A stretch of DNA of 61,279 bases from a virus. Lineage: Duplodnaviria > Caudoviricetes. Within the stretch, counting starts at the first letter, position 1. Every line of letters starts with the position of its first letter. Of the stretch, positions 1-61,279 are shown piece by piece. The position numbers and the translations under genes are program-made. The stretch lies in the IMG/VR virus record IMGVR_UViG_3300006925_000018, positions 1 to 61,279 of that record; one strand, 5' to 3'. The notes beneath the pieces were generated by a model. That model made no database searches and was not told the origin of the DNA. It saw only the letters and a list, made by a program, of their open reading frames with translations.

Positions 1-606
1 CAAACTGAAGATTCATATCTAGCAGTATTTGACATGCTCACACTTGAAGAGTTTAACGCAGGTGGAACAGAGCATGGTGCTATGTTTAGACGCCAACGTA
101 TACTAGACATTAGCAGTAACTTTAACAGCAGAATACAGTTAGTTGATGCAACAGTTGTAGACTTAGACACAGACGAAGGGCAGGTACAGTTCAAAGATAT
201 GAACAAACTTGCGTTAGCCGAAGGCTATGAGGGTCTAATGATAAAGCCTATCAATGATCCGTACAAGTGCAAACGTTCACATGCTTGGTTAAAGATCAAG
301 CCGTTCATTGAGGTAACACTTGAAGTAGTAGGCGTTGAAGAAGGCACAGGCAAAAACGAAGGCATGTTAGGTGCTCTTGTTGTTGCTGGTAATGACGATG
401 GCAAAGACTTTCATCTAAATGTTGGTAGTGGCTTAACTGATGACATGCGTAAAGATGTATGGGCAGTTAAAGATGCTGTAATCGGACAGTTAGTTGAGAT
501 TAGAGCTGATGCGGCAACACAAAGTCAAGACGCTGATGACATTTGGAGCCTTAGGTTCCCAAGGTTTAAGACCTTTAGAGGATTTGAACTAGGAGAAAAG
601 TTGTAA
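1..606 (+). CDS. ATP-dependent DNA ligase, C-terminal part (5'-truncated by window)
   Basis: Frame open from base 1; motifs AVFD, YEGLMIK, KRSHAWLKIK, C-terminal SLRFPRF. Confidence 0.93.
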   Translation, partial: QTEDSYLAVFDMLTLEEFNAGGTEHGAMFRRQRILDISSNFNSRIQLVDATVVDLDTDEGQVQFKDMNKLALAEGYEGLMIKPINDPYKCKRSHAWLKIKPFIEVTLEVVGVEEGTGKNEGMLGALVVAGNDDGKDFHLNVGSGLTDDMRKDVWAVKDAVIGQLVEIRADAATQSQDADDIWSLRFPRFKTFRGFELGEKL

Positions 607-908
607 TGGCTTGGCAGAAAGATTTTTTAGTTGAGGAGAAACCTCATATGGATGGTACTTGGGGAGGAACCCACAGAGTCTATGCTTTCCCTAACGGCTA
701 TGGAGCAAGTGTTATACCAGAGTATAAAGATATAACAACCAGAGACGGTAGGTTTCGTAGAACGCCTATCAAGGGTAGTTGGGAAGTAGCAGTTCTATTT
801 GAAGACGAACTTTGTTATACAACACCTCTTACTAGTGATGTTATTCGCAGACTCAATGACCCACAAGTAGATGATATCCTGATTAAAATACGCAATCTAA
901 ATAGTTAG
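606..908 (+). CDS. Hypothetical phage protein
   Basis: TAATG-coupled to ligase; FPNGYGASV segment. Confidence 0.75.
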   Translation: MAWQKDFLVEEKPHMDGTWGGTHRVYAFPNGYGASVIPEYKDITTRDGRFRRTPIKGSWEVAVLFEDELCYTTPLTSDVIRRLNDPQVDDILIKIRNLNS

Positions 909-920
909 GTAAATATGGGT

Positions 921-2057
921 ATGGACCAAAAAATACTCGATATTCTCGGCAGAGAAAAAAACAGACAAGATAATTCAATAGAACTCATAGCAAGTGAAAA
1001 CTATGCCAGTGAGGCAGTGATGGAACTAAGCGGAAGTATATTTACAAATAAGTATGCTGAAGGTTATCCAGGAAAACGTTACTATAATGGTTGCGACCAC
1101 ATGGACGAAATTGAGTCTATGGCTATAGAAGAAGTTACTAAACTGTTTGGTTGTAACTTTGCTAATGTACAACCACATTGCGGAGCAAATGCCAATACGG
1201 CAGTTTACCAAGCATTCTTAGAACCAGGTGATAAGATACTAGGCATGGACTTAGCAAGTGGTGGACATTTGAGCCACGGGTCACCACCTAACATTTCAGG
1301 TAAAATTTACCAAGCATATCATTATGGCGTAGATGCCGAAGGGTTATTAGATTACGATGCTATAATGGACCAAGCAAAAGAAGTACGACCACAGATGATT
1401 GTTGCTGGTGCTAGTGCATACCCAAGACAAATAGATTGGGCAAAGTTTAGAATTATAGCAGATGAAGTAAATGCTTTACTTCTAGTTGATATGGCACACT
1501 ACAGCGGTCTTATAGCAGGTAAATGCTACGATAGTCCTATTCAGTATGCTGATGTAGTAACAAGTACAACACACAAGACGCTACGCGGTCCTAGGGGCGG
1601 TATTATACTGTGGAACAAAGAAGAATACAGTAGACGTATTAATAGTGCAATCTTCCCAGGCACACAAGGTGGCCCATTAATGAATATGATTGCCGCTAAA
1701 GCACAATGTTTTGTTGAAGCAAATTCTTCTGCATTTGGCATGTATGCAAATGATGTATTAGTAAATGCTAGAGCATTTGCAGAACAACTTACAGCAAATG
1801 GATTTGAATGCTTGACAGGAGGCACAGATTCGCATATAATATTACTTGACTTAACAAACAGAGGAATGAGCGGTAAGTCCGCGGCAAACTTATTAGAGAT
1901 GAATGGTATAACAGTTAACAAAAATGGTATACCAAACGACCCTAGGAGTTTTACAGAAACAAGTGGTATCAGGTTAGGTACTGCGGCTGAAACAACTAAA
2001 GGCCACGACACTCAATGGTTTAGAAATTTAGCAGATGAGATTGCTGATATTATATAA
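921..2057 (+). CDS. glyA: Serine hydroxymethyltransferase (start probably 921; track gives 915)
   Basis: ELIASEN, NKYAEGYPGKRYY, GGHLSHG, TTHKTLRGPRGG (PLP lysine), SGIRLGT. Confidence 0.97.
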   Translation: MDQKILDILGREKNRQDNSIELIASENYASEAVMELSGSIFTNKYAEGYPGKRYYNGCDHMDEIESMAIEEVTKLFGCNFANVQPHCGANANTAVYQAFLEPGDKILGMDLASGGHLSHGSPPNISGKIYQAYHYGVDAEGLLDYDAIMDQAKEVRPQMIVAGASAYPRQIDWAKFRIIADEVNALLLVDMAHYSGLIAGKCYDSPIQYADVVTSTTHKTLRGPRGGIILWNKEEYSRRINSAIFPGTQGGPLMNMIAAKAQCFVEANSSAFGMYANDVLVNARAFAEQLTANGFECLTGGTDSHIILLDLTNRGMSGKSAANLLEMNGITVNKNGIPNDPRSFTETSGIRLGTAAETTKGHDTQWFRNLADEIADII

Positions 2058-2308
2058 TGAAAAAGAAAGAAGAAATGTTAGTAATCACAATGGAAGAATG
2101 TGGTGAACTAATACAAGCATGTAGCAAGATGATACGTTTTGATGAGCCATGCGACACAAAGCAGTTACAAGAAGAAATAGGTGACGTTATGTGTATGATA
2201 GAAATACTTAAAGATGGCGGGCTCGTAACAGATGAACAAATACAAAAACGTGTAGCAGTTAAAAAAGAAAAACTAATGAAGTGGAGTTTATTGTTTAGTG
2301 AAGATTGA
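2057..2308 (+). CDS. MazG-like NTP pyrophosphohydrolase
   Basis: EECGEL...EEIGDV acidic helical motifs. Confidence 0.8.
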   Translation: MKKKEEMLVITMEECGELIQACSKMIRFDEPCDTKQLQEEIGDVMCMIEILKDGGLVTDEQIQKRVAVKKEKLMKWSLLFSED

Positions 2309-2867
2309 TTTTGATGTAGATATCGATATGGCTAATAGAGATGATCTATTGCGTCTCATTAATCATACACCTGCAAGTATTTGTAAAGATGGCAATTACA
2401 ATAAGCACAACACAGGTGTATATTTACAAAACATTCCTTTCTTTCCAGTAGAAGGTTTTAGTACAATAGATCACAAACAAGCAGAAGAGGACGGATGGTT
2501 TAAATTAGACGTACTCAATAACAGCATATATAAAGATGTTAAAGATGAAGCACACTTAGATAGACTGTTAGCAACAGAGCCTATGTGGGAATTGTTTGAA
2601 CACGAAGAAGTTGTAGAAAAATTATTCCACATTAATAATCATTATGATATTGTTAAACAGCATTTGCCTACAAGTGTTGAACAACTAGCAATGATTCTTG
2701 CACTGATAAGACCGGGTAAAAGATACTTGGTTGGTAAAAGTTGGGAAGAAATAGAAGCAAGTGTTTGGACTAAAACACAAAATGATACTTATTTCTTTAA
2801 AAAGTCTCACTCATATTCTTATGCTGTGGCAATTATTGTGCAACTTAATTTGTTGTGTGAAGGTTAG
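2298..2867 (+). CDS. Miniature DNA polymerase III alpha (DnaE)-like protein
   Basis: FDVDID, KHNTG, FKLDVL, ALIRPG, FKKSHSYSY follow DnaE motif order. Confidence 0.8.
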   Translation: MKIDFDVDIDMANRDDLLRLINHTPASICKDGNYNKHNTGVYLQNIPFFPVEGFSTIDHKQAEEDGWFKLDVLNNSIYKDVKDEAHLDRLLATEPMWELFEHEEVVEKLFHINNHYDIVKQHLPTSVEQLAMILALIRPGKRYLVGKSWEEIEASVWTKTQNDTYFFKKSHSYSYAVAIIVQLNLLCEG

Positions 2868-3230
2868 TTAGTCTGTCTTTCTAACTAGTTGAATAGAACG
2901 TCTCTTAACTCTTTTCTTAATTAAATTCTGTAGACTAGTAACAGGTCCGAACAAAATTTCTACGTCTTTCATTGCAAAAGTTTTTAAGAAAGGATAAAAC
3001 GGTTTCATCTCATGATGTAAAAACACATCGATAGGTAGCATACGATTAGATTCCCACCACCAAATATTGCCAAGTTCTAAAAACTCACGTTTTAAATCTT
3101 TACTTCCGATCATATCGGCATCATAAAATGTAAGTATCTGGTTATCAGTGTTTACCACTATTCCAACATACTCGTTGCCAGCATATTTAATGCCTGTTAA
3201 AAATTCGATTTCGGTAGTTATTTCTGTCAT
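2868..3230 (-). CDS. Hypothetical protein
   Basis: 120-aa ORF with upstream GGTAAATA motif on the minus strand. Confidence 0.8.
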   Translation of the reverse strand: MTEITTEIEFLTGIKYAGNEYVGIVVNTDNQILTFYDADMIGSKDLKREFLELGNIWWWESNRMLPIDVFLHHEMKPFYPFLKTFAMKDVEILFGPVTSLQNLIKKRVKRRSIQLVRKTD

Positions 3231-3271
3231 GCAACTGTATTTACCAAATACAAAAACAGATAAATACAGTT

Positions 3272-4090
3272 ATGAGCAACTTTACAGCAAAATTGTATTC
3301 TTTTGACACTATAGTGGATTTAGTGGCAACAGATACACAAATTATTTTGGATAACAGACCTATGAACAATAGAAAATTAAAAGTCCATAAGGGTGTTAAC
3401 AACGAATTACTTTTTAGCATCACAAATAAGGACAGAAAAAAAACAAACGTTTTTGCAGACAACTTGTATGCATATATCGTCGCACCAACAAACAAAGGAA
3501 GGCTAGTCACTAAGCAATTAGTACATACGTCAGATGTTGGTGTTGTAAAACTAGTATTAACAGACGGTGATCTACAGAATGTTAAGAAAGGGTTATATCA
3601 TATGCACATTGTTAAGAATGATCAAAACGACCAAACCTACCTACCTTTGTACAGTGATCAACAAGGCAATGCTAGAATTGAAATAGAAGTAACAGACCAA
3701 GTAGTTCAAGATCCAGTTGCAACGCAAGAAGACCTTACATTCTTACAAACTGCAGATACTGATACTGGTGCTGATGCAAATGTTTATGTTTCTAATGCTA
3801 TGTATGGTAACCTAGAAAAGAATTTTCAAAATTGTCAGCATACTGTAGCAGTATATCCTGCGTCTGCATACACAGGACAAGTAACAGTCCAGGCAAGCCT
3901 AATTGCAGGTGTACCAAATTCGGATGATACAAGCAACGATTGGTTTGATGTAAAACATATTGATATGACTGCAAACACAAAAATTAGAACTGAAACTTTT
4001 ACTGTCAGTGCTAATTGGATTAGAGTAGTTAGTAAGCCAACTGTGAGTGATACAACTGCTAATTTAACTAAAGTTTTATTAAGAAACTAG
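3272..4090 (+). CDS. Probable virion structural protein (beta-rich)
   Basis: GATAAATA at 3259-3266; T/V/N/D-rich composition. Confidence 0.55.
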   Translation: MSNFTAKLYSFDTIVDLVATDTQIILDNRPMNNRKLKVHKGVNNELLFSITNKDRKKTNVFADNLYAYIVAPTNKGRLVTKQLVHTSDVGVVKLVLTDGDLQNVKKGLYHMHIVKNDQNDQTYLPLYSDQQGNARIEIEVTDQVVQDPVATQEDLTFLQTADTDTGADANVYVSNAMYGNLEKNFQNCQHTVAVYPASAYTGQVTVQASLIAGVPNSDDTSNDWFDVKHIDMTANTKIRTETFTVSANWIRVVSKPTVSDTTANLTKVLLRN

Positions 4091-4118
4091 TTGACATTTA
4101 CATTAACTATGCTATAAT
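4091..4118 (+). promoter_or_regulatory. Sigma70-type promoter upstream of primase
   Basis: TTGACA-N16-TATAAT with TGn extension; ATG 5 nt downstream. Confidence 0.8.
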
Positions 4119-4123
4119 AACGC

Positions 4124-5098
4124 ATGGTCGAACACATTGTAGAATCTGTACATAGGTTATTATTAGATAACTTACCCGTTAGAACGAATACTACTCCAAG
4201 TGGTTGGAGGACGTTTGATTGTCCTATGTGTTCTGATACAAGAAAACGTGCAGGTATTATTACTGGCGGTCCTAAAATAAGTTATCATTGTTTCAATTGT
4301 AGTTATACTACAGGCTGGAGCCCTACTCCTCACTTAGGAAGAAAGTACAGAGAACTAGCAGACAGGTTAGGTGCAGATTCTAAGACAATACATGACGTAC
4401 AGATATCGCTTATGCAGAATAGCGAACTTTTACAAGACACTGACACAAACGATTATGTCTATAACTTCAAAGCATTTGAAACAATTGAACTTCCAGAAAA
4501 CACAGAAATGGTCGAATCATTACCTGACGGCAATCCGTTGAAAGAGTATGCCAGAGACAGAGGCATACTAGGTATGTATCCGCTACTGCATATAAATGAC
4601 TTACCAAACAGAAAGAGAATAGTTGTTCCGTTTACATATAACAGCGAACTAATAGGTTGGACAGCAAGACATATTGCACCACCAGATAAAGAGACACCTA
4701 AGTACTTACATAATATGCCAAGTGGATATGTGTTTAACATTGATGCATTTGCAAACAACGATAGAGAGATTGTTATTGTTACTGAAGGAGTGTTTGATGC
4801 TATTATGATTGATGGCATTGCTGTACAAGGCAATCATGTAACACCAGAACAAGCACACTTAATTGACAAGTTAGGAAAACGTGTTATAGTATGTCCTGAT
4901 AAAGATGAAGCAGGTATTGAGTTAGTAGAACAGGCAGTTGTTTTAGGTTGGGAAGTAAGTTTTCCAGACTGGCACACAGACTGTAAAGATGCCGCAGATG
5001 CTGTACTTAGGTATGGTAGACTTGCAACAATAAACAGCATTATAAAAAATGCAACAAGTAACAAGATCAAGATTCAAGTAAAATCTAAGATGTTTTAA
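4124..5098 (+). CDS. DNA primase (Zn finger + TOPRIM)
   Basis: CPMC...HCFNC; TEGVFDA; CPDKD; KDAAD. Confidence 0.92.
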   Translation: MVEHIVESVHRLLLDNLPVRTNTTPSGWRTFDCPMCSDTRKRAGIITGGPKISYHCFNCSYTTGWSPTPHLGRKYRELADRLGADSKTIHDVQISLMQNSELLQDTDTNDYVYNFKAFETIELPENTEMVESLPDGNPLKEYARDRGILGMYPLLHINDLPNRKRIVVPFTYNSELIGWTARHIAPPDKETPKYLHNMPSGYVFNIDAFANNDREIVIVTEGVFDAIMIDGIAVQGNHVTPEQAHLIDKLGKRVIVCPDKDEAGIELVEQAVVLGWEVSFPDWHTDCKDAADAVLRYGRLATINSIIKNATSNKIKIQVKSKMF

Positions 5099-5127
5099 CT
5101 AAGTAACTTAAAAGGAAAGTAATAAAT

Positions 5128-5835
5128 ATGGCACAAAATTTATATGTTGATGGTACAGAGATGACACGAGGAGAGTTTTCTTGGGCAAATGTAGTAGCAA
5201 CAAGTTTTGATGGTTTCCACAATATGGCTGAGCCATATAATAGTTCCGAAAGAATATTACAATCCTTTTTTAATTTTATCAATGAAATAGGTGCTTTTGA
5301 TGAAGAAGAATTTGTGAGAGATGTTAGAAACAATGTATTCATTATAGAATTTCCTAATCCTTATAATCAAACACTTTGGATTCCAGAGTACGGCACACAT
5401 GTAAATGTATGCGGTGATACTGGTAATCAATGGATAGCAGATGAGGAACTAAGGGCAAATCCTACAGAACATTTTTTAGAACTAGTAAAACGTCAACATT
5501 TAAAATTAAATGCATGGACAGATTTACGTGGAGATACTGAAGTATATAACGATCAAGCAAAAGCAATTAACACAATAGCATTGTTTACTAGAGCATATCA
5601 TTGTGTTGCTAGAATAATTGTTAGAGAAACATCACACTTGCCAGATGGTGATGTGTTAAGAAGTGTGTATCACCCATATATGACAACAAAGACACATTGG
5701 TATTTGAATATGCCGTCTAGTGTGTTATCTGAACATCATATGAGTGGAACATCGCCTACAGAAGAAGGACAAAAAGTATTTGGTAGGAATGTTGCTAAAC
5801 GTTTAACCAGAGAAAACATTGTGGCTAAAAAATGA
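5128..5835 (+). CDS. Hypothetical protein, possibly degenerate SGNH-like fold
   Basis: LYVDGTEMTRG and SPTEEGQK loosely resemble SGNH blocks I and V; catalytic residues missing. Confidence 0.45.
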   Translation: MAQNLYVDGTEMTRGEFSWANVVATSFDGFHNMAEPYNSSERILQSFFNFINEIGAFDEEEFVRDVRNNVFIIEFPNPYNQTLWIPEYGTHVNVCGDTGNQWIADEELRANPTEHFLELVKRQHLKLNAWTDLRGDTEVYNDQAKAINTIALFTRAYHCVARIIVRETSHLPDGDVLRSVYHPYMTTKTHWYLNMPSSVLSEHHMSGTSPTEEGQKVFGRNVAKRLTRENIVAKK

Positions 5836-7211
5836 GTGAAATAAAAGAATACAACGAAGATATACAAAGACTGTTTATACAGTTTTTAATCAGTGATCAT
5901 GATCTATTTGCAAGATGTCAAAACATTGTAAATGCAGATGCATTCAGTAGAAAGTTTAGACCTACTGTTGATTTGCTGATATCTCATAGCAAAGATTATA
6001 ATTCTATGCCTAACCTTGAGCAAATAAATGCAGTAGGTGGTATAGGATTTGAAGAAATACAAAACATAACACCAGAGCATCAAACTTGGTTTATGGATGA
6101 GTTTGAAACTTTTTGCAGACACAAAGCAATGGAAACTGCAATCATTGAAAGCACGGACTTATTAGAGAAACAGGACTATGGAACTGTTGAACAAAAAATT
6201 AGAGGTGCAATGGAAGTAAGTCTTGTTAAAGACTTAGGACTAGACTACTTTGAAAATCCAAAAGAAAGATTAGAATGGATCAAGAAACAAAGTGGTGCAG
6301 TTAGCACAGGTTGGAAAGGAATAGATCAAAAGTTATATGGCGGACTAAACAGAGGAGAGATAACAATCTTTGCTGGTGGTTCAGGTGCTGGTAAGAGTTT
6401 GTTCTTACAAAACTTTGGTGTAAACTGGAGTTTAGCAGGACTTAATGTTGTATATGTTAGTTTAGAACTTAGTGAACAGTTAATTAGTATGCGTTTAGAT
6501 GGCATGGTTAGTGAATATGCCGCTAAAGATATTATGAAAAATATTGACGACGTAGATTTAAAAGTGCGTATGAAAGGCAAAAAAGCAGGTAAGTTTAGAG
6601 TTAAGTATATGAGTAGTGGTATTACTACTAACGATCTTAGAGCATTTTTGCGAGAGTATGAGATACAATCGGGTGTTAAAGTAGACTGTTTATTGGTTGA
6701 CTACTTAGACTTAATGATGCCTATAAGCGGAAAGATTAGTGCAGAAAACACATTTATTAAAGATAAATTTGTATCTGAGGAGTTGCGTAACTTAGCACAA
6801 GAACGAGAGTTGCTAATGGTTACAGCATCGCAGTTAAACAGAAGTGCTGTAGAAGAAATAGAATTTGACCATCACCATATTGCAGGTGGTATCAGTAAAA
6901 TACAAACAGCAGATAATGTTGTGGGTATATTTACAAGTAATGCTATGCGAGAACGTGGCAGATATCAAATACAGTTTATGAAAACACGTTCTAGTAGTGG
7001 TGTTGGTAGTAAAGTAGACTTAAAATTTAATCCAGACACATTGCGTATCGAGGATTTAGACGAAGGCGACGAAGATACACTCACAATGACTACTAATACT
7101 TTAGTAGATCAACTCAAACGGACCAGCACAATTAACTCTGATGACTCGTCTGCACAGGATGTTGTAGAAGCAGGCCTACAGTTAAGAGACTTTCTGAAAA
7201 GTAAAAAGTGA
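5832..7211 (+). CDS. Replicative SF4 helicase (DnaB/T4 gp41-like)
   Basis: GGSGAGKS Walker A, SLELSE, VDYLDLM, TASQLNR, KTR. Confidence 0.95.
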   Translation: MSEIKEYNEDIQRLFIQFLISDHDLFARCQNIVNADAFSRKFRPTVDLLISHSKDYNSMPNLEQINAVGGIGFEEIQNITPEHQTWFMDEFETFCRHKAMETAIIESTDLLEKQDYGTVEQKIRGAMEVSLVKDLGLDYFENPKERLEWIKKQSGAVSTGWKGIDQKLYGGLNRGEITIFAGGSGAGKSLFLQNFGVNWSLAGLNVVYVSLELSEQLISMRLDGMVSEYAAKDIMKNIDDVDLKVRMKGKKAGKFRVKYMSSGITTNDLRAFLREYEIQSGVKVDCLLVDYLDLMMPISGKISAENTFIKDKFVSEELRNLAQERELLMVTASQLNRSAVEEIEFDHHHIAGGISKIQTADNVVGIFTSNAMRERGRYQIQFMKTRSSSGVGSKVDLKFNPDTLRIEDLDEGDEDTLTMTTNTLVDQLKRTSTINSDDSSAQDVVEAGLQLRDFLKSKK

Positions 7212-7244
7212 TAAATACTCATAGTAATATCACAAAGGAATGAC

Positions 7245-7532
7245 ATGCGTAAAACAAGAAGCATTTTAGAAGAATTAAATTCTATATCTGTTGACAGGTC
7301 AAAAGACTATGTTGTAGAGAATCGTGGCGAGCATGTTATTAATAGTGCAATTAACCTTATAGAGCAAATTGAAACCAATTATGATGACAAGATTGCTAAG
7401 GATTTAACTAATAGACTTATTAATAGTATTCGTAGTAAGGATACTAAAAAGTTTTCCCGTGGTATTAAAAAAGTTATAAAAGAATCTCAAGGGAAACATA
7501 ATGAAAATTTCGGAAGTAGTTCAACAGAATAA
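7245..7532 (+). CDS. Hypothetical late protein
   Basis: GATAAATA at 7210-7217; AAGGA RBS. Confidence 0.75.
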   Translation: MRKTRSILEELNSISVDRSKDYVVENRGEHVINSAINLIEQIETNYDDKIAKDLTNRLINSIRSKDTKKFSRGIKKVIKESQGKHNENFGSSSTE

Positions 7533-8334
7533 GATTGTTGCTGAAGCAGAGCCTAGAGAGCCAGGTTGGCTCGAAAGAGCAGGTGATGTATACCGAACCA
7601 TTGCAGGCGGTCAGTTCTTTGACAAAGTAAAAGCCACCCTTGGTGCAAACTTTGGTAATGAAAAAGCCAGATTAGAATACAACAACATAGTAATGAGCGG
7701 CGCATTAGTGCAAAGTTTTCTAGCAATTACTTCTGCAGGTGGTAATAAAAATCCAAATTCAGAAGACCTAGCACAGTTTTTAATTGATGCAGATATCAAT
7801 CCAGATGCTATACAGATGGCATTTCAAAAAGTTACTCCAGGCAAAGCACCAGACCCTGAACCTGAATCTTCTGCTAATTCAATGGACCCTAATATAGACT
7901 ACGATAAACCTGCATATCAAAGAAAAGCAGAAAAAGACAAAGAACAAGGGCAACAACCCGCTCCAGAGAGACCTAAGCAAAATCCTAGTTTTGACGGAGG
8001 AATTTTAGATGCAAACGGCAGGCTAATGCAACCTGAATCTGTAATTTACGAAGAAAACAAAGTTTTAAATAAAAAAGAAATATTAGGAATTGTTAAACAA
8101 GCAGTAACTAATGCTAGTGCTAAAGGAAGATTTAATAGCATAAGTATTCCTGCAAGTGCTAGAAATCCAGAACTTACAGCGAAACAGTTAGTACAGGCAG
8201 TCGCTAATGGCCAAAAACAAGATGCTACAGGTACTACAGGCCCAGGCGATGCTGAAGTTTATCAAGCAGTAAAAAATATAAAATCTATGAGTCCAGAACA
8301 AAGGGCTCAATTAACAAAAGAACTACAGGCTTAA
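7501..8334 (+). CDS. Putative internal head protein
   Basis: N-terminal MKISEV...IVAE/A tag. Confidence 0.55.
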   Translation: MKISEVVQQNKIVAEAEPREPGWLERAGDVYRTIAGGQFFDKVKATLGANFGNEKARLEYNNIVMSGALVQSFLAITSAGGNKNPNSEDLAQFLIDADINPDAIQMAFQKVTPGKAPDPEPESSANSMDPNIDYDKPAYQRKAEKDKEQGQQPAPERPKQNPSFDGGILDANGRLMQPESVIYEENKVLNKKEILGIVKQAVTNASAKGRFNSISIPASARNPELTAKQLVQAVANGQKQDATGTTGPGDAEVYQAVKNIKSMSPEQRAQLTKELQA

Positions 8335-8339
8335 ACACT

Positions 8340-9215
8340 ATGCGTTTAATGGAAGTCACTCAACAAAGGATTGACACTATCAATGAAAGTGGTAGTATGT
8401 CTGGCGTTGGTGCTATACATATCTCTGAAATAGAGCCTACATTAGATTATTTAGAAAAATCTTTGGGCATGGACTTAAAAAATAACGTACTAGGTTCCGT
8501 AGGTAAAAAAGAATTTTCAGGAGATATAGATGTTGCAATTGATGTCGAGCCTGAAGCAATGCCTGAACTATTAGACAAATTAAAAATAAATCCAGATATC
8601 ATAGACATTGCTAAAAGTAGTGTGATTATGACAAAGGTTAAAATTGCCAAGTTTGATGCAAACAAAACATGTGATAGAGCAAGGACAGGATATGTGCAAC
8701 TAGACTTTATGCCAGGGAATCCGGGTTGGATGAAAACATATTATCATTCTCCTGCAGACGGTGAAAGTCAATACAAGGGTGTGTTTAGAAACATTTTGTT
8801 AGCAGTCATATGTGCATTATATGATAGAAAAGATTCTGCAGAACAAACAGAAGATGGCAGAAGTTTACAATCAGAGCAATACTTATTTTCACCCACAAAA
8901 GGTTTAGTCAGAGTTAGAAGAAATCCTGTGCCTAAAAAGAACGGCGAAGGTTACACTAAACAAAATAACAATGTTATTATAGACGGTCCTTGGTTAACAC
9001 CAGATGAAATAGTAAAGGTATTAGGACTTGATAAGAAAGAAGATTTAAACAGTTACGAAAGTTTAAAAAGTGCAATAGAACAAAACTATCCAGCAGAACT
9101 CACAGCAAAGATACTAGACAGTTTTGCTAACAACAAGCAAGTACAAGACATCGGTGTTCCATCAGATTTACAAATACAAGAAGATGTATTAATGTACATG
9201 AGGAAACTGTCGTGA
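8340..9215 (+). CDS. Pol-beta/PolX-superfamily nucleotidyltransferase
   Basis: LGSVGKKEFSGDIDV (hGS..DhD) plus third Asp in VQLDF; MRLMEV...INE/S tag. Confidence 0.8.
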   Translation: MRLMEVTQQRIDTINESGSMSGVGAIHISEIEPTLDYLEKSLGMDLKNNVLGSVGKKEFSGDIDVAIDVEPEAMPELLDKLKINPDIIDIAKSSVIMTKVKIAKFDANKTCDRARTGYVQLDFMPGNPGWMKTYYHSPADGESQYKGVFRNILLAVICALYDRKDSAEQTEDGRSLQSEQYLFSPTKGLVRVRRNPVPKKNGEGYTKQNNNVIIDGPWLTPDEIVKVLGLDKKEDLNSYESLKSAIEQNYPAELTAKILDSFANNKQVQDIGVPSDLQIQEDVLMYMRKLS

Positions 9216-10342
9216 GATTTAGAGAAATAAAAACACTCATGGAAGCCGCAAGGATACAACATGCGGAAGATGTGATCTTTTGGGAAGGCTCTAAGGGTGC
9301 TATGCGAGTGGTTAATAGTCTCAAAAGTTTGGAGAAGAACGGTCACAAGGACGTGACAATTAAATGGGACGGCATGCCTGCAGTTATATTTGGAAGAACG
9401 CCAGATGGACAATTTGTGTTCACAGACAAAAGTGGATGGAGTGCAAAAGGCTATAACGGTAAAACAACTTCAGCAGAAGAAGTTAAGAATATGTTTTTAT
9501 CACGTAGCGGCGGTGCAAAAAGAGAAGACCCTGCACAAATAGAATTTGCTAATACTATGGCAGACTTATTTAATCAGTTTGAATTAATTGTTCCTGATGA
9601 TTACTCAGGATTTTTTAAGGGAGACTTGTTGTACAGTCAAACACCACCAGTTGTAAATAACAATTTTGTGTTTGAGCCTAATATTGTTGAATACGCAGTA
9701 GATGTGCAATCAGAATTAGGACAAAAAATTAGACAAAGTAATGCAGGTATAGTTATACATAGAATGATAGATGAACAAGGTAATGAAACACCTTTACAGG
9801 ACTATGATATATTTACAGGTAACAATGTATTAGTTGTTCCGCCTATTAGTGTTGAGAGTCCTGCACAAAAGATTAGTCCCGCACTTAACAAATTAGAAGA
9901 ACTTGTAACAAAAAATGCTACATTAATAGATGAGCTATTGAATCCAACAGAACTTTCGATGCTTAAAATGACAGACTTTCCACAGATACTGTATAGGTAT
10001 ATAAACTCTAAAGTAGATACAGGACTTGATGGGTTAGGCATAGACTTTATAGATTGGCTACAAACATCTAATGTAAGCGGTGTTAAGCAACAACGTATTT
10101 CAGATTATATACAAAAGCATGGCAGAGCGTATGCGGCAATGTGGAAAACAGTTTCATCGATTATGCAAGTAAAAGACAAAATTATATCTCAGTTTGAGAA
10201 CCAAGGTGGCGATATACAACAACGTATTACAGGGCACACCACAAACAGTGGCGAAGGATATGTATTAGCACATCCTGAAGGTGATATTAAGTTAGTGCCG
10301 AGAGCAACATTTAGTGCGGCAAACAGGGCGGTATCCAGATAA
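9212..10342 (+). CDS. ATP-dependent ligase-like (covalent nucleotidyltransferase) protein
   Basis: TIKWDG (motif I), FKGDLL, GEGYVL (IV), IKLV (V); GTG start; MRFREI...LME/A tag. Confidence 0.65.
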   Translation: MRFREIKTLMEAARIQHAEDVIFWEGSKGAMRVVNSLKSLEKNGHKDVTIKWDGMPAVIFGRTPDGQFVFTDKSGWSAKGYNGKTTSAEEVKNMFLSRSGGAKREDPAQIEFANTMADLFNQFELIVPDDYSGFFKGDLLYSQTPPVVNNNFVFEPNIVEYAVDVQSELGQKIRQSNAGIVIHRMIDEQGNETPLQDYDIFTGNNVLVVPPISVESPAQKISPALNKLEELVTKNATLIDELLNPTELSMLKMTDFPQILYRYINSKVDTGLDGLGIDFIDWLQTSNVSGVKQQRISDYIQKHGRAYAAMWKTVSSIMQVKDKIISQFENQGGDIQQRITGHTTNSGEGYVLAHPEGDIKLVPRATFSAANRAVSR

Positions 10343-11166
10343 TGGAGTTAACACTAGTAAATCAAGAGTTAGCAGAAGCAAGACTGTTTAGATATTCTAG
10401 AAGTTTTGGTGCTTTTACAGGAAGACAAGTCGCTGACTTAATGTTTCTAAATACATTAGTATTACAATTATTGTTTTTAGACGATAAAACAGTTAAGAAA
10501 GCAATGAGTTATGCAAAACTAACAGCATCTTATGGTTCATTTTCTTTATTTAGAACAGCGGCAACAGACTTATATTTGTTGGCTTATGCTTTAAATTATC
10601 CAGATAATAGAAACATGAAATTTTCAAAGCACGTTGAAAGTTTATCATTTCTAAAAACACTACAGTTTGATCACAAGATGTTTTTAAGGTATATGCGTAT
10701 GGTTGCTCAAGCACATAATGATAAGCAATATGCAACTACATATTTTTACAGATTAGAAACACAACTTAAAATACGTGATTCTCGTTACAAAAGGTGGCGA
10801 AGATTGATAAGTACATATAGTACTTTAAAATTTGCACAAAAGAATGCCTTGATTGCTCAAATATTATTTGAAATCAAAAGGCAAGGTGGCGGAGCAGGTA
10901 GAGGTTCAGAGCTTGTTCCTGCATTAGAACCATTCCTCAAAAAGAGAGGTTATAGTAATTCTGATAGTCAGTTACAAAAGCAAGTTGATAAAGCAAACAG
11001 CACATCTTTTGCTAAAAGAGCCGCAGGTACTGTAGCAGGTGCTATAGCAGGTAAATATGCAGTAGATAAATTTGCAAAAGCAAAACCATCTACACAAAAG
11101 AAGATAGGCACAGGTATAGGAGCAATAGCAGGTTACTGGGCTAGTGGAAGGAAGAAACAAAAATGA
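10342..11166 (+). CDS. Hypothetical basic protein with C-terminal glycine-zipper helices
   Basis: AAGTVAGAIAG and GTGIGAIAG; LAE/A near N-terminus. Confidence 0.7.
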   Translation: MELTLVNQELAEARLFRYSRSFGAFTGRQVADLMFLNTLVLQLLFLDDKTVKKAMSYAKLTASYGSFSLFRTAATDLYLLAYALNYPDNRNMKFSKHVESLSFLKTLQFDHKMFLRYMRMVAQAHNDKQYATTYFYRLETQLKIRDSRYKRWRRLISTYSTLKFAQKNALIAQILFEIKRQGGGAGRGSELVPALEPFLKKRGYSNSDSQLQKQVDKANSTSFAKRAAGTVAGAIAGKYAVDKFAKAKPSTQKKIGTGIGAIAGYWASGRKKQK

Positions 11167-11705
11167 AAATATTTGAAATAATAAACGAGTTAGACGGAAA
11201 GGATGTTGATCTTAAACCAGATACTGGACGTAATTTTTCAAGTGGTGGACAAAGTTCAGAGATAAACCAAAACGACCTAAGAGATATGAAAATTGCATAT
11301 AGAAAAAATCCACAGTTTGTGGCATTAGTTATGCAAGGACTAGCACAACCTCATATTAAAACAGTTGCTCAAGCAGTACAATGGGCACAGAACGAAGTAG
11401 TAGCAGGCAATGACGCTAAACCATCCGATACTAAATTACCAACATCAGGACCTGCTAAACAAAATCCTCGATGGTGGGACGATGCTCAACTTAGTGTTAG
11501 CAAGTCTAAAAATAAAGATTTTGGCAAGAATTATAGTTCAAGCGGCAGTAAACGAGGTAAACTTAGCGATCTTATTCCAGGCATGGATAAGGTAAAAGAC
11601 AAAATTGCTGATTTAAAAAATTATACAAAAAATAAAACAGGTTTTGACATAGACGATGCTGATAGCAGTTCTAGTAGAGCCGCTGATTACTTAAAAGGCA
11701 AATAA
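11163..11705 (+). CDS. Putative internal head protein
   Basis: MKIFEIINE tag. Confidence 0.55.
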   Translation: MKIFEIINELDGKDVDLKPDTGRNFSSGGQSSEINQNDLRDMKIAYRKNPQFVALVMQGLAQPHIKTVAQAVQWAQNEVVAGNDAKPSDTKLPTSGPAKQNPRWWDDAQLSVSKSKNKDFGKNYSSSGSKRGKLSDLIPGMDKVKDKIADLKNYTKNKTGFDIDDADSSSSRAADYLKGK

Positions 11706-11750
11706 GCCACTACATATTACATACTCACCGTATGTAAGATAAGTATTAGC

Positions 11751-12812
11751 ATGCCTTTATTTGATGACCCACTTATTATAAACGATCACATCTTAGAAAT
11801 GAGTTCCACTCAGTCTATGTTTGGTAACTTTGAAATTCCAATGGAAGTTGCTAACGCAAGACAAGGAAAACTTATAACAACATCCACTCCAGGTTTTGAA
11901 AAATCAAGAGAGTTTTTTAACTACGAATGGTTCTATTCATTTAACACTGAGTTCTTTGAACAAGACGACAATGTGCTTTGGGCAGGTAGTTGCATAGTGC
12001 AAGACTTTGCAAGTTTATTTGAGAAAAAGGGTTGGACAACTAATAGAGTGTTAAGATATGGGCAAGGGGTATTTAATATGAAAACTCTTGCAATGCATTT
12101 GAGGTGGTTGTTCGAAGAAGATTCGTTGTACAACGAAGATATATGGGAAGGCTATAATGCCAAAGAGTTTAAATTAGGCAAAAGAGACAGAGGCTTTTTG
12201 CTTGAAAAAATGCTTAACTTTGATAAGGTTGTATTGTTTAGTGGAACCACAGACATATATTACGATGAAGTAACAGGGCAAGACCTACATGCGGCACCTA
12301 TACTAAAATATCTTGACCCAGCAAGGCATAAAGTTCGTAGAATGTCACATGACGAAGTGTTGCAATCACACAAAGAGGTGTTAGAACTAGTACACAAACA
12401 TATATGTAAAGATGTATTGTTTATACTAAGCCCATTTGGATTTGCTAGCCAGTCGTTTGAAAACGACCATCCACCTTTACCATTATCGTTGGTTGCTAAA
12501 TCAAGTATTCGTATTGCTGTAGAAGAGACTATGCGAGAAAATTACTTTCCTCTGTACGAAATGATACAAGAATACTTTACAGAATACAGAGACAAAGGTT
12601 TACATATACATAACGACATTATTCAAGCAATGATTGAAATATTAGGTACATGGTATGGCGACTTTAGAGATGCAAGAACTAAGTCCGAAGTAATGAAAGA
12701 CTTCCAAGTTACAAGAAAAGCATTTGTTCAACGGGCATTACTTAATAAGTCGCTACCTAAAGAGGAAGTATACATGCCACAAACAACAAGATCCAAAGAC
12801 GTCCCTTTCTAG
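11751..12812 (+). CDS. GSCFA-like (SGNH-related) protein
   Basis: WAGSCIVQ, FILSP, AKSSIR, YFPLYE, DKGLH; GATAAGTA 5 nt upstream. Confidence 0.7.
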   Translation: MPLFDDPLIINDHILEMSSTQSMFGNFEIPMEVANARQGKLITTSTPGFEKSREFFNYEWFYSFNTEFFEQDDNVLWAGSCIVQDFASLFEKKGWTTNRVLRYGQGVFNMKTLAMHLRWLFEEDSLYNEDIWEGYNAKEFKLGKRDRGFLLEKMLNFDKVVLFSGTTDIYYDEVTGQDLHAAPILKYLDPARHKVRRMSHDEVLQSHKEVLELVHKHICKDVLFILSPFGFASQSFENDHPPLPLSLVAKSSIRIAVEETMRENYFPLYEMIQEYFTEYRDKGLHIHNDIIQAMIEILGTWYGDFRDARTKSEVMKDFQVTRKAFVQRALLNKSLPKEEVYMPQTTRSKDVPF

Positions 12813-12885
12813 ACTCCAAAACAATATTGTAAAAACTGATAAATAGTGTAAGCAAGTACATTAATGTCTTGCTATGGAGACACAC

Positions 12886-13290
12886 ATGGCGTTAACAAGA
12901 AGCGGAGCAATGAATAACCAGGAAGTTTTATCTGGTAATATAGAGTTTTATTCATTGTTTACATCATTAGATATTACCAGAACAGGTGATTTTAGTGATA
13001 ACACACAAAAAGACTTTGAGAGTATAGTACAAGTAATAGGATTAAGGGCAATGCCTGTAGTAATGAACAATCCTGTTGCATTAAGTGGAGTAGGTGCATT
13101 AGTATTAGAAGGTTACGGTGCTCCAACACTAACAGGAGCAGGTTGGATTTTTAAATTTGCTTTTGAACGTGAAGGCGTTCATACTATAGATACTCTCAGA
13201 GATGAATTAAATGGGATAGTACTGAACGGTGGTACAATAGATACGAAGGATTCTGTAAATATGGAATTCTCCAAACAAGATTTATTATAA
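12886..13290 (+). CDS. Probable virion protein (start after GGAGA RBS)
   Basis: GATAAATA at 12838-12845; GGAGA then ATG at 12886. Confidence 0.6.
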   Translation: MALTRSGAMNNQEVLSGNIEFYSLFTSLDITRTGDFSDNTQKDFESIVQVIGLRAMPVVMNNPVALSGVGALVLEGYGAPTLTGAGWIFKFAFEREGVHTIDTLRDELNGIVLNGGTIDTKDSVNMEFSKQDLL

Positions 13291-13300
13291 GAGATAAACA

Positions 13301-13549
13301 ATGGCTAGGAAAAAAGTAGAAACTAAAGAAATACCACAACCGGAACAATATATCCAGGAAGGCGGTGTAGAAGCACATATTATTGCAGATATGCTGAGGA
13401 TAGAAAGTATCACTACAGAACTCAGAGAGTTTAAAGAAGATACAAAATCAAGGTTTGATAAATTAGAAGGCTGGATTGTTGCAATAGTAGGTATTACAAT
13501 TACTACATTATTAGCCACTGTAGGAACATTAATAGGAAGTATGTTATGA
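13301..13549 (+). CDS. Small coiled-coil protein with C-terminal transmembrane helix
   Basis: RFDKLE followed by WIVAIVGITITTLLATVGTLI. Confidence 0.75.
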   Translation: MARKKVETKEIPQPEQYIQEGGVEAHIIADMLRIESITTELREFKEDTKSRFDKLEGWIVAIVGITITTLLATVGTLIGSML

Positions 13550-14025
13550 AAATAGTAGAAGTTGCAGGTCCAGATAAATGCTGGCCCGGACATAAGAAAG
13601 TTGGCACTCAGCCAGGAACAGGAAAGAACAAAGGCAAACGTGTAAACAAGTGTAAAAAAATTGAATCTGTCAAGGAAGAAGAGATTACTTTAGAGGATAC
13701 ACAAGACTTCCACGAGGAATTTGGTGTTCTAGGATATAGCGAGTGCGACGAAGACGTATTTGAAGCAGAGTATCAAGGACGTAAAGTTAAACTAAACAAG
13801 CCTATGCAAGGTGACGTTAAAAAGTTTAAAGTATATGTCAAAGATCCAAAGACAGGTAATGTTAAAAAAGTAAACTTTGGACACGGCGGTACAAGTGCTA
13901 AGGGTAAGTCAATGCGTATTAGGAAATCTAATCCTAAAGCAAGAAAAAGTTTTAGAGCAAGACATAATTGTGCTAATCCAGGACCAAAAACAAAAGCACG
14001 TTACTGGTCATGCAGGAAATGGTAG
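13546..14025 (+). CDS. Putative internal head protein with basic modules
   Basis: MKIVEV tag; VFE/A site; basic KKVNFG...ARYWSCRKW module. Confidence 0.65.
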   Translation: MKIVEVAGPDKCWPGHKKVGTQPGTGKNKGKRVNKCKKIESVKEEEITLEDTQDFHEEFGVLGYSECDEDVFEAEYQGRKVKLNKPMQGDVKKFKVYVKDPKTGNVKKVNFGHGGTSAKGKSMRIRKSNPKARKSFRARHNCANPGPKTKARYWSCRKW

Positions 14026-14370
14026 ATGAGAATCAACGAAGTCGACGATACAGAAATATTTGAAGCCAGACTTGTTTGGCGTAAAATGGGTAAAACAGTA
14101 AAACGTGCTGTTCGATGTACTAGTGGTAGACGTAAAGGTAGAGTTGTATCTAAGCCTAGCCAATGTGGTGCACCAATAGACTTCAAAAAACGATTAACAC
14201 TTAAAAAAACAAAAGCAAAATTTGGTGCCAGGATAGCTCGTAAGGCGAGAAGATCTAAAAAATACAATCCTATAAGTAGGAGGGTAGCATCACTTAATAA
14301 ATCAGTTAGGTTCAAGCCTACAAGAAAAACTAAATCAACATCAAACAGATTCCCAAATAGGAAAAAGTAA
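14026..14370 (+). CDS. Highly basic putative DNA-condensing protein
   Basis: Acidic leader MRINEVDDTEIFE, then K/R-rich body with a single Asp. Confidence 0.6.
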   Translation: MRINEVDDTEIFEARLVWRKMGKTVKRAVRCTSGRRKGRVVSKPSQCGAPIDFKKRLTLKKTKAKFGARIARKARRSKKYNPISRRVASLNKSVRFKPTRKTKSTSNRFPNRKK

Positions 14371-17300
14371 ATGAAATTTAACGATGTACAGACTCTTGAG
14401 TCGTTATTAAAAAAATTGAATGAGTACGGGAATACATCAGGCAGTCCATCATATAGTGCTGGCGGAACTAGTTCTACAAAAAGCTCACCTACTACATCGC
14501 AATCATCTACTAGTGTAACAAAGCAATCAACAAGTCCTACAGCAAATGGTACCAAACCACCTGAGCCTAAATTAGTCAAAGTAACAGCAAAAGATCTTGA
14601 CGATGGGTCAGAGTTTAAAGACAATAAAGGAAACGTACAAGGAAAGGTTGTAAGTAAAGTAGGTATGTTGCCAAAACCTGATAGAGTTGTTGTACAAACT
14701 ACTGACAATGAATATCATTTATATGATCCTAAAATGGAAGTAATGGTAGATGAACATATAGGTCATGACATCCTTGATAAAATGACTATTAAGAAAAGCC
14801 ATAAGAAAAACTCATTAAAAAGACGAATTAAAAAACTTACAAGAAAACGTTTAGGTGAAGCACCTCTTTGTGAGATTAACTTTAACAGAAAAGAAATTGT
14901 TACAGACGCATTAGACTCACCTGTTAGATGTGGCTTTGAAGCGGAAACTTCATGGGACGGTATCTCTGGCAGTAGCGGCGAAGATGTTAACGATATGGGC
15001 TGGGACGAAGTATCTGATTCTGTATATGTATCAAGTAGCGACAATGATTATATTATGGAAGGCTTTTCAGAGTATGTAAGAGAAAACTTAGTACCTGATT
15101 ACTACGACGATGTAATGGCAAGGTACATGGAAAATGAACGTGATGAAGATTCATCGTATACACGTTTTATGGAAGAAGGCTCAGACGCACCTACAATAGA
15201 TGCTGTAGAAGAATACAGAGATAATTTTAAACATGAAGATCCTAACGAATATGAAAACCGTGAAGAAGACGGTTGGGAAAAAATAAACTGGATAAGAGAA
15301 TACATTGACGAAGAATACGAAGATCAATACTTAGACTTTATACGAGAATATTTAGACGACGACGGTGAGGTTTATCAAGAAGCATATGAAGAAGCAGAAA
15401 GAGAAACATCAATAGACGAATGGATAGGTAATGAATTTTACAGTATGTCAAATTTCTTAGACGATTATGGTATTGATTATTCAGAACTAAATGGTGAAGG
15501 TGGATTGCATGAGATTGCAGACCTATTATCTGAATGGCAAAAACAAAACAGTAAATTTTCACAGTATCCAGAAGTAGGCGATTATGATAACACTTCAGGT
15601 GATGCAGAAAATTGGGCAGTTGAAACAGATAGTAGTATTGACTCATCCGGACAAGGTGCAGAAATTATTTCCCCAGTCTATGAGACTCCAAGAGAGATGC
15701 TTGAAGAACTAAAAAGTTTTTGTGAATGGTTAGAGGAAAAAGGAGCAGACACAAACAGTTCAACAGGCTTACATGTTACTATGAGCTGGTACGGAGAAAA
15801 TCCTAAGTTCACTCAAGATGAAGACGACGAATTTTGGGGTAGCAAAGGCGGACCAAATAAATTAAAAATGGCATCACTACTAGGTGACACTTATCTATTA
15901 CAAACATTTGGTAGAGAAAACAATTCTTATACAAAACAACAAAGTAAGAATATAAAAAGAAAAGCCAACGATGCACGGAAATTTTCAGGCAAAGGCACAG
16001 AAGGATTTTCAGATATCGAAAGAGAATTAGCAAAAGGTATAGACGGTGGTAAATTTAATAGTATTAACTTCAAGGGTCAGATTGATAGCAAAACAAAAAC
16101 CAACCTCATAGAGTTTAGAATAGGTGGCGGTGATGATTATCATTTAGACATGCCTAAGATTGTTAAAGCAGTTATACGTTATGCAACGGTAATGAAAGCA
16201 GGTTATACTGATGCGTTTAATAAAGACTATGCAAATGCTATACACAGAATAGTTCACGGCGCCGGAAAAATTAGTCGAGCAGATATGAACATTGGCTCAG
16301 ACGTTAACGAGCCACTATTAGATTTGTTTAAGAGTATGATAAGCAAGGATAACTATTTTAATGGTGTTACTGCAATAACTAATGCTTACTTGTCTTTATA
16401 TCAAGTAGGAATAAACGAAGAAGAACCTGAGCCTGATACAAACGCATCTCAACAAGAAGCACAAAAACAATACGTTAAAGGCATGGGATTACTTGCTCTT
16501 GATGTAGGATTAGATAGGCACCGAACAAATATTAATGCTAAATCAATAGGCGTTATTCGTAGAAGTTTTAAAGAATTTGATATATCAGAAGATCAATTTA
16601 CTGATCTTATATTTTCTCGAATAAACCAATACCCAATTCCTACACAAAATGACAGGATAGACCAAAAAGCATCTGTACTTAAAAAAGGTATTGACTCTTT
16701 ATTTAAGAAAGACATGTTATCAATGCCAAAATTTTTAAACATACCAAAAGCAGAAAGAATTGTTAAAGGTACGTGGAATGCAATACACAGCGATGGTTGG
16801 TCTAAAGAAGATCAAGAAGAGTTAATAGACAAATTAATAAATCTAACTACACCAGATGTAGCAGATGAAACTAAAAGAAACAATATAAAATATAGCATCA
16901 TTAATATGATAGAAGATGAAGAGTTTAACAGTTTCTATTCTAACATGACCAGAGGCGGATATAACAGTTCTAATCCTCCAGCACAGCCTGGTGAGATTTA
17001 CTATGAGAACGAATTTAAAGATCTAATGAAGTTCCTCAATAAGTATAACAATTATTCGCAACCAGTTGCACCTCATTTTAACTCAAACATATCATCCAGC
17101 GATACATACTTAGAAAACTACTTAAACTCGTACACAATGAAATTGCGTAAACGTTTCTTACATTTAGAAGAAATCAAAGACGACAACTTCCAGTTATATG
17201 TTGAGTCTGTTAAGAAAATAGGGGAACTATCGAGGACGTTACTTAATGCATGGGGAGACCATGAACAAATAGAATTTGACGGAGTACATAATAGATTAGT

Positions 17301-20300
17301 ATTTACTGTTTACGTTAAAGAAAAACTGATAGAGATTTTTAAAGATATTAAAAGTAATGAAATGTCAAATCCAAATTCTGGAAGTGTTTTAAATCGTTTG
17401 GGAGATCGTATGACAGATGGTATACGAGATGCACTTGGCAGGTATTATAAAGATATCGAAGGCGGAGATCCTGATAATTTAAAAATTATTGGCCAAACTG
17501 GTGATGTTAAAACAGCAGTAAAGCAAAAATTTAAGGCTTTAAAAGATTGGATGCAAGGATTTGATAAAATTGCACAAGAAGTTGGATTTGAAAGCCAAGC
17601 AGATGAGATTGCAGGCAAAAATAATATTCCTGGCAGAGAAGATGACTTTGCGAGAAGTGTACAGGAAAGACCACCTATAACATTAAATATACCTGCACAT
17701 TCTCAGGCATACATGTGGACAGATCTGTACAGAGATTTAACTAATCCAGACTTTACTAAACAGGTTAGAAAATCAAAACAACTAAGAGCTAGATCACAGT
17801 TTACAACTAAGTTGAACAGCGGAAAAGTTTTTGTAATTCCATCGGCACATTTCAGCCAGGCTCTAGATGCATATGAAATACAAAAGTATGAAGAGAATCA
17901 TCGACCATGGAGAGTTAAAGCCGCTCAAAAGGTAATGAAAGAGTTTTATAAAACATACGGAAAAGCATTTAAAGATCTCGTTGATAACCCTGCTGACTAT
18001 GTTAGTATAAACGGACTGAAGGCTGAATTAAAGAAGGAAGGCATAGCAATATCAACTGAAGGTGATTCTAGAGAACCTAATGTAGAACCATTAGTACCTC
18101 ATTCAGAGACGTCACAACCAGGAGTAGGAACGCCTCTGTCTACAACAGCCGCCGCGGCTTGGCATGTAAACAACCCAGAGTTATCTAAAAAAGCAGACGC
18201 ATTAGATAAAAACGCAGACCAACATCGAAATAATACAATATCAACGCCACCAGAAAAAGAGGTTAATTCAGATTATGATAAAGCCAGAGCAGAACATCCA
18301 GGCTTCGATAGAATGATGCAACGTGGTATGCAGAATTACTTAGCACGTGGCGAAGTAAATTACCTAGTAGGATTTTTAAACGATCCATTGAAAGATAATG
18401 TTTTCAAATCGCATGTTTTAAATACTATAGCAAATCGAGGTGATATGGAAAACGGTCCTTTTGCTACTTTCCAAGATGCATTAGCAGTTACTCGTAGACA
18501 AGGTCATGAAAGTGTATTTACTAAATTTAATAAACTGTCATTGCAGGAACAAATAGCAAAGTTAGAAAACGTAGATGCAAATAGAATTAGTCAATTACAT
18601 GGTAAATTTGTTGAAGGAAATTTAAACAGAACTGAACTATCCAAAGACCAATCCAGATTTGATGCTTTTGTTAACAAAATTAATGCAGGAATACCATTTC
18701 AAATGACTGATAAAGCCGGCGGCGGCGAAATTGTATTACACCCAGATATGATTAAGGGTGTAACAGTTGCAAGTGATTTACCTGATCCTATAGACATAGA
18801 TGGCAATAACGTTGCTTGGAACAAATTAGAAAAAACAGCAGAATTTGGTTCTAGGACAGGCGGAGAAAAAGTCTCTAACAAAGGTGAAGTAGCAGAAGGT
18901 ATATTAGGATGTGCCACATTTGCTAGATTGCTTAAACGACCTATTGCTCCTATCACAGACGGTGATATAAAATCAGTTATGAAAAGATTGCCAACAGACG
19001 CACCAGATAAAGGTGGTTGGCATGAGTTAACACTTACTGCTAGAGAAACAGATAATCCTATAGCAGACTTCTTTACACTCACACTTAATCTTAAATCAGA
19101 TACTTATAAAGATTTTATAAACCCTGAGAAATGGTCTCTGATGAATAATATCAGTAACAATGTTGTAGGATATGTAAATGACAACATGGACAAGTACACA
19201 AAACTTTTTGCTAAAAACGGCAAAGTTGATGCTGTAAAAGTAATTGCTGATGGTGTAAGCGGAGAAACAGATACCAAAGTAGATGTATTTTTAACTCACA
19301 GTTTAGACGGCGGCCCAGAAAGAACACTACAACATTATGATATGAGTGTTAAAGTAGGTAGTACAAAACAAATGGGACAAGTAGGCGGCGGAAAAACAGC
19401 ACAAGGTGTATCAACGGAACGTTTCTTTATATTGAAAGAAATGTTTGAAAAATTTGGTGCAGATTTATCTGTAATTGAAAACCAGTTTATGTCTTCAGCA
19501 ACAATAAATGATGCTTATGTTATTGCATACAGTGAAGCGGCAAAACAAATAAACACTCATCTAACAACTGAAGATAAAGAAGTAGATTGGCTTATGCAAT
19601 TCTTGAATACTATTAAGTTCTTTGCCACTCTCAATGACGATAGAGTTAAGTTAGTGCAGTTTGAAGATACTTTAAAAGGTGGCTACTATGTGCTAGACTT
19701 TAAAAAGTTAGACAGAATGATGGATAAAGACAAAGTTGATCTAGAAGCGGTATTTATAGATGATAAAGCTCAGCCAAAAATTACTATTATTAACACAGTA
19801 AATAACAAACCGTTTTTATCTATAAGAAAAAAACAAGCACAAAATGACGGCTACATTAGAAACTACATTGAAAAAGAAAAAGGCTTAGTAGAGTTAATCA
19901 AAGTAAGAGGCTCGGGTATGCGTAAGAAAGTTGAAAGTGTCCAAGAAAGAGCTAGTTACGGTGTTTCTCTTGCAAACAAGGAAAAAATCCCTGCAATGAT
20001 TAAATTAGTAGGTAAACTATTTCGCAAAAAACTTCCAACAGTAGAAGTGCAAAACAAATTAAGACAAGAGTTTAATATTCAAGCCTTCGAAGCAAGGCAT
20101 GTTATTAGCATGTGGAAAGAATTGAATAGTGTTAAGGAAGGTGCAGTACCTAACAACGATACAATCAGAAAGTTAAAAGAAATTTTTGCAAAACCTTTAA
20201 TGTCTGATGATATTAAATCACAAATGGATGCGTATATATGTATTCCAGATCCTGCAATGATTAGAGACTTTAGAGCCGCTAGAGCTCAATACGGCGACAA

Positions 20301-20379
20301 TTTTGACATGAGAAGTATTGTTAGAGGTTATGCAAAAGTAAAATTACACAAAACATTACAAAAGCAATTAAGTAAATGA
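14371..20379 (+). CDS. 2002-aa multidomain protein: amidoligase-like domain + PD-(D/E)xK-like nuclease domain
   Basis: CGFEAE, DSSI, AEIISP, NSSTGLHV, KFNSINF, IEFR; NKGEVAEG...KVDV...SVK. Confidence 0.75.
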   Translation: MKFNDVQTLESLLKKLNEYGNTSGSPSYSAGGTSSTKSSPTTSQSSTSVTKQSTSPTANGTKPPEPKLVKVTAKDLDDGSEFKDNKGNVQGKVVSKVGMLPKPDRVVVQTTDNEYHLYDPKMEVMVDEHIGHDILDKMTIKKSHKKNSLKRRIKKLTRKRLGEAPLCEINFNRKEIVTDALDSPVRCGFEAETSWDGISGSSGEDVNDMGWDEVSDSVYVSSSDNDYIMEGFSEYVRENLVPDYYDDVMARYMENERDEDSSYTRFMEEGSDAPTIDAVEEYRDNFKHEDPNEYENREEDGWEKINWIREYIDEEYEDQYLDFIREYLDDDGEVYQEAYEEAERETSIDEWIGNEFYSMSNFLDDYGIDYSELNGEGGLHEIADLLSEWQKQNSKFSQYPEVGDYDNTSGDAENWAVETDSSIDSSGQGAEIISPVYETPREMLEELKSFCEWLEEKGADTNSSTGLHVTMSWYGENPKFTQDEDDEFWGSKGGPNKLKMASLLGDTYLLQTFGRENNSYTKQQSKNIKRKANDARKFSGKGTEGFSDIERELAKGIDGGKFNSINFKGQIDSKTKTNLIEFRIGGGDDYHLDMPKIVKAVIRYATVMKAGYTDAFNKDYANAIHRIVHGAGKISRADMNIGSDVNEPLLDLFKSMISKDNYFNGVTAITNAYLSLYQVGINEEEPEPDTNASQQEAQKQYVKGMGLLALDVGLDRHRTNINAKSIGVIRRSFKEFDISEDQFTDLIFSRINQYPIPTQNDRIDQKASVLKKGIDSLFKKDMLSMPKFLNIPKAERIVKGTWNAIHSDGWSKEDQEELIDKLINLTTPDVADETKRNNIKYSIINMIEDEEFNSFYSNMTRGGYNSSNPPAQPGEIYYENEFKDLMKFLNKYNNYSQPVAPHFNSNISSSDTYLENYLNSYTMKLRKRFLHLEEIKDDNFQLYVESVKKIGELSRTLLNAWGDHEQIEFDGVHNRLVFTVYVKEKLIEIFKDIKSNEMSNPNSGSVLNRLGDRMTDGIRDALGRYYKDIEGGDPDNLKIIGQTGDVKTAVKQKFKALKDWMQGFDKIAQEVGFESQADEIAGKNNIPGREDDFARSVQERPPITLNIPAHSQAYMWTDLYRDLTNPDFTKQVRKSKQLRARSQFTTKLNSGKVFVIPSAHFSQALDAYEIQKYEENHRPWRVKAAQKVMKEFYKTYGKAFKDLVDNPADYVSINGLKAELKKEGIAISTEGDSREPNVEPLVPHSETSQPGVGTPLSTTAAAAWHVNNPELSKKADALDKNADQHRNNTISTPPEKEVNSDYDKARAEHPGFDRMMQRGMQNYLARGEVNYLVGFLNDPLKDNVFKSHVLNTIANRGDMENGPFATFQDALAVTRRQGHESVFTKFNKLSLQEQIAKLENVDANRISQLHGKFVEGNLNRTELSKDQSRFDAFVNKINAGIPFQMTDKAGGGEIVLHPDMIKGVTVASDLPDPIDIDGNNVAWNKLEKTAEFGSRTGGEKVSNKGEVAEGILGCATFARLLKRPIAPITDGDIKSVMKRLPTDAPDKGGWHELTLTARETDNPIADFFTLTLNLKSDTYKDFINPEKWSLMNNISNNVVGYVNDNMDKYTKLFAKNGKVDAVKVIADGVSGETDTKVDVFLTHSLDGGPERTLQHYDMSVKVGSTKQMGQVGGGKTAQGVSTERFFILKEMFEKFGADLSVIENQFMSSATINDAYVIAYSEAAKQINTHLTTEDKEVDWLMQFLNTIKFFATLNDDRVKLVQFEDTLKGGYYVLDFKKLDRMMDKDKVDLEAVFIDDKAQPKITIINTVNNKPFLSIRKKQAQNDGYIRNYIEKEKGLVELIKVRGSGMRKKVESVQERASYGVSLANKEKIPAMIKLVGKLFRKKLPTVEVQNKLRQEFNIQAFEARHVISMWKELNSVKEGAVPNNDTIRKLKEIFAKPLMSDDIKSQMDAYICIPDPAMIRDFRAARAQYGDNFDMRSIVRGYAKVKLHKTLQKQLSK

Positions 20380-20489
20380 ACGAAGAAATAAAAGTAAGAG
20401 AACCGCAACTGCCTGTAGAAGGCGAATACACACTTTGTAATAGAGGTGAAGTTGCTGTATATAGAAATGGGAAATGGGTAAGACCGTGA
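20376..20489 (+). CDS. 37-aa small protein not in the ORF track
   Basis: MNEEIKVREPQLPVEGEYTLCNRGEVAVYRNGKWVRP; ATGA and GTGA overlaps with both neighbours. Confidence 0.7.
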   Translation: MNEEIKVREPQLPVEGEYTLCNRGEVAVYRNGKWVRP

Positions 20490-23338
20490 AGCAATCAATA
20501 TTTGAAGCAATGGTAAGTACATTACCACACAATGTTCAAGGAACACCTGTTCCTAGAGCCGAGATGCCTCAATTAAAAGTGCCAGACTTAGAAAATTATA
20601 ATACTGTACGAATAGATTTTCCAATAGATAGAATTAAACCAGTACAAACAGAAAGAGTGCCAGGACTAGCAAGAAAGGTTGCTCGAGATTTTGATGGTAA
20701 AGACAAACCGTTTATATTAGACAAAGACTACAAACTTGTTAACGGGCATCACAGATATGATGCCGCTAGATTGCTAGGTAAAGAAGTTGTAGATGTAGTT
20801 ATAATCAGAGATAAAACCTTAGATCAACTAATGGGACTGCATAAAGATACAACAAGCAACACACCAACTATTCAAACTGAAGACGACATGTCTGACTTTC
20901 ACCGCAAACTAAAAATCGCACTAGAGAAAAGAAACCTTTTCGCTGACGGCGGAGGCGGCGGTGGCGGTGGAGGCGGTGGCGGCGGAGCCGGTGGCGGTGC
21001 AGGAGCCGGTGGTGGTACTGGAGCAGGAGCAGGAGCAAGTGCCGGAGCAGGAGCAAGTGCCGGAGGAGACTCAGGAGGCGACAGCGGTTCATCAGGTAGC
21101 AGTGATTCAGGACCAAGTACAGACAGTGGTGATAGTTCGCCAGCACCTGCAAGAGGTTATATGTACTTTGGTTCAATGCCAGCATACAGTAAAAGCAAAA
21201 AGAAGAAAAAGAAAAAGAAAAAAACTAGTACTAAATTTGGCAAAGGTGCATCGGTTTATGAAGCACAAGAAAATACTATATATGCAAAATGTGAATTAGA
21301 ACATATTGTAGATGGTGTCGATAAAGGAAACTTTTTATTCAAGCAAGAACCTGGTAAGCCTGTACTAGTTGTAGGAACAGTTACAGGACTAACACCAGGT
21401 AAGCATGGTTTTCATATACATGAATTTGGAGACCTAAGCAATGGCTGTGAAAGTGCAGGCGGACATTATAATCCAGACGGTGTAGATCACGGAGACTTAG
21501 ATAGCGGACATGCAGGTGACTTAGGTAACATAGTTGCTGATGAAAACGGTATTGCAAAAATAGGAATAGTTTTAAAACGTGTAGACTTACACGGAGATAG
21601 AAACATTGTAGGCAGAGCAATAGTTGTTCATGCTGATGAAGATGATTTAGGCAAGGGCGGAGATGAGGAAAGTGCAAAAACAGGTAATGCAGGTGATAGA
21701 TTAGGTTGTGGTGTTATTAGATTAGCAACATTAAATGAAACCATAGAAGCCGCACAAGATATGAAAGCATTAATGAAAGGCATAGATTCAGACTTAGCAC
21801 AACGTAAAAAAGACCTCAAAAAGAAAATTAAGGCAAGTGTATACGAAGCACCAATAATTAGACCACAAGATTCATATGATCCAAACGCCAACGATGCATA
21901 TAATTCTGCAACAAATAGACAACCTCCTAAATATGATTATGATCCTGAGGTAGATTATAGACCAGGTAAAAGTTTAGGTAAAATTCCTAACATACAATCT
22001 GAAACAGAAGTAGTACAGATGCCTAATAGAGATTTGTATTTGTTTTATTCTAATACTATGCCTAAATCTACTACACCTGAACAAAAGACAATGTGGCAAA
22101 AATTTGTAACAGCAATGTTACACAATCCAAAAGCAAATCAAACTGGTCCTACCAAAGAAAAAAATGTAATAGGTTTTTTAAAATTAAAACCTTTTGAAGA
22201 TGGTTATAGAGTTGCTGGTGTTGGAATGGATCCTGAAATACGAGGACAAGGCAAAGCAATTAAATTATACATGGCTTTTAGTGCCTGGAAAAGTGTTCCT
22301 ATATATTCTGACTTTACACAAACGCCTAGTGCTAAAACAATGTGGAATAGTATAATAGGCCGTTATCCTAAAAGAGTTGTTGCATATGATCAACAAAGTA
22401 AACAAGATATACCGTTATCTAAAGCAGGTGAGATGTATCAAGACGCACCACCTGACTATAAAAAATTAACTCAATTCGACGTAGCGAAAGCTCATAGTGG
22501 CACTAAACTGTTTAAATTATTACCAGAAGGTGTAACAAAGGGCAACTTTGGTGGACTTATATATCCTCGACTACCACATGAAGAAGTGGTAGATGCCATT
22601 AGTGAGTGGGAGTACGGTAACACACCTATTGAACTTAGTAATGGATATGTTATAAATGCCAGAGAAGAAGGCTATAACGAAGACGACAATGCTTGGGTAT
22701 TATTAGACCCACAGGGTAAAATAATTGATGATGGTGAAGGTTCTATTGAAGATGTAATGCAGGACTTTACACCAATAGCAATAGAAGAAAACTTTGCTGA
22801 CGGTAAAAAGAAAGGCAAAAGTCGTCCAGGTAGAGTAAAACGTTCAGGAGCAAGTTGCAATGGCTCAGTAACTGATCTGCGTAAACGTGCAAAAAATAGC
22901 AGTGGTGAGAAAGCAAAAATGTATCACTGGTGTGCTAACATGAAGTCTGGTAAAAAGAAAACTAAAGAAAGTTACTATAGTAGAATGGCAGTTGATAAGA
23001 TAGAAATGAGACCAAAAGACTTTAATGACAAGTACGGTACAGCAGACGCCTATACTGGCATAGCTCAGCCTCAACAGAAACTAAAACCATCTAAGTGGGA
23101 AGTTGGTAACCCAACAGGACCTCATAGCGAAAATGTTTTTATAAACATTCGCACTAATCAAGTATCAGGAGCCACTGCAATAAAACAAATAACTGCTCAA
23201 TACACACATGACCAAATGGTTAAACCTCTAGAGCAGGGCGGTTTAGGTGCAAGGCAGACAAAGAATACAAGTGATAACAAATACTATATGCCTTATGTGT
23301 TATTTGATAAACATGTAAAGTCCGGAAAGATAAAATAG
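20486..23338 (+). CDS. Multidomain protein: ParB/Srx-like, Gly/Ser linker, Cu/Zn SOD, GNAT acetyltransferase, small modules (likely GTG start 20486)
   Basis: LVNGHHRY; HGFHIHEFGD, GGHYNP, HAGDLGN, TGNAGDRLGCGVI; MDPEIRGQGKA. Confidence 0.88.
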   Translation: MKQSIFEAMVSTLPHNVQGTPVPRAEMPQLKVPDLENYNTVRIDFPIDRIKPVQTERVPGLARKVARDFDGKDKPFILDKDYKLVNGHHRYDAARLLGKEVVDVVIIRDKTLDQLMGLHKDTTSNTPTIQTEDDMSDFHRKLKIALEKRNLFADGGGGGGGGGGGGGAGGGAGAGGGTGAGAGASAGAGASAGGDSGGDSGSSGSSDSGPSTDSGDSSPAPARGYMYFGSMPAYSKSKKKKKKKKKTSTKFGKGASVYEAQENTIYAKCELEHIVDGVDKGNFLFKQEPGKPVLVVGTVTGLTPGKHGFHIHEFGDLSNGCESAGGHYNPDGVDHGDLDSGHAGDLGNIVADENGIAKIGIVLKRVDLHGDRNIVGRAIVVHADEDDLGKGGDEESAKTGNAGDRLGCGVIRLATLNETIEAAQDMKALMKGIDSDLAQRKKDLKKKIKASVYEAPIIRPQDSYDPNANDAYNSATNRQPPKYDYDPEVDYRPGKSLGKIPNIQSETEVVQMPNRDLYLFYSNTMPKSTTPEQKTMWQKFVTAMLHNPKANQTGPTKEKNVIGFLKLKPFEDGYRVAGVGMDPEIRGQGKAIKLYMAFSAWKSVPIYSDFTQTPSAKTMWNSIIGRYPKRVVAYDQQSKQDIPLSKAGEMYQDAPPDYKKLTQFDVAKAHSGTKLFKLLPEGVTKGNFGGLIYPRLPHEEVVDAISEWEYGNTPIELSNGYVINAREEGYNEDDNAWVLLDPQGKIIDDGEGSIEDVMQDFTPIAIEENFADGKKKGKSRPGRVKRSGASCNGSVTDLRKRAKNSSGEKAKMYHWCANMKSGKKKTKESYYSRMAVDKIEMRPKDFNDKYGTADAYTGIAQPQQKLKPSKWEVGNPTGPHSENVFINIRTNQVSGATAIKQITAQYTHDQMVKPLEQGGLGARQTKNTSDNKYYMPYVLFDKHVKSGKIK
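20945..21140 (+). repeat. GC-rich low-complexity coding tract (poly-Gly, GAGA, GDS repeats)
   Basis: GGC/GGT/GGA triplets and duplicated GGAGCAGGAGCAAGTGCC. Confidence 0.85.
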
Positions 23339-23350
23339 ATAAATACAATT

Positions 23351-23677
23351 ATGCTTATAAACGACATTATAACAGAAACAACTTCCGGTGGTATTGCCAT
23401 TGTTGCTTCACCAATGGGCAAAATGCAAAAGAGACCTAACCCAAGTGTTTTTGCAAAAAGCAAAAAGAGAGTTTCAGAAGATACAGACCCAAAAGCAGAT
23501 CCAGAAATTGTTGCCAAGTTTGCTAGGGTAAGTGATAAAGACAGATCTTACTATATTATGAAGTGGGCTGAAGAAAAAGGAATTAATAGCGACGATGCTA
23601 TGTGCCTAGCAGGTTATGTAAGAGATGGATATATAGGCGCAGGTGCTTGGAACTGGGCATATCGACCAAAAGGTTAA
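23351..23677 (+). CDS. Putative internal head protein
   Basis: GATAAATA 5 nt upstream; MLINDIITE/T tag; VSE/D site. Confidence 0.6.
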   Translation: MLINDIITETTSGGIAIVASPMGKMQKRPNPSVFAKSKKRVSEDTDPKADPEIVAKFARVSDKDRSYYIMKWAEEKGINSDDAMCLAGYVRDGYIGAGAWNWAYRPKG

Positions 23678-23679
23678 TT

Positions 23680-23904
23680 ATGAAAGCAGTTAAATGCAAA
23701 GACGGCCACCTCAGTTTCATTAGTTCTAATGATGCGAGACTCTTCAACAAAATAGACTTTGACAGATTTTTAGATATAAATACATTAGACGAAGGAACTT
23801 TACATCAATGCGAAGAGATGTATAAACAAAACGTCATCCGTAAAATAACTACAAAGGAAGGAAAAGTTGGCTACAAAATCTACCCACAAAAAACAGAAGT
23901 ATAA
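23680..23904 (+). CDS. Hypothetical protein (likely start 23680)
   Basis: ATG 2 nt after upstream stop; in frame with track ORF 23602. Confidence 0.7.
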   Translation: MKAVKCKDGHLSFISSNDARLFNKIDFDRFLDINTLDEGTLHQCEEMYKQNVIRKITTKEGKVGYKIYPQKTEV

Positions 23905-24325
23905 CAAAAGACAGAAGCAAGATCTAGCAGTTAAGTTAGATAAACTTGCTCAAAATGTGTCTAAACGTGGTGCCTATGTGGTTACTAGGAATGCTACTAA
24001 CGATTTCTTCGTTATAGTAGAGGCTTTAAATAAAAAGGTGGTATTGACACATATACTTCAAAAAAACACAGCACAAGGGCTTTGTGTACGTCTAAACAGC
24101 CGAAATAAGCCCAACTCACCTTATGAACCAGTGACAGATATGCAACTAACTAGAACACAAAAGTTGTTAAATAGATATGCTGATCTATTCACCGAATCAA
24201 TATTTCACAAATACACAATCAAAACAACAAAAAAGAATTTTACAAGAGACGTGGCATTTATAAGATTACACGAAACAGTTCTCAAACTCAAAGGCATTGC
24301 AGAAGAGCTAAGACACCAGTTATAA
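23867..24325 (+). CDS. Hypothetical basic protein
   Basis: 152-aa ORF in operon; TTG start after GGAAGGA. Confidence 0.7.
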   Translation: MATKSTHKKQKYNKRQKQDLAVKLDKLAQNVSKRGAYVVTRNATNDFFVIVEALNKKVVLTHILQKNTAQGLCVRLNSRNKPNSPYEPVTDMQLTRTQKLLNRYADLFTESIFHKYTIKTTKKNFTRDVAFIRLHETVLKLKGIAEELRHQL

Positions 24326-24392
24326 AACTTTTAATAAATTTTGCAATTATGATAAATAAGTGTAATAACTAACTTATAACTAGGAAATCACT

Positions 24393-25682
24393 ATGTTTTT
24401 GAATGAATTTAATCAAACATCAATTAGTAAGGTAGCATCGCTTAACAAAATGCTGTCTGAAGAATTTGGTATAAAAATCAATCCAGGAACAGTCAATCTC
24501 ACAAAGTTAATGAAGATTAACGAGCAGGCCAAAGCGGCTTTGTATAAAATTAGAGGTAGTAAGAAGAAATTTCAATTAGAGCCAGAGTATGCAAAATACT
24601 TAGGTTTAAAAGATATTTCAGAGACGATGATTGTTGAAGGGTACTACGAATCCAGCCCAGGCTACCAAGCACTAGAGGCTAAAATCTATGAAAGAGTAAT
24701 GGAACTTTGTAATTCAGGGTACACGGCAGAAGAAGCCAGAAGCCAATGTATGAACGAAGTTAGACAAGACCCGTCTCATTGTTATGAAGATGCATGTACA
24801 GAGACTATGGTTATGTCTGCAATTGGCAAATTCGAAGAGTCATGTGGTAGTAAGCATGAATCAATTGAAGAAGAGTTAGGCCTTCCAGAAACTGATATGA
24901 GTCCAAGACTAGTAAGAGAACTTGCTACTGAAATTGGAATAGATCTTGCAACAATGGAAGATTACAATGCTATCGAAGAAAAACTTAAAACTTTTGCTGA
25001 AGTTAGTGGCAAAAGCAGAGACTCAGTTGTTGGTTTCCTAAACGGTCTCGAAGAAGATTCAGTAGTTAGTGGTATCCAAATGTTTGGCAGAAAGATTGAA
25101 GAGCAAAATAAATTTACTGGTGCTAGAAAAGATGCTATTGCACAAGGCAAAGATTCTTTTGAAGTAGATGGTAAAACATATAAAGTAACTGGTGATACTT
25201 CCGATGAAGAGGAAGCAGTAGAGGAAAGTACAATGTTTGATTCAATTATAGATGAAATGCTTAACGAAGAAGTTGGCGAAAAAGAAGCAGAAGTTGTTAT
25301 GGCTGTTAGAGCATTAGCAGATGATATTCAAGACCAAGTAGAAAGAATTGGTAGAATGGTTAATGTAGATATTCCAGCAATAGCAGATTCTATTAGAACT
25401 GAAATGGGAGCCGATACAGCATTATCATTCTCAGATGGTTCATCACAATTACTTACAGCACACTTAGAAGCAGTTAAGGCTGTTAAGTCTGCATTTGATC
25501 AACAAATTAGCGGATTAACAGGCGGCGAAATGGTTGGCGGTCTTGGTGATACGGCAGATTTAGGTGCCGAACTAAACAGCGATCCTTCAATGGATAGTTT
25601 AGGAATGGAAGAGCCAGTAGCAGACAACGTTCCAGCAATGGCAGGCCCAGAAGAAGAGCCACTCGGAAGAGCAGAGGTTTAA
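24393..25682 (+). CDS. Acidic helical protein, possible prohead core/scaffold
   Basis: GATAAATA at 24351-24358; MFLNEF tag; very Glu-rich. Confidence 0.55.
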   Translation: MFLNEFNQTSISKVASLNKMLSEEFGIKINPGTVNLTKLMKINEQAKAALYKIRGSKKKFQLEPEYAKYLGLKDISETMIVEGYYESSPGYQALEAKIYERVMELCNSGYTAEEARSQCMNEVRQDPSHCYEDACTETMVMSAIGKFEESCGSKHESIEEELGLPETDMSPRLVRELATEIGIDLATMEDYNAIEEKLKTFAEVSGKSRDSVVGFLNGLEEDSVVSGIQMFGRKIEEQNKFTGARKDAIAQGKDSFEVDGKTYKVTGDTSDEEEAVEESTMFDSIIDEMLNEEVGEKEAEVVMAVRALADDIQDQVERIGRMVNVDIPAIADSIRTEMGADTALSFSDGSSQLLTAHLEAVKAVKSAFDQQISGLTGGEMVGGLGDTADLGAELNSDPSMDSLGMEEPVADNVPAMAGPEEEPLGRAEV

Positions 25683-25685
25683 TTA

Positions 25686-26033
25686 ATGCTCATTTCAGAA
25701 GTAGTCAGTTCTGGAATGGCAGGTCCAGAAGATGAATTGGTAGTTGCCATTGAGGACCTACTAAGTAGATATATGGCTGATGGTAATGACGAGGCTGATA
25801 TCCCTACAGATGAATTCAAAAGTAATTTAGAGGCTGATATTAATAGGCCAATCGACATGGGCACTTTAATTAGTGTATTAGGGCAAAGCGGTTTTGCTAG
25901 TAGTGTAGATAAAACAACTATTAGAGCAAAAGGCGACCTAAGTAAGGATATAGACACAGACCCAGAAAAAACAGTTGATGTTGGTAAAATGGCTGGTGAT
26001 CAAGCCATGAAAGATATTAAGGCAGATCTATAA
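25686..26033 (+). CDS. Putative internal head protein
   Basis: MLISEV tag; acidic. Confidence 0.55.
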   Translation: MLISEVVSSGMAGPEDELVVAIEDLLSRYMADGNDEADIPTDEFKSNLEADINRPIDMGTLISVLGQSGFASSVDKTTIRAKGDLSKDIDTDPEKTVDVGKMAGDQAMKDIKADL

Positions 26034-26353
26034 TGGCAAGTATATTTTCTAATGCGGCAACGGCCCGTAAAGATACTAGGAACAATTCAGTTATTCATGC
26101 TGAAGTGCGTAGCATTGAAACTGCTGTACTAGGCAACATTGATGCCGGAGTATTATACGCAAACGTATCTACAGGCACAACAATGACAGATAGTAATGCG
26201 TATTACAAAGCATACTATGGTGTTACTACAGATGTAACTAAAAAAGATCAAGTAGACTATGTCTGTAAGTATTTTAAAGACTTAGGATATGGTGTCAAAA
26301 TAGCACAAAACTTAACAACCACAGATACAATTACCTGGAATATTAGTTGGTAA
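26033..26353 (+). CDS. Probable virion protein
   Basis: TAATG-coupled; YFKDLGY...WNISW. Confidence 0.6.
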   Translation: MASIFSNAATARKDTRNNSVIHAEVRSIETAVLGNIDAGVLYANVSTGTTMTDSNAYYKAYYGVTTDVTKKDQVDYVCKYFKDLGYGVKIAQNLTTTDTITWNISW

Positions 26354-26377
26354 TATAACATACACATAAATATGTGT

Positions 26378-27148
26378 ATGGAACGTATTGATATATGGTT
26401 TGGCGACAGTTGGGCTATAGGTAATGAATTACCAAGCAAACTAAACTCAGCAGAAATTAGAACACTAAAAAAAACTGGTTTTCCTAACCTCAGAGATAAT
26501 ACTCAAAATCCACAAGAATCATACCCAGCACTTGTCTCTAAGCAACGAGGCACAACATATCAAAATTATGCGATTGCAGGTGGAAGTTACGAATTTGCAT
26601 ACTTTCAAATGTGTAATTGGCTAGCAAATGGTAACTTCACTGATGACAATGAATATACTTTTTGGTTACAAACTACTGCGGCAACAAGAGATTTTGGCAT
26701 AGACTATAATTTTAAAAGACATCATTTTCAAGGAATAAAAAAGTTTTCTAGAGGTAAACTTTTAAATTTTCAACAAGCAAAGAGCCTACCAGAGTTTGCT
26801 GATTTTGATGCTAATATGACGTTAAATGCTATATGGACTCTTTGTAAATCAAATTATATCAAACTTAAGATTGTTCCATTGTGGATAGGCATGAATTTAG
26901 TACCGGAAGTAAATATTGTTCCACAAGGAAAATGGATAGCAGATCCTAATACTAATATGTTACAAAATATATTTGGCAAGAATGTTTTTCCCGATGGTGG
27001 TATAGACACATCTGATATAGATAACGAACATATTATAAAACAAATCCAGCAGTACGACTATATCTCACCTAACGATTGCCATCCAAATAAACAAGGACAC
27101 AAACGTATTGCGGACTATATAATTAGTATATTAAACAAAAGAAAATAA
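26378..27148 (+). CDS. SGNH/GDSL hydrolase-fold protein (start probably 26378)
   Basis: FGDSWAIG, NYAIAGGS, DCHPNKQGH. Confidence 0.82.
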   Translation: MERIDIWFGDSWAIGNELPSKLNSAEIRTLKKTGFPNLRDNTQNPQESYPALVSKQRGTTYQNYAIAGGSYEFAYFQMCNWLANGNFTDDNEYTFWLQTTAATRDFGIDYNFKRHHFQGIKKFSRGKLLNFQQAKSLPEFADFDANMTLNAIWTLCKSNYIKLKIVPLWIGMNLVPEVNIVPQGKWIADPNTNMLQNIFGKNVFPDGGIDTSDIDNEHIIKQIQQYDYISPNDCHPNKQGHKRIADYIISILNKRK

Positions 27149-27151
27149 TTT

Positions 27152-27826
27152 ATGTTAGTAGAAAAGTTTGAATACCCAACACTTAAACGGGTAACAGCAA
27201 AAAACGGACAACGACAATACACTGGAGACGACGACCAACCAGTTCCAAGTGTAACCACAGTACTTTCAGATACTGGTGATAAAACTGCCCTAATAGCCTG
27301 GCGTAAACGTGTAGGTGATGCAGAAGCAAACCGTGTAAGCAAAGAAGCCGCAGGACTTGGTACTAAAGTACATAATGCTTTAGAAAAGTATGTGTTACAA
27401 GAAGATTACGATATCAAAGGTAACAATCATATCAGCATAATGGCTAAAAACATGCTTGACGAGATGATAGACAAGGGTCTAAGTCAAGTAAATGAGATAT
27501 GGGGTGTTGAAGTAGCCTTAATTGCAAAAGGCTTATACGCAGGTACAAGCGATGCTGTGGGCATGTTTAACGGAGTTGAAAGTATTATTGACTTCAAGAC
27601 TGCTAAAAAGATTAAGAAACGTGAGTGGATTGAAGATTATTTTATGCAAGGTTGTGCTTATGCATTGGCACACAATGAAATGTTTGGTACAAACATTAAA
27701 CAAGTTGCTATCCTTATGATAGACAGAGAAGGCAAATATGCTGATTTTGTTATAGAAGGCGACGAGTTTGAAGAGTACTGTCATAAATGGGCACAGAGAC
27801 TAGCCGACTACTATAACAAAGTTTAA
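27152..27826 (+). CDS. PD-(D/E)xK exonuclease
   Basis: PSVTTVL, GTKVH, YAGTSD, IIDFKT, QGCAYA. Confidence 0.9.
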   Translation: MLVEKFEYPTLKRVTAKNGQRQYTGDDDQPVPSVTTVLSDTGDKTALIAWRKRVGDAEANRVSKEAAGLGTKVHNALEKYVLQEDYDIKGNNHISIMAKNMLDEMIDKGLSQVNEIWGVEVALIAKGLYAGTSDAVGMFNGVESIIDFKTAKKIKKREWIEDYFMQGCAYALAHNEMFGTNIKQVAILMIDREGKYADFVIEGDEFEEYCHKWAQRLADYYNKV

Positions 27827-27869
27827 CTGCTAAATGTGATAAATACTGTTAAGTAAGGAGACAGTAACA

Positions 27870-30800
27870 GTGGCAGATAATGACAAAACAATAGTATCGA
27901 GAATACAACACCGCAGAGGTCTTAAGCAAGATCTTCCTCAGCCATTACGTCCTGGGGAAATAGGATTGGCTACAGACAGTAGACAACTCTATATTGGCGG
28001 CGATCCAACTAATCCAGCAACAGCAGATTATCATAGTGTAAGTTACTACGAAAATACTTTAAGTGCAAAAGACCATGTGGCTAGTATTGCCAATAATAAT
28101 ATTGTTGCATTTAATGTTCCTAGTGTACGATTTGTTGAAGGCGAATTTAACGGCACTAGCAAAGTTAAAAGTTGGCAACCAACTGATGCAAGAAGCATAT
28201 TATCAGGCTCATCTGCATCAGCATTTTCAGATTCAACATACCCTGTTTTCTCTCCAATATCAACAGCATCAATTTCAAGTACATTAAGTGCAACCAAAGC
28301 CGCTGGTAGTTTTGAGTTAGCAGTATCGATAGTTTCTGGACAAGATACTACAGGTAACATTAGAGTAAATGATGAAATCATTATATCTGGTTATGCAGGT
28401 ACAAGACCAAAAGTTAATACAGTAAGCAGACATGTTTCTGGTGGATACTATGTAGTTACTATTGACCAATCTATAACAGAACTTGCAAGTGGTACAGCAT
28501 TAGAATTTGTACCTAAGCATCAAAAGAATATTTTTACAGATAGAGCATTCCATTCACAAGACGTTACTGTAGTTAAAAATTCTATATCTCAAACAGGCGA
28601 AGCGTCTAGTACAACATTTACACCGTCAGCAAACGTTGACTATGCAATAGATGGTAGTAATATTACAAGTGTTGGTTCACATAGTTTAACAATGAGAACA
28701 GCACCAACAGTTTATGATTCAATTGCATTAACATATTATTCAAATGCTAATGTTATAGCCGCAATAGAAGGTGTAGAATCAGGCTCACACAAAGGCAATA
28801 TATCAGCATCAGTACCAATGCCAAGTTTTTATCAAAATACAACACTTTGGGATTCTGGATTATTACCTTCATACAAGCATTTCAAGAAAGAGAATATACG
28901 AATAAGTAAATCAACAGGGGTTGGTTATGTTGGTATGGATTTAGTTCATATAAGTGCAACAGCCGATGGTGCAAACATAACAGCAACAACAGGCCTAACT
29001 TTAGGTAATTTATACATTGCTAGAGAAGATGAAGCACTAGGCTTAACTTCGTTAGTATCTTCAAACAATGGAGAAAGTTATGTAGTAACATTTGCTTCCT
29101 CTAATGACGCAGGCAAATTCCAAACACAAGCAACAGCAGGTGTTTACAAATACAGTGAAATAATGTTTATAGGTAAAACAGGCTTCACTGACGAATACTT
29201 ACACAGGTCAAAATTTGCTGTAACAGGCACAGGCGGATCTGCAGTAACAATTTCAATGCCAGCATTACCGTATTCAATCTCACGTTCAGCAAGTGCTAAC
29301 GTTGAAGTAGACCCTGTATTCCCAGGTAACGGCTTTACAAATACGTCACCTACAACATGTGTTATTAGAATTTACGACGATACATTAAAAGCAGACGAAG
29401 TTAAACCAAATGATTACGTTAGAATTATTGACAACTTAGGTAATGCTTCCGCTTGTGAGTTAGACGATACATTATTTAAAGTAGTATCAACTAAAACAGG
29501 AAGCCATTTTAATATTCGAGTTAACACTAATGATATTTTAGCAGGTAACAGTAATGTTACATTTACTGCAAATATTGCCGCTGGTGGCATCAAGTATGTT
29601 AATCACGGTAGTTCGGCGGCAGATGTCGATGATACTATCCAGGTTATAGCAGAAGCACATGGTATTAATCCAGGTGGAACGTCAAATGTACAAATTAACG
29701 GTCCTGCTGTATTTACAACAGGAACTGCATATGATATTAAGACTTCAGCAAGTGATATTACAAAAAATACATTCTTTGTAGAAAACTATCCAGTACTAAT
29801 GAAAGAATCAGCATTACTACTTAATGAGTCGGGTGCAGGTGGATTCATTGCCGATTCGGCACAAGGTGTAATGCCACAGTCGTTACTAAGTTTTAGTAGC
29901 ACAGGTTTTGATGCTGTTCCAGTATTAGCAATTGACTTATCTGGCAACACTACAGTTGAAAGTGCTATTACCACAGTTAATAAAAATTTAGTAGAAATAG
30001 CAAGTGCAAATGTGCAGATATATCCGCAAATGAATTTTATACCACAGGATGATAATGCCAAAAATGCTGTGTATATAAGTCAAAGACCAGCATACTCATC
30101 AGTAGCAACAGGTGGCTTAGAGTTTACACTTTTTGAAGATAAAATAACACCAACATTATCTGTACTAGGTTTAGAAGATAAACTATATGACAGAGTAAAC
30201 AATACTGTAAAAGCAAAATTTGAACAATGGTTAAACAGTACAGTAAACAGCAGAGATGTAAATTTATTTAGTAATGTATTCCCAGGAGATAATGACGGTG
30301 CAACACCACCAGTAAGTACAACATACGCAACATTAAATCCTAAGAGCACAAACATGGCTACACCATACAGTTTGGCAATTGATAACACATTCAATGAAAT
30401 CACATTTGGTAGTAGAGAAGAAGCAGGCATATTTAATAATATTGTCAACAGAATATATGGTACAAGTTTATATGACAAACTACTAGATTCTAATAAAGGA
30501 TCAAGAGGTTTAATTAATCTTAAAAATAACATTGAGATTTCTACAAGAGAAGCCGCAACGTTTGGTAACAAAGTAACAAGTTTTAACAGTATGGAACAAA
30601 CTATATTACTACCAGGTGATAACGGTATTTCAGGCACAGGCGCAGTACAACAAGCAACATTAAATGCGGCTAAGTTAGTTGCTTCGTTTGATGCAAGTAG
30701 TACATACAATGTATTTAAAGTAGATTACAGTATAGCAGAAAGTGTAGGTAGTTCTGCTAACAAATACATTAGAACAGGTGTTTGGACTATTGCAGGTAGA

Positions 30801-31049
30801 ACCGACTTTACAGATCAAGCAAATGCTGTTATCTTTAATGATTCATTCTCTAGTCATTCGGAAATCACAACTCATACAAACAGTTTGGTAGAACCTAAGT
30901 TTAGAGCATTAATGAATAGTTCTGGACTTATATCTGTGTATCTAGTTAATGATCAAAAGGAAATAGAGACGGACACAAATATAACGCATAATTTAGGTGT
31001 CCAGTTAAGAGTTAAATATATACAAGACCGTTGGTCCTCATCTAGTTAA
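27870..31049 (+). CDS. Large tail/baseplate structural protein with Mtd-N-like N-terminus
   Basis: RIQHRRG...LRPGEIGLATDSRQLYIG; S/T/N-rich; GATAAATA at 27838-27845; AGGAG RBS, GTG start. Confidence 0.75.
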   Translation: MADNDKTIVSRIQHRRGLKQDLPQPLRPGEIGLATDSRQLYIGGDPTNPATADYHSVSYYENTLSAKDHVASIANNNIVAFNVPSVRFVEGEFNGTSKVKSWQPTDARSILSGSSASAFSDSTYPVFSPISTASISSTLSATKAAGSFELAVSIVSGQDTTGNIRVNDEIIISGYAGTRPKVNTVSRHVSGGYYVVTIDQSITELASGTALEFVPKHQKNIFTDRAFHSQDVTVVKNSISQTGEASSTTFTPSANVDYAIDGSNITSVGSHSLTMRTAPTVYDSIALTYYSNANVIAAIEGVESGSHKGNISASVPMPSFYQNTTLWDSGLLPSYKHFKKENIRISKSTGVGYVGMDLVHISATADGANITATTGLTLGNLYIAREDEALGLTSLVSSNNGESYVVTFASSNDAGKFQTQATAGVYKYSEIMFIGKTGFTDEYLHRSKFAVTGTGGSAVTISMPALPYSISRSASANVEVDPVFPGNGFTNTSPTTCVIRIYDDTLKADEVKPNDYVRIIDNLGNASACELDDTLFKVVSTKTGSHFNIRVNTNDILAGNSNVTFTANIAAGGIKYVNHGSSAADVDDTIQVIAEAHGINPGGTSNVQINGPAVFTTGTAYDIKTSASDITKNTFFVENYPVLMKESALLLNESGAGGFIADSAQGVMPQSLLSFSSTGFDAVPVLAIDLSGNTTVESAITTVNKNLVEIASANVQIYPQMNFIPQDDNAKNAVYISQRPAYSSVATGGLEFTLFEDKITPTLSVLGLEDKLYDRVNNTVKAKFEQWLNSTVNSRDVNLFSNVFPGDNDGATPPVSTTYATLNPKSTNMATPYSLAIDNTFNEITFGSREEAGIFNNIVNRIYGTSLYDKLLDSNKGSRGLINLKNNIEISTREAATFGNKVTSFNSMEQTILLPGDNGISGTGAVQQATLNAAKLVASFDASSTYNVFKVDYSIAESVGSSANKYIRTGVWTIAGRTDFTDQANAVIFNDSFSSHSEITTHTNSLVEPKFRALMNSSGLISVYLVNDQKEIETDTNITHNLGVQLRVKYIQDRWSSSS

Positions 31050-31058
31050 TAGGTAACT

Positions 31059-31496
31059 ATGTTTACAAACACACAGGACGGAAACGCCCGGCTTCGTGCA
31101 TGGCGATCTTTTAGAAATGACTTCCCGCAAGACGGTACTATGCTTGATGTTGCCCAAGGTTTCAAGGATGTCAAACCCAAGCAACGTTACATAGATTACT
31201 ACAGCCCCCACAATTGGCCTAACGTTTTTGAGATAGTCTCAGAAGGCTATTTGTGTCAGACCGGACTGTCTATTGTCATAGCATCAACCCTTCATAATTT
31301 TGGCTTCATAAACACAGATTCTGTAAAATTTGAGATGATAAGTAATCATGTTACAGGAACAGAAGGAGCAATATTTGAGGTAGATGGGTCCTTTTTTAAC
31401 TTCACTCCGGGCGAGATTGTTGACGAAAAATACGTCAGAGATAACTCGGTTACGTTCCATTCAAGTATAATAACACTAGATAAATTATATGCTTGA
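31059..31496 (+). CDS. Hypothetical protein, possibly transglutaminase-like fold
   Basis: WPNVFEIVSEGYLC motif; weak functional call. Confidence 0.55.
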   Translation: MFTNTQDGNARLRAWRSFRNDFPQDGTMLDVAQGFKDVKPKQRYIDYYSPHNWPNVFEIVSEGYLCQTGLSIVIASTLHNFGFINTDSVKFEMISNHVTGTEGAIFEVDGSFFNFTPGEIVDEKYVRDNSVTFHSSIITLDKLYA

Positions 31497-31521
31497 CAAA
31501 CTAAATAATAGCATGTATAAT
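31493..31521 (+). promoter_or_regulatory. Sigma70-type promoter for nrdAB with nested CTAAATA
   Basis: TTGACA-N17-TATAAT. Confidence 0.82.
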
Positions 31522-31560
31522 AAAGCATAGAGTCATACTATCTAACACACAGGAACACGA

Positions 31561-33870
31561 ATGTCAAAAGAAATTTTAATTACTAAACGGGACGGGAGAC
31601 GAGAGCCGCTAGAGCTTGATAAGTTACATAAGGTTGTTTTCCATGCTTGTGAAAATATTACAGGTGTCAGTGAATCCGAAGTAGAAATAAAATCACACAT
31701 ACAGTTCTTTACTGGCATTACCAGTGCTGAAATACAAGAGACACTTATCAAAAGTGCCGCAGATCTAATCACAGAAGAAACTCCAAACTATCAATTTGTA
31801 GCAGGTAGATTAATTAACTATCATTTGCGTAAGCAAGTGTATGGAACATTTACTCCTCCTTGTTTGTGTGATATTATTCAGGGTAATATTGATAGAGGTT
31901 TCTATGATGCAGAAATTTTGGAACTATACACAAAAGCAGAAATTGACGAACTAAGTGACTACATCGTACACGAGCGTGACGAAAGTTTAACGTATGCCGC
32001 GATGGAACAGTTTAGAGGAAAATATTTGGTGCAAAATCGTACAACAGGGGAGATATTTGAAACTCCTCAGGTTGCTTACATGTTAATTTCAGCAACATTG
32101 TTTAGTGATTATCCAACAGAGACACGTCTACAAACAGTTAAAGAATATTATGATGCTATTAGTACACATTACATTAGTTTACCTACGCCTGTTATGGCTG
32201 GTGTTAGAACACCACAAAGACAGTTTAGTAGTTGTGTGTTAATTGAAACAGGTGATAGTTTAGACAGCATTAACGCAACTACAACAAGTGTAGTTAAGTA
32301 TGTAAGTCAAAAGGCAGGTATTGGCATTGGTGCAGGTAGTATTAGAGCAATTGGCTCGCCTATTAGGAGTGGAGACGCAACTCACACAGGAGTTATCCCC
32401 TTCTATAAACTATTCCAAAGTGCTGTAAAAAGTTGTAGCCAAGGTGGAGTAAGAGGCGGAGCGGCAACACTATACTATCCTATTTGGCATTTAGAAATTG
32501 AGGATATGTTAGTTCTTAAGAACAATAAAGGCACAGAAGAAAACCGTGTAAGGCACATGGACTACGGTGTACAGTTTAATAAACTAATGTATGAGAGACT
32601 ACTTGAAGGCGGTAATATAACATTGTTTAGTCCTCATGATGTTCCTGGTTTGTATGAAACATTCTTTAACGATCAAGATAAGTTTAAAGAATTATACGAA
32701 ACAGCAGAACGTAATACTCGACTAAAGAAGAAGTCTATTAAAGCAATTGATTTATTCAGTGCTTTTGTAACAGAAAGAAAAGACACTGGTAGAATATATT
32801 TAATGAATGTTGACCATGCTAATACACATGGTTCGTTTAAAGAAGACATAGCACCTGTTAGACAAAGTAATTTGTGTTGTGAAATTAACTTACCAACCAA
32901 GCCATTAATGCATAGCAATGACCCAGACGGTGAGATTGCATTGTGTACGTTGTCAGCAATTAACTGGGGAAGAATAAAGACGCCACAAGACTTTGCCAAG
33001 CCTTGCGAACTTGCTGTAAGAGGCTTAGATGCGTTGCTAGACTACCAAAAGTACCCAGTACTGGCGGCAGAACTAGCCACATATAAAAGACGTCCTCTTG
33101 GTGTAGGTATTATTAACTTTGCATTTTGGTTAGCAAAAAATGATACAAACTATCAAGATCCTAATTTAGAATTAGTTGATGAATATGCAGAAGCATGGAG
33201 TTACTACCTAATTAAAGCAAGTGCTGATTTGGCTGTAGAAAAAGGCGCATGTCCAGGTACTAACGAAACAAAGTACGGCGATGGCATTACACCAAATCAA
33301 ACATACAAGAAAGAGATTGACGAATTAGTTAAACATAAAGAAAGAATGGATTGGAAAGGTTTAAGAGAGCAACTAAAATATTCAGGCATTCGTAATTCAA
33401 CATTAATGGCACTAATGCCAGCAGAAACATCTGCACAAATTAGTAATAGTACAAATGGTATTGAGCCACCACGTAGTTATGTTAGTGTTAAGCAAAGCAA
33501 ACATGGTGTGTTAAAACAAGTAGTACCACAGTATGCAAAATTAAAAAACAAGTATGATCTATTGTGGGATCAAAAAAGTCCCGAAGGTTACTTGAAGATT
33601 ATGGCAGTTTTACAAAAATACATTGACCAAGGTATTAGTGTAAATACTAGTTACAACCCAGAGCACTATGAGGATGAAAAAATCCCAATGAGTGTATTAC
33701 TACAACATATCATCATGTTTTATAAATATGGTGGAAAGCAATTATATTACAACAATACTTACGATGGACAAGGTGAGATTGATATCGACAAAGAAGAAAG
33801 TAGAAAGACTGTCGAAGCCAATTTTGTAAGTAGTGTCGAAGATGATGATTGCGACAGTTGTAAAATTTAA
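31561..33870 (+). CDS. nrdA: Ribonucleotide reductase class Ia alpha subunit
   Basis: ATP cone ITKRDG; QFSSC; QSNLCCEI; LMPAETS; C-terminal CDSCKI. Confidence 0.98.
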   Translation: MSKEILITKRDGRREPLELDKLHKVVFHACENITGVSESEVEIKSHIQFFTGITSAEIQETLIKSAADLITEETPNYQFVAGRLINYHLRKQVYGTFTPPCLCDIIQGNIDRGFYDAEILELYTKAEIDELSDYIVHERDESLTYAAMEQFRGKYLVQNRTTGEIFETPQVAYMLISATLFSDYPTETRLQTVKEYYDAISTHYISLPTPVMAGVRTPQRQFSSCVLIETGDSLDSINATTTSVVKYVSQKAGIGIGAGSIRAIGSPIRSGDATHTGVIPFYKLFQSAVKSCSQGGVRGGAATLYYPIWHLEIEDMLVLKNNKGTEENRVRHMDYGVQFNKLMYERLLEGGNITLFSPHDVPGLYETFFNDQDKFKELYETAERNTRLKKKSIKAIDLFSAFVTERKDTGRIYLMNVDHANTHGSFKEDIAPVRQSNLCCEINLPTKPLMHSNDPDGEIALCTLSAINWGRIKTPQDFAKPCELAVRGLDALLDYQKYPVLAAELATYKRRPLGVGIINFAFWLAKNDTNYQDPNLELVDEYAEAWSYYLIKASADLAVEKGACPGTNETKYGDGITPNQTYKKEIDELVKHKERMDWKGLREQLKYSGIRNSTLMALMPAETSAQISNSTNGIEPPRSYVSVKQSKHGVLKQVVPQYAKLKNKYDLLWDQKSPEGYLKIMAVLQKYIDQGISVNTSYNPEHYEDEKIPMSVLLQHIIMFYKYGGKQLYYNNTYDGQGEIDIDKEESRKTVEANFVSSVEDDDCDSCKI

Positions 33871-33882
33871 GGAAAATTAAAG

Positions 33883-35010
33883 ATGTCAGTATTCAATTCC
33901 AAAGCCAAGGATCATACCAAGGCTAACATGTTCCTCGACTCGTCAGGTGGAGTAGGCATTCAGAGATATGATACATTAAAGTATAGACAGTTTGACAAGT
34001 TAACGGACAAGCAGTTAGGATTCTTTTGGAGACCAGAAGAAGTAGATATTACTAAAGACACAAAAGACTTTAGAGACTTAACTGAACAAGAACAGCATAT
34101 TTTTACAAGTAACTTAAAGCGACAAATCATTCTAGATAGTGTTCAAGGCCGTTCACCTAACTTAGCATTACTACCTATTGTTAGTATACCAGAGTTAGAA
34201 ACTTGGATTGAAACATGGGCATTCTCTGAAACAATTCACAGCAGAAGTTATACACACATTATTAGAAATGTGTATTCAGATCCTAGTATAGTATTTGATA
34301 ACATGTTAAATGTTAGAGAAATTAATTCATGTTCTGATACAATCAGTAAAGGTTATGATGAGCTCATTGAAAGTATTAGTTACTTTAATTTATTAGGCGT
34401 AGGCACACATACAGTTAACGGCAAAAAAGTTGTAGTCGATTTATACGAGCTCAAAAAGAAACTGTGGTTATGCTTAATGAGTGTAAATATACTTGAAGGT
34501 GTACGTTTTTATGTTTCCTTTGCATGTAGTTGGGCTTTTGCAGAACTTAAGAAAATGGAAGGTAATGCAAAAATTATCAAACTTATTGCTAGAGATGAGA
34601 ACGTTCATTTAGCAAGTACTCAGCAGATGTTGAAACTGTTAAAAACAGACGACAAAGATTTTGCCAAGATTGCAAAAGAAACTGAGGGTGCATGTATAGA
34701 GATGTTTATGGAAGCCGTACAACAAGAAAAAGGTTGGGCTGACTACTTATTTGAGAATGGTAGTATGATAGGATTAAATGCCGAACTGCTTAAGAATTAC
34801 ATTGAGTGGATTGGTGCTAAAAGGATGAGAGCAGTTGGACTAACTTGCCCTTATACAGTTAGTGCAAGTAATCCATTACCGTGGACACAAAAATGGATTA
34901 GTGGTGGCGAGGTACAAGTAGCACCACAAGAGACAGAGATTAGTAGTTATGTTATTGGTGGTACTAAACAAGACGTAACAGAAGACACATTTAAAGGATT
35001 TAGTTTATAA
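33883..35010 (+). CDS. nrdB: Ribonucleotide reductase class Ia beta subunit
   Basis: FFWRPEEVD; ETIHSRSY; EGVRFYVSF; DENVH; APQETE. Confidence 0.98.
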   Translation: MSVFNSKAKDHTKANMFLDSSGGVGIQRYDTLKYRQFDKLTDKQLGFFWRPEEVDITKDTKDFRDLTEQEQHIFTSNLKRQIILDSVQGRSPNLALLPIVSIPELETWIETWAFSETIHSRSYTHIIRNVYSDPSIVFDNMLNVREINSCSDTISKGYDELIESISYFNLLGVGTHTVNGKKVVVDLYELKKKLWLCLMSVNILEGVRFYVSFACSWAFAELKKMEGNAKIIKLIARDENVHLASTQQMLKLLKTDDKDFAKIAKETEGACIEMFMEAVQQEKGWADYLFENGSMIGLNAELLKNYIEWIGAKRMRAVGLTCPYTVSASNPLPWTQKWISGGEVQVAPQETEISSYVIGGTKQDVTEDTFKGFSL

Positions 35011-35252
35011 TGAAAGTAGAGATTTACAGCAAACCACAATGTCCATTTTGCACACAGGCAAAAGCATTAGCAGAAAGAGAAGGATATGAACTAACATATA
35101 AAATGTTAGATGAAGACTTTGACAGAGAAACACTAATGGAAACATTTCCAGGTGCAAGAACTTTCCCTCAAATTATTGTTGATGATGAAAAGATTGGCGG
35201 ATTTACAGAGTTTAAATCATTAGTAGATACTAAAAAATTAGGCGACATATAA
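35010..35252 (+). CDS. Glutaredoxin
   Basis: CPFC, RTFPQI, IGGF. Confidence 0.95.
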   Translation: MKVEIYSKPQCPFCTQAKALAEREGYELTYKMLDEDFDRETLMETFPGARTFPQIIVDDEKIGGFTEFKSLVDTKKLGDI

Positions 35253-35563
35253 TGTACACAGAACAGTTACACGATTTACTAGGTAAGACAGTTACAGTTA
35301 GAAGCATTAATAATGACGAATTCATTGGTAAACTAATATCAATGGATGAAGATTTTATTGTTATGCAAAACCCTAGATCAGTATTAATAAATGGACCAGA
35401 TGTAATACTTGGACCATTTTTATTAACCGCAAAGGCAGATATTGTGCCTATGCAACTAAACAACGTATTATGCGTTGTTCCAACCTTGCCTGAGGCAGAA
35501 AAAGATTATAAAGATTCTGTACTTGAAGAGGCAAATGCTGAAGAAAGCATTAAAGAAGATTAA
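35252..35563 (+). CDS. Sm/LSm-like domain protein
   Basis: LGKTVTVRSINNDEFIGKL...IVMQNP matches Sm1 pattern. Confidence 0.65.
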   Translation: MYTEQLHDLLGKTVTVRSINNDEFIGKLISMDEDFIVMQNPRSVLINGPDVILGPFLLTAKADIVPMQLNNVLCVVPTLPEAEKDYKDSVLEEANAEESIKED

Positions 35564-35633
35564 TGGTACACACTTGGGTATAGCAGTTATAGTGCTATAT
35601 TTTGTGTTTGCTATTTGTATTTTCGATAAATAA
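35535..35633 (+). CDS. 32-aa single-pass membrane peptide not in the ORF track
   Basis: MLKKALKKINGTHLGIAVIVLYFVFAICIFDK; GAGG upstream; fills the intergenic gap. Confidence 0.55.
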   Translation: MLKKALKKINGTHLGIAVIVLYFVFAICIFDK

Positions 35634-35637
35634 AAGT

Positions 35638-35922
35638 ATGTTCGGAATAGGTAAAGTAGGTATGTCAATGTGCGGGCCGGGTGGTATTGTAATAGGACCA
35701 GGTGCTCCTATGGTACTTGCTGAAGGTCTACCAGTTAGTGTTGCAAACGATAAGGTTACACCACATGGTGAGAACATGCATGCCAAACCAAATGTTCTTT
35801 TACCAACATGTAGTAAAACCGTTTTTGCAATGGGCAAGCCAGTTGCAATGCAGGCACAAACTACAGCCACATGTTTTCATCCTATGACATTAGGTGCTGT
35901 TACTGTTAAAGTTGGTATCTAA
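35638..35922 (+). CDS. PAAR-like tail spike tip protein (T4 gp5.4-like)
   Basis: VLAEGLPVS..DKVTPHG, TVFAMGKPVA, CFH; GATAAATA 5 nt upstream. Confidence 0.8.
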   Translation: MFGIGKVGMSMCGPGGIVIGPGAPMVLAEGLPVSVANDKVTPHGENMHAKPNVLLPTCSKTVFAMGKPVAMQAQTTATCFHPMTLGAVTVKVGI

Positions 35923-36959
35923 CTAAAATACGATTGTATTTTTCTTTCATTTAAAAACGTCTTATTAAACTTTTGTGCATAATATAAAGTCTTTAATGCG
36001 TATTCATCTGAATGATTAATCTTTGAAACTGTCTTACTAGTCATGTTCCAATCAGGACATAACATGTTTACAAACATATAAAACTCTTCACCGTTTTCTG
36101 TAACATGTCCAGACGGAGTTACATGTATATCATTCTTATCTGGATTGTCGAAGCCTTGAAGTTGTGAATGATTAATTGCTTGACTTACCATAGGAAATTG
36201 TAATAATCCTCTACCATCTTTTTCAGCAACAAAAGTTCTTAAACTGTTATAGTTTTCTAAATGTCGTTGTAATGGCACTGGTTTAATGTTATTATACTTG
36301 TCTTTGATTTCTCGTAGTTGTACGGCATCATAATCATCATCTAACATTTCTGTTTCTAATTGTACTGGAACTACATCGTATAGCCAATTACCTGTTTGAT
36401 CAATAACACATGAGCCTATAACATCATTTTTTATACCAGGTGTAAACTTAATTTTTACACTTCTTTGAGCACAAAAAGTAGTTATGTAAGGTATCTGATG
36501 TTTGTTATGCTCGTACACAAAGAACTCTACCATTGCGTTAGAGTTTGCTAGGCTAAGTACATTTGCTACTGATTCCCAAGTTTGTCCTAAGAATATTTTA
36601 CCACACTCTTGTTCAAACCCATCGCAAAATACATGTATCATTGCTTGATGGTCTTTTAATGTTTCTACAGTTTTTGATGGTATCATACCATATGTAGAGA
36701 TTGTAAGCATACCGCCTACTAGTTTAGATATTCTAGTTGCATCTTTCCACAGCCCTGCATCACCATAAGTACTTTTTAAATATATAGGCTCATCAAACAC
36801 AAAGAACCCTTCTGAGATGCTGTCTAAACTGTGTAGCACACTTTCTAAGTCTAAGTTAAGTTCTGGGTAATCTCTTTTACCGAATCGGTGTTGTGCCCAT
36901 TGTCCTTGCGAACCCAACGGATTGTAAACTGTACTGTGTGTTGTAGGATCTATAATCAT
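35919..36959 (-). CDS. Hypothetical protein, possibly radical-SAM-like without the CxxxCxxC motif
   Basis: YGDA, ISTYG, FCDG, FFVYEHNKHQI pattern; no triple-Cys motif. Confidence 0.5.
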   Translation of the reverse strand: MIIDPTTHSTVYNPLGSQGQWAQHRFGKRDYPELNLDLESVLHSLDSISEGFFVFDEPIYLKSTYGDAGLWKDATRISKLVGGMLTISTYGMIPSKTVETLKDHQAMIHVFCDGFEQECGKIFLGQTWESVANVLSLANSNAMVEFFVYEHNKHQIPYITTFCAQRSVKIKFTPGIKNDVIGSCVIDQTGNWLYDVVPVQLETEMLDDDYDAVQLREIKDKYNNIKPVPLQRHLENYNSLRTFVAEKDGRGLLQFPMVSQAINHSQLQGFDNPDKNDIHVTPSGHVTENGEEFYMFVNMLCPDWNMTSKTVSKINHSDEYALKTLYYAQKFNKTFLNERKIQSYFS

Positions 36960-36960
36960 A

Positions 36961-36999
36961 AAAAAACCGTGCTATTGTTTATATTTAGCACGGTTTTTT
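36961..36999. terminator. Intrinsic terminator hairpin (14-bp perfect inverted repeat)
   Basis: AAAAAACCGTGCTA-N11-TAGCACGGTTTTTT. Confidence 0.9.
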
Positions 37000-37014
37000 A
37001 TTAACTTAAACTTA

Positions 37015-38574
37015 TTACGGTTTGTAGTTGATCGCTGTACTATAGTTTACAACTTCATCGTATGATGCATCATCTGTGTCGTAATAAAATGAACTTGGGT
37101 CATTATCAATATCTAATTCACTTTCAGCAGTTTCATATAAACCAACTGAGAATTCTTCTACCATTGTTGCTGAAGTAGTATCTGTACCTGTTCCTGGCAC
37201 CATACCTCTTACTGCAAACAAGTAAATACCTGGCGTTCTATCTGCTGGGCATGTACTTGCATCAGTTGTATCAATGCTTAAAATACCTGTTGATACATCA
37301 AATGTCATCCATGGTGGTAAAGGAGCAAATGGTAATACTACAACACTAGTTGCATTGTCGGCAAGTCCTAAATCTACTGTACTAGCCGCCGCCCCTCGTT
37401 GTATGTTAGCAATTCTTCCTGAAGGAACACTTGTAAGTACTCTGGAGTCAACATTCTTAGTGGCAAGAGACGCTCTATAAACTGATGAATAATCAACATC
37501 TGGATCTGATTCATCAAACGTTAAAGTAAATGAACCACTTGCGTGACCATATGCTAACATCTGTTCTTTAATCTCACTTGATGTAAGAGCAGTATCTCTT
37601 TCGACAAAGTGTGTTACAACACCTGCTACTAATCCTGATGATAAACTTGTTCCTGTACCGTCTAAATAATTTGATACATTAGCACTATCGGCAACATCTA
37701 TGCCAACACCTATTGCAAACATATCAAGTTGAGCACCAAAGTTAATAAAACTATTACCTGAACTGTGTGGAGCATTAGTAAATGATGTAACCTGTAAATC
37801 ATTATTGAATGATCCAACTGTAATAATTTCGTCAACGCCTGCTGGAGATTTAGTATCAACGTTTACGCCATCATTACCAGCCGCCGCTACAACAACTAAG
37901 TTACTTGCGTTCATTTCTAATATCTTTGCATCAACAAAAGCATTTGTAGGTATAGTCCATGGTAAACATACCGCTTTAACATTTGAATTTGTGTTTGCAT
38001 TATGATGCACTAAAATTGCACTTAGTGAATTAATAATTTCACCAACTGTAACTGAACCACCGTTTGTATTAAACAGTTTAACGTTCTGTAAGATACAGTC
38101 TGGTGCTGTACCAATATTTTTACCTATGATCATTGATGCTACTGCTGTACCGTGTCCTGCAGTATCACCGTAATTGCTTATCGCACTATCGTCTTCGAAG
38201 TTTGTCCATAAGTTTTGAATTTGTCTTCCGTCAAACTCGGTGTGTAGATTGTTAATACCTGTATCTACTAGGTATACAAATTTACCGCCACCTGTTCTTG
38301 CTGGGTTCCAGTTCCTTTCACCTGATGTATGAATACATTTGTCTAGGTGGTCTGTTGTATATGTTGCGCCTGCTTGTACGGTTACAGTTACTGATTCTGA
38401 TGCATCTTGACTGGCTGTAACACCTATGATTGCATCTTTTTGTGCCTCTGTGGCGTCTATTTCGTACGTTAGGTTAAATCCTAATGTACTAATAACCGTA
38501 GCACCTGCTGTAGTAATCGCACTCTGAGCCGCCGCATCATCGGCACTATTCATGCTCACTAAGTATCTTGCCAT
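37015..38574 (-). CDS. Subtilisin-like S8 serine protease with propeptide and C-terminal Ig-like segment
   Basis: VYLVDTG, GHGTAVAS, AAGN, GTSLSS; LPPWMTFD; GGAGA RBS; late motif 38622-38629. Confidence 0.93.
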   Translation of the reverse strand: MARYLVSMNSADDAAAQSAITTAGATVISTLGFNLTYEIDATEAQKDAIIGVTASQDASESVTVTVQAGATYTTDHLDKCIHTSGERNWNPARTGGGKFVYLVDTGINNLHTEFDGRQIQNLWTNFEDDSAISNYGDTAGHGTAVASMIIGKNIGTAPDCILQNVKLFNTNGGSVTVGEIINSLSAILVHHNANTNSNVKAVCLPWTIPTNAFVDAKILEMNASNLVVVAAAGNDGVNVDTKSPAGVDEIITVGSFNNDLQVTSFTNAPHSSGNSFINFGAQLDMFAIGVGIDVADSANVSNYLDGTGTSLSSGLVAGVVTHFVERDTALTSSEIKEQMLAYGHASGSFTLTFDESDPDVDYSSVYRASLATKNVDSRVLTSVPSGRIANIQRGAAASTVDLGLADNATSVVVLPFAPLPPWMTFDVSTGILSIDTTDASTCPADRTPGIYLFAVRGMVPGTGTDTTSATMVEEFSVGLYETAESELDIDNDPSSFYYDTDDASYDEVVNYSTAINYKP

Positions 38575-38655
38575 GTTTATATCTCCAATAAAGTTCTAAG
38601 TTGAAACTAATTTATACTAAGTATTTATCATAAACGGACAGGAAACAAACCTTTA

Positions 38656-39756
38656 ATGGAAAATACAACAATAGAAATTGGTAATACCACAACAGTAGAG
38701 TTAGACTTCATTGCTGGGTCTACAGCAATACATTTATCTAAACCAAGTCAACCTAACCTAATGAATCTTTTTGAAGAGCAGTTAGCATCTTTGGAAAAAG
38801 TTACTGTTTGTTTAAGTGGTGGACTAGATAGTCAGTTCTCAGCAAACCTGGCAAAGAAATTTTGTAAAGATGTTAATGCTGTGTGCTTTAGATTTATGTG
38901 GGACGACAACATAATCAACTCAGACGATGTAGTTACTGCACAACAATTTGCAGACAAAATAGATCTAGAACTACATTACGAAGACATTGATATCAAAGAA
39001 CACTTAACAAACAGTTCAGCAGAATATACTAGAAAGTACACAACTGTAAGTCCTCAGATATCAGTGCAACTAGCGGCAATTAAAAAATCCAAGTTTAATG
39101 ATAGAACACTTATGCTTGGCGGAGACGCACCTACGATAGCAGTAACAAAGCATTTTGATCAAGTATATTTGCAACGTAAAACATACTATAACGAAGACGG
39201 TAAAACAACAGGCACAAATACATCAGCACCTAACTTTTATTATGCCTTTAGTGCGCCTTTCAGTATACTTGAACAAACACATGGATTACATATTATAAAA
39301 GATCCGTTTTTACTTACTCCAGAGATACTATATGCTGGCTACTATCAAAACAAATATGTAATAGAGTCTTTTGGTGAAGTTATGTTAGTAAAGAACAATG
39401 CTAAAACAAATGCAGACAAGTACAAAGAAAACTATTACAAATCATTTGAAGACTTTGAATATGTATTTCCTATTGCAAAACGCACAGGGTTTGAAAACTT
39501 GAAGTTACATCTTGCAAGTGTCACAGGTAACTTTGATGAATTTGACGAAAAGTATAGACAACCATTGTATAGTGTAGCACAAGAATGCACTTGGTTTAAT
39601 CCTTTACTATTCAATAAAGGAAGAATTGTAGCGGCTAGTACAAAAGCAAAAGTATTTTTTCCAGATAAGGAGTCAGTGGAGTTAGAAGATATAATACTTA
39701 ATAGTGTGAGAGAAATAGAACCTTCTGCTTGTAATATATATAACTTCGATTGGTAA
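38656..39756 (+). CDS. PP-loop ATP pyrophosphatase (asparagine synthetase C-terminal-like)
   Basis: VCLSGGLDS; MLGGD. Confidence 0.75.
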   Translation: MENTTIEIGNTTTVELDFIAGSTAIHLSKPSQPNLMNLFEEQLASLEKVTVCLSGGLDSQFSANLAKKFCKDVNAVCFRFMWDDNIINSDDVVTAQQFADKIDLELHYEDIDIKEHLTNSSAEYTRKYTTVSPQISVQLAAIKKSKFNDRTLMLGGDAPTIAVTKHFDQVYLQRKTYYNEDGKTTGTNTSAPNFYYAFSAPFSILEQTHGLHIIKDPFLLTPEILYAGYYQNKYVIESFGEVMLVKNNAKTNADKYKENYYKSFEDFEYVFPIAKRTGFENLKLHLASVTGNFDEFDEKYRQPLYSVAQECTWFNPLLFNKGRIVAASTKAKVFFPDKESVELEDIILNSVREIEPSACNIYNFDW

Positions 39757-40134
39757 ATGTTACACGTCTACATCACAGGACAGATTAAAAACAAAAAGAA
39801 AATAGAACAATTTTCTATTGATTGTTTAGAGCATTTTTTTAAACATAGAATAAAACGTGATGTAGATATTGATATTAGAATCACAAAGTCTCACACAGAT
39901 AATTCGCATGGTGGTTGTTACGGCGACCATCAACATGTTGTTTTAGAGATTGCTAAAGGCCTCAATGAGGACAGCACATATCACCCGTTTGATTATAAAG
40001 AAATAATAGTTACAATAGCACATGAGTTAGTACATGCAAAGCAACACATTAGACGAGAACGTATAGACCAATTAGATTCTGAATCAGAGGCTTATAAGTT
40101 AGAATATATGTTGTACGATAAGTACTGGACTTAA
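39757..40134 (+). CDS. Zn metallopeptidase-like protein
   Basis: AHELVH and ESEAY. Confidence 0.75.
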   Translation: MLHVYITGQIKNKKKIEQFSIDCLEHFFKHRIKRDVDIDIRITKSHTDNSHGGCYGDHQHVVLEIAKGLNEDSTYHPFDYKEIIVTIAHELVHAKQHIRRERIDQLDSESEAYKLEYMLYDKYWT

Positions 40135-40135
40135 A

Positions 40136-40345
40136 CTATGTAGTTTGTTCTGGAGTCTTCCAAACTATTTTTATACCACGTCTAACAAGTTCGTTCATGC
40201 ATTTCTGCTTAATTTTATTTTTTTGACCTTTATTAATATAATCTATTAGTTCTTCTTTAGATTGTTGTTTAATATAAGAATGTACTGTTACTTTACCTTT
40301 GCCTTTTACAAAAGTAGTTTGACTTGGTTTAAATTTTACTGGCAT
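40136..40345 (-). CDS. Small basic hypothetical protein
   Basis: GAAGGA RBS; late motif at 40389-40396. Confidence 0.75.
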   Translation of the reverse strand: MPVKFKPSQTTFVKGKGKVTVHSYIKQQSKEELIDYINKGQKNKIKQKCMNELVRRGIKIVWKTPEQTT

Positions 40346-40491
40346 GATCCTTCTTGTTCTACTACAAAATAATTTTTGTAGTTGCGAATATTTATCAAAA
40401 ACTTAACACTATGCTTAACCAAAATGGCACTATGCGATAAATATTGGTATAGATATAATTAAATGTACATTATACAAAAGGATTTAAAAAC

Positions 40492-40659
40492 ATGTCAAAA
40501 ACACCCTATGAAATTAGGTTAGACTTAGTCAAAGAAGCAAAAGAGATTCTACAAGCAAAAGCAAAGAATCCAGAAGATATGCCTACAACTGAAGAAGTAC
40601 TAAAAGAAGCAGAACGTCTTAACGAGTTTGTATCTAAAAAGCCATTCGGCGAAAGATAA
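40492..40659 (+). CDS. 55-aa protein not in the ORF track
   Basis: MSKTPYEIRLDLVKEAKEIL...EEVLKEAERLNEFVSKK; AAGGA RBS; GATAAATA at 40436-40443. Confidence 0.85.
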   Translation: MSKTPYEIRLDLVKEAKEILQAKAKNPEDMPTTEEVLKEAERLNEFVSKKPFGER

Positions 40660-40718
40660 AATACACCAAAATATATCCCACCTCTCCCCCACTATAAGTA
40701 AATACTATTAACAAAAAG

Positions 40719-40794
40719 GCTCGAGTAGCTCAGTTGGTAGAGCAACTGATTTGTAATCAGTAGGTCGTAGGTTCGACTCCTATCTCGAGCTCCA
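40719..40794 (+). tRNA. tRNA-Thr(UGU)
   Basis: GCTCGAG/CTCGAGC acceptor; ACTGA-TTTGTAA-TCAGT; GTTCGA; encoded CCA. Confidence 0.97.
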
Positions 40795-40810
40795 TTTTGT
40801 TATACCGCGT

Positions 40811-40886
40811 GGGGCGGTAGCTCAGTTGGGAGAGCGATTGGTTTGCAACCAATAGGTCGGAGGTTCGATCCCTCTTCGCTCCACCA
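40811..40886 (+). tRNA. tRNA-Ala(UGC)
   Basis: G3:U70 pair; ATTGG-TTTGCAA-CCAAT; encoded CCA. Confidence 0.97.
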
Positions 40887-40963
40887 TTATTGCCTTAAAA
40901 GTTTCCAAACAAACATTGTAAAGTGTAAATACATTTAACTAATATTCTACAACAAGGTAAACA

Positions 40964-41857
40964 ATGTCAGAGAAAAACGCAAACAACAAATCACACAAAC
41001 AGCCACAAGAAGCCAGTGATGAGGTGATGCATAGATTACTTGATCAAAAAATTGAAATCCCCATTGGCTTACTAAGAAAAAAACATATCTTTATTGCAAC
41101 TCCTTGTTATGGTGGCCAACTAGGTGAGCCATATTTTAGAAGTATGATGAAACTTGCAATTATGTGTAACAAGTATGATATTCCTTATACTATTAGCACG
41201 TTAGCAAATGAAAGTTTAATTACAAGAGGTAGGAATACACTTACAAGTTTCTTTATGGCAAACGAAGAAGCAACACATTTATTCTTTGTTGATGCAGACA
41301 TTGAATTTGAACCAGAAGATCTATTGCGTATGGTTGCATACGACAAGCCTATTACAGTAGGAGCATATCCTAAAAAAGCAGTAAATTGGGATAGTATTAT
41401 ACATGCCGCTAGAGCAAACCAAGAAGAAACAGCACATACAATCGAAGGACATAGTTCAAACTATGTTGTAAACTTTGACTTTCTAAGAGATGAAAGTGGT
41501 AACAAAACACCGCAAGTACAAATTCAAGATAACTTGATTAAACTTAAAGATGCTGGTACAGGATTCATGTGTATCAAAAAAGAAACTATTCAACAGATGT
41601 TTGATAAACACACAGACTTAAAATATGTTAATGATATTAATGTAGATAATAAGTTTGAGCCATTTATGTATGCATTGTTTGATTGTATCATTGACCCAGA
41701 TAGCAGACGTTATTTGTCAGAGGATTATACATTCTGTAGACGTTGGCAAGAGATGGGAGGAGATGTATGGCTAGATCCTAGAACAGCACTTAATCACGTA
41801 GGGCATTATACGTTCCGTGGAAACATTAGAAAATTATTAACCGGAGATCCTGTATAA
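40964..41857 (+). CDS. GT-A fold glycosyltransferase-like protein
   Basis: IATPCYGG, RGRN, FFVDAD, LSEDYTFC. Confidence 0.8.
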   Translation: MSEKNANNKSHKQPQEASDEVMHRLLDQKIEIPIGLLRKKHIFIATPCYGGQLGEPYFRSMMKLAIMCNKYDIPYTISTLANESLITRGRNTLTSFFMANEEATHLFFVDADIEFEPEDLLRMVAYDKPITVGAYPKKAVNWDSIIHAARANQEETAHTIEGHSSNYVVNFDFLRDESGNKTPQVQIQDNLIKLKDAGTGFMCIKKETIQQMFDKHTDLKYVNDINVDNKFEPFMYALFDCIIDPDSRRYLSEDYTFCRRWQEMGGDVWLDPRTALNHVGHYTFRGNIRKLLTGDPV

Positions 41858-42747
41858 TGGCAGAAGAAGTAAAAACAGTAGACAGCAAAATAGATAAAAC
41901 AGTAATTTCTGTACTATTACCTACCAGAGGTAGAACAGACCTTTTAAAGAAAAGTTTAGAGAGTTTAATTAATTCAGCAAGTGATCCTAGTAGGTTAGAG
42001 ATACTCCTAGGACTAGATGACGATGACGAAGATATAAGACCGTTCATTGAAAAAGAAATAGCACCCTTTATGCAAGAGAAAGGTGTTGAATGTAGGGCAA
42101 ACATATTCGAACCATTGGGCTATAAGAAATTAAATGTATACGTTAACACACTTGCCTCATCGGCAACAGGACAATGGATTTTCTTTTGGAACGATGATGC
42201 AATTATGGAGACACAAGGTTGGGACGATGTTATCGAGAGCAAAAATGGTCAGTTTAAGTTATTTGCTCCACATGATAATCATAATGGACACCCTTATGCA
42301 ATCCTACCAATTTTACCAATGGATTGGTTTCGCTTAATGGATCATTTAAGTTTAAATGCACAAAACGATGCATGGTTAAGTCACATTGCTTACATGTTAG
42401 ATATATTTGAAAGAATAGACATTACATTTTTACATGATCGTGCTGACTTAACAGGCAACAATGATGATGATACATTTAAAGCAAGAGAATACGCAGAAGG
42501 CAATCCAGATGACCCAGCAGACTTTTCTCACACCGATATGCAAAATCAAAGAGTAAGAACTGCATATAAAATTGCTTGGTTCCTTGATAGAATAGGACAG
42601 CATTCAGATTGGTGGGACAATGTCGTAGCAGGTGAGCAAGATCCATTTGAAAAAATGATATGGCCTGAAAATGTTGCTGGTGCAGGGCAGTTGGATTCTA
42701 TATCTTCTAAACCAGAAATTTCAGACGACGAAATCATAGAGCTGTAA
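41857..42747 (+). CDS. Glycosyltransferase family 2-like
   Basis: ISVLLPTRGR, LDDDD, WNDD. Confidence 0.82.
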   Translation: MAEEVKTVDSKIDKTVISVLLPTRGRTDLLKKSLESLINSASDPSRLEILLGLDDDDEDIRPFIEKEIAPFMQEKGVECRANIFEPLGYKKLNVYVNTLASSATGQWIFFWNDDAIMETQGWDDVIESKNGQFKLFAPHDNHNGHPYAILPILPMDWFRLMDHLSLNAQNDAWLSHIAYMLDIFERIDITFLHDRADLTGNNDDDTFKAREYAEGNPDDPADFSHTDMQNQRVRTAYKIAWFLDRIGQHSDWWDNVVAGEQDPFEKMIWPENVAGAGQLDSISSKPEISDDEIIEL

Positions 42748-42755
42748 AAAAACAC

Positions 42756-42784
42756 TTGACAAACACCAAGTAATCCAGTATAAT
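42756..42784 (+). promoter_or_regulatory. Sigma70-type promoter
   Basis: TTGACA-N17-TATAAT; GGAG RBS downstream. Confidence 0.85.
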
Positions 42785-42806
42785 AGTTATTTACTGGAGT
42801 ATTCGT

Positions 42807-43343
42807 ATGGCCACACATGCAATGATAGACATAGAAACACTAGGCACAGAACCTGATTGTGTTGTATTATCAGTGGGTGCAGTTAAGTTTGATCCGCACA
42901 ATTCTCAAGAACCACATGCTAAAACATTGTGGAAGCCTAACGTAGATCAGCAAACAGTTGCCGAACGCAGTATATTAGACAGCACACTTGAATGGTGGGC
43001 AAAGCAACCACAACACATACAAGACGAAGCATTCAACGAAGAAGGTAGAATGCAACTTGCTGATTTTATGCAGGACTTAAACAAGTACCTTGTGGGTGTT
43101 GATAAGATTTGGTGTCAAGGACCTCAGTTTGATATGGTCATTCTTGAAAACTTGTTCACACAATTTAACCATCACAAAGGCTGGGCTTTTTGGCAAATAA
43201 TGGATTGTAGAACACTTTTTAACATAATGCCTACAGATCCACGTAAAGCAATACAACAAAACCTACATAGTGCTGATGCTGATGCATTCTACCAAGCAGT
43301 ATGTGTACAGCAATCTTACAAGCATTTTAATGTTGTTCAATGA
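42807..43343 (+). CDS. DEDD 3'-5' exonuclease (Rv2179c/DexA-like)
   Basis: MIDIETLG, FDMVIL, DCRT, HSADADA. Confidence 0.88.
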   Translation: MATHAMIDIETLGTEPDCVVLSVGAVKFDPHNSQEPHAKTLWKPNVDQQTVAERSILDSTLEWWAKQPQHIQDEAFNEEGRMQLADFMQDLNKYLVGVDKIWCQGPQFDMVILENLFTQFNHHKGWAFWQIMDCRTLFNIMPTDPRKAIQQNLHSADADAFYQAVCVQQSYKHFNVVQ

Positions 43344-43636
43344 GTCAATACACCGACAAGATTAATGCAATAGCGGAAGACTTTGCAATGATTGATAAGT
43401 ATGAATCAATAACTGCTCTTGAAGGCAGAGACGGTATGCTAATCTTACATTATAGTCATGGCGGCAAAAAAATAGATTTTAGGACTGACAGCGAATATGA
43501 AGGAACAGTAGGTAAAGCAGGCGAAACAGTAATAGTTCCTGCAACTGATGGTACTTACATAAGGCTTAAACAAAAATATACATCAGAAACATGGGGTTCT
43601 AAAATTGCAAAGTTTTGGAACAAAATTCGTGGTTGA
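43340..43636 (+). CDS. Hypothetical protein
   Basis: ATGA-coupled ORF. Confidence 0.7.
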   Translation: MSQYTDKINAIAEDFAMIDKYESITALEGRDGMLILHYSHGGKKIDFRTDSEYEGTVGKAGETVIVPATDGTYIRLKQKYTSETWGSKIAKFWNKIRG

Positions 43637-43689
43637 CAAAAAGCATAAATACAATTACAATATGCTTTTACTTTCGGAGAGGTAATTTT

Positions 43690-43869
43690 ATGGATCCAGT
43701 ACTATTTTTTATACCATATGTAATTGGTACATTACTAGGACTACATTGGGGATTTAAAAGTGGTGTCAGGAACGGTTCTGAAGCCACTGTAGATGCACTA
43801 ATGCAAAAAGGTTTCTTAAAATGGAAAGAAGGGAGGGACGGCAATATTGAATTTACAAAGGTAAACTAA
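43690..43869 (+). CDS. Small membrane protein (likely start 43690)
   Basis: GGAGAGGT RBS; N-terminal hydrophobic helix. Confidence 0.7.
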   Translation: MDPVLFFIPYVIGTLLGLHWGFKSGVRNGSEATVDALMQKGFLKWKEGRDGNIEFTKVN

Positions 43870-44615
43870 TGCTGTTCAAACTGTTTGGTAAAAATAATGG
43901 AAAAATACACACAACAATTTTTATGTTGTGTTCCCTTATATTTGCTTACTTAACATTCTTTCATTTTACACTTGCTGAATGGTTAATACTATTTGTGAGT
44001 GCAACTATATTCACTGGCTTTACTACATCAGGCTTCTTGCATAGATATTGTTCGCATAGAAGTTGGCGTATGCCACGTTGGCTAGAAGTATTTTTATTAG
44101 GTAGTACCACAGCATTACTTAATCAACCTGCAATGGGTTGGGCGGCTATACATTTATCTCATCATAAACACACAGATCAAGAGGGCGATCCACACGGTCA
44201 TATTCATAGTATATGGGATAATTTTTGTGTGTTTAACAAAATACCACCACTAAGACATATACCGCGTTGGATGTTAAGAGATAGGCTGTATGCTAATCAA
44301 ACCAAATACTATTGGGAAACAGCAATAACATTACAACTGATAGTTTCTTACTTTTTGGGCTGGCAAGTAATGGTATCATTTATTGCATTATCTTATCTTT
44401 ACCAAATAGGACTAAACTTAGTTGGGCACTCAAAAGAACTAAAACCTATTAACAATTCACTACTTGCTATACCTTGGATGGGCGAATTATACCATGCAAA
44501 CCACCATTGGCAACCAGGTAATGCTAGGTTTGGTATGCTGGACGGAACGTACTATTTCATGATAAAGTGGGCTCAAATGCTCGTTTCTGAGCCAAAAACT
44601 CCTAAAAATAATTAA
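43869..44615 (+). CDS. Membrane fatty-acid desaturase (delta-9-like)
   Basis: His boxes HRYCSH, HLSHH, HANHH; DPH; TM helices. Confidence 0.9.
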   Translation: MLFKLFGKNNGKIHTTIFMLCSLIFAYLTFFHFTLAEWLILFVSATIFTGFTTSGFLHRYCSHRSWRMPRWLEVFLLGSTTALLNQPAMGWAAIHLSHHKHTDQEGDPHGHIHSIWDNFCVFNKIPPLRHIPRWMLRDRLYANQTKYYWETAITLQLIVSYFLGWQVMVSFIALSYLYQIGLNLVGHSKELKPINNSLLAIPWMGELYHANHHWQPGNARFGMLDGTYYFMIKWAQMLVSEPKTPKNN

Positions 44616-44655
44616 AAACCTACTAAAAACAAGCAGTTACACCCTATGAAAACGG

Positions 44656-44683
44656 TTGACAAATCGCCAGAATTTGCTATAAT
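44656..44683 (+). promoter_or_regulatory. Sigma70-type promoter
   Basis: TTGACA-N16-TATAAT with TGn extension. Confidence 0.8.
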
Positions 44684-44718
44684 AGTTGTATAAATTAAAT
44701 AAGAAGGTAGGAGTTTTT

Positions 44719-45135
44719 ATGCATTTAGATAACGAAGTAAAGATAGCAGGCGAGACACAACGTAAAGAGCGTTTTGGTTTAGCATCTATAAACGATGATC
44801 ACAAAACATTTACTGGTGATGTACTTTATACGTCACAAAAAGGTAACAACTTTTCAAGTAGTATTGAAGAGAAGTTCCAAGATACTGCTCAGGTAGACGG
44901 ACTTACAGTTTGGAAGTCAAACGGTGAAGTTCCATTTGCTGACATGCTGTTGGATTTTGTGCAAATTGATGCTATCACTTTTGAGCAGGCTGAATTCTCA
45001 ACAATTCAAAAGAACAAAGATGCAGAAGCATCGTTGGAAACTTTATTCAGACACACAGATGGTAACATCTACTTAGGTGAAAATGCTCTTGATTACAGAG
45101 CAGAACGTTTAGCAAAAATTGAGGAGACAGTATAA
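44719..45135 (+). CDS. Hypothetical early protein (likely start 44719)
   Basis: AGGAG RBS before ATG. Confidence 0.75.
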   Translation: MHLDNEVKIAGETQRKERFGLASINDDHKTFTGDVLYTSQKGNNFSSSIEEKFQDTAQVDGLTVWKSNGEVPFADMLLDFVQIDAITFEQAEFSTIQKNKDAEASLETLFRHTDGNIYLGENALDYRAERLAKIEETV

Positions 45136-45458
45136 TGTTAACAGTAGAAATTCATAACGAAGCAATACAAGAAGCCGCTCAGGCAACTCAACACTATTTA
45201 GATACAGTTGGTGAGCATCCATTTAATTGTGGTTTTGCTTGGGTAACTGCTAATGTTAAAGGCAACACCAAAGTAGGCAAAAGTTTTATTGCACAAGGTT
45301 TTGAGAAAAGTTATAACGGAGGATTTCAAATTTGGAATCCAAGCGGTAGTTACACTCAAGACGTTGGTGCTAAGATGGCTGGTGCAGATGCTTATGTGTC
45401 TACTGTTAAAAAATATATTCCAGAAGCACCACTTTACACAGGTTCAAGGTTAGATTAA
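45135..45458 (+). CDS. Hypothetical phage protein
   Basis: GAGGAG RBS; CGFAWV...SRLD. Confidence 0.8.
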   Translation: MLTVEIHNEAIQEAAQATQHYLDTVGEHPFNCGFAWVTANVKGNTKVGKSFIAQGFEKSYNGGFQIWNPSGSYTQDVGAKMAGADAYVSTVKKYIPEAPLYTGSRLD

Positions 45459-45955
45459 TGTTAGACAAAGCAGTCAAATTTGCCACTTTGGCACACGGTA
45501 GCCAGGTACGAAAGTACCATGGCACTCCGTACATATCGCATCCTTTAGCAGTAGCGGAAATTGTTAAGTCAGTTCCGCACACTGAAGAAATGCTTATGGC
45601 GGCTGTTTTGCATGACGTTGTCGAAGATACCCCTGCAACTATAGAGCAAATAGAAAAACACTTTGGATCTACAGTTGCAGAGTTAGTTTTCTTTTTAACT
45701 GATATATCTAAGCCTGAGGACGGTAACAGAGCCCATAGAAAGCAGTTAGATGCTGAACACAATGCTAACGGTCCTGCTGAAGCACAAACAATTAAAGTTG
45801 CTGATTTGATACATAACAGTTCAGACATAGCCGCACATGATCCTAGGTTTTGGAAAACATACAAGACTGAGAAATTGCAAACTTTAAACTTGTTAGATAA
45901 AGCAGATGCTACACTTAAAGCAAGAGCATTTGCACAAATTATGGAAGGTAAGTAA
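45458..45955 (+). CDS. HD-domain (p)ppGpp hydrolase-like protein (SpoT-HD/Mesh1 type)
   Basis: HGSQVRK..GTPYISHP, AAVLHDVVEDT, IKVADLIHN. Confidence 0.88.
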   Translation: MLDKAVKFATLAHGSQVRKYHGTPYISHPLAVAEIVKSVPHTEEMLMAAVLHDVVEDTPATIEQIEKHFGSTVAELVFFLTDISKPEDGNRAHRKQLDAEHNANGPAEAQTIKVADLIHNSSDIAAHDPRFWKTYKTEKLQTLNLLDKADATLKARAFAQIMEGK

Positions 45956-46275
45956 TGATTAGCATATTGCAAGAAACAACCGATTGGGGCAAATTCAAAG
46001 TCAATAACGGCATTTATCATATAAATGGTGCTGGTAGTTTAGTTGCATACCAAGTTAACCAAGATGCAGAAGTGCAAGTTCTTAAATCGCCTAGCAAACA
46101 ATTTTCCAAGTCGCGAAGAAAATTTGTGAAGATTGGTGAGCGACCAGAAGAAGTTGCAAGTCATGTTATTGAAGTCAAAGGTTCTAAAGGTAATGTTTAC
46201 TATGTGGACACAGAAAAGAACACTTGTACTTGCCCAGGATTCACATTCCGAGGTAATTGTAAGCATATTAAATAA
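45955..46275 (+). CDS. SWIM zinc-finger protein
   Basis: CTCPGFTFRGNCKH. Confidence 0.85.
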   Translation: MISILQETTDWGKFKVNNGIYHINGAGSLVAYQVNQDAEVQVLKSPSKQFSKSRRKFVKIGERPEEVASHVIEVKGSKGNVYYVDTEKNTCTCPGFTFRGNCKHIK

Positions 46276-46283
46276 ATACTAGT

Positions 46284-46790
46284 ATGTTAGTAGAACCAAA
46301 TCACCAAGCATTACATATGAAGGCAGACGTTGATCCGTTTACTGCTGACGATGTGAATTGGCCTGAACGACAAAAAGAAATGTTCCAACTTATGAGAGAT
46401 AAGTTCGGTATAGGATTGGCCGCTCCACAGTTAGGTGCTAGTTACAATATGTTTGTAATGAATCACACAACATTAGGTGACATAGGTGTTTACAATCCAG
46501 AAATTATTTCGCAGTCGGAAGAAACTGTATGCCAGGAAGAAGGTTGTCTAACATTTCCTTTATTATTTTTTATGGTAACAAGACCTGCAAAATGCACAGT
46601 TAAGTTCTCTGATGCTTTCCAAGAAGAGCATACACTAGAACTAGAAGGTACTGATGCTCAATGCTTTCAACACGAATTTGATCACTTACAGGGTAAGTTA
46701 TTTTTAGAATATGCTAGTGACATGAAATTGCAAAGAGCAATGAAGAAACGTGAAAAGAGAGTAAAACAGTTATTAAAGATGCAGGCATAA
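46284..46790 (+). CDS. def: Peptide deformylase
   Basis: GIGLAAPQ, EGCLT, QHEFDHL. Confidence 0.96.
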   Translation: MLVEPNHQALHMKADVDPFTADDVNWPERQKEMFQLMRDKFGIGLAAPQLGASYNMFVMNHTTLGDIGVYNPEIISQSEETVCQEEGCLTFPLLFFMVTRPAKCTVKFSDAFQEEHTLELEGTDAQCFQHEFDHLQGKLFLEYASDMKLQRAMKKREKRVKQLLKMQA

Positions 46791-46798
46791 GGTAACTT

Positions 46799-47641
46799 AT
46801 GGACTATCCGTTTTTTGTTAATAACTTCGACAGAGTTAAAGATCACAAATTAACCCATCCAGCAGTAAGCGAAATATTTAAACACCCTGTATCCTTCTGG
46901 TATGGCCAACGTAACGGTAGGAATTGTAAAGACTTACACAAAGGCATACAACGTTTACTAAACCGTACATTGCCGCAACTACCAGTATTTGTTATATATA
47001 ATTTGCCTTCAAGAGACATGGGACATTACAGTAAAGGCGGCGCAAGTGGAGAACAAGAATACTTAGACTTTTTATTTCAGTTCTGCAATGGAATTGGAGA
47101 TCATAAACCTATAGTAATATTTGAGCCTGATGCTTTACCTCATAGTACATTAATGGATAATAACGATAAAGAGTTTCGTATTAGACTTATGAAAGCAGGT
47201 ATTGATGTTTTAACACAGAACAGTAATGCTATTGTGTACTTAGATATAGGACATAGTAATTGGTTAGAACCAGATGTAGCAGGCAAGTTAATTAACTCTG
47301 TTACTAACAAACATGTACGTGGCTTTAGTGTTAATGTAAGTAACTTTAGAACTACAGAAGAGAGCATTAAATGGGCTCTTAGAGTTACAGAGAACACGTC
47401 TAACAAACGTTTTGTCATTGACACTAGTCGTAATGGCAACGGCCCTTATGGAAACGAGTGGTGTAATCCTCCGGGAAGAGCACTAGGAATTCCACCTACT
47501 ACAGATACAGGTGTAGAAGAATGTGATGCATTTTTATGGATTAAGATACCTGGAGAATCAGATGGTACAGGTAATGGTGGTCCAAGAGCTGGAAAGTTTT
47601 GGCCTGAATATGGAAGTGAGTTAGTTTTAAATAAAGTTTAA
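46799..47641 (+). CDS. Glycoside hydrolase family 6 (cellulase-type) catalytic domain
   Basis: YNLPSRD, FEPDAL, YLDIGHSNW, NVSNF, IDTSRNG, WCNP, WIKIPGESDG. Confidence 0.93.
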   Translation: MDYPFFVNNFDRVKDHKLTHPAVSEIFKHPVSFWYGQRNGRNCKDLHKGIQRLLNRTLPQLPVFVIYNLPSRDMGHYSKGGASGEQEYLDFLFQFCNGIGDHKPIVIFEPDALPHSTLMDNNDKEFRIRLMKAGIDVLTQNSNAIVYLDIGHSNWLEPDVAGKLINSVTNKHVRGFSVNVSNFRTTEESIKWALRVTENTSNKRFVIDTSRNGNGPYGNEWCNPPGRALGIPPTTDTGVEECDAFLWIKIPGESDGTGNGGPRAGKFWPEYGSELVLNKV

Positions 47642-48051
47642 CTTACACCGCTTGGGTCTAATGGATCTGAGTCAACAGTATCTTGAGTACCGTCGCCAGT
47701 CATATCATCACCTGCTGGTACTTCTATGCTATTTTCTAAGTAATGTTTAGCATCACTTATGTATACTCCTGCTTTGGTAATCTTTGACTGCCACCAATGA
47801 GGAAAGTCCGCATCTGGCAAATCATCTAGCATTTTGTATAATTCAACACAGTAAGAACCCATTTGGAATAAGTCTCTTTTAACCATGTCTCTCTCGTTAT
47901 CAACGTGTCCTACTGATAGTTTATCGTTTTCTTCATCACCAGCATCTCTTTCACTTACATCATATGAGTCAAGCAAAGTTGTTGAACGAGGCTGTTCTAC
48001 TATGTTTGGTGTGATACCTGCAAGTTGTTGTAGTTTTTCAATTTCGTTCAT
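47638..48051 (-). CDS. Acidic putative head protein
   Basis: N-terminal LQQLAGI motif; FPHWWQSKITKA. Confidence 0.65.
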   Translation of the reverse strand: MNEIEKLQQLAGITPNIVEQPRSTTLLDSYDVSERDAGDEENDKLSVGHVDNERDMVKRDLFQMGSYCVELYKMLDDLPDADFPHWWQSKITKAGVYISDAKHYLENSIEVPAGDDMTGDGTQDTVDSDPLDPSGVS

Positions 48052-48052
48052 T

Positions 48053-50302
48053 TTATAATCCTGCTAATTTTTTAAGTTCTACCATTGTTTCTTCTAAAGC
48101 ATTGTCTATTGCTTGATCAATTGATTCTTCTTGCTGTGCTGGATTCATACCTGGTAACTGTGGTTGATGTGGAGTTCTTTGTTGAACTGCCCCGTCAGAT
48201 CCTTTACCTCTTGGTTGAATTTTTAATCCTACTTGATCCAATATATTTTGTGTTACTCTTTCTTGTTTTCCCTGAGGACCTTTAATAAGAATATATGCTG
48301 GATTGTTTGGTGTTGGAGGAGCAACTGTTACTAGTTTAGTTCCTTGCATTAGTCCTGGAACTTGCCCTAACATCATAACTTCTTTACCGCTTTTATCTAG
48401 TAATACATAGTCAGCATCTGGACCATCTAGTTCATCATTTCGGAAGTCGCCTTGCTGAAACTCATTAACTTCTTCATCTTCTGCGTACATGTCTGAAAGA
48501 TCTAATGCTTCTGCTGGCTCACCGTGGTCTTTCCAATCTGCATCATCAACTAATGCTTCAATATATATTTGAATGCATTCATCTCTGTCATCATCTGCAT
48601 GTAAACCTTTTTCTCTACAAATTTCGTTAATTTCGTCGTCCAGTTCTTCCATTGAACAACCACATGCTATACAAAGTCCTTCTTCACCACCCTTTTGATA
48701 AGCATCAAATAGTTCATCATATGCTTGAGATTCACGGCTTTGTTCTGCTTGTGGATCAAAACTTTCTTCCATTTCTGGTTCTTCGTCATCTTCTAGTTGT
48801 GCTTTAAGTTCGTCGTAGTCCCAAGTATCACCGTATTCATCTTCAAATTCTTCTTTGCTCATTTGATCGACATCTATTAATACGTCTTTTAGTTTGCCTT
48901 CTTTAATATCTAAACCAGCCATTTGTCTCATGTAGTTGAGATCGTCTTCTTCTTCAATTGCTTCTTCTGGGTTACCATATGTCTCACATGGATTCTTACC
49001 ACAGCCACAATTCTTAGGCTCGTCTTTTTTGGCTTCCATTTCTAATTCATCTTCTGGTGCATCAAACTCTGGATCATCCATGCTTACCATTTCTGGCTCG
49101 TCCATGTCCATATCTGGTTCTGGTTGGTCATCTAAATCATCAAAGTTATCTAGTTCTGCATCTTTTCTGTGCAATTCCATATTGTTGATTGCATTGTTTA
49201 CTAGTGATATAGTCCATTTTTTGTCCTCATCACCTAACGCCATTATGCCGCCTTCTGGCATGTTATCAATGATGTTACTTAATCTGTCACTAGCCGCAAA
49301 TCCTTCATCGTCGTTTGCCAGTCTAGCATTAATTTCACCTAGCACATATCCTGGAGATTGTGCTAATAGTTTTAAAAACATTTCTTTTTTAACTGCTGGA
49401 TCGTTTATATCAGCACCATCTGGAAACTGATTAGCCATGCTTCTATTTCTTTGTCTGCTGTTGATAGGCTTACCTGTGTCAACACTGATCATATCTTTAG
49501 GAGCAATTTTAGTAAAGCCTACTGAATTAGGATCACTTGCCGCCGCCTTTGCAGGTCTTTCTGCAGAAGCCTTTTGATCTTTCTTACTAACACCAGGTTC
49601 ATAGTCCATTGCACCCTTGCCTGGAGCAAAGTTAACTGGTGCTTCGTCGAGCAACCCTGCTAATTTTTTTAATGTTTCTAATGATTCTTTCATAATTTTA
49701 CCTGTTATTTTGTCGTAAACCAAATCAAATATTTCTTGGTTAAACTCTCCCATATACCTAGCATACGTTTGTTTAGCACTATCTAAGTCTGGAGCACTAA
49801 GTAATGCAGTTCTAAATGCACTTGCACTCGCTACATCTCCGCTTATGCCTGTAACAGTTGGTGCTTGTATCACATAACCGTGTTTTAGCATAGATTGTGC
49901 GTTATTAGTATTTATCACATCTGTGCCATTTTGTAGGTAACTATCAGAACCATCTTTTAAAGGTTTAAATGCAAACCTTGGACTTTCCTCCATATCCTTT
50001 TGTCCTACTGCAAAAAACAACGAATGTTGTTCTGCTGGAGTAAAGGTACTTGCGTACGAATCCTTATTGTATAAGTTATTTCCTGCTGGTATGATAATTC
50101 TATCTTGAGGTATATCATGTTGCTGAGTCATGATGCTGATTTTTTCTTGTGCATCAAATGGTGATTTACCTGCTTCTACTTTATTTGCTGTAGCAATATA
50201 TACTTCTGCATCAGGATTATTAGATTGTAGTGTGCGAAACACTTCCGCATGATGCGGTAACATAGGTTGGAATCTACCTGGATATATAATAACCTTTTTC
50301 AT
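48053..50302 (-). CDS. HIGH-family (cytidylyl/adenylyl)transferase-like domain fused to long acidic modules (true start 50302)
   Basis: YPGRFQPMLPHH, AVGQKD, SASAFR; three LxxLAGL-type motifs; GATAAATA 5 nt upstream. Confidence 0.75.
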   Translation of the reverse strand: MKKVIIYPGRFQPMLPHHAEVFRTLQSNNPDAEVYIATANKVEAGKSPFDAQEKISIMTQQHDIPQDRIIIPAGNNLYNKDSYASTFTPAEQHSLFFAVGQKDMEESPRFAFKPLKDGSDSYLQNGTDVINTNNAQSMLKHGYVIQAPTVTGISGDVASASAFRTALLSAPDLDSAKQTYARYMGEFNQEIFDLVYDKITGKIMKESLETLKKLAGLLDEAPVNFAPGKGAMDYEPGVSKKDQKASAERPAKAAASDPNSVGFTKIAPKDMISVDTGKPINSRQRNRSMANQFPDGADINDPAVKKEMFLKLLAQSPGYVLGEINARLANDDEGFAASDRLSNIIDNMPEGGIMALGDEDKKWTISLVNNAINNMELHRKDAELDNFDDLDDQPEPDMDMDEPEMVSMDDPEFDAPEDELEMEAKKDEPKNCGCGKNPCETYGNPEEAIEEEDDLNYMRQMAGLDIKEGKLKDVLIDVDQMSKEEFEDEYGDTWDYDELKAQLEDDEEPEMEESFDPQAEQSRESQAYDELFDAYQKGGEEGLCIACGCSMEELDDEINEICREKGLHADDDRDECIQIYIEALVDDADWKDHGEPAEALDLSDMYAEDEEVNEFQQGDFRNDELDGPDADYVLLDKSGKEVMMLGQVPGLMQGTKLVTVAPPTPNNPAYILIKGPQGKQERVTQNILDQVGLKIQPRGKGSDGAVQQRTPHQPQLPGMNPAQQEESIDQAIDNALEETMVELKKLAGL

Positions 50303-50327
50303 ATTAGTATTTATCAGAAGTCGGTTA

Positions 50328-50855
50328 TTACCCTTTCTCATACTTTACACCTACTATATGGTATCTGGTTTCCCAACCAAAGTTAATTGCACTATGCAAT
50401 CCTGTGGTGTCTACTTGGTATGTACTACCTACTTCTAAATGATACATTTTAGGTTGTGTAAGTTCATCAAAGAACATCATGTATGCATCGGGATTTGTTA
50501 CCAGTGGTATGTGTAATCTTGTATTTCTTTTACCATTATCGCTGTCTGAGTGTATGCTGTAGTTGGTATGAGAGTCTAGTTTTAATAATCTCCAACGTAC
50601 ATATTCAGGAAACTGATTTATTAATTCTTCAAAGTATGTGCCTTCTAGGCGTTTGTTTAGTGTGCAATATGCTTTTTCAGGAAATTGTAAATGTTTAATT
50701 TTACCTGTGCTTTCGTTCCATGCGTCATTGCCCAGCACACTAGTTAGTGTTATTTGATTTGGATTTGCAAAACCTACATCTTCAAGTAAGTCATCAAGTG
50801 ATTGTTTTAATTTTTGAGGATCTGTTTGATAATCAAGTTTAATAACATGTGACAT
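50328..50855 (-). CDS. 2OG-Fe(II) oxygenase (Asp/Asn beta-hydroxylase-like)
   Basis: HSD, RLHIPLVTN, HSAIN, RYHIV; TATAAATA 5 nt upstream. Confidence 0.85.
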   Translation of the reverse strand: MSHVIKLDYQTDPQKLKQSLDDLLEDVGFANPNQITLTSVLGNDAWNESTGKIKHLQFPEKAYCTLNKRLEGTYFEELINQFPEYVRWRLLKLDSHTNYSIHSDSDNGKRNTRLHIPLVTNPDAYMMFFDELTQPKMYHLEVGSTYQVDTTGLHSAINFGWETRYHIVGVKYEKG

Positions 50856-50873
50856 GCTACTATTTATAGGATA

Positions 50874-53063
50874 TTATTCCCACCAATACTTTTTGCCGGC
50901 CGGGGTAGGTGTCCAACTTTCGCCAAAACGTCTTGCTTGAGCACTTGGTGTTGAACGTGCCATCTGTTTTTTTCTTTGTATGTTTAGTATTTTATCATGA
51001 GTAGGTGTACCTACTTTAAACTTCATTGGATAGTTTACCTGGTCTGTTGATTCCCACTCGTCGCCTTTTCTAATAAACTGGCGATCTACACCACCCATTT
51101 TAACAGTAACAATATCGTCACCGCCAACATCTTTTAATTTTCTTTCGTTTGTTGGTTCTGGTAATTTTGCTTGTTTTCTTAAAAAGTTCTCAACGTCTGT
51201 TCTATTAGGATCGTATTTTACTCTGTTAGTTTGGAAGTCTGGGTTAAACTTGATATTTAAGTTTATTAATGTTCTTTGGTCACCAGCATCTGCATATACA
51301 TCTAAAGCATTATAATAATGTTTTGCTAAGTCTGAATCTTCGCCACCTTGTTGAACGTGAGCCTGTAAAGCCTTACCTAGATCGCCGTCTTTGGCTGTAG
51401 GAGCCAATGAGTTAATACCCAACAATCCCATAATTAATGCACTAATACCAAGACCTTTTTTGATTGTATCTTTGATGCCTTCTTCAAGTTGTACTTCGTA
51501 TTGATTAAGTGCAACATCTTTGTATAGTTCTGCTAGTTCTGGATTCTCACTTTGCAGTTCTGCATACAGTTCAAATGCATCTTGACCTTTAGGATCTTTA
51601 ATAGACTTTTTAAGTAATTCCGCAACCTTCATTTCATTTGCACTATTGTCTCTTGCTGGACTTAATTCTGTTATTCTTGTATTAGTCTTAGTAGGTCCTG
51701 CTGTAATACTTTCACCGGCATGCATAGCCGCCATATGTTTTTTATATTTCTTAGTACCTTTTTTGTGTGGCGACTTACCTTCGGAGAAGTTTTTCAAAAA
51801 GTCACTAACAACTTCTACTGCTTGATGCTTGCCTATTTCTGGATACATTTGTCTAAGTATTTTAGGTAACTCAAATGCGTTATACCTTCCTGATTGCACA
51901 TAGTCTTTATGTAACATTGGGATTAATTTGCTTAATTCTTCATTGCTTGGTGCTGATTTCTTATTCATTTGTTTCTCATCATGTTTGGCAATTTCTGCCC
52001 AATTTGGTAATCCGTCATCATTTTGAGTCATTTCACCTTCGTCACAACCGTAGTTGCCAAAGCCATAACACTCTGAACTTTCTTCTTCCTCACCGTCATC
52101 ATTGATAAATGTTTCTTCACCGTCCATATAACCCGAACCAGCACATTCTGGACATACACCATCTTTAATGTAGTCGTCCATAAAATTACCTTGTAATACA
52201 TCTTGTAAATCGTTGTATGCTTCTATTCTTTCTTCAGCATCATAGTAAGCATCAGGTGTACCAATCATTCCTTCTTCTGCTTCTGGTATAATTCCTTTAG
52301 GGTCATTACGTTTGGGAGAAGTAGTTTGTCCAGTGCCACCGCACTTAGGACAATTAGGAACAGCACCAGATGATGTTACACAATCACATACTTGAGGATT
52401 GCCGCCTTCTGGTTTTGTGTGAGCATCTGCTCCAAACGGTTTCTTTATTTTGTTTTTACTGTGGTTACTATTAGTGTATGGACTTTCTGCCTCTATTGCG
52501 TTTCTTCTTTCACTGCCAGGAGCACCATGTTTAAGAGTACCACCGTCGCCTGCTAGTTGTCCTGTTTCTTGATGATATAGTTGTTTCATTTTTTCTAGAG
52601 TCTCAGGATTATCCATATCACCTAAAGTATAAGGAAACATAGCACCTTTGCCTTTGTCTTTTAACCAATTAATAAATTCTGCATCAATGGCAGGATTTAA
52701 TAAACTTGCTTCGTTGTTTACACTTTCTTGACCGTACTCTCTATCTAATTCTTCGTCATCAATCTTGTTTTTTAATGTACGAATTAAATCTTCAAATGGT
52801 TCTTCTAATCCGTATACCGCAGATTCTAAATTATTTTTTGCTTGAAAAACAGCATTTTCTAAATACTCTACTTCTGCTTTAAGTTCTTCGCTGTTTAAAT
52901 CATCCACAATTGAACCTACTGCTGTTATAATATCAATAGCAGTATCGTCGTATTTGATGTTTTTGGTAGTTGCTCTGACTTGATCAAAGGCTAATTCAAC
53001 CTTGTCTAATAAGGCCTCATCTTCTGGACTCTCTGATAAAACTACTATGTCTTTAAACTTCAT
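50874..53063 (-). CDS. Modular putative internal head protein with CxxCxGxG Zn fingers (true start 53063)
   Basis: MKFKDIVVLSE/S tag; CPKCGGTG, CPECAGSG; GATAAATA 5 nt upstream. Confidence 0.65.
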   Translation of the reverse strand: MKFKDIVVLSESPEDEALLDKVELAFDQVRATTKNIKYDDTAIDIITAVGSIVDDLNSEELKAEVEYLENAVFQAKNNLESAVYGLEEPFEDLIRTLKNKIDDEELDREYGQESVNNEASLLNPAIDAEFINWLKDKGKGAMFPYTLGDMDNPETLEKMKQLYHQETGQLAGDGGTLKHGAPGSERRNAIEAESPYTNSNHSKNKIKKPFGADAHTKPEGGNPQVCDCVTSSGAVPNCPKCGGTGQTTSPKRNDPKGIIPEAEEGMIGTPDAYYDAEERIEAYNDLQDVLQGNFMDDYIKDGVCPECAGSGYMDGEETFINDDGEEEESSECYGFGNYGCDEGEMTQNDDGLPNWAEIAKHDEKQMNKKSAPSNEELSKLIPMLHKDYVQSGRYNAFELPKILRQMYPEIGKHQAVEVVSDFLKNFSEGKSPHKKGTKKYKKHMAAMHAGESITAGPTKTNTRITELSPARDNSANEMKVAELLKKSIKDPKGQDAFELYAELQSENPELAELYKDVALNQYEVQLEEGIKDTIKKGLGISALIMGLLGINSLAPTAKDGDLGKALQAHVQQGGEDSDLAKHYYNALDVYADAGDQRTLINLNIKFNPDFQTNRVKYDPNRTDVENFLRKQAKLPEPTNERKLKDVGGDDIVTVKMGGVDRQFIRKGDEWESTDQVNYPMKFKVGTPTHDKILNIQRKKQMARSTPSAQARRFGESWTPTPAGKKYWWE

Positions 53064-53096
53064 AGTAGTATTTATCAAAGAAAGGGAAAAATTATT

Positions 53097-53282
53097 TTAT
53101 TTAGATTCTTCCTTGTATAATGTCCATGCACCGTAGAGTAATCCACCCCATGCGGCCCATTTGATTAATGGTGATGCCATAAGTGCTAGTAAACTAACTC
53201 CTATAATAACTCCACCATCCCATGATGTCCTTTCACCAATTCTGGCCATGACCCATGATTTTGCTAATGTTAAATAATTCAT
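53097..53282 (-). CDS. Small two-TM membrane protein (holin-like)
   Basis: AAGGAG RBS; hydrophobic helices. Confidence 0.6.
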   Translation of the reverse strand: MNYLTLAKSWVMARIGERTSWDGGVIIGVSLLALMASPLIKWAAWGGLLYGAWTLYKEESK

Positions 53283-53300
53283 GATTGCACTCCTTTATTA

Positions 53301-54134
53301 TTAACGTTTGTTATCTTCTGTCTGTGTGAAAAATTTATTGAATATTATATTATTTTCGCTTCTCTTGTCAACTGTAAAGCCTGCTAACACACCTAGTTCT
53401 TTTATTCCTTCTAGTTGTGCGTCGCCGCTTTTAGTCCAAAGCGAATGAAGCCAGTCTTTAGTTCTTTCTACGGCAGTTTTAACTGCATCAGTTTTAGATA
53501 CCACATAAGGTGCTTCATCTAATTGTTTTTTGAGATCTTGCTTTTGTTTTTTTCTGTCATAGTCCTTGGAAGACTTGTGAGCGCCAGCACCTGGCATATT
53601 TCTACTATGCTTTGCTACTGGATTGTTTTGTTTTGGTAGTTCTGGTTTTTTGTTATTTGCTTCTATTAGTTCTGCCCAAACTTTAGCATCTGGGTATTTG
53701 TCTTGTAACAACTGAGTGTATGAATTTATTTGATGTTTTTGCAAAACCACAACGTCATGAGCATCTGAATCTGCATCTTTTTGTAGTTTTAATTGATACT
53801 TGCCTTTATGAGGGTGAGTACCAGTGTTAATACTTGTCTCGCCTACTAGTTTACCTCTCATTGGGTGAGGACTTTCATTGCCTTTATTAGGTTTGATCTT
53901 TTTAGGCTTTTTGTCACTTGCTTTTACTTGTTCTGCTTCTGATACCGGAGCACCAGTCATATGTACTGCGGCATTTTTACCTTTTGCCTTAAGTGTGTTA
54001 GCCATCTTTTCTGCTCTTGAGCGACTTGATACAACCTTCCACGGCTTGTCATTTATACAAACTGCATAGTTGTTAGGAGACTCACCTCTGAGCTCATATT
54101 CAATTTCTTTCTTTTTTAAGTCACCCAACCGCAT
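53301..54134 (-). CDS. Modular putative internal head protein
   Basis: MRLGDL tag; VSE/A, VGE/T, LIE/A, LDE/A sites. Confidence 0.6.
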   Translation of the reverse strand: MRLGDLKKKEIEYELRGESPNNYAVCINDKPWKVVSSRSRAEKMANTLKAKGKNAAVHMTGAPVSEAEQVKASDKKPKKIKPNKGNESPHPMRGKLVGETSINTGTHPHKGKYQLKLQKDADSDAHDVVVLQKHQINSYTQLLQDKYPDAKVWAELIEANNKKPELPKQNNPVAKHSRNMPGAGAHKSSKDYDRKKQKQDLKKQLDEAPYVVSKTDAVKTAVERTKDWLHSLWTKSGDAQLEGIKELGVLAGFTVDKRSENNIIFNKFFTQTEDNKR

Positions 54135-54140
54135 AATAGT

Positions 54141-54683
54141 TTATACTAACGAGCCGGCGTATCTAACTAATATTGTTGCCGTACCTGCTGAAGCACCACC
54201 TTGTGTTACTGTTGCTTTTAAAACAGTTTGTGCTGAATAAGTATGATCAGTTTGATCGATAACTTGTGAACCTGCTGGATCAAAGAACTTAAACAGTCTG
54301 TCTGCTACAACGCCATCACCTACTGTAATGTTTGTTGTATCATTATACCCTGTCCAGTTACCTGAACCTTTCTCTACAGTTACACTTAATATTCTAGTGC
54401 CTGCCGTCACAGTACACAAATCTTGTGCACCACTATCATCATAGTTAACAGTATGCTCACTAACACCAACTTTGTTTGCACTTGCGGCATCTAGTTGGCT
54501 TTGTGTTACTGCATGACTAGACGCAGTACCATCTGCTATCTCGGCTCTTACGAGGGCATCGGAATTATTTCTAAGACTAATTTTTGAGGAACTAGTTGTT
54601 CCATCAATCTTATTGCCCTCTTTGCCAAGTTCAACAGTTTTTGCTACACCTGTTAAGCCATAATTTTTAACTGCATCGACCAT
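54141..54683 (-). CDS. Virion structural protein, paralog of 54696-55301
   Basis: VKNYGLTG..VELGK, EIAD...AVTQSQLDA. Confidence 0.65.
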   Translation of the reverse strand: MVDAVKNYGLTGVAKTVELGKEGNKIDGTTSSSKISLRNNSDALVRAEIADGTASSHAVTQSQLDAASANKVGVSEHTVNYDDSGAQDLCTVTAGTRILSVTVEKGSGNWTGYNDTTNITVGDGVVADRLFKFFDPAGSQVIDQTDHTYSAQTVLKATVTQGGASAGTATILVRYAGSLV

Positions 54684-54695
54684 TTGTTACTCCTA

Positions 54696-55301
54696 TTAAG
54701 ATATGTTACCTAAGTCGCTGTTACTGTTTTGTGCTCCAGTGATTGAACCGTAGTCTGTAACAGTTACACTATCACTTGCTAATACAACACTTACTGTACC
54801 TTGTCCTGCTGAGGCATCACCCTCTACGATGTTAATTTGTAAATTGTCTGCTGATGCATATTCATATTGGTATTGAGAATGATATTGACCTGCTTTCTTA
54901 ACGTCAACGTCTCCTGCTCTAATAAATCTACTGTTATTTGAAGCATCACCTATTTCGATGTATGTTCCAGTGTTGTTTGAACAAGTCCATGCTGTAGGAA
55001 TGTCAACAGTTACACTGATAATCCTTGAACCTGCTGAGATACTAGCAATATTAGAATCTGCTGAATCGAAGTCAAAGTCTAAAGTTATATGTTGTATTAA
55101 GTCTGCCGCTACTGCATCTAACTGACTTTTAGTAACTGCTTCTGTCGACGTTGTCGCATCTGCAATTTCTAACTTAGTTAATGCACCGCCGTTAGCATAA
55201 AAGCCAACTTTCCCAGATGCTCCAGTTATATATGAGCCCTGTTTACCTAATTCAACATTAGCATTTAAACCTGCTAAATTGTATTTTTTTACCGTTGCCA
55301 T
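54696..55301 (-). CDS. Virion structural protein, paralog of 54141-54683
   Basis: VKKYNLAG..VELGK, EIAD...AVTKSQLDA; late motif 55339-55346. Confidence 0.65.
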   Translation of the reverse strand: MATVKKYNLAGLNANVELGKQGSYITGASGKVGFYANGGALTKLEIADATTSTEAVTKSQLDAVAADLIQHITLDFDFDSADSNIASISAGSRIISVTVDIPTAWTCSNNTGTYIEIGDASNNSRFIRAGDVDVKKAGQYHSQYQYEYASADNLQINIVEGDASAGQGTVSVVLASDSVTVTDYGSITGAQNSNSDLGNIS

Positions 55302-55358
55302 AGTTATAATTCCTAATGTTTGAAAGTTTTACATAACATATTTATCTAAATTTAAAGA

Positions 55359-55386
55359 TTGACACTAAGATAATATCATGTATAAT
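55359..55386 (+). promoter_or_regulatory. Sigma70-type promoter back-to-back with a late promoter
   Basis: TTGACA-N16-TATAAT. Confidence 0.78.
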
Positions 55387-55410
55387 ACATATTAAAATAG
55401 GAGAACATGC

Positions 55411-55689
55411 ATGGCGTGGAATTATCGTGTCATTAGGCACATACATACACATAACGGTATAGACGAAGAGTATTATCAAATACATGAAGTATTTTATGAT
55501 GACGATGGCAATCCTGAAACGATGACAGTGGAAGGTATTATACCGTTTGGTGACACCGAAGAAGACTTAAAAGAAGTTATGGAAATGATGGCAAATGCAT
55601 TGACAAAGAATGTATTAGATGCTATAATGTTTGAACACGATGACACTAATAAACTTGATAAAACACTGGGTATGCTAAGAAATGTTTAA
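55411..55689 (+). CDS. Hypothetical protein
   Basis: AGGAG RBS; WNYRV...IHEVFY. Confidence 0.8.
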   Translation: MAWNYRVIRHIHTHNGIDEEYYQIHEVFYDDDGNPETMTVEGIIPFGDTEEDLKEVMEMMANALTKNVLDAIMFEHDDTNKLDKTLGMLRNV

Positions 55690-56740
55690 CAATAACGTTA
55701 AAAGAATCGGTTTCTGTTGTAAATATTTAGATGAGGACCAAACGCAAAAGCCTAAGGTACTTAAAGAAATACAGCAGAACTACACAGAAAGACAGACCAC
55801 AGTAGCATGGTGTAACAGACAAGAACGTTCTGTTGCAGAAGATCGCTTACTAGAAATTGTACGTCACAACATGCAGAGTGCATACAACCTAGTAGAATAT
55901 GTAGGCACATTGCCTGCTGAAAGGAGAATGGTCAGGTTAGGTAGCAATCAAATACCGATGGCAACACAACCCGACTGGCGTTATGTATTCGAAGATAAAA
56001 CAGTACTTGCAGAACTTGAACGTGGATTCAGAAGAATTGGTGATCATGCTCGTGAGCGTGACGTTAAGCTCAGTTTTCATCCTGGTCAGTTTTGTGTCTT
56101 GGCTTCAGACAATCCTGACATAGTAGAGCGTAGCATTGACGAGTTCGAGTATCATGTGAACATGGCACGTTGGATGGGCTATGGCAAAGAGTTTCAAGAC
56201 TTCAAGTGCAACATACATATATCAGGTAGAAAAGGTTACCAAGGCATTATTGATGTGCTACCTAGATTATCCCCCGAGGCTAGAAACATTATTACTATCG
56301 AGAATGACGAGATGTGTCATGGCTTAGACGCAAGTCTTATGCTGAAAGATCATGTTGCACTTGTTTTAGATATACACCACCACTGGATTAGAGATGAAGA
56401 ATACATACAAGCGAATGATGACCGTGTTAAAATGGTTATTGATAGTTGGCGTGGCGTCAGGCCTACTTTACATTACAGTTACAGCAGAGACGAATGGCTT
56501 GATCAATCAACACGAATTGATGAGACAACACGGCATAATGCCTTACACTCCATACCCGATCTACTAGAGTCAGGTGCTAAGAAGCAAAAACTAAGAGCAC
56601 ATTCTGACTACTATCCTAATGACGATGCTAACGATTGGGCATTGACCTTCTTAGATTCTTTTGATATACAATGCGAGGCAAAGGCTAAGAATTTGGCTAG
56701 CCAGCAATTATATGATAGAGCATTACTCACCAATAAATAG
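55682..56740 (+). CDS. uvsE: UV-damage endonuclease
   Basis: RIGFCC, LSFHPGQF, NIHISG, IENDE, LDIHHH, LRAHSD, CEAKAKN. Confidence 0.94.
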   Translation: MFNNNVKRIGFCCKYLDEDQTQKPKVLKEIQQNYTERQTTVAWCNRQERSVAEDRLLEIVRHNMQSAYNLVEYVGTLPAERRMVRLGSNQIPMATQPDWRYVFEDKTVLAELERGFRRIGDHARERDVKLSFHPGQFCVLASDNPDIVERSIDEFEYHVNMARWMGYGKEFQDFKCNIHISGRKGYQGIIDVLPRLSPEARNIITIENDEMCHGLDASLMLKDHVALVLDIHHHWIRDEEYIQANDDRVKMVIDSWRGVRPTLHYSYSRDEWLDQSTRIDETTRHNALHSIPDLLESGAKKQKLRAHSDYYPNDDANDWALTFLDSFDIQCEAKAKNLASQQLYDRALLTNK

Positions 56741-56759
56741 AGTTTATTAGGATTGAGAT

Positions 56760-57404
56760 ATGAAAAAAATTAAAAACACAAACTTTTATATACCAACAGG
56801 CGACACGTTCTTACCAAAGAAGCCAAACTATAAGAAAGAAGAGTTTGAAATGGCTAAGCCTTTCTTTAAGCATAATAGTGTAGCAATAGATGTAGGTGCT
56901 CACGTTGGCTTTTGGACTACAAGACTATTACAAGAATTTGACAAAGTAATTGCAGTTGAACCAGTTGAAGACTTTATTAGGTGCTTAGAAGTAAACACAG
57001 AAGAGTTAGAGCATAAACTTGAAATACATGGTCTTGGCTTAGGCAGTGAAGACGAACTTTGTTTAGAAATTGACCGTGTAAAAACAAACTCTACCCTTAC
57101 AGCCACAGCAGATTACTCATGCGAAGAACAATCTACCGAATACACAATGGACACATTTGTAGAAAAAATGCTTGACGAAGATATTGATGGACCAGCAAGT
57201 TTAGACTTTATAAAAATATCAGTTGAAGGATATGAATTAGAAGTGTTAGAAGGTGCAGTTGAAACTATTAAGAAATGGCAACCTACTATTTTTGTTGAAG
57301 TTAAAACAATGGAAGACGATGACGTATCAGACTTTATGGAAGATATGAATTACAAAATTGCAGACGACGATCTAAGTTCGTATGTTTGGGTACCGAATGA
57401 GTAA
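56760..57404 (+). CDS. FkbM-family SAM methyltransferase
   Basis: IDVGAHVG, AVEP, DFIKISVEGYE. Confidence 0.88.
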   Translation: MKKIKNTNFYIPTGDTFLPKKPNYKKEEFEMAKPFFKHNSVAIDVGAHVGFWTTRLLQEFDKVIAVEPVEDFIRCLEVNTEELEHKLEIHGLGLGSEDELCLEIDRVKTNSTLTATADYSCEEQSTEYTMDTFVEKMLDEDIDGPASLDFIKISVEGYELEVLEGAVETIKKWQPTIFVEVKTMEDDDVSDFMEDMNYKIADDDLSSYVWVPNE

Positions 57405-58152
57405 AAACTTTTTAGTATTTAAAAATTATAATATCACAGACCATACAAAGTGGTATAACGATAGAACAAGTGAAGAAGGTCTGGTAGACAATTATAACGC
57501 AATGGAAAAGATTGCTACATCATCAGCACTTAAGAATGTTGAAGGCCTAAACGAAATTAAAGTGTTTAGGGGAGAAGCAACAGATATAAGAGAAGTCTTT
57601 AAAAAGAACTTTTATGAAATCTACGAGTTATGGCAACAAGGCAATAATATTTTATATGCTGATTTAGATGTTGTATTTACACAACCCACAAACTTCTTTT
57701 TAAGTGATAACATTTTTAGAATGTATAATCTCACTGATCCTGTAAAAACATCATGTGATCATTATAACGTACAGTTTGACGCATACTTCAATTGTGGTAT
57801 TAGATATTATCCCAAAGGCATGAGTCAGGATGTATGGGACTTGGGTATTGAAATGGTTGAAAATTGGAATCCAGAAAGATGGGATAGTGAACAAATTATA
57901 TATAATGCTATGCTGTGGAGTCAAGATATACAACCTAACGAAATATATCAACCACATCTTGCATACCAATGTTTACACAATCCGGCACTACTCGAAGGCA
58001 ATAGAATAAACAAACAGTTTAATCAGATAGATCTCAATGAAGCACAGGCTGTTCATGTACATGGAAGTAGAGGAAGTTCGGATAGATTAACCCTAATGGA
58101 AAACTTCGCGGAAGGTAAAATTCCGCAGTTAGAAGAAACCTTATTCTTATAA
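57397..58152 (+). CDS. Nucleotide-diphospho-sugar transferase-like protein (likely start 57397)
   Basis: LYADLDV, FNCG, SEQ, HVHG. Confidence 0.72.
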   Translation: MSKNFLVFKNYNITDHTKWYNDRTSEEGLVDNYNAMEKIATSSALKNVEGLNEIKVFRGEATDIREVFKKNFYEIYELWQQGNNILYADLDVVFTQPTNFFLSDNIFRMYNLTDPVKTSCDHYNVQFDAYFNCGIRYYPKGMSQDVWDLGIEMVENWNPERWDSEQIIYNAMLWSQDIQPNEIYQPHLAYQCLHNPALLEGNRINKQFNQIDLNEAQAVHVHGSRGSSDRLTLMENFAEGKIPQLEETLFL

Positions 58153-58274
58153 AATTTGTGGCGCCACATAACTTTATTAAGTCTGGACAGATATTGCAGT
58201 ACTCTTGTACTATGTAGCCTATTCTAAGAGGGAGGCAATATTTTATTTTGTTAGACTGAATTAAGTCTGTCCAT
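58151..58274 (-). ncRNA. Candidate structured late small RNA
   Basis: TGTAAATA motif at 58280-58287 (minus); nested stems; terminal TGTGGCGCCACA palindrome followed by AATTTT. Confidence 0.5.
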
Positions 58275-58338
58275 ACTAATATTTACAAGAAACGTCAAAA
58301 TTGACCGGAATATGGTATTTTTTAAGCCAAATTTACGG

Positions 58339-58366
58339 TTGACAAACAATTAAAACAGTATATAAT
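58339..58366 (+). promoter_or_regulatory. Sigma70-type promoter
   Basis: TTGACA-N16-TATAAT. Confidence 0.78.
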
Positions 58367-58385
58367 AGTACAAATAGGAAAAATT

Positions 58386-58673
58386 ATGTTATTAGAAAAA
58401 CCAATCAAAGACGGATCAATCGTTACAGTTAAGTTAAACAGTGGCGAGGAGTTAGTTGCTAGATTTGAAAGCGAAACAGATACTGAATTGAATATTTCAA
58501 AAGTTAGAACAGTTGCACACGGTCAAGAAGGCTTAGGTATTATCCCTTGGATGATGACAGCACAAAGTAACACAATTTCAATAAATAAATCAACAGTGGT
58601 TGCATATACACAAACTGATGCGGAAATATCCAAATCTTATCAACAAGCAAGTACTGATATAAAACTAGTTTAA
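58386..58673 (+). CDS. Sm/LSm-like domain protein
   Basis: GSIVTVKLNSGEELVARF (Sm1-like); ISINKSTVV (Sm2-like). Confidence 0.68.
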   Translation: MLLEKPIKDGSIVTVKLNSGEELVARFESETDTELNISKVRTVAHGQEGLGIIPWMMTAQSNTISINKSTVVAYTQTDAEISKSYQQASTDIKLV

Positions 58674-58706
58674 AAATAAGACTAGCCTCAAATTAGGGAG
58701 ACCAAA

Positions 58707-59306
58707 ATGAGACGAAACATATTTTTTAGTCTAATAGTATTGTTTGGTGTTACAGCATATTTCAATACTGAGTCAGAAGCAACGGTTGAAAGTCAGCGAC
58801 ACATCACAATAGACATACCTTTAATTCCAGAAAAAGCAATCGATGTAGACCAAATGCATTGCCTTGCAAGGAACATATATCATGAAGCACGTGGTGAATC
58901 TGTAAGAGGAAAATTTGCAGTTGCTCATGTAACATTGAATAGAGTATACAGCGAAAGATTCCCAAATACGGTTTGTGATGTGGTTTATCAATCGCACATG
59001 AGAGTAAATTGGAAAGGCGTATCAGTACCTAAAAGGCATAAGTGTCAATTTAGTTGGTACTGCGACGGTAAGAGCGATGCTATTGTTTTAAGAACTGCTG
59101 AAGGCAAAGTTATAAAGTACAATATGAATGCATGGGAAGAAAGCCTCAAGGTTGCAACTATGGTTCTTAAGCATGAGATACACGATACTACTAACGGTGC
59201 AACACATTATTTTAATGATAAGTTAGCAGATCCGTATTGGGCTGACCATTATGTAAGAGTTGCACAAATAGATAATCACGTTTTCCATAGAATGGATACA
59301 TACTAA
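58707..59306 (+). CDS. SleB-like cell wall hydrolase (Hydrolase_2)
   Basis: CLARNIYHEARGE, NRV, CQFSWYCDG, GATHY, HVF; N-terminal anchor. Confidence 0.92.
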   Translation: MRRNIFFSLIVLFGVTAYFNTESEATVESQRHITIDIPLIPEKAIDVDQMHCLARNIYHEARGESVRGKFAVAHVTLNRVYSERFPNTVCDVVYQSHMRVNWKGVSVPKRHKCQFSWYCDGKSDAIVLRTAEGKVIKYNMNAWEESLKVATMVLKHEIHDTTNGATHYFNDKLADPYWADHYVRVAQIDNHVFHRMDTY

Positions 59307-59374
59307 GGCGTTACTTTTTAGCAACATACGATAAATACTACTTTAACACACACTAATATGTAGGAGTAGTAGGT

Positions 59375-59863
59375 ATGTATGAATATAGATGTAGTGTCTT
59401 GAAAGTTGTTGATGGTGATACAGCGGACGTAGACATAGATTTAGGATTTGGAATAGTCCTTACAGATGAAAGAGTTAGGCTAATGGGTATTGATACACCA
59501 GAAAGCAGAACATCAGATAAAGTTGAAGATTTGTTTGGAGAGTTGGCAAAAGCAAGACTCAAAGAACTTATAGCAGGTAAGTCCGGACCTATTCTTAAAA
59601 CACAGATTAACAAAGACGGAGAAGATATGAAAGGTAAGTTTGGTCGTATCTTAGGTGACTTCGAAGTTGAAAAGAACGGTGAGAGAAGAATGGCAACAGA
59701 CGTGCTAATTGAAGAAGGACATGCAGTAGCATACTTCGGAGGTAGCAAAGACGAGATCGCGGCAAAACATTTAGTTAACAGAGATAAGTTATTGCGTGAA
59801 GGTTTAGTAAGTCAGGAAGACTTTGATAAAGCAGTAGCAATAATGGAAAAAAAGAATAGTTAA
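59375..59863 (+). CDS. Staphylococcal-nuclease-like protein
   Basis: VVDGDT, VRLMGIDTPE, KFGRILG. Confidence 0.9.
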   Translation: MYEYRCSVLKVVDGDTADVDIDLGFGIVLTDERVRLMGIDTPESRTSDKVEDLFGELAKARLKELIAGKSGPILKTQINKDGEDMKGKFGRILGDFEVEKNGERRMATDVLIEEGHAVAYFGGSKDEIAAKHLVNRDKLLREGLVSQEDFDKAVAIMEKKNS

Positions 59864-59875
59864 TTTTAATCGTAC

Positions 59876-59897
59876 ATGCCCAATTAACTTTGGGCAT
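59876..59897 (+). terminator. Hairpin upstream of bL33 (weak terminator or regulatory stem)
   Basis: ATGCCCAA-TTAACT-TTGGGCAT. Confidence 0.55.
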
Positions 59898-59917
59898 TTA
59901 CACTAACAAACAGAGAC

Positions 59918-60127
59918 ATGGCAAAAAGTAGTAGTAAAAAGAAAAACGTAACAGTATATCTTATCCCAGAATGTGAAACTAGAGATAGTCACACTTATCA
60001 TTATACAGCAGTTAAAACTAAAACATTAACACAGGAAAATAGGAAACTTAAAATGAAAAAGTATAATCCTGTTAAAAGAATCCACGAAATGTTTGTAGAA
60101 GCAAAACTGCCTAAACATCAGAAATAA
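59918..60127 (+). CDS. rpmG: Ribosomal protein bL33
   Basis: MAK...YHYTAVK...KLKMKKYNPVKRIHEMFVEAK. Confidence 0.85.
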   Translation: MAKSSSKKKNVTVYLIPECETRDSHTYHYTAVKTKTLTQENRKLKMKKYNPVKRIHEMFVEAKLPKHQK

Positions 60128-60149
60128 TCCAAAAAACCTAAAATAACAC

Positions 60150-60177
60150 TTGACAAAAGTCTAAATACCAGTATAAT
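60150..60177 (+). promoter_or_regulatory. Sigma70-type promoter with nested CTAAATA
   Basis: TTGACA-N16-TATAAT. Confidence 0.8.
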
Positions 60178-60204
60178 ATACTGACTAATTGTTTAGGAGA
60201 TAAA

Positions 60205-60693
60205 ATGAATTACAAATATGTAAGCACAAAAGAATACGTGGATCAGTTTCCAGTTGCATATCGCCAATGGAGAGCTGATAGTCACTGTAACATTATTCAT
60301 GGTTATAGTTTTAGCATGAAGTTTTACTTTGGTGCTAACGATCTAGATGTTCGTAACTGGGTAGCAGATTATGGCGGACTTAGAGATCTAAAAGGTTTTT
60401 TACAAGATCAATTTGATCATACGTTAATAGTAGCACAAGATGATCCTCATTTGGATTGGTATCAAGAAGCACACAAACGTGGTATTGCAAAAGTTGTAGA
60501 ACTTCCAAGTCTTGGTTGCGAATCATTAGCAGATCAAGTATACAAATATGTCAATGGAGTTTATATTCCAGACATGTGGGGGCCTTCAGAAGCAGAACGT
60601 CTATGGTGTTTTAGAGTGGAAGTTCGTGAAACACAAACTAACATGGCGTACAGAGAAGGTCACAGAGAAGATAACGAAGACTTATTTTCTTAA
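60205..60693 (+). CDS. queD: 6-pyruvoyl-tetrahydropterin synthase / QueD-like protein
   Basis: CNIIHGY, FDHT, CESLA, VRET. Confidence 0.88.
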   Translation: MNYKYVSTKEYVDQFPVAYRQWRADSHCNIIHGYSFSMKFYFGANDLDVRNWVADYGGLRDLKGFLQDQFDHTLIVAQDDPHLDWYQEAHKRGIAKVVELPSLGCESLADQVYKYVNGVYIPDMWGPSEAERLWCFRVEVRETQTNMAYREGHREDNEDLFS

Positions 60694-60812
60694 AAAAAGT
60701 GTGTAGCAGAGTGTAACTTTTCCCGGGTGCCCGGGTGTTTACTGCACTATAAAACTTAGAACATAATTTGCAAGGCTACTGATCAACGCCTATAAACCGA
60801 TCAGTGAAGAAT

Positions 60813-60940
60813 GAGAGATGCACGAATGGTATTTCGTAAATTGGGTTTGGAAAAGGCTAATTAGAGTAGACTCCGGCTTATCCCGGATAAAACAGATTGA
60901 GCGGCCCCTGTAAAAATTCCCTAAGTGTACCGTATCTCTT
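60813..60940 (+). ncRNA. Candidate rod-shaped structured RNA upstream of tRNA cluster
   Basis: Five nested helices closed by GAGAGATGC/GTATCTCTT. Confidence 0.5.
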
Positions 60941-60945
60941 TGTGT

Positions 60946-61020
60946 GCCCCGTTCGTCTAGTGGTTAGGACACATGGTTTTCATCCATGCAACAGGAGTTC
61001 GATTCTCCTACGGGGTACCA
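60946..61020 (+). tRNA. tRNA-Glu(UUC)
   Basis: CATGG-TTTTCAT-CCATG; GTTCGA; CCA. Confidence 0.96.
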
Positions 61021-61027
61021 TGTTTAG

Positions 61028-61102
61028 GCGGATGTAGTATAACGGCTATTATGAGACCTTGCCAAGGTTTAGATCCGAGTTCGATTCTCGGCATCCGCTC
61101 CA
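61028..61102 (+). tRNA. tRNA-Gly(GCC)
   Basis: GCGGATG/CATCCGC; AGACC-TTGCCAA-GGTTT; CCA. Confidence 0.96.
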
Positions 61103-61110
61103 GTAGTAAT

Positions 61111-61185
61111 GGTCTGGTAGTTAAACGGTTATAATTCCGCCCTGTCACGGCGGCGTTCGGGGTTCGATTCCCCGTCAGACCGCCA
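61111..61185 (+). tRNA. tRNA-Asp(GUC)
   Basis: CCGCC-CTGTCAC-GGCGG; CCA. Confidence 0.96.
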
Positions 61186-61189
61186 TTAC

Positions 61190-61279
61190 GGAGAGTTGGC
61201 TGAGCGGCTTAAAGCACTTCCCTGCTAAGGAAGAGTACGGGTAACTGTACCGAGAGTTCGAATCTCTCACTCTCCGCCA
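61190..61279 (+). tRNA. tRNA-Ser(GCU)
   Basis: GGAGAGT/ACTCTCC; CTTCC-CTGCTAA-GGAAG; long variable arm; CCA. Confidence 0.96.

Follow-up and report, generated by a model that had tools for sequence, protein, structure and literature searches.

A candidate capsid-targeted polyprotein with a Cu/Zn superoxide dismutase cassette in a marine jumbo phage

The internal proteins (IPI-III) and Alt of bacteriophage T4 are variable, partly basic cargo unrelated to head structure, encoded at a hypervariable locus, and they bear a short N-terminal leader that ends in a hydrophobic-x-Glu tripeptide (PMC9026906, PMC3012670). The T4 gp21-type prohead protease, of family S77, has the motif L/I-X-E (PMC9026906). 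These features appear to have parallels at the locus described here, although no sequence similarity links its product to the T4 internal proteins. The T4 cargo (internal proteins and Alt) consists of single units trimmed at their ends (PMC9026906), whereas here up to seven cassettes are present, with internal sites at which cleavage would take place.

The polyvalent proteins of Iyer et al. 2017 (PMC5512222) resemble the present protein in combining unrelated domains in one chain, ParB-like, GNAT and Pol-beta nucleotidyltransferase domains among them, and in their virion-gene context; delivery together with the DNA was proposed, and that paper itself likens them to polyproteins (PMC5512222). 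Release is ascribed there to embedded peptidases such as the zincin-like MPTase (PMC5512222), which are frequent among polyvalent proteins but not obligatory; here no such peptidase was found, and the joints instead fit a prohead protease acting in trans. In the jumbo phages phiKZ, 201phi2-1 and SPN3US, a gp21-related protease cleaves many proteins of the head interior after Glu, several sites being used in some of them (PMC10052503, PMC9026906). The motif in that different phage lineage is S/A-X-E or A-X-E rather than the hydrophobic-x-E found here, and the multiple cuts of the phiKZ type are described as mainly removing long propeptides, not as releasing a series of enzymes (PMC10052503, PMC9026906). 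Active, virion-associated and eukaryote-like Cu/Zn superoxide dismutases (SODs) of large DNA viruses have been reported from Mimiviridae and chloroviruses and are believed to scavenge reactive oxygen at an early stage of infection (PMC10583209), but these are separate proteins of eukaryotic viruses, whereas the SOD described here is a cassette in a putative phage polyprotein.

Word searches of open-access text found no SOD-bearing polyvalent proteins and no prohead-protease-delimited enzyme polyproteins in phages; the word "superoxide" has 0 occurrences in the searched text of the polyvalent-protein paper (PMC5512222) and of a jumbo-phage survey (PMC7824862). Polyvalent proteins and T4 internal proteins were already known, and what is probably new is one chain of several enzymes with prohead-protease-type joints. 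We estimate a probability of roughly 65% that this chain is a capsid-targeted polyvalent cargo protein, which would be cut in the prohead after Glu residues.

Modular architecture of the protein

The window, meaning the whole stretch of DNA analysed (61,279 nucleotides), represents about 18% of the approximately 340-kb genome of a marine jumbo myovirus. An open reading frame on its plus strand (20474-23338) encodes the candidate modular cargo protein of 954 amino acids plus a stop codon; it is real and modular, with homologs, both collinear and shuffled, in independent metagenome contigs. The modules, all on the same strand, are in order an 11-aa leader, a ParB/sulfiredoxin-fold domain, a Gly/Lys-rich stretch, a Cu/Zn SOD, a 36-aa peptide, a GNAT-fold module, an 87-aa module, a basic module and a 122-aa tail. 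With its ParB/Srx, SOD and GNAT folds and the further modules, this phage polypeptide contains at least two biochemically disparate domains. A PDB sequence search with the product matched SOD chains only, and the sole match of the whole protein by tblastn among cultured phages was sodC from an Acinetobacter phage, which aligned over 11% of the query. Pfam identified no peptidase family in the ORF or its segments, nor in 61 relatives at E<=0.001.

The leader (aa 1-11; 20474-20506) ends in I-F-E11 before Ala12 and is a candidate capsid-targeting propeptide. Short leaders are similar among relatives, whichever module comes next; P0126, for example, has a like leader ahead of a GNAT-like module. 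A strict leader pattern occurs at 16 of 35 unique N-termini and a relaxed one at 30 of 35 (0.16% and 0.54% of internal positions, respectively), the query's own leader missing the strict pattern. In the window, the pattern M-[KR]-hydrophobic-x-[ED]-hydrophobic opens 8 of 76 ORFs (0.086 expected); of 11 loose matches, 9 are located between 7.5 and 26 kb.

The ParB/sulfiredoxin-fold domain (aa 12-136; 20507-20881) contains a nearly invariant N-G-H-H-R at aa 90-94; among 61 sequences G91 never varies, and H92, H93 and R94 are each conserved in 90% or more. R94 may be the catalytic Arg of the ParB/Srx nucleotide-binding or active-site motif. PHROG ParB families match the query with E values of 7e-5 to 8e-3; the Pfam ParB_N score of the query segment is 12.9 bits, under the gathering cut-off of 26.3, and ParB_N is matched at E<=0.001 in 2 of 61 family members. 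An AF2 model of the domain (pLDDT 84.2, pTM 0.77) gave 6 Foldseek matches at E<=0.001, the best being 5k5a (E 2.5e-4, TM 0.42 on the query); the matches listed comprise ParB-N, PadC, Noc, KorB, sulfiredoxin, a serine kinase, SbnI and the uncharacterised structures 2hwj and 1vk1. The ParB-like domain named in the initial annotation is therefore supported by the model, PHROG and Foldseek at the level of fold only, and not at the Pfam cut-off. Sulfiredoxins do appear among the fold matches. Assignment of the domain as a sulfiredoxin, attractive as a redox link to the SOD, was not adopted, the position that we take to be that of the catalytic Cys being His here.

A low-complexity cassette (aa 152-263; 20927-21262) follows, with a Gly/Ala/Ser-rich run, then a Lys run, and V-Y-E263 at its end; cassettes of this kind ending in [IV]-Y-E recur in P0015, P0125, P0126, L037, L038 and L045. 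Next is the eukaryote-like Cu/Zn SOD module (aa 264-422; 21263-21739), which ends in L-N-E422. Pfam Sod_Cu (PF00080) matches aa 284-415 with an E value of 4.7e-44 (150.5 bits, gathering cut-off 28.9; covering positions 2-133 of the 133 in the profile), bearing out the SOD proposed from inspection. The module aligns over its full length to human SOD1 chains with His-x-His, Cys, His, His, His, Asp, His, Arg and Cys all matched, which we take to be the copper and zinc ligands, the active-site Arg and the disulfide Cys pair. By its sequence the module is certainly a SOD and is predicted to be an intact Cu/Zn enzyme. A C-P-R-T-K...C-x-C segment precedes the SOD in most relatives.

Between LNE422 and VYE458 is a 36-aa helical-looking peptide cassette (aa 423-458; 21740-21847), which recurs downstream of ParB, SOD, GNAT or Lys-rich modules. 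The GNAT-fold module (aa 459-685; 21848-22528) ends in L-P-E685. As for the ParB-like domain, the GNAT assignment made at first reading stands at the level of fold and through relatives, and fails the Pfam cut-off for the query itself (Acetyltransf_1, 13.7 bits; cut-off 20.7); Acetyltransf_1 is matched in 22 of 70 relatives at E<=0.01, the best at 1.2e-9. For the AF2 model (pLDDT 80.5), all Foldseek matches listed are acetyltransferases, with a best E value of 2.6e-3 and 0 at E<=0.001. VIA aligned the model to the acetyl-CoA-binding domain of ICL2 with Z 8.9 (rmsd 2.6, 115 aligned) and to GCN5 with Z 8.0, values to be read against the Z of 7-8 that is also the typical best for unmatched models. 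R-G-Q-G-K-A at aa 590-595 falls within the region aligned to GNAT profiles, and the acetyl-CoA pyrophosphate-binding motif is Q/R-x-x-G-x-G/A. Because the P3 Leu of L-P-E685 sits in the last strand of the GNAT fold in the AF2 model, this site may be poorly exposed.

The 87-aa module (aa 686-772; 22529-22789) ends in I-E-E772 and is found as a separate block in P0011, P0024, P0025 and P0026. The basic module (aa 773-832; 22790-22969) starts with N-F-A-D-G-K and ends in a Lys run followed by T-K-E832; it is the most widespread module, present at 46 or more IMG/VR loci, at the end of the protein in 93 of 138 occurrences. The initial annotation had described it as basic and Cys-containing, and the module is real, but conservation of its two Cys does not extend to the whole family: the pair was rejected as a defining feature, the second Cys being Gln or Leu in relatives. 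A tblastn search of cultured phages with the basic module found nothing, though the low-complexity filter may have masked it. The C-terminal 122 aa (aa 833-954; 22970-23335) have partial matches only in P0023, P0046, P0047 and P0064. Pfam gave no credible match for the segments aa 686-772, 773-830 and 831-954, and ESM Atlas gave no usable match for aa 831-954.

Placement of Glu sites and exchange of cassettes

The initial annotation held that domain borders coincide with [ILV]-x-E sites, and the six sites that it named are all present (IFE11/A, VYE263/A, LNE422/T, VYE458/A, LPE685/G and IEE772/N), although the site before the SOD occupies nucleotides 21260-21262 rather than lying at about 21254. 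The Glu positions of [ILV]-x-E in the query are aa 11, 263, 317, 422, 458, 685, 711 and 772, of which HIHE317 (at the SOD copper site) and AISE711 are within modules. This number is what chance predicts (8 observed; 7.9±2.5 in 2000 shuffles), and the family-wide [ILV]xE excess of 1.30× over shuffles is not specific, because [ILV]xD shows 1.24× too. The signal is carried only by the placement of the sites and not by their number. Within modules of the query, the 2 interior sites compare with 7.9 expected for the whole chain (Poisson 0.015), a post-hoc and weak indication of depletion.

Homology breakpoints were compared with these sites after removal of P0002, P0006 and P0009, three proteins with tandem SODs that come from eukaryote assemblies, one carrying a contamination label. 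The main breakpoint clusters (n>=9; the query against 92 other non-redundant relatives) are at aa 27, 134, 260, 422, 458, 685, 769 and 832, and five of the eight are within 3 aa of sites 263, 422, 458, 685 and 772, so that the proposed coincidence holds for placement. [ILV]-x-E stands at six of eight module borders of the query and is conserved at the homologous junctions; it is absent at aa 27, at aa ~134-151 (sequence IALE151) and at aa 832 (TKE832), A-L-E151 and T-K-E832 being the two borders where the hydrophobic P3 is missing. Across 93 non-redundant proteins with 792 breakpoint clusters, [ILV]-x-E was found within 0, 2 and 5 aa of 55, 162 and 284 clusters, against 12.6, 59.3 and 120.7 expected. 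Among 13 motif classes tried, only hydrophobic-x-Glu was enriched at breakpoints (2.7-3.3×, controls 0.8-1.3×): [ILV]xE by 2.73× and [FYWM]xE by 3.25×, compared with 1.21× for [ILV]xD, 0.77× for [ILV]xK and 0.95× for [AGS]xE.

At every junction type examined, the hydrophobic P3 and the Glu at P1 are kept regardless of the neighbouring module. All 29 contexts of the pre-SOD junction fit, as do 45 of 45 after the SOD (13.5% of random 12-mers), 17 of 17 upstream of the 36-aa peptide, where the tripeptide is [ILV]-x-E, and 11 of 11 upstream of GNAT. At the junction upstream of the basic module, all 75 contexts have Glu at P1, and I, L or V occupies P3 in 37 of 55 collapsed contexts (background 18%; binomial 1.7e-15), with P2 and P4 at background; downstream of this module, a Glu soon follows the Lys run in all 31 continuing relatives, where P3 is K, T, N, S or A. 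A hydrophobic-x-Glu tripeptide, with a small residue after it, appears to delimit each cassette.

The same modules recur among relatives in other orders and sets, and ParB-like, GNAT and Pol-beta nucleotidyltransferase domains all occur among these relatives. In the two relatives G002 and G003, the genes on either side are 30-82% identical to those of the window, yet this slot contains different cassette sets. Stand-alone module genes open with a leader of about 10 aa that closes on x-x-E, and they terminate at the position of the Glu in the polyprotein. The GNAT-like P0124, P0123 and P0141 stop at L-L-P, which precedes Glu in the polyprotein; P0124 (234 aa) consists of a 10-aa leader ending in T-E and the module from A-P to L-L-P. 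Stand-alone SOD genes of 181-192 aa end 4-10 aa past the C-G-V-I motif, often on Glu, and the small ORFs L033 and L034 are a leader plus the basic module. Comparison of homologs for shuffling exactly at x-x-E sites, proposed as a check at the outset, accordingly came out in favour of the idea, with orders and sets varying and the ends of stand-alone genes matching the Glu sites. Judged from these sequences, cassettes are exchanged between phages at exactly the hydrophobic-x-Glu joints and also occur as single genes behind a short leader.

Exchange of this kind could also be accommodated if the polyvalent protein were packaged and, as with the N4 virion RNA polymerase, never cut, its joints being cassette-exchange points or a common linker. 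Module shuffling needs only recombination at conserved joints, the delivery of uncut polyvalent proteins is documented (PMC5512222), and both the failure to find an embedded peptidase domain and the two borders lacking a hydrophobic P3 favour it. However, recombination joints would conserve nucleotides, not a hydrophobic P3, a free P2 and a Glu P1; the enrichment at breakpoints is, among the motif classes tried, confined to hydrophobic-x-Glu; and a linker does not predict that stand-alone genes bear the same site behind a leader. We regard persistence as a single chain as unlikely.

Candidate protease and genome setting

The 61-kb window contains no S77 gene. Relatives of the window's DnaB were found at 313 places in IMG/VR, and Pfam S77 is present in two of five large contigs that encode a DnaB with 77-78% identity to the window's own; the S77 gene of this lineage is of the T4 gp21 type and adjoins portal, scaffold-like ORFs and the major head protein. 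Both PA5oct and Phosso (2/2) have S77, as do 5 of 34 fragments reached through the basic module (2 of 5 and 3 of 29). These five appear to form a separate T4-like group of about 165-220 kb, in which TerL shares 77% identity with its counterpart in Flavobacterium phage immuto.

Cutting into modules by a different viral or host protease is very improbable. The window does encode a subtilase-like protein (37015-38574, minus strand; Peptidase_S8, E 1.4e-21), and PA5oct has a second annotated head maturation protease, the ClpP-like gp212, so that candidates of either type exist. We know of no S8 or ClpP-type enzyme with Glu specificity. The junction motif matches the published S77 specificity, L/I-X-E (PMC9026906). 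Three such sites are present within the first 41 aa of the lineage's major head protein, in its propeptide region. Release by the prohead protease, as envisaged in the initial annotation for a string of independent effectors on one packaging unit, is supported by shuffling at Glu joints and by a suitable S77 protease in the lineage.

The window is collinear from 3.3 to 35 kb with PA5oct gp262-gp240, and the ORF is flanked by homologs of gp250 and gp247, two proteins that the PA5oct annotation marks as detected in virions by ESI-MS/MS. This detection is taken from the annotation notes of the record, and because the notes also mark enzymes such as ribonucleotide reductase, the label is no proof of a structural role; the mass spectrometry was made on CsCl-purified phage (PMC7318152). 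A cytoplasmic multi-enzyme fusion made during infection and absent from the virion, that is, an auxiliary metabolic gene among replication genes, is very improbable: the gene is indeed flanked by DnaB/primase and exonuclease/ribonucleotide reductase genes, and phage SOD genes are usually filed as auxiliary (the category of phrog_1975), but in PA5oct the collinear array, set between those replication genes as well, encodes virion-detected proteins; leaders like those here are shared by these proteins and by a small ORF of the head-gene module; and a relative in a complete 191-kb genome is encoded about 5 kb upstream of terminase and portal.

Proposed packaging and its implications

For a capsid-targeted protein cut after Glu, the following sequence of events is proposed. 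The N-terminal leader would bring the whole chain into the core of the assembling prohead, like the 10-residue capsid targeting sequence of the T4 internal proteins. The S77 protease would then cut after Glu 11, 263, 422, 458, 685 and 772, and perhaps after 151 and 832, and the folded pieces would remain inside with the DNA until infection, when they would be ejected into the host. In the host cell, the SOD would remove superoxide, the ParB-like and GNAT domains would act on nucleic acid or protein targets of host or phage, and the basic module would bind DNA.

For this lineage of abundant marine jumbo phages as a whole, we judge the odds to be even that a T4-type prohead protease serves as a polyprotein processor with a grammar of a leader plus cassettes closed by hydrophobic-x-Glu. 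One targeting signal would thereby load a changeable set of enzymes, the Cu/Zn SOD included, with swaps at the cleavage sites, and the same grammar would tag about a dozen neighbouring genes.

If true, T4 capsid targeting and polyvalent proteins would merge into one rule, by which several enzymes packaged as a single chain are released by a prohead protease. Foreign proteins have already been loaded into phage heads by means of the T4 signal (PMC3012670), and the cassette logic might serve as a model for packaging them. For uncultured jumbo phages, a frequent component of marine metagenomes, virion cargo would become predictable from sequence alone. SOD would be among the proteins that a bacteriophage brings in at infection, and superoxide would be something that a phage must handle at entry.

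Modules of the 954-residue protein

The window, an entire IMG/VR virus record (61,279 bp), is estimated to be 18% complete, so the full genome would be about 340 kb. Its open reading frame at 20474-23338 (+) encodes a protein of 954 amino acids, initially annotated as a string of ParB-like, superoxide dismutase (SOD) and GNAT domains. The single certain domain (Pfam) is a Cu/Zn superoxide dismutase (residues 284-415, E 4.7e-44), which aligns with human SOD1 along its full length, with agreement at metal-binding and disulfide positions. Residues 12-136 have weak ParB matches in PHROGs (E 7e-5 to 8e-3) and are under the Pfam ParB threshold (12.9 bits versus a cut-off of 26.3); a structure model from 48 input sequences is confident (pLDDT 84.2), and its nearest folds are ParB N-domains, PadC, Noc and sulfiredoxin (6 matches with E<=0.001). 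Residues 459-685, which fail the Pfam GNAT cut-off, have 90 relatives in a complete scan of 1.84 billion representatives, and 22 of 70 aligned relatives match Acetyltransf_1; the structure model (pLDDT 80.5) has acetyltransferases without exception among the Foldseek matches listed, with a best E value of only 2.6e-3, and VIA Z scores of up to 8.9, which barely exceed the tool's usual best for unmatched models. All three annotated domains can be regarded as real, the SOD as a family member and the ParB-like and GNAT regions at the level of fold, short of the cut-offs of their family profiles. No database name was found for the Gly/Ala/Ser-rich then Lys-rich stretch (residues 152-263), a 36-residue peptide (423-458), an 87-residue module (686-772), a basic module (773-832; window 22790-22969) or the C-terminal tail of 122 residues that follows it.

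In most relatives (proteins P0003, P0028, P0072 and others, and the stand-alone P0294-P0325) the SOD is preceded by C-P-R-T-K, 3-5 residues, C-x-C and then [ILV]-x-E, a segment that the SOD of the window does without. C-x-C is a motif of copper chaperone, and by analogy such a segment beside a Cu/Zn SOD might supply copper. In a PDB search the phage SOD resembled eukaryotic SOD1 more closely than bacterial SodC, and three proteins from isopod and other eukaryote assemblies (P0002, P0006 and P0009, one labelled contamination) have 7-10 Cu/Zn SOD domains in tandem, ~50% identical to the phage SOD.

Glutamate sites at module borders

The motif [ILV]-x-E, in which P1 is the Glu before the presumed cut and P3 the hydrophobic residue, occurs eight times in the protein (Glu at 11, 263, 317, 422, 458, 685, 711 and 772); this is no excess over shuffled sequences (7.9±2.5), so the number of sites is uninformative and their placement carries the signal. 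Borders were set independently of the sites, from the ends of BLAST alignments among 93 non-redundant family members, an end being accepted if both proteins ran on for at least 25 residues. The main breakpoint clusters of the protein are at residues 27, 134, 260, 422, 458, 685, 769 and 832, five of the eight within 3 residues of a site. Family-wide there are 792 clusters, not mutually independent because relatives have them in common, of which 55, 162 and 284 are at most 0, 2 and 5 residues away from [ILV]-x-E, versus 12.6, 59.3 and 120.7 expected; the initial claim that domain borders coincide with Glu sites is borne out beyond chance. Thirteen motif classes were tested for breakpoint enrichment as a control, with values of 2.73-fold for [ILV]xE, 3.25-fold for [FYWM]xE, 1.21-fold for [ILV]xD, 0.77-fold for [ILV]xK and 0.95-fold for [AGS]xE. 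Among the classes run, hydrophobic-x-Glu alone stands out at breakpoints.

Upstream of the basic module, with the joint anchored on N-[FY]-x-D-G-K, all 75 distinct contexts have Glu at P1. When similar contexts are collapsed to 55, 37 of them have I, L or V at P3 versus an 18% background (binomial 1.7e-15) and 47 have a hydrophobic residue there; P2 (7/55) and P4 (10/55) are at background level. The motif is present upstream of the SOD in 29 of 29 contexts, the majority of which have one common upstream segment and 4 of which are independent, and within 12 residues downstream of the SOD in 45 of 45 (versus 13.5% of random 12-mers). All 17 contexts upstream of the 36-residue peptide and all 11 upstream of the GNAT module fit, whether the preceding module is ParB, SOD, GNAT or Lys-rich. 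The residue following the joint Glu is chiefly A, S, T, G or N. A counter-pattern is seen downstream of the basic module, where all 31 relatives that extend beyond the module have a Glu right after a Lys run, P3 being K, T, N, S or A, and at the ParB end of the window's protein, which reads A-L-E151.

The commonest module order in relatives, SOD-ParB-...-basic, is the inverse of that in the window, and other relatives lack SOD or have a second ParB, a 5'-nucleotidase or a Pol-beta nucleotidyltransferase. The anticipated shuffling of domains at x-x-E sites was thus observed, with varying orders and sets and with breakpoints concentrated at hydrophobic-x-Glu. Shuffling of this kind is also accounted for by the main alternative, which we consider unlikely: a polyvalent protein that stays uncut, with its joints acting as exchange points. 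This reading fails to account for the P3/P1 pattern with a free P2, or for the same site after the leaders of single-module genes. Stand-alone P0124 (234 aa) has a 10-residue leader ending in T-E and then a GNAT-like module running from A-P to L-L-P, its end; 14 of the 87 representatives listed terminate 0-5 residues past this L-L-P (or the variant L-L-S). Stand-alone SOD genes (181-192 aa) end 4-10 residues past C-G-V-I, frequently on Glu, and other small open reading frames consist of a leader and the basic module. This module (~60 residues, Lys/Arg-rich) is found as a tiny gene after a 9-10-residue leader at IMG/VR loci L033, L034, L046 and L020, resembling a small basic internal protein of T4, and is the last module in 93 of 138 family occurrences.

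Virion context and the prohead protease of the lineage

Gene order between 3.3 and 35 kb of the window matches that of gp262 to gp240 in Pseudomonas phage PA5oct (structural protein, primase, DnaB at 50% identity, small-protein array, exonuclease, ribonucleotide reductase), and the 954-residue protein is encoded between genes homologous to those of gp250 and gp247. The PA5oct array proteins carry the record annotation "found by ESI-MS/MS", and the PA5oct paper reports mass spectrometry of CsCl-purified phage that detected 93 gene products, enzymes among them (PMC7318152). The start M-[KR]-hydrophobic-x-[ED]-hydrophobic is found in 8 of 76 open reading frames of the window versus 0.086 expected (at 7245-26353 (+), and also 50874-53063 (-) and 53301-54134 (-)); nine of 11 loose matches are between DnaB and exonuclease, and similar starts are present in the collinear array proteins of PA5oct. 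Within the family, 16 of 35 distinct N-termini have the pattern under strict and 30 under relaxed criteria; the leader of the window's protein, ending in I-F-E11, is a loose fit only, with a close counterpart in the relative P0126. The pattern may tag a dozen head-cargo genes.

The gene directly upstream (14371-20379 (+), 2002 aa) has a leader-pattern start, a weak Amidoligase_2 match (residues 380-472, E 5e-6) and phrog_3560 at residues 1501-1843, varies among relatives (32-68% identity in pieces), and may encode a second polyvalent cargo protein. At 27870-31049 (+), a 1059-residue product matches Mtd_N (major tropism determinant N-terminal) at residues 12-43 and PA5oct structural protein gp243 at the N-terminus only, and is a possible receptor-binding or fibre protein.

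No gene for an S77 (T4 gp21-type) prohead protease was found within the window. Pfam S77 was found in two of five large contigs with DnaB 77-78% identical to that of the window, ~62-65 kb from DnaB, and was confirmed by PHROGs (E 2.8e-58); in contig L137 it is an open reading frame of 207 residues. The protease gene lies among those for a portal (E 9e-118), for acidic and coiled-coil products that look like scaffold, and for a major head protein (E 2.7e-99) with three [ILV]-x-E sites within its first 41 residues; the open reading frame following the protease begins with a 10-residue stretch ending in L-L-E. Both PA5oct and the Sinorhizobium phage Phosso also encode S77. According to PMC9026906, the cleavage motif of T4 gp21 is L/I-X-E, cut behind the Glu, and the first ten residues are enough to target T4 internal proteins to the head. 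A 519-residue subtilase-like protein of the window (37015-38574 (-); Peptidase_S8, E 1.4e-21; phrog_3677 'protease') is a possible candidate for an alternative processing enzyme.

In G001, a complete 191-kb T4-like genome, several open reading frames by terminase and portal (locus L025, 4718-14481) have leaders of 9-12 residues ending in L-[IL]-L-E before Ala/Gly, and one of them combines GNAT, Pol-beta nucleotidyltransferase and the basic module. The leader and joint grammar therefore extends to another group of phages, in which an S77 protease is confirmed.

A probable capsid cargo protein and its slot

The modularity, junction motif, synteny and lineage protease are observed, and from these we infer targeting, cutting, retention, ejection and roles for the pieces. 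The protein is probably (at roughly 65%) a capsid-targeted polyvalent protein with cassettes freed by the prohead protease: the leader would target the chain to the capsid, the protease would cut the cassettes apart, and the freed pieces would be retained in the head and then ejected. Iyer et al. describe polyvalent proteins that contain ParB, GNAT and nucleotidyltransferase domains, likening them to polyproteins and assigning release to embedded peptidases (PMC5512222); the word 'superoxide' is absent from that paper and from the same authors' jumbo-phage survey (PMC7824862). T4 and phiKZ-type phages have Glu-specific head processing, although of single proteins or propeptides in the work cited (PMC9026906, PMC10052503). 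Word searches of open-access text found no account of SOD-bearing polyvalent proteins or of prohead-protease-delimited enzyme polyproteins in phages. The predicted arrangement would add to known polyvalent proteins and T4/phiKZ Glu processing a combination not described in the literature searched.

The slot of the polyprotein is kept in position and neighbours (compared with window 12874-33870) in the related contigs G002 (locus L002) and G003 (L038), with flanking genes 30-82% identical. One of these two contigs has leader-ParB-Gly/Lys-peptide-ParB-basic (451 aa) in this slot, and the other leader-CxC-SOD-ParB-basic-extension (606 aa). The slot is kept while its cassette content differs between related phages, making it a hypervariable cargo slot.
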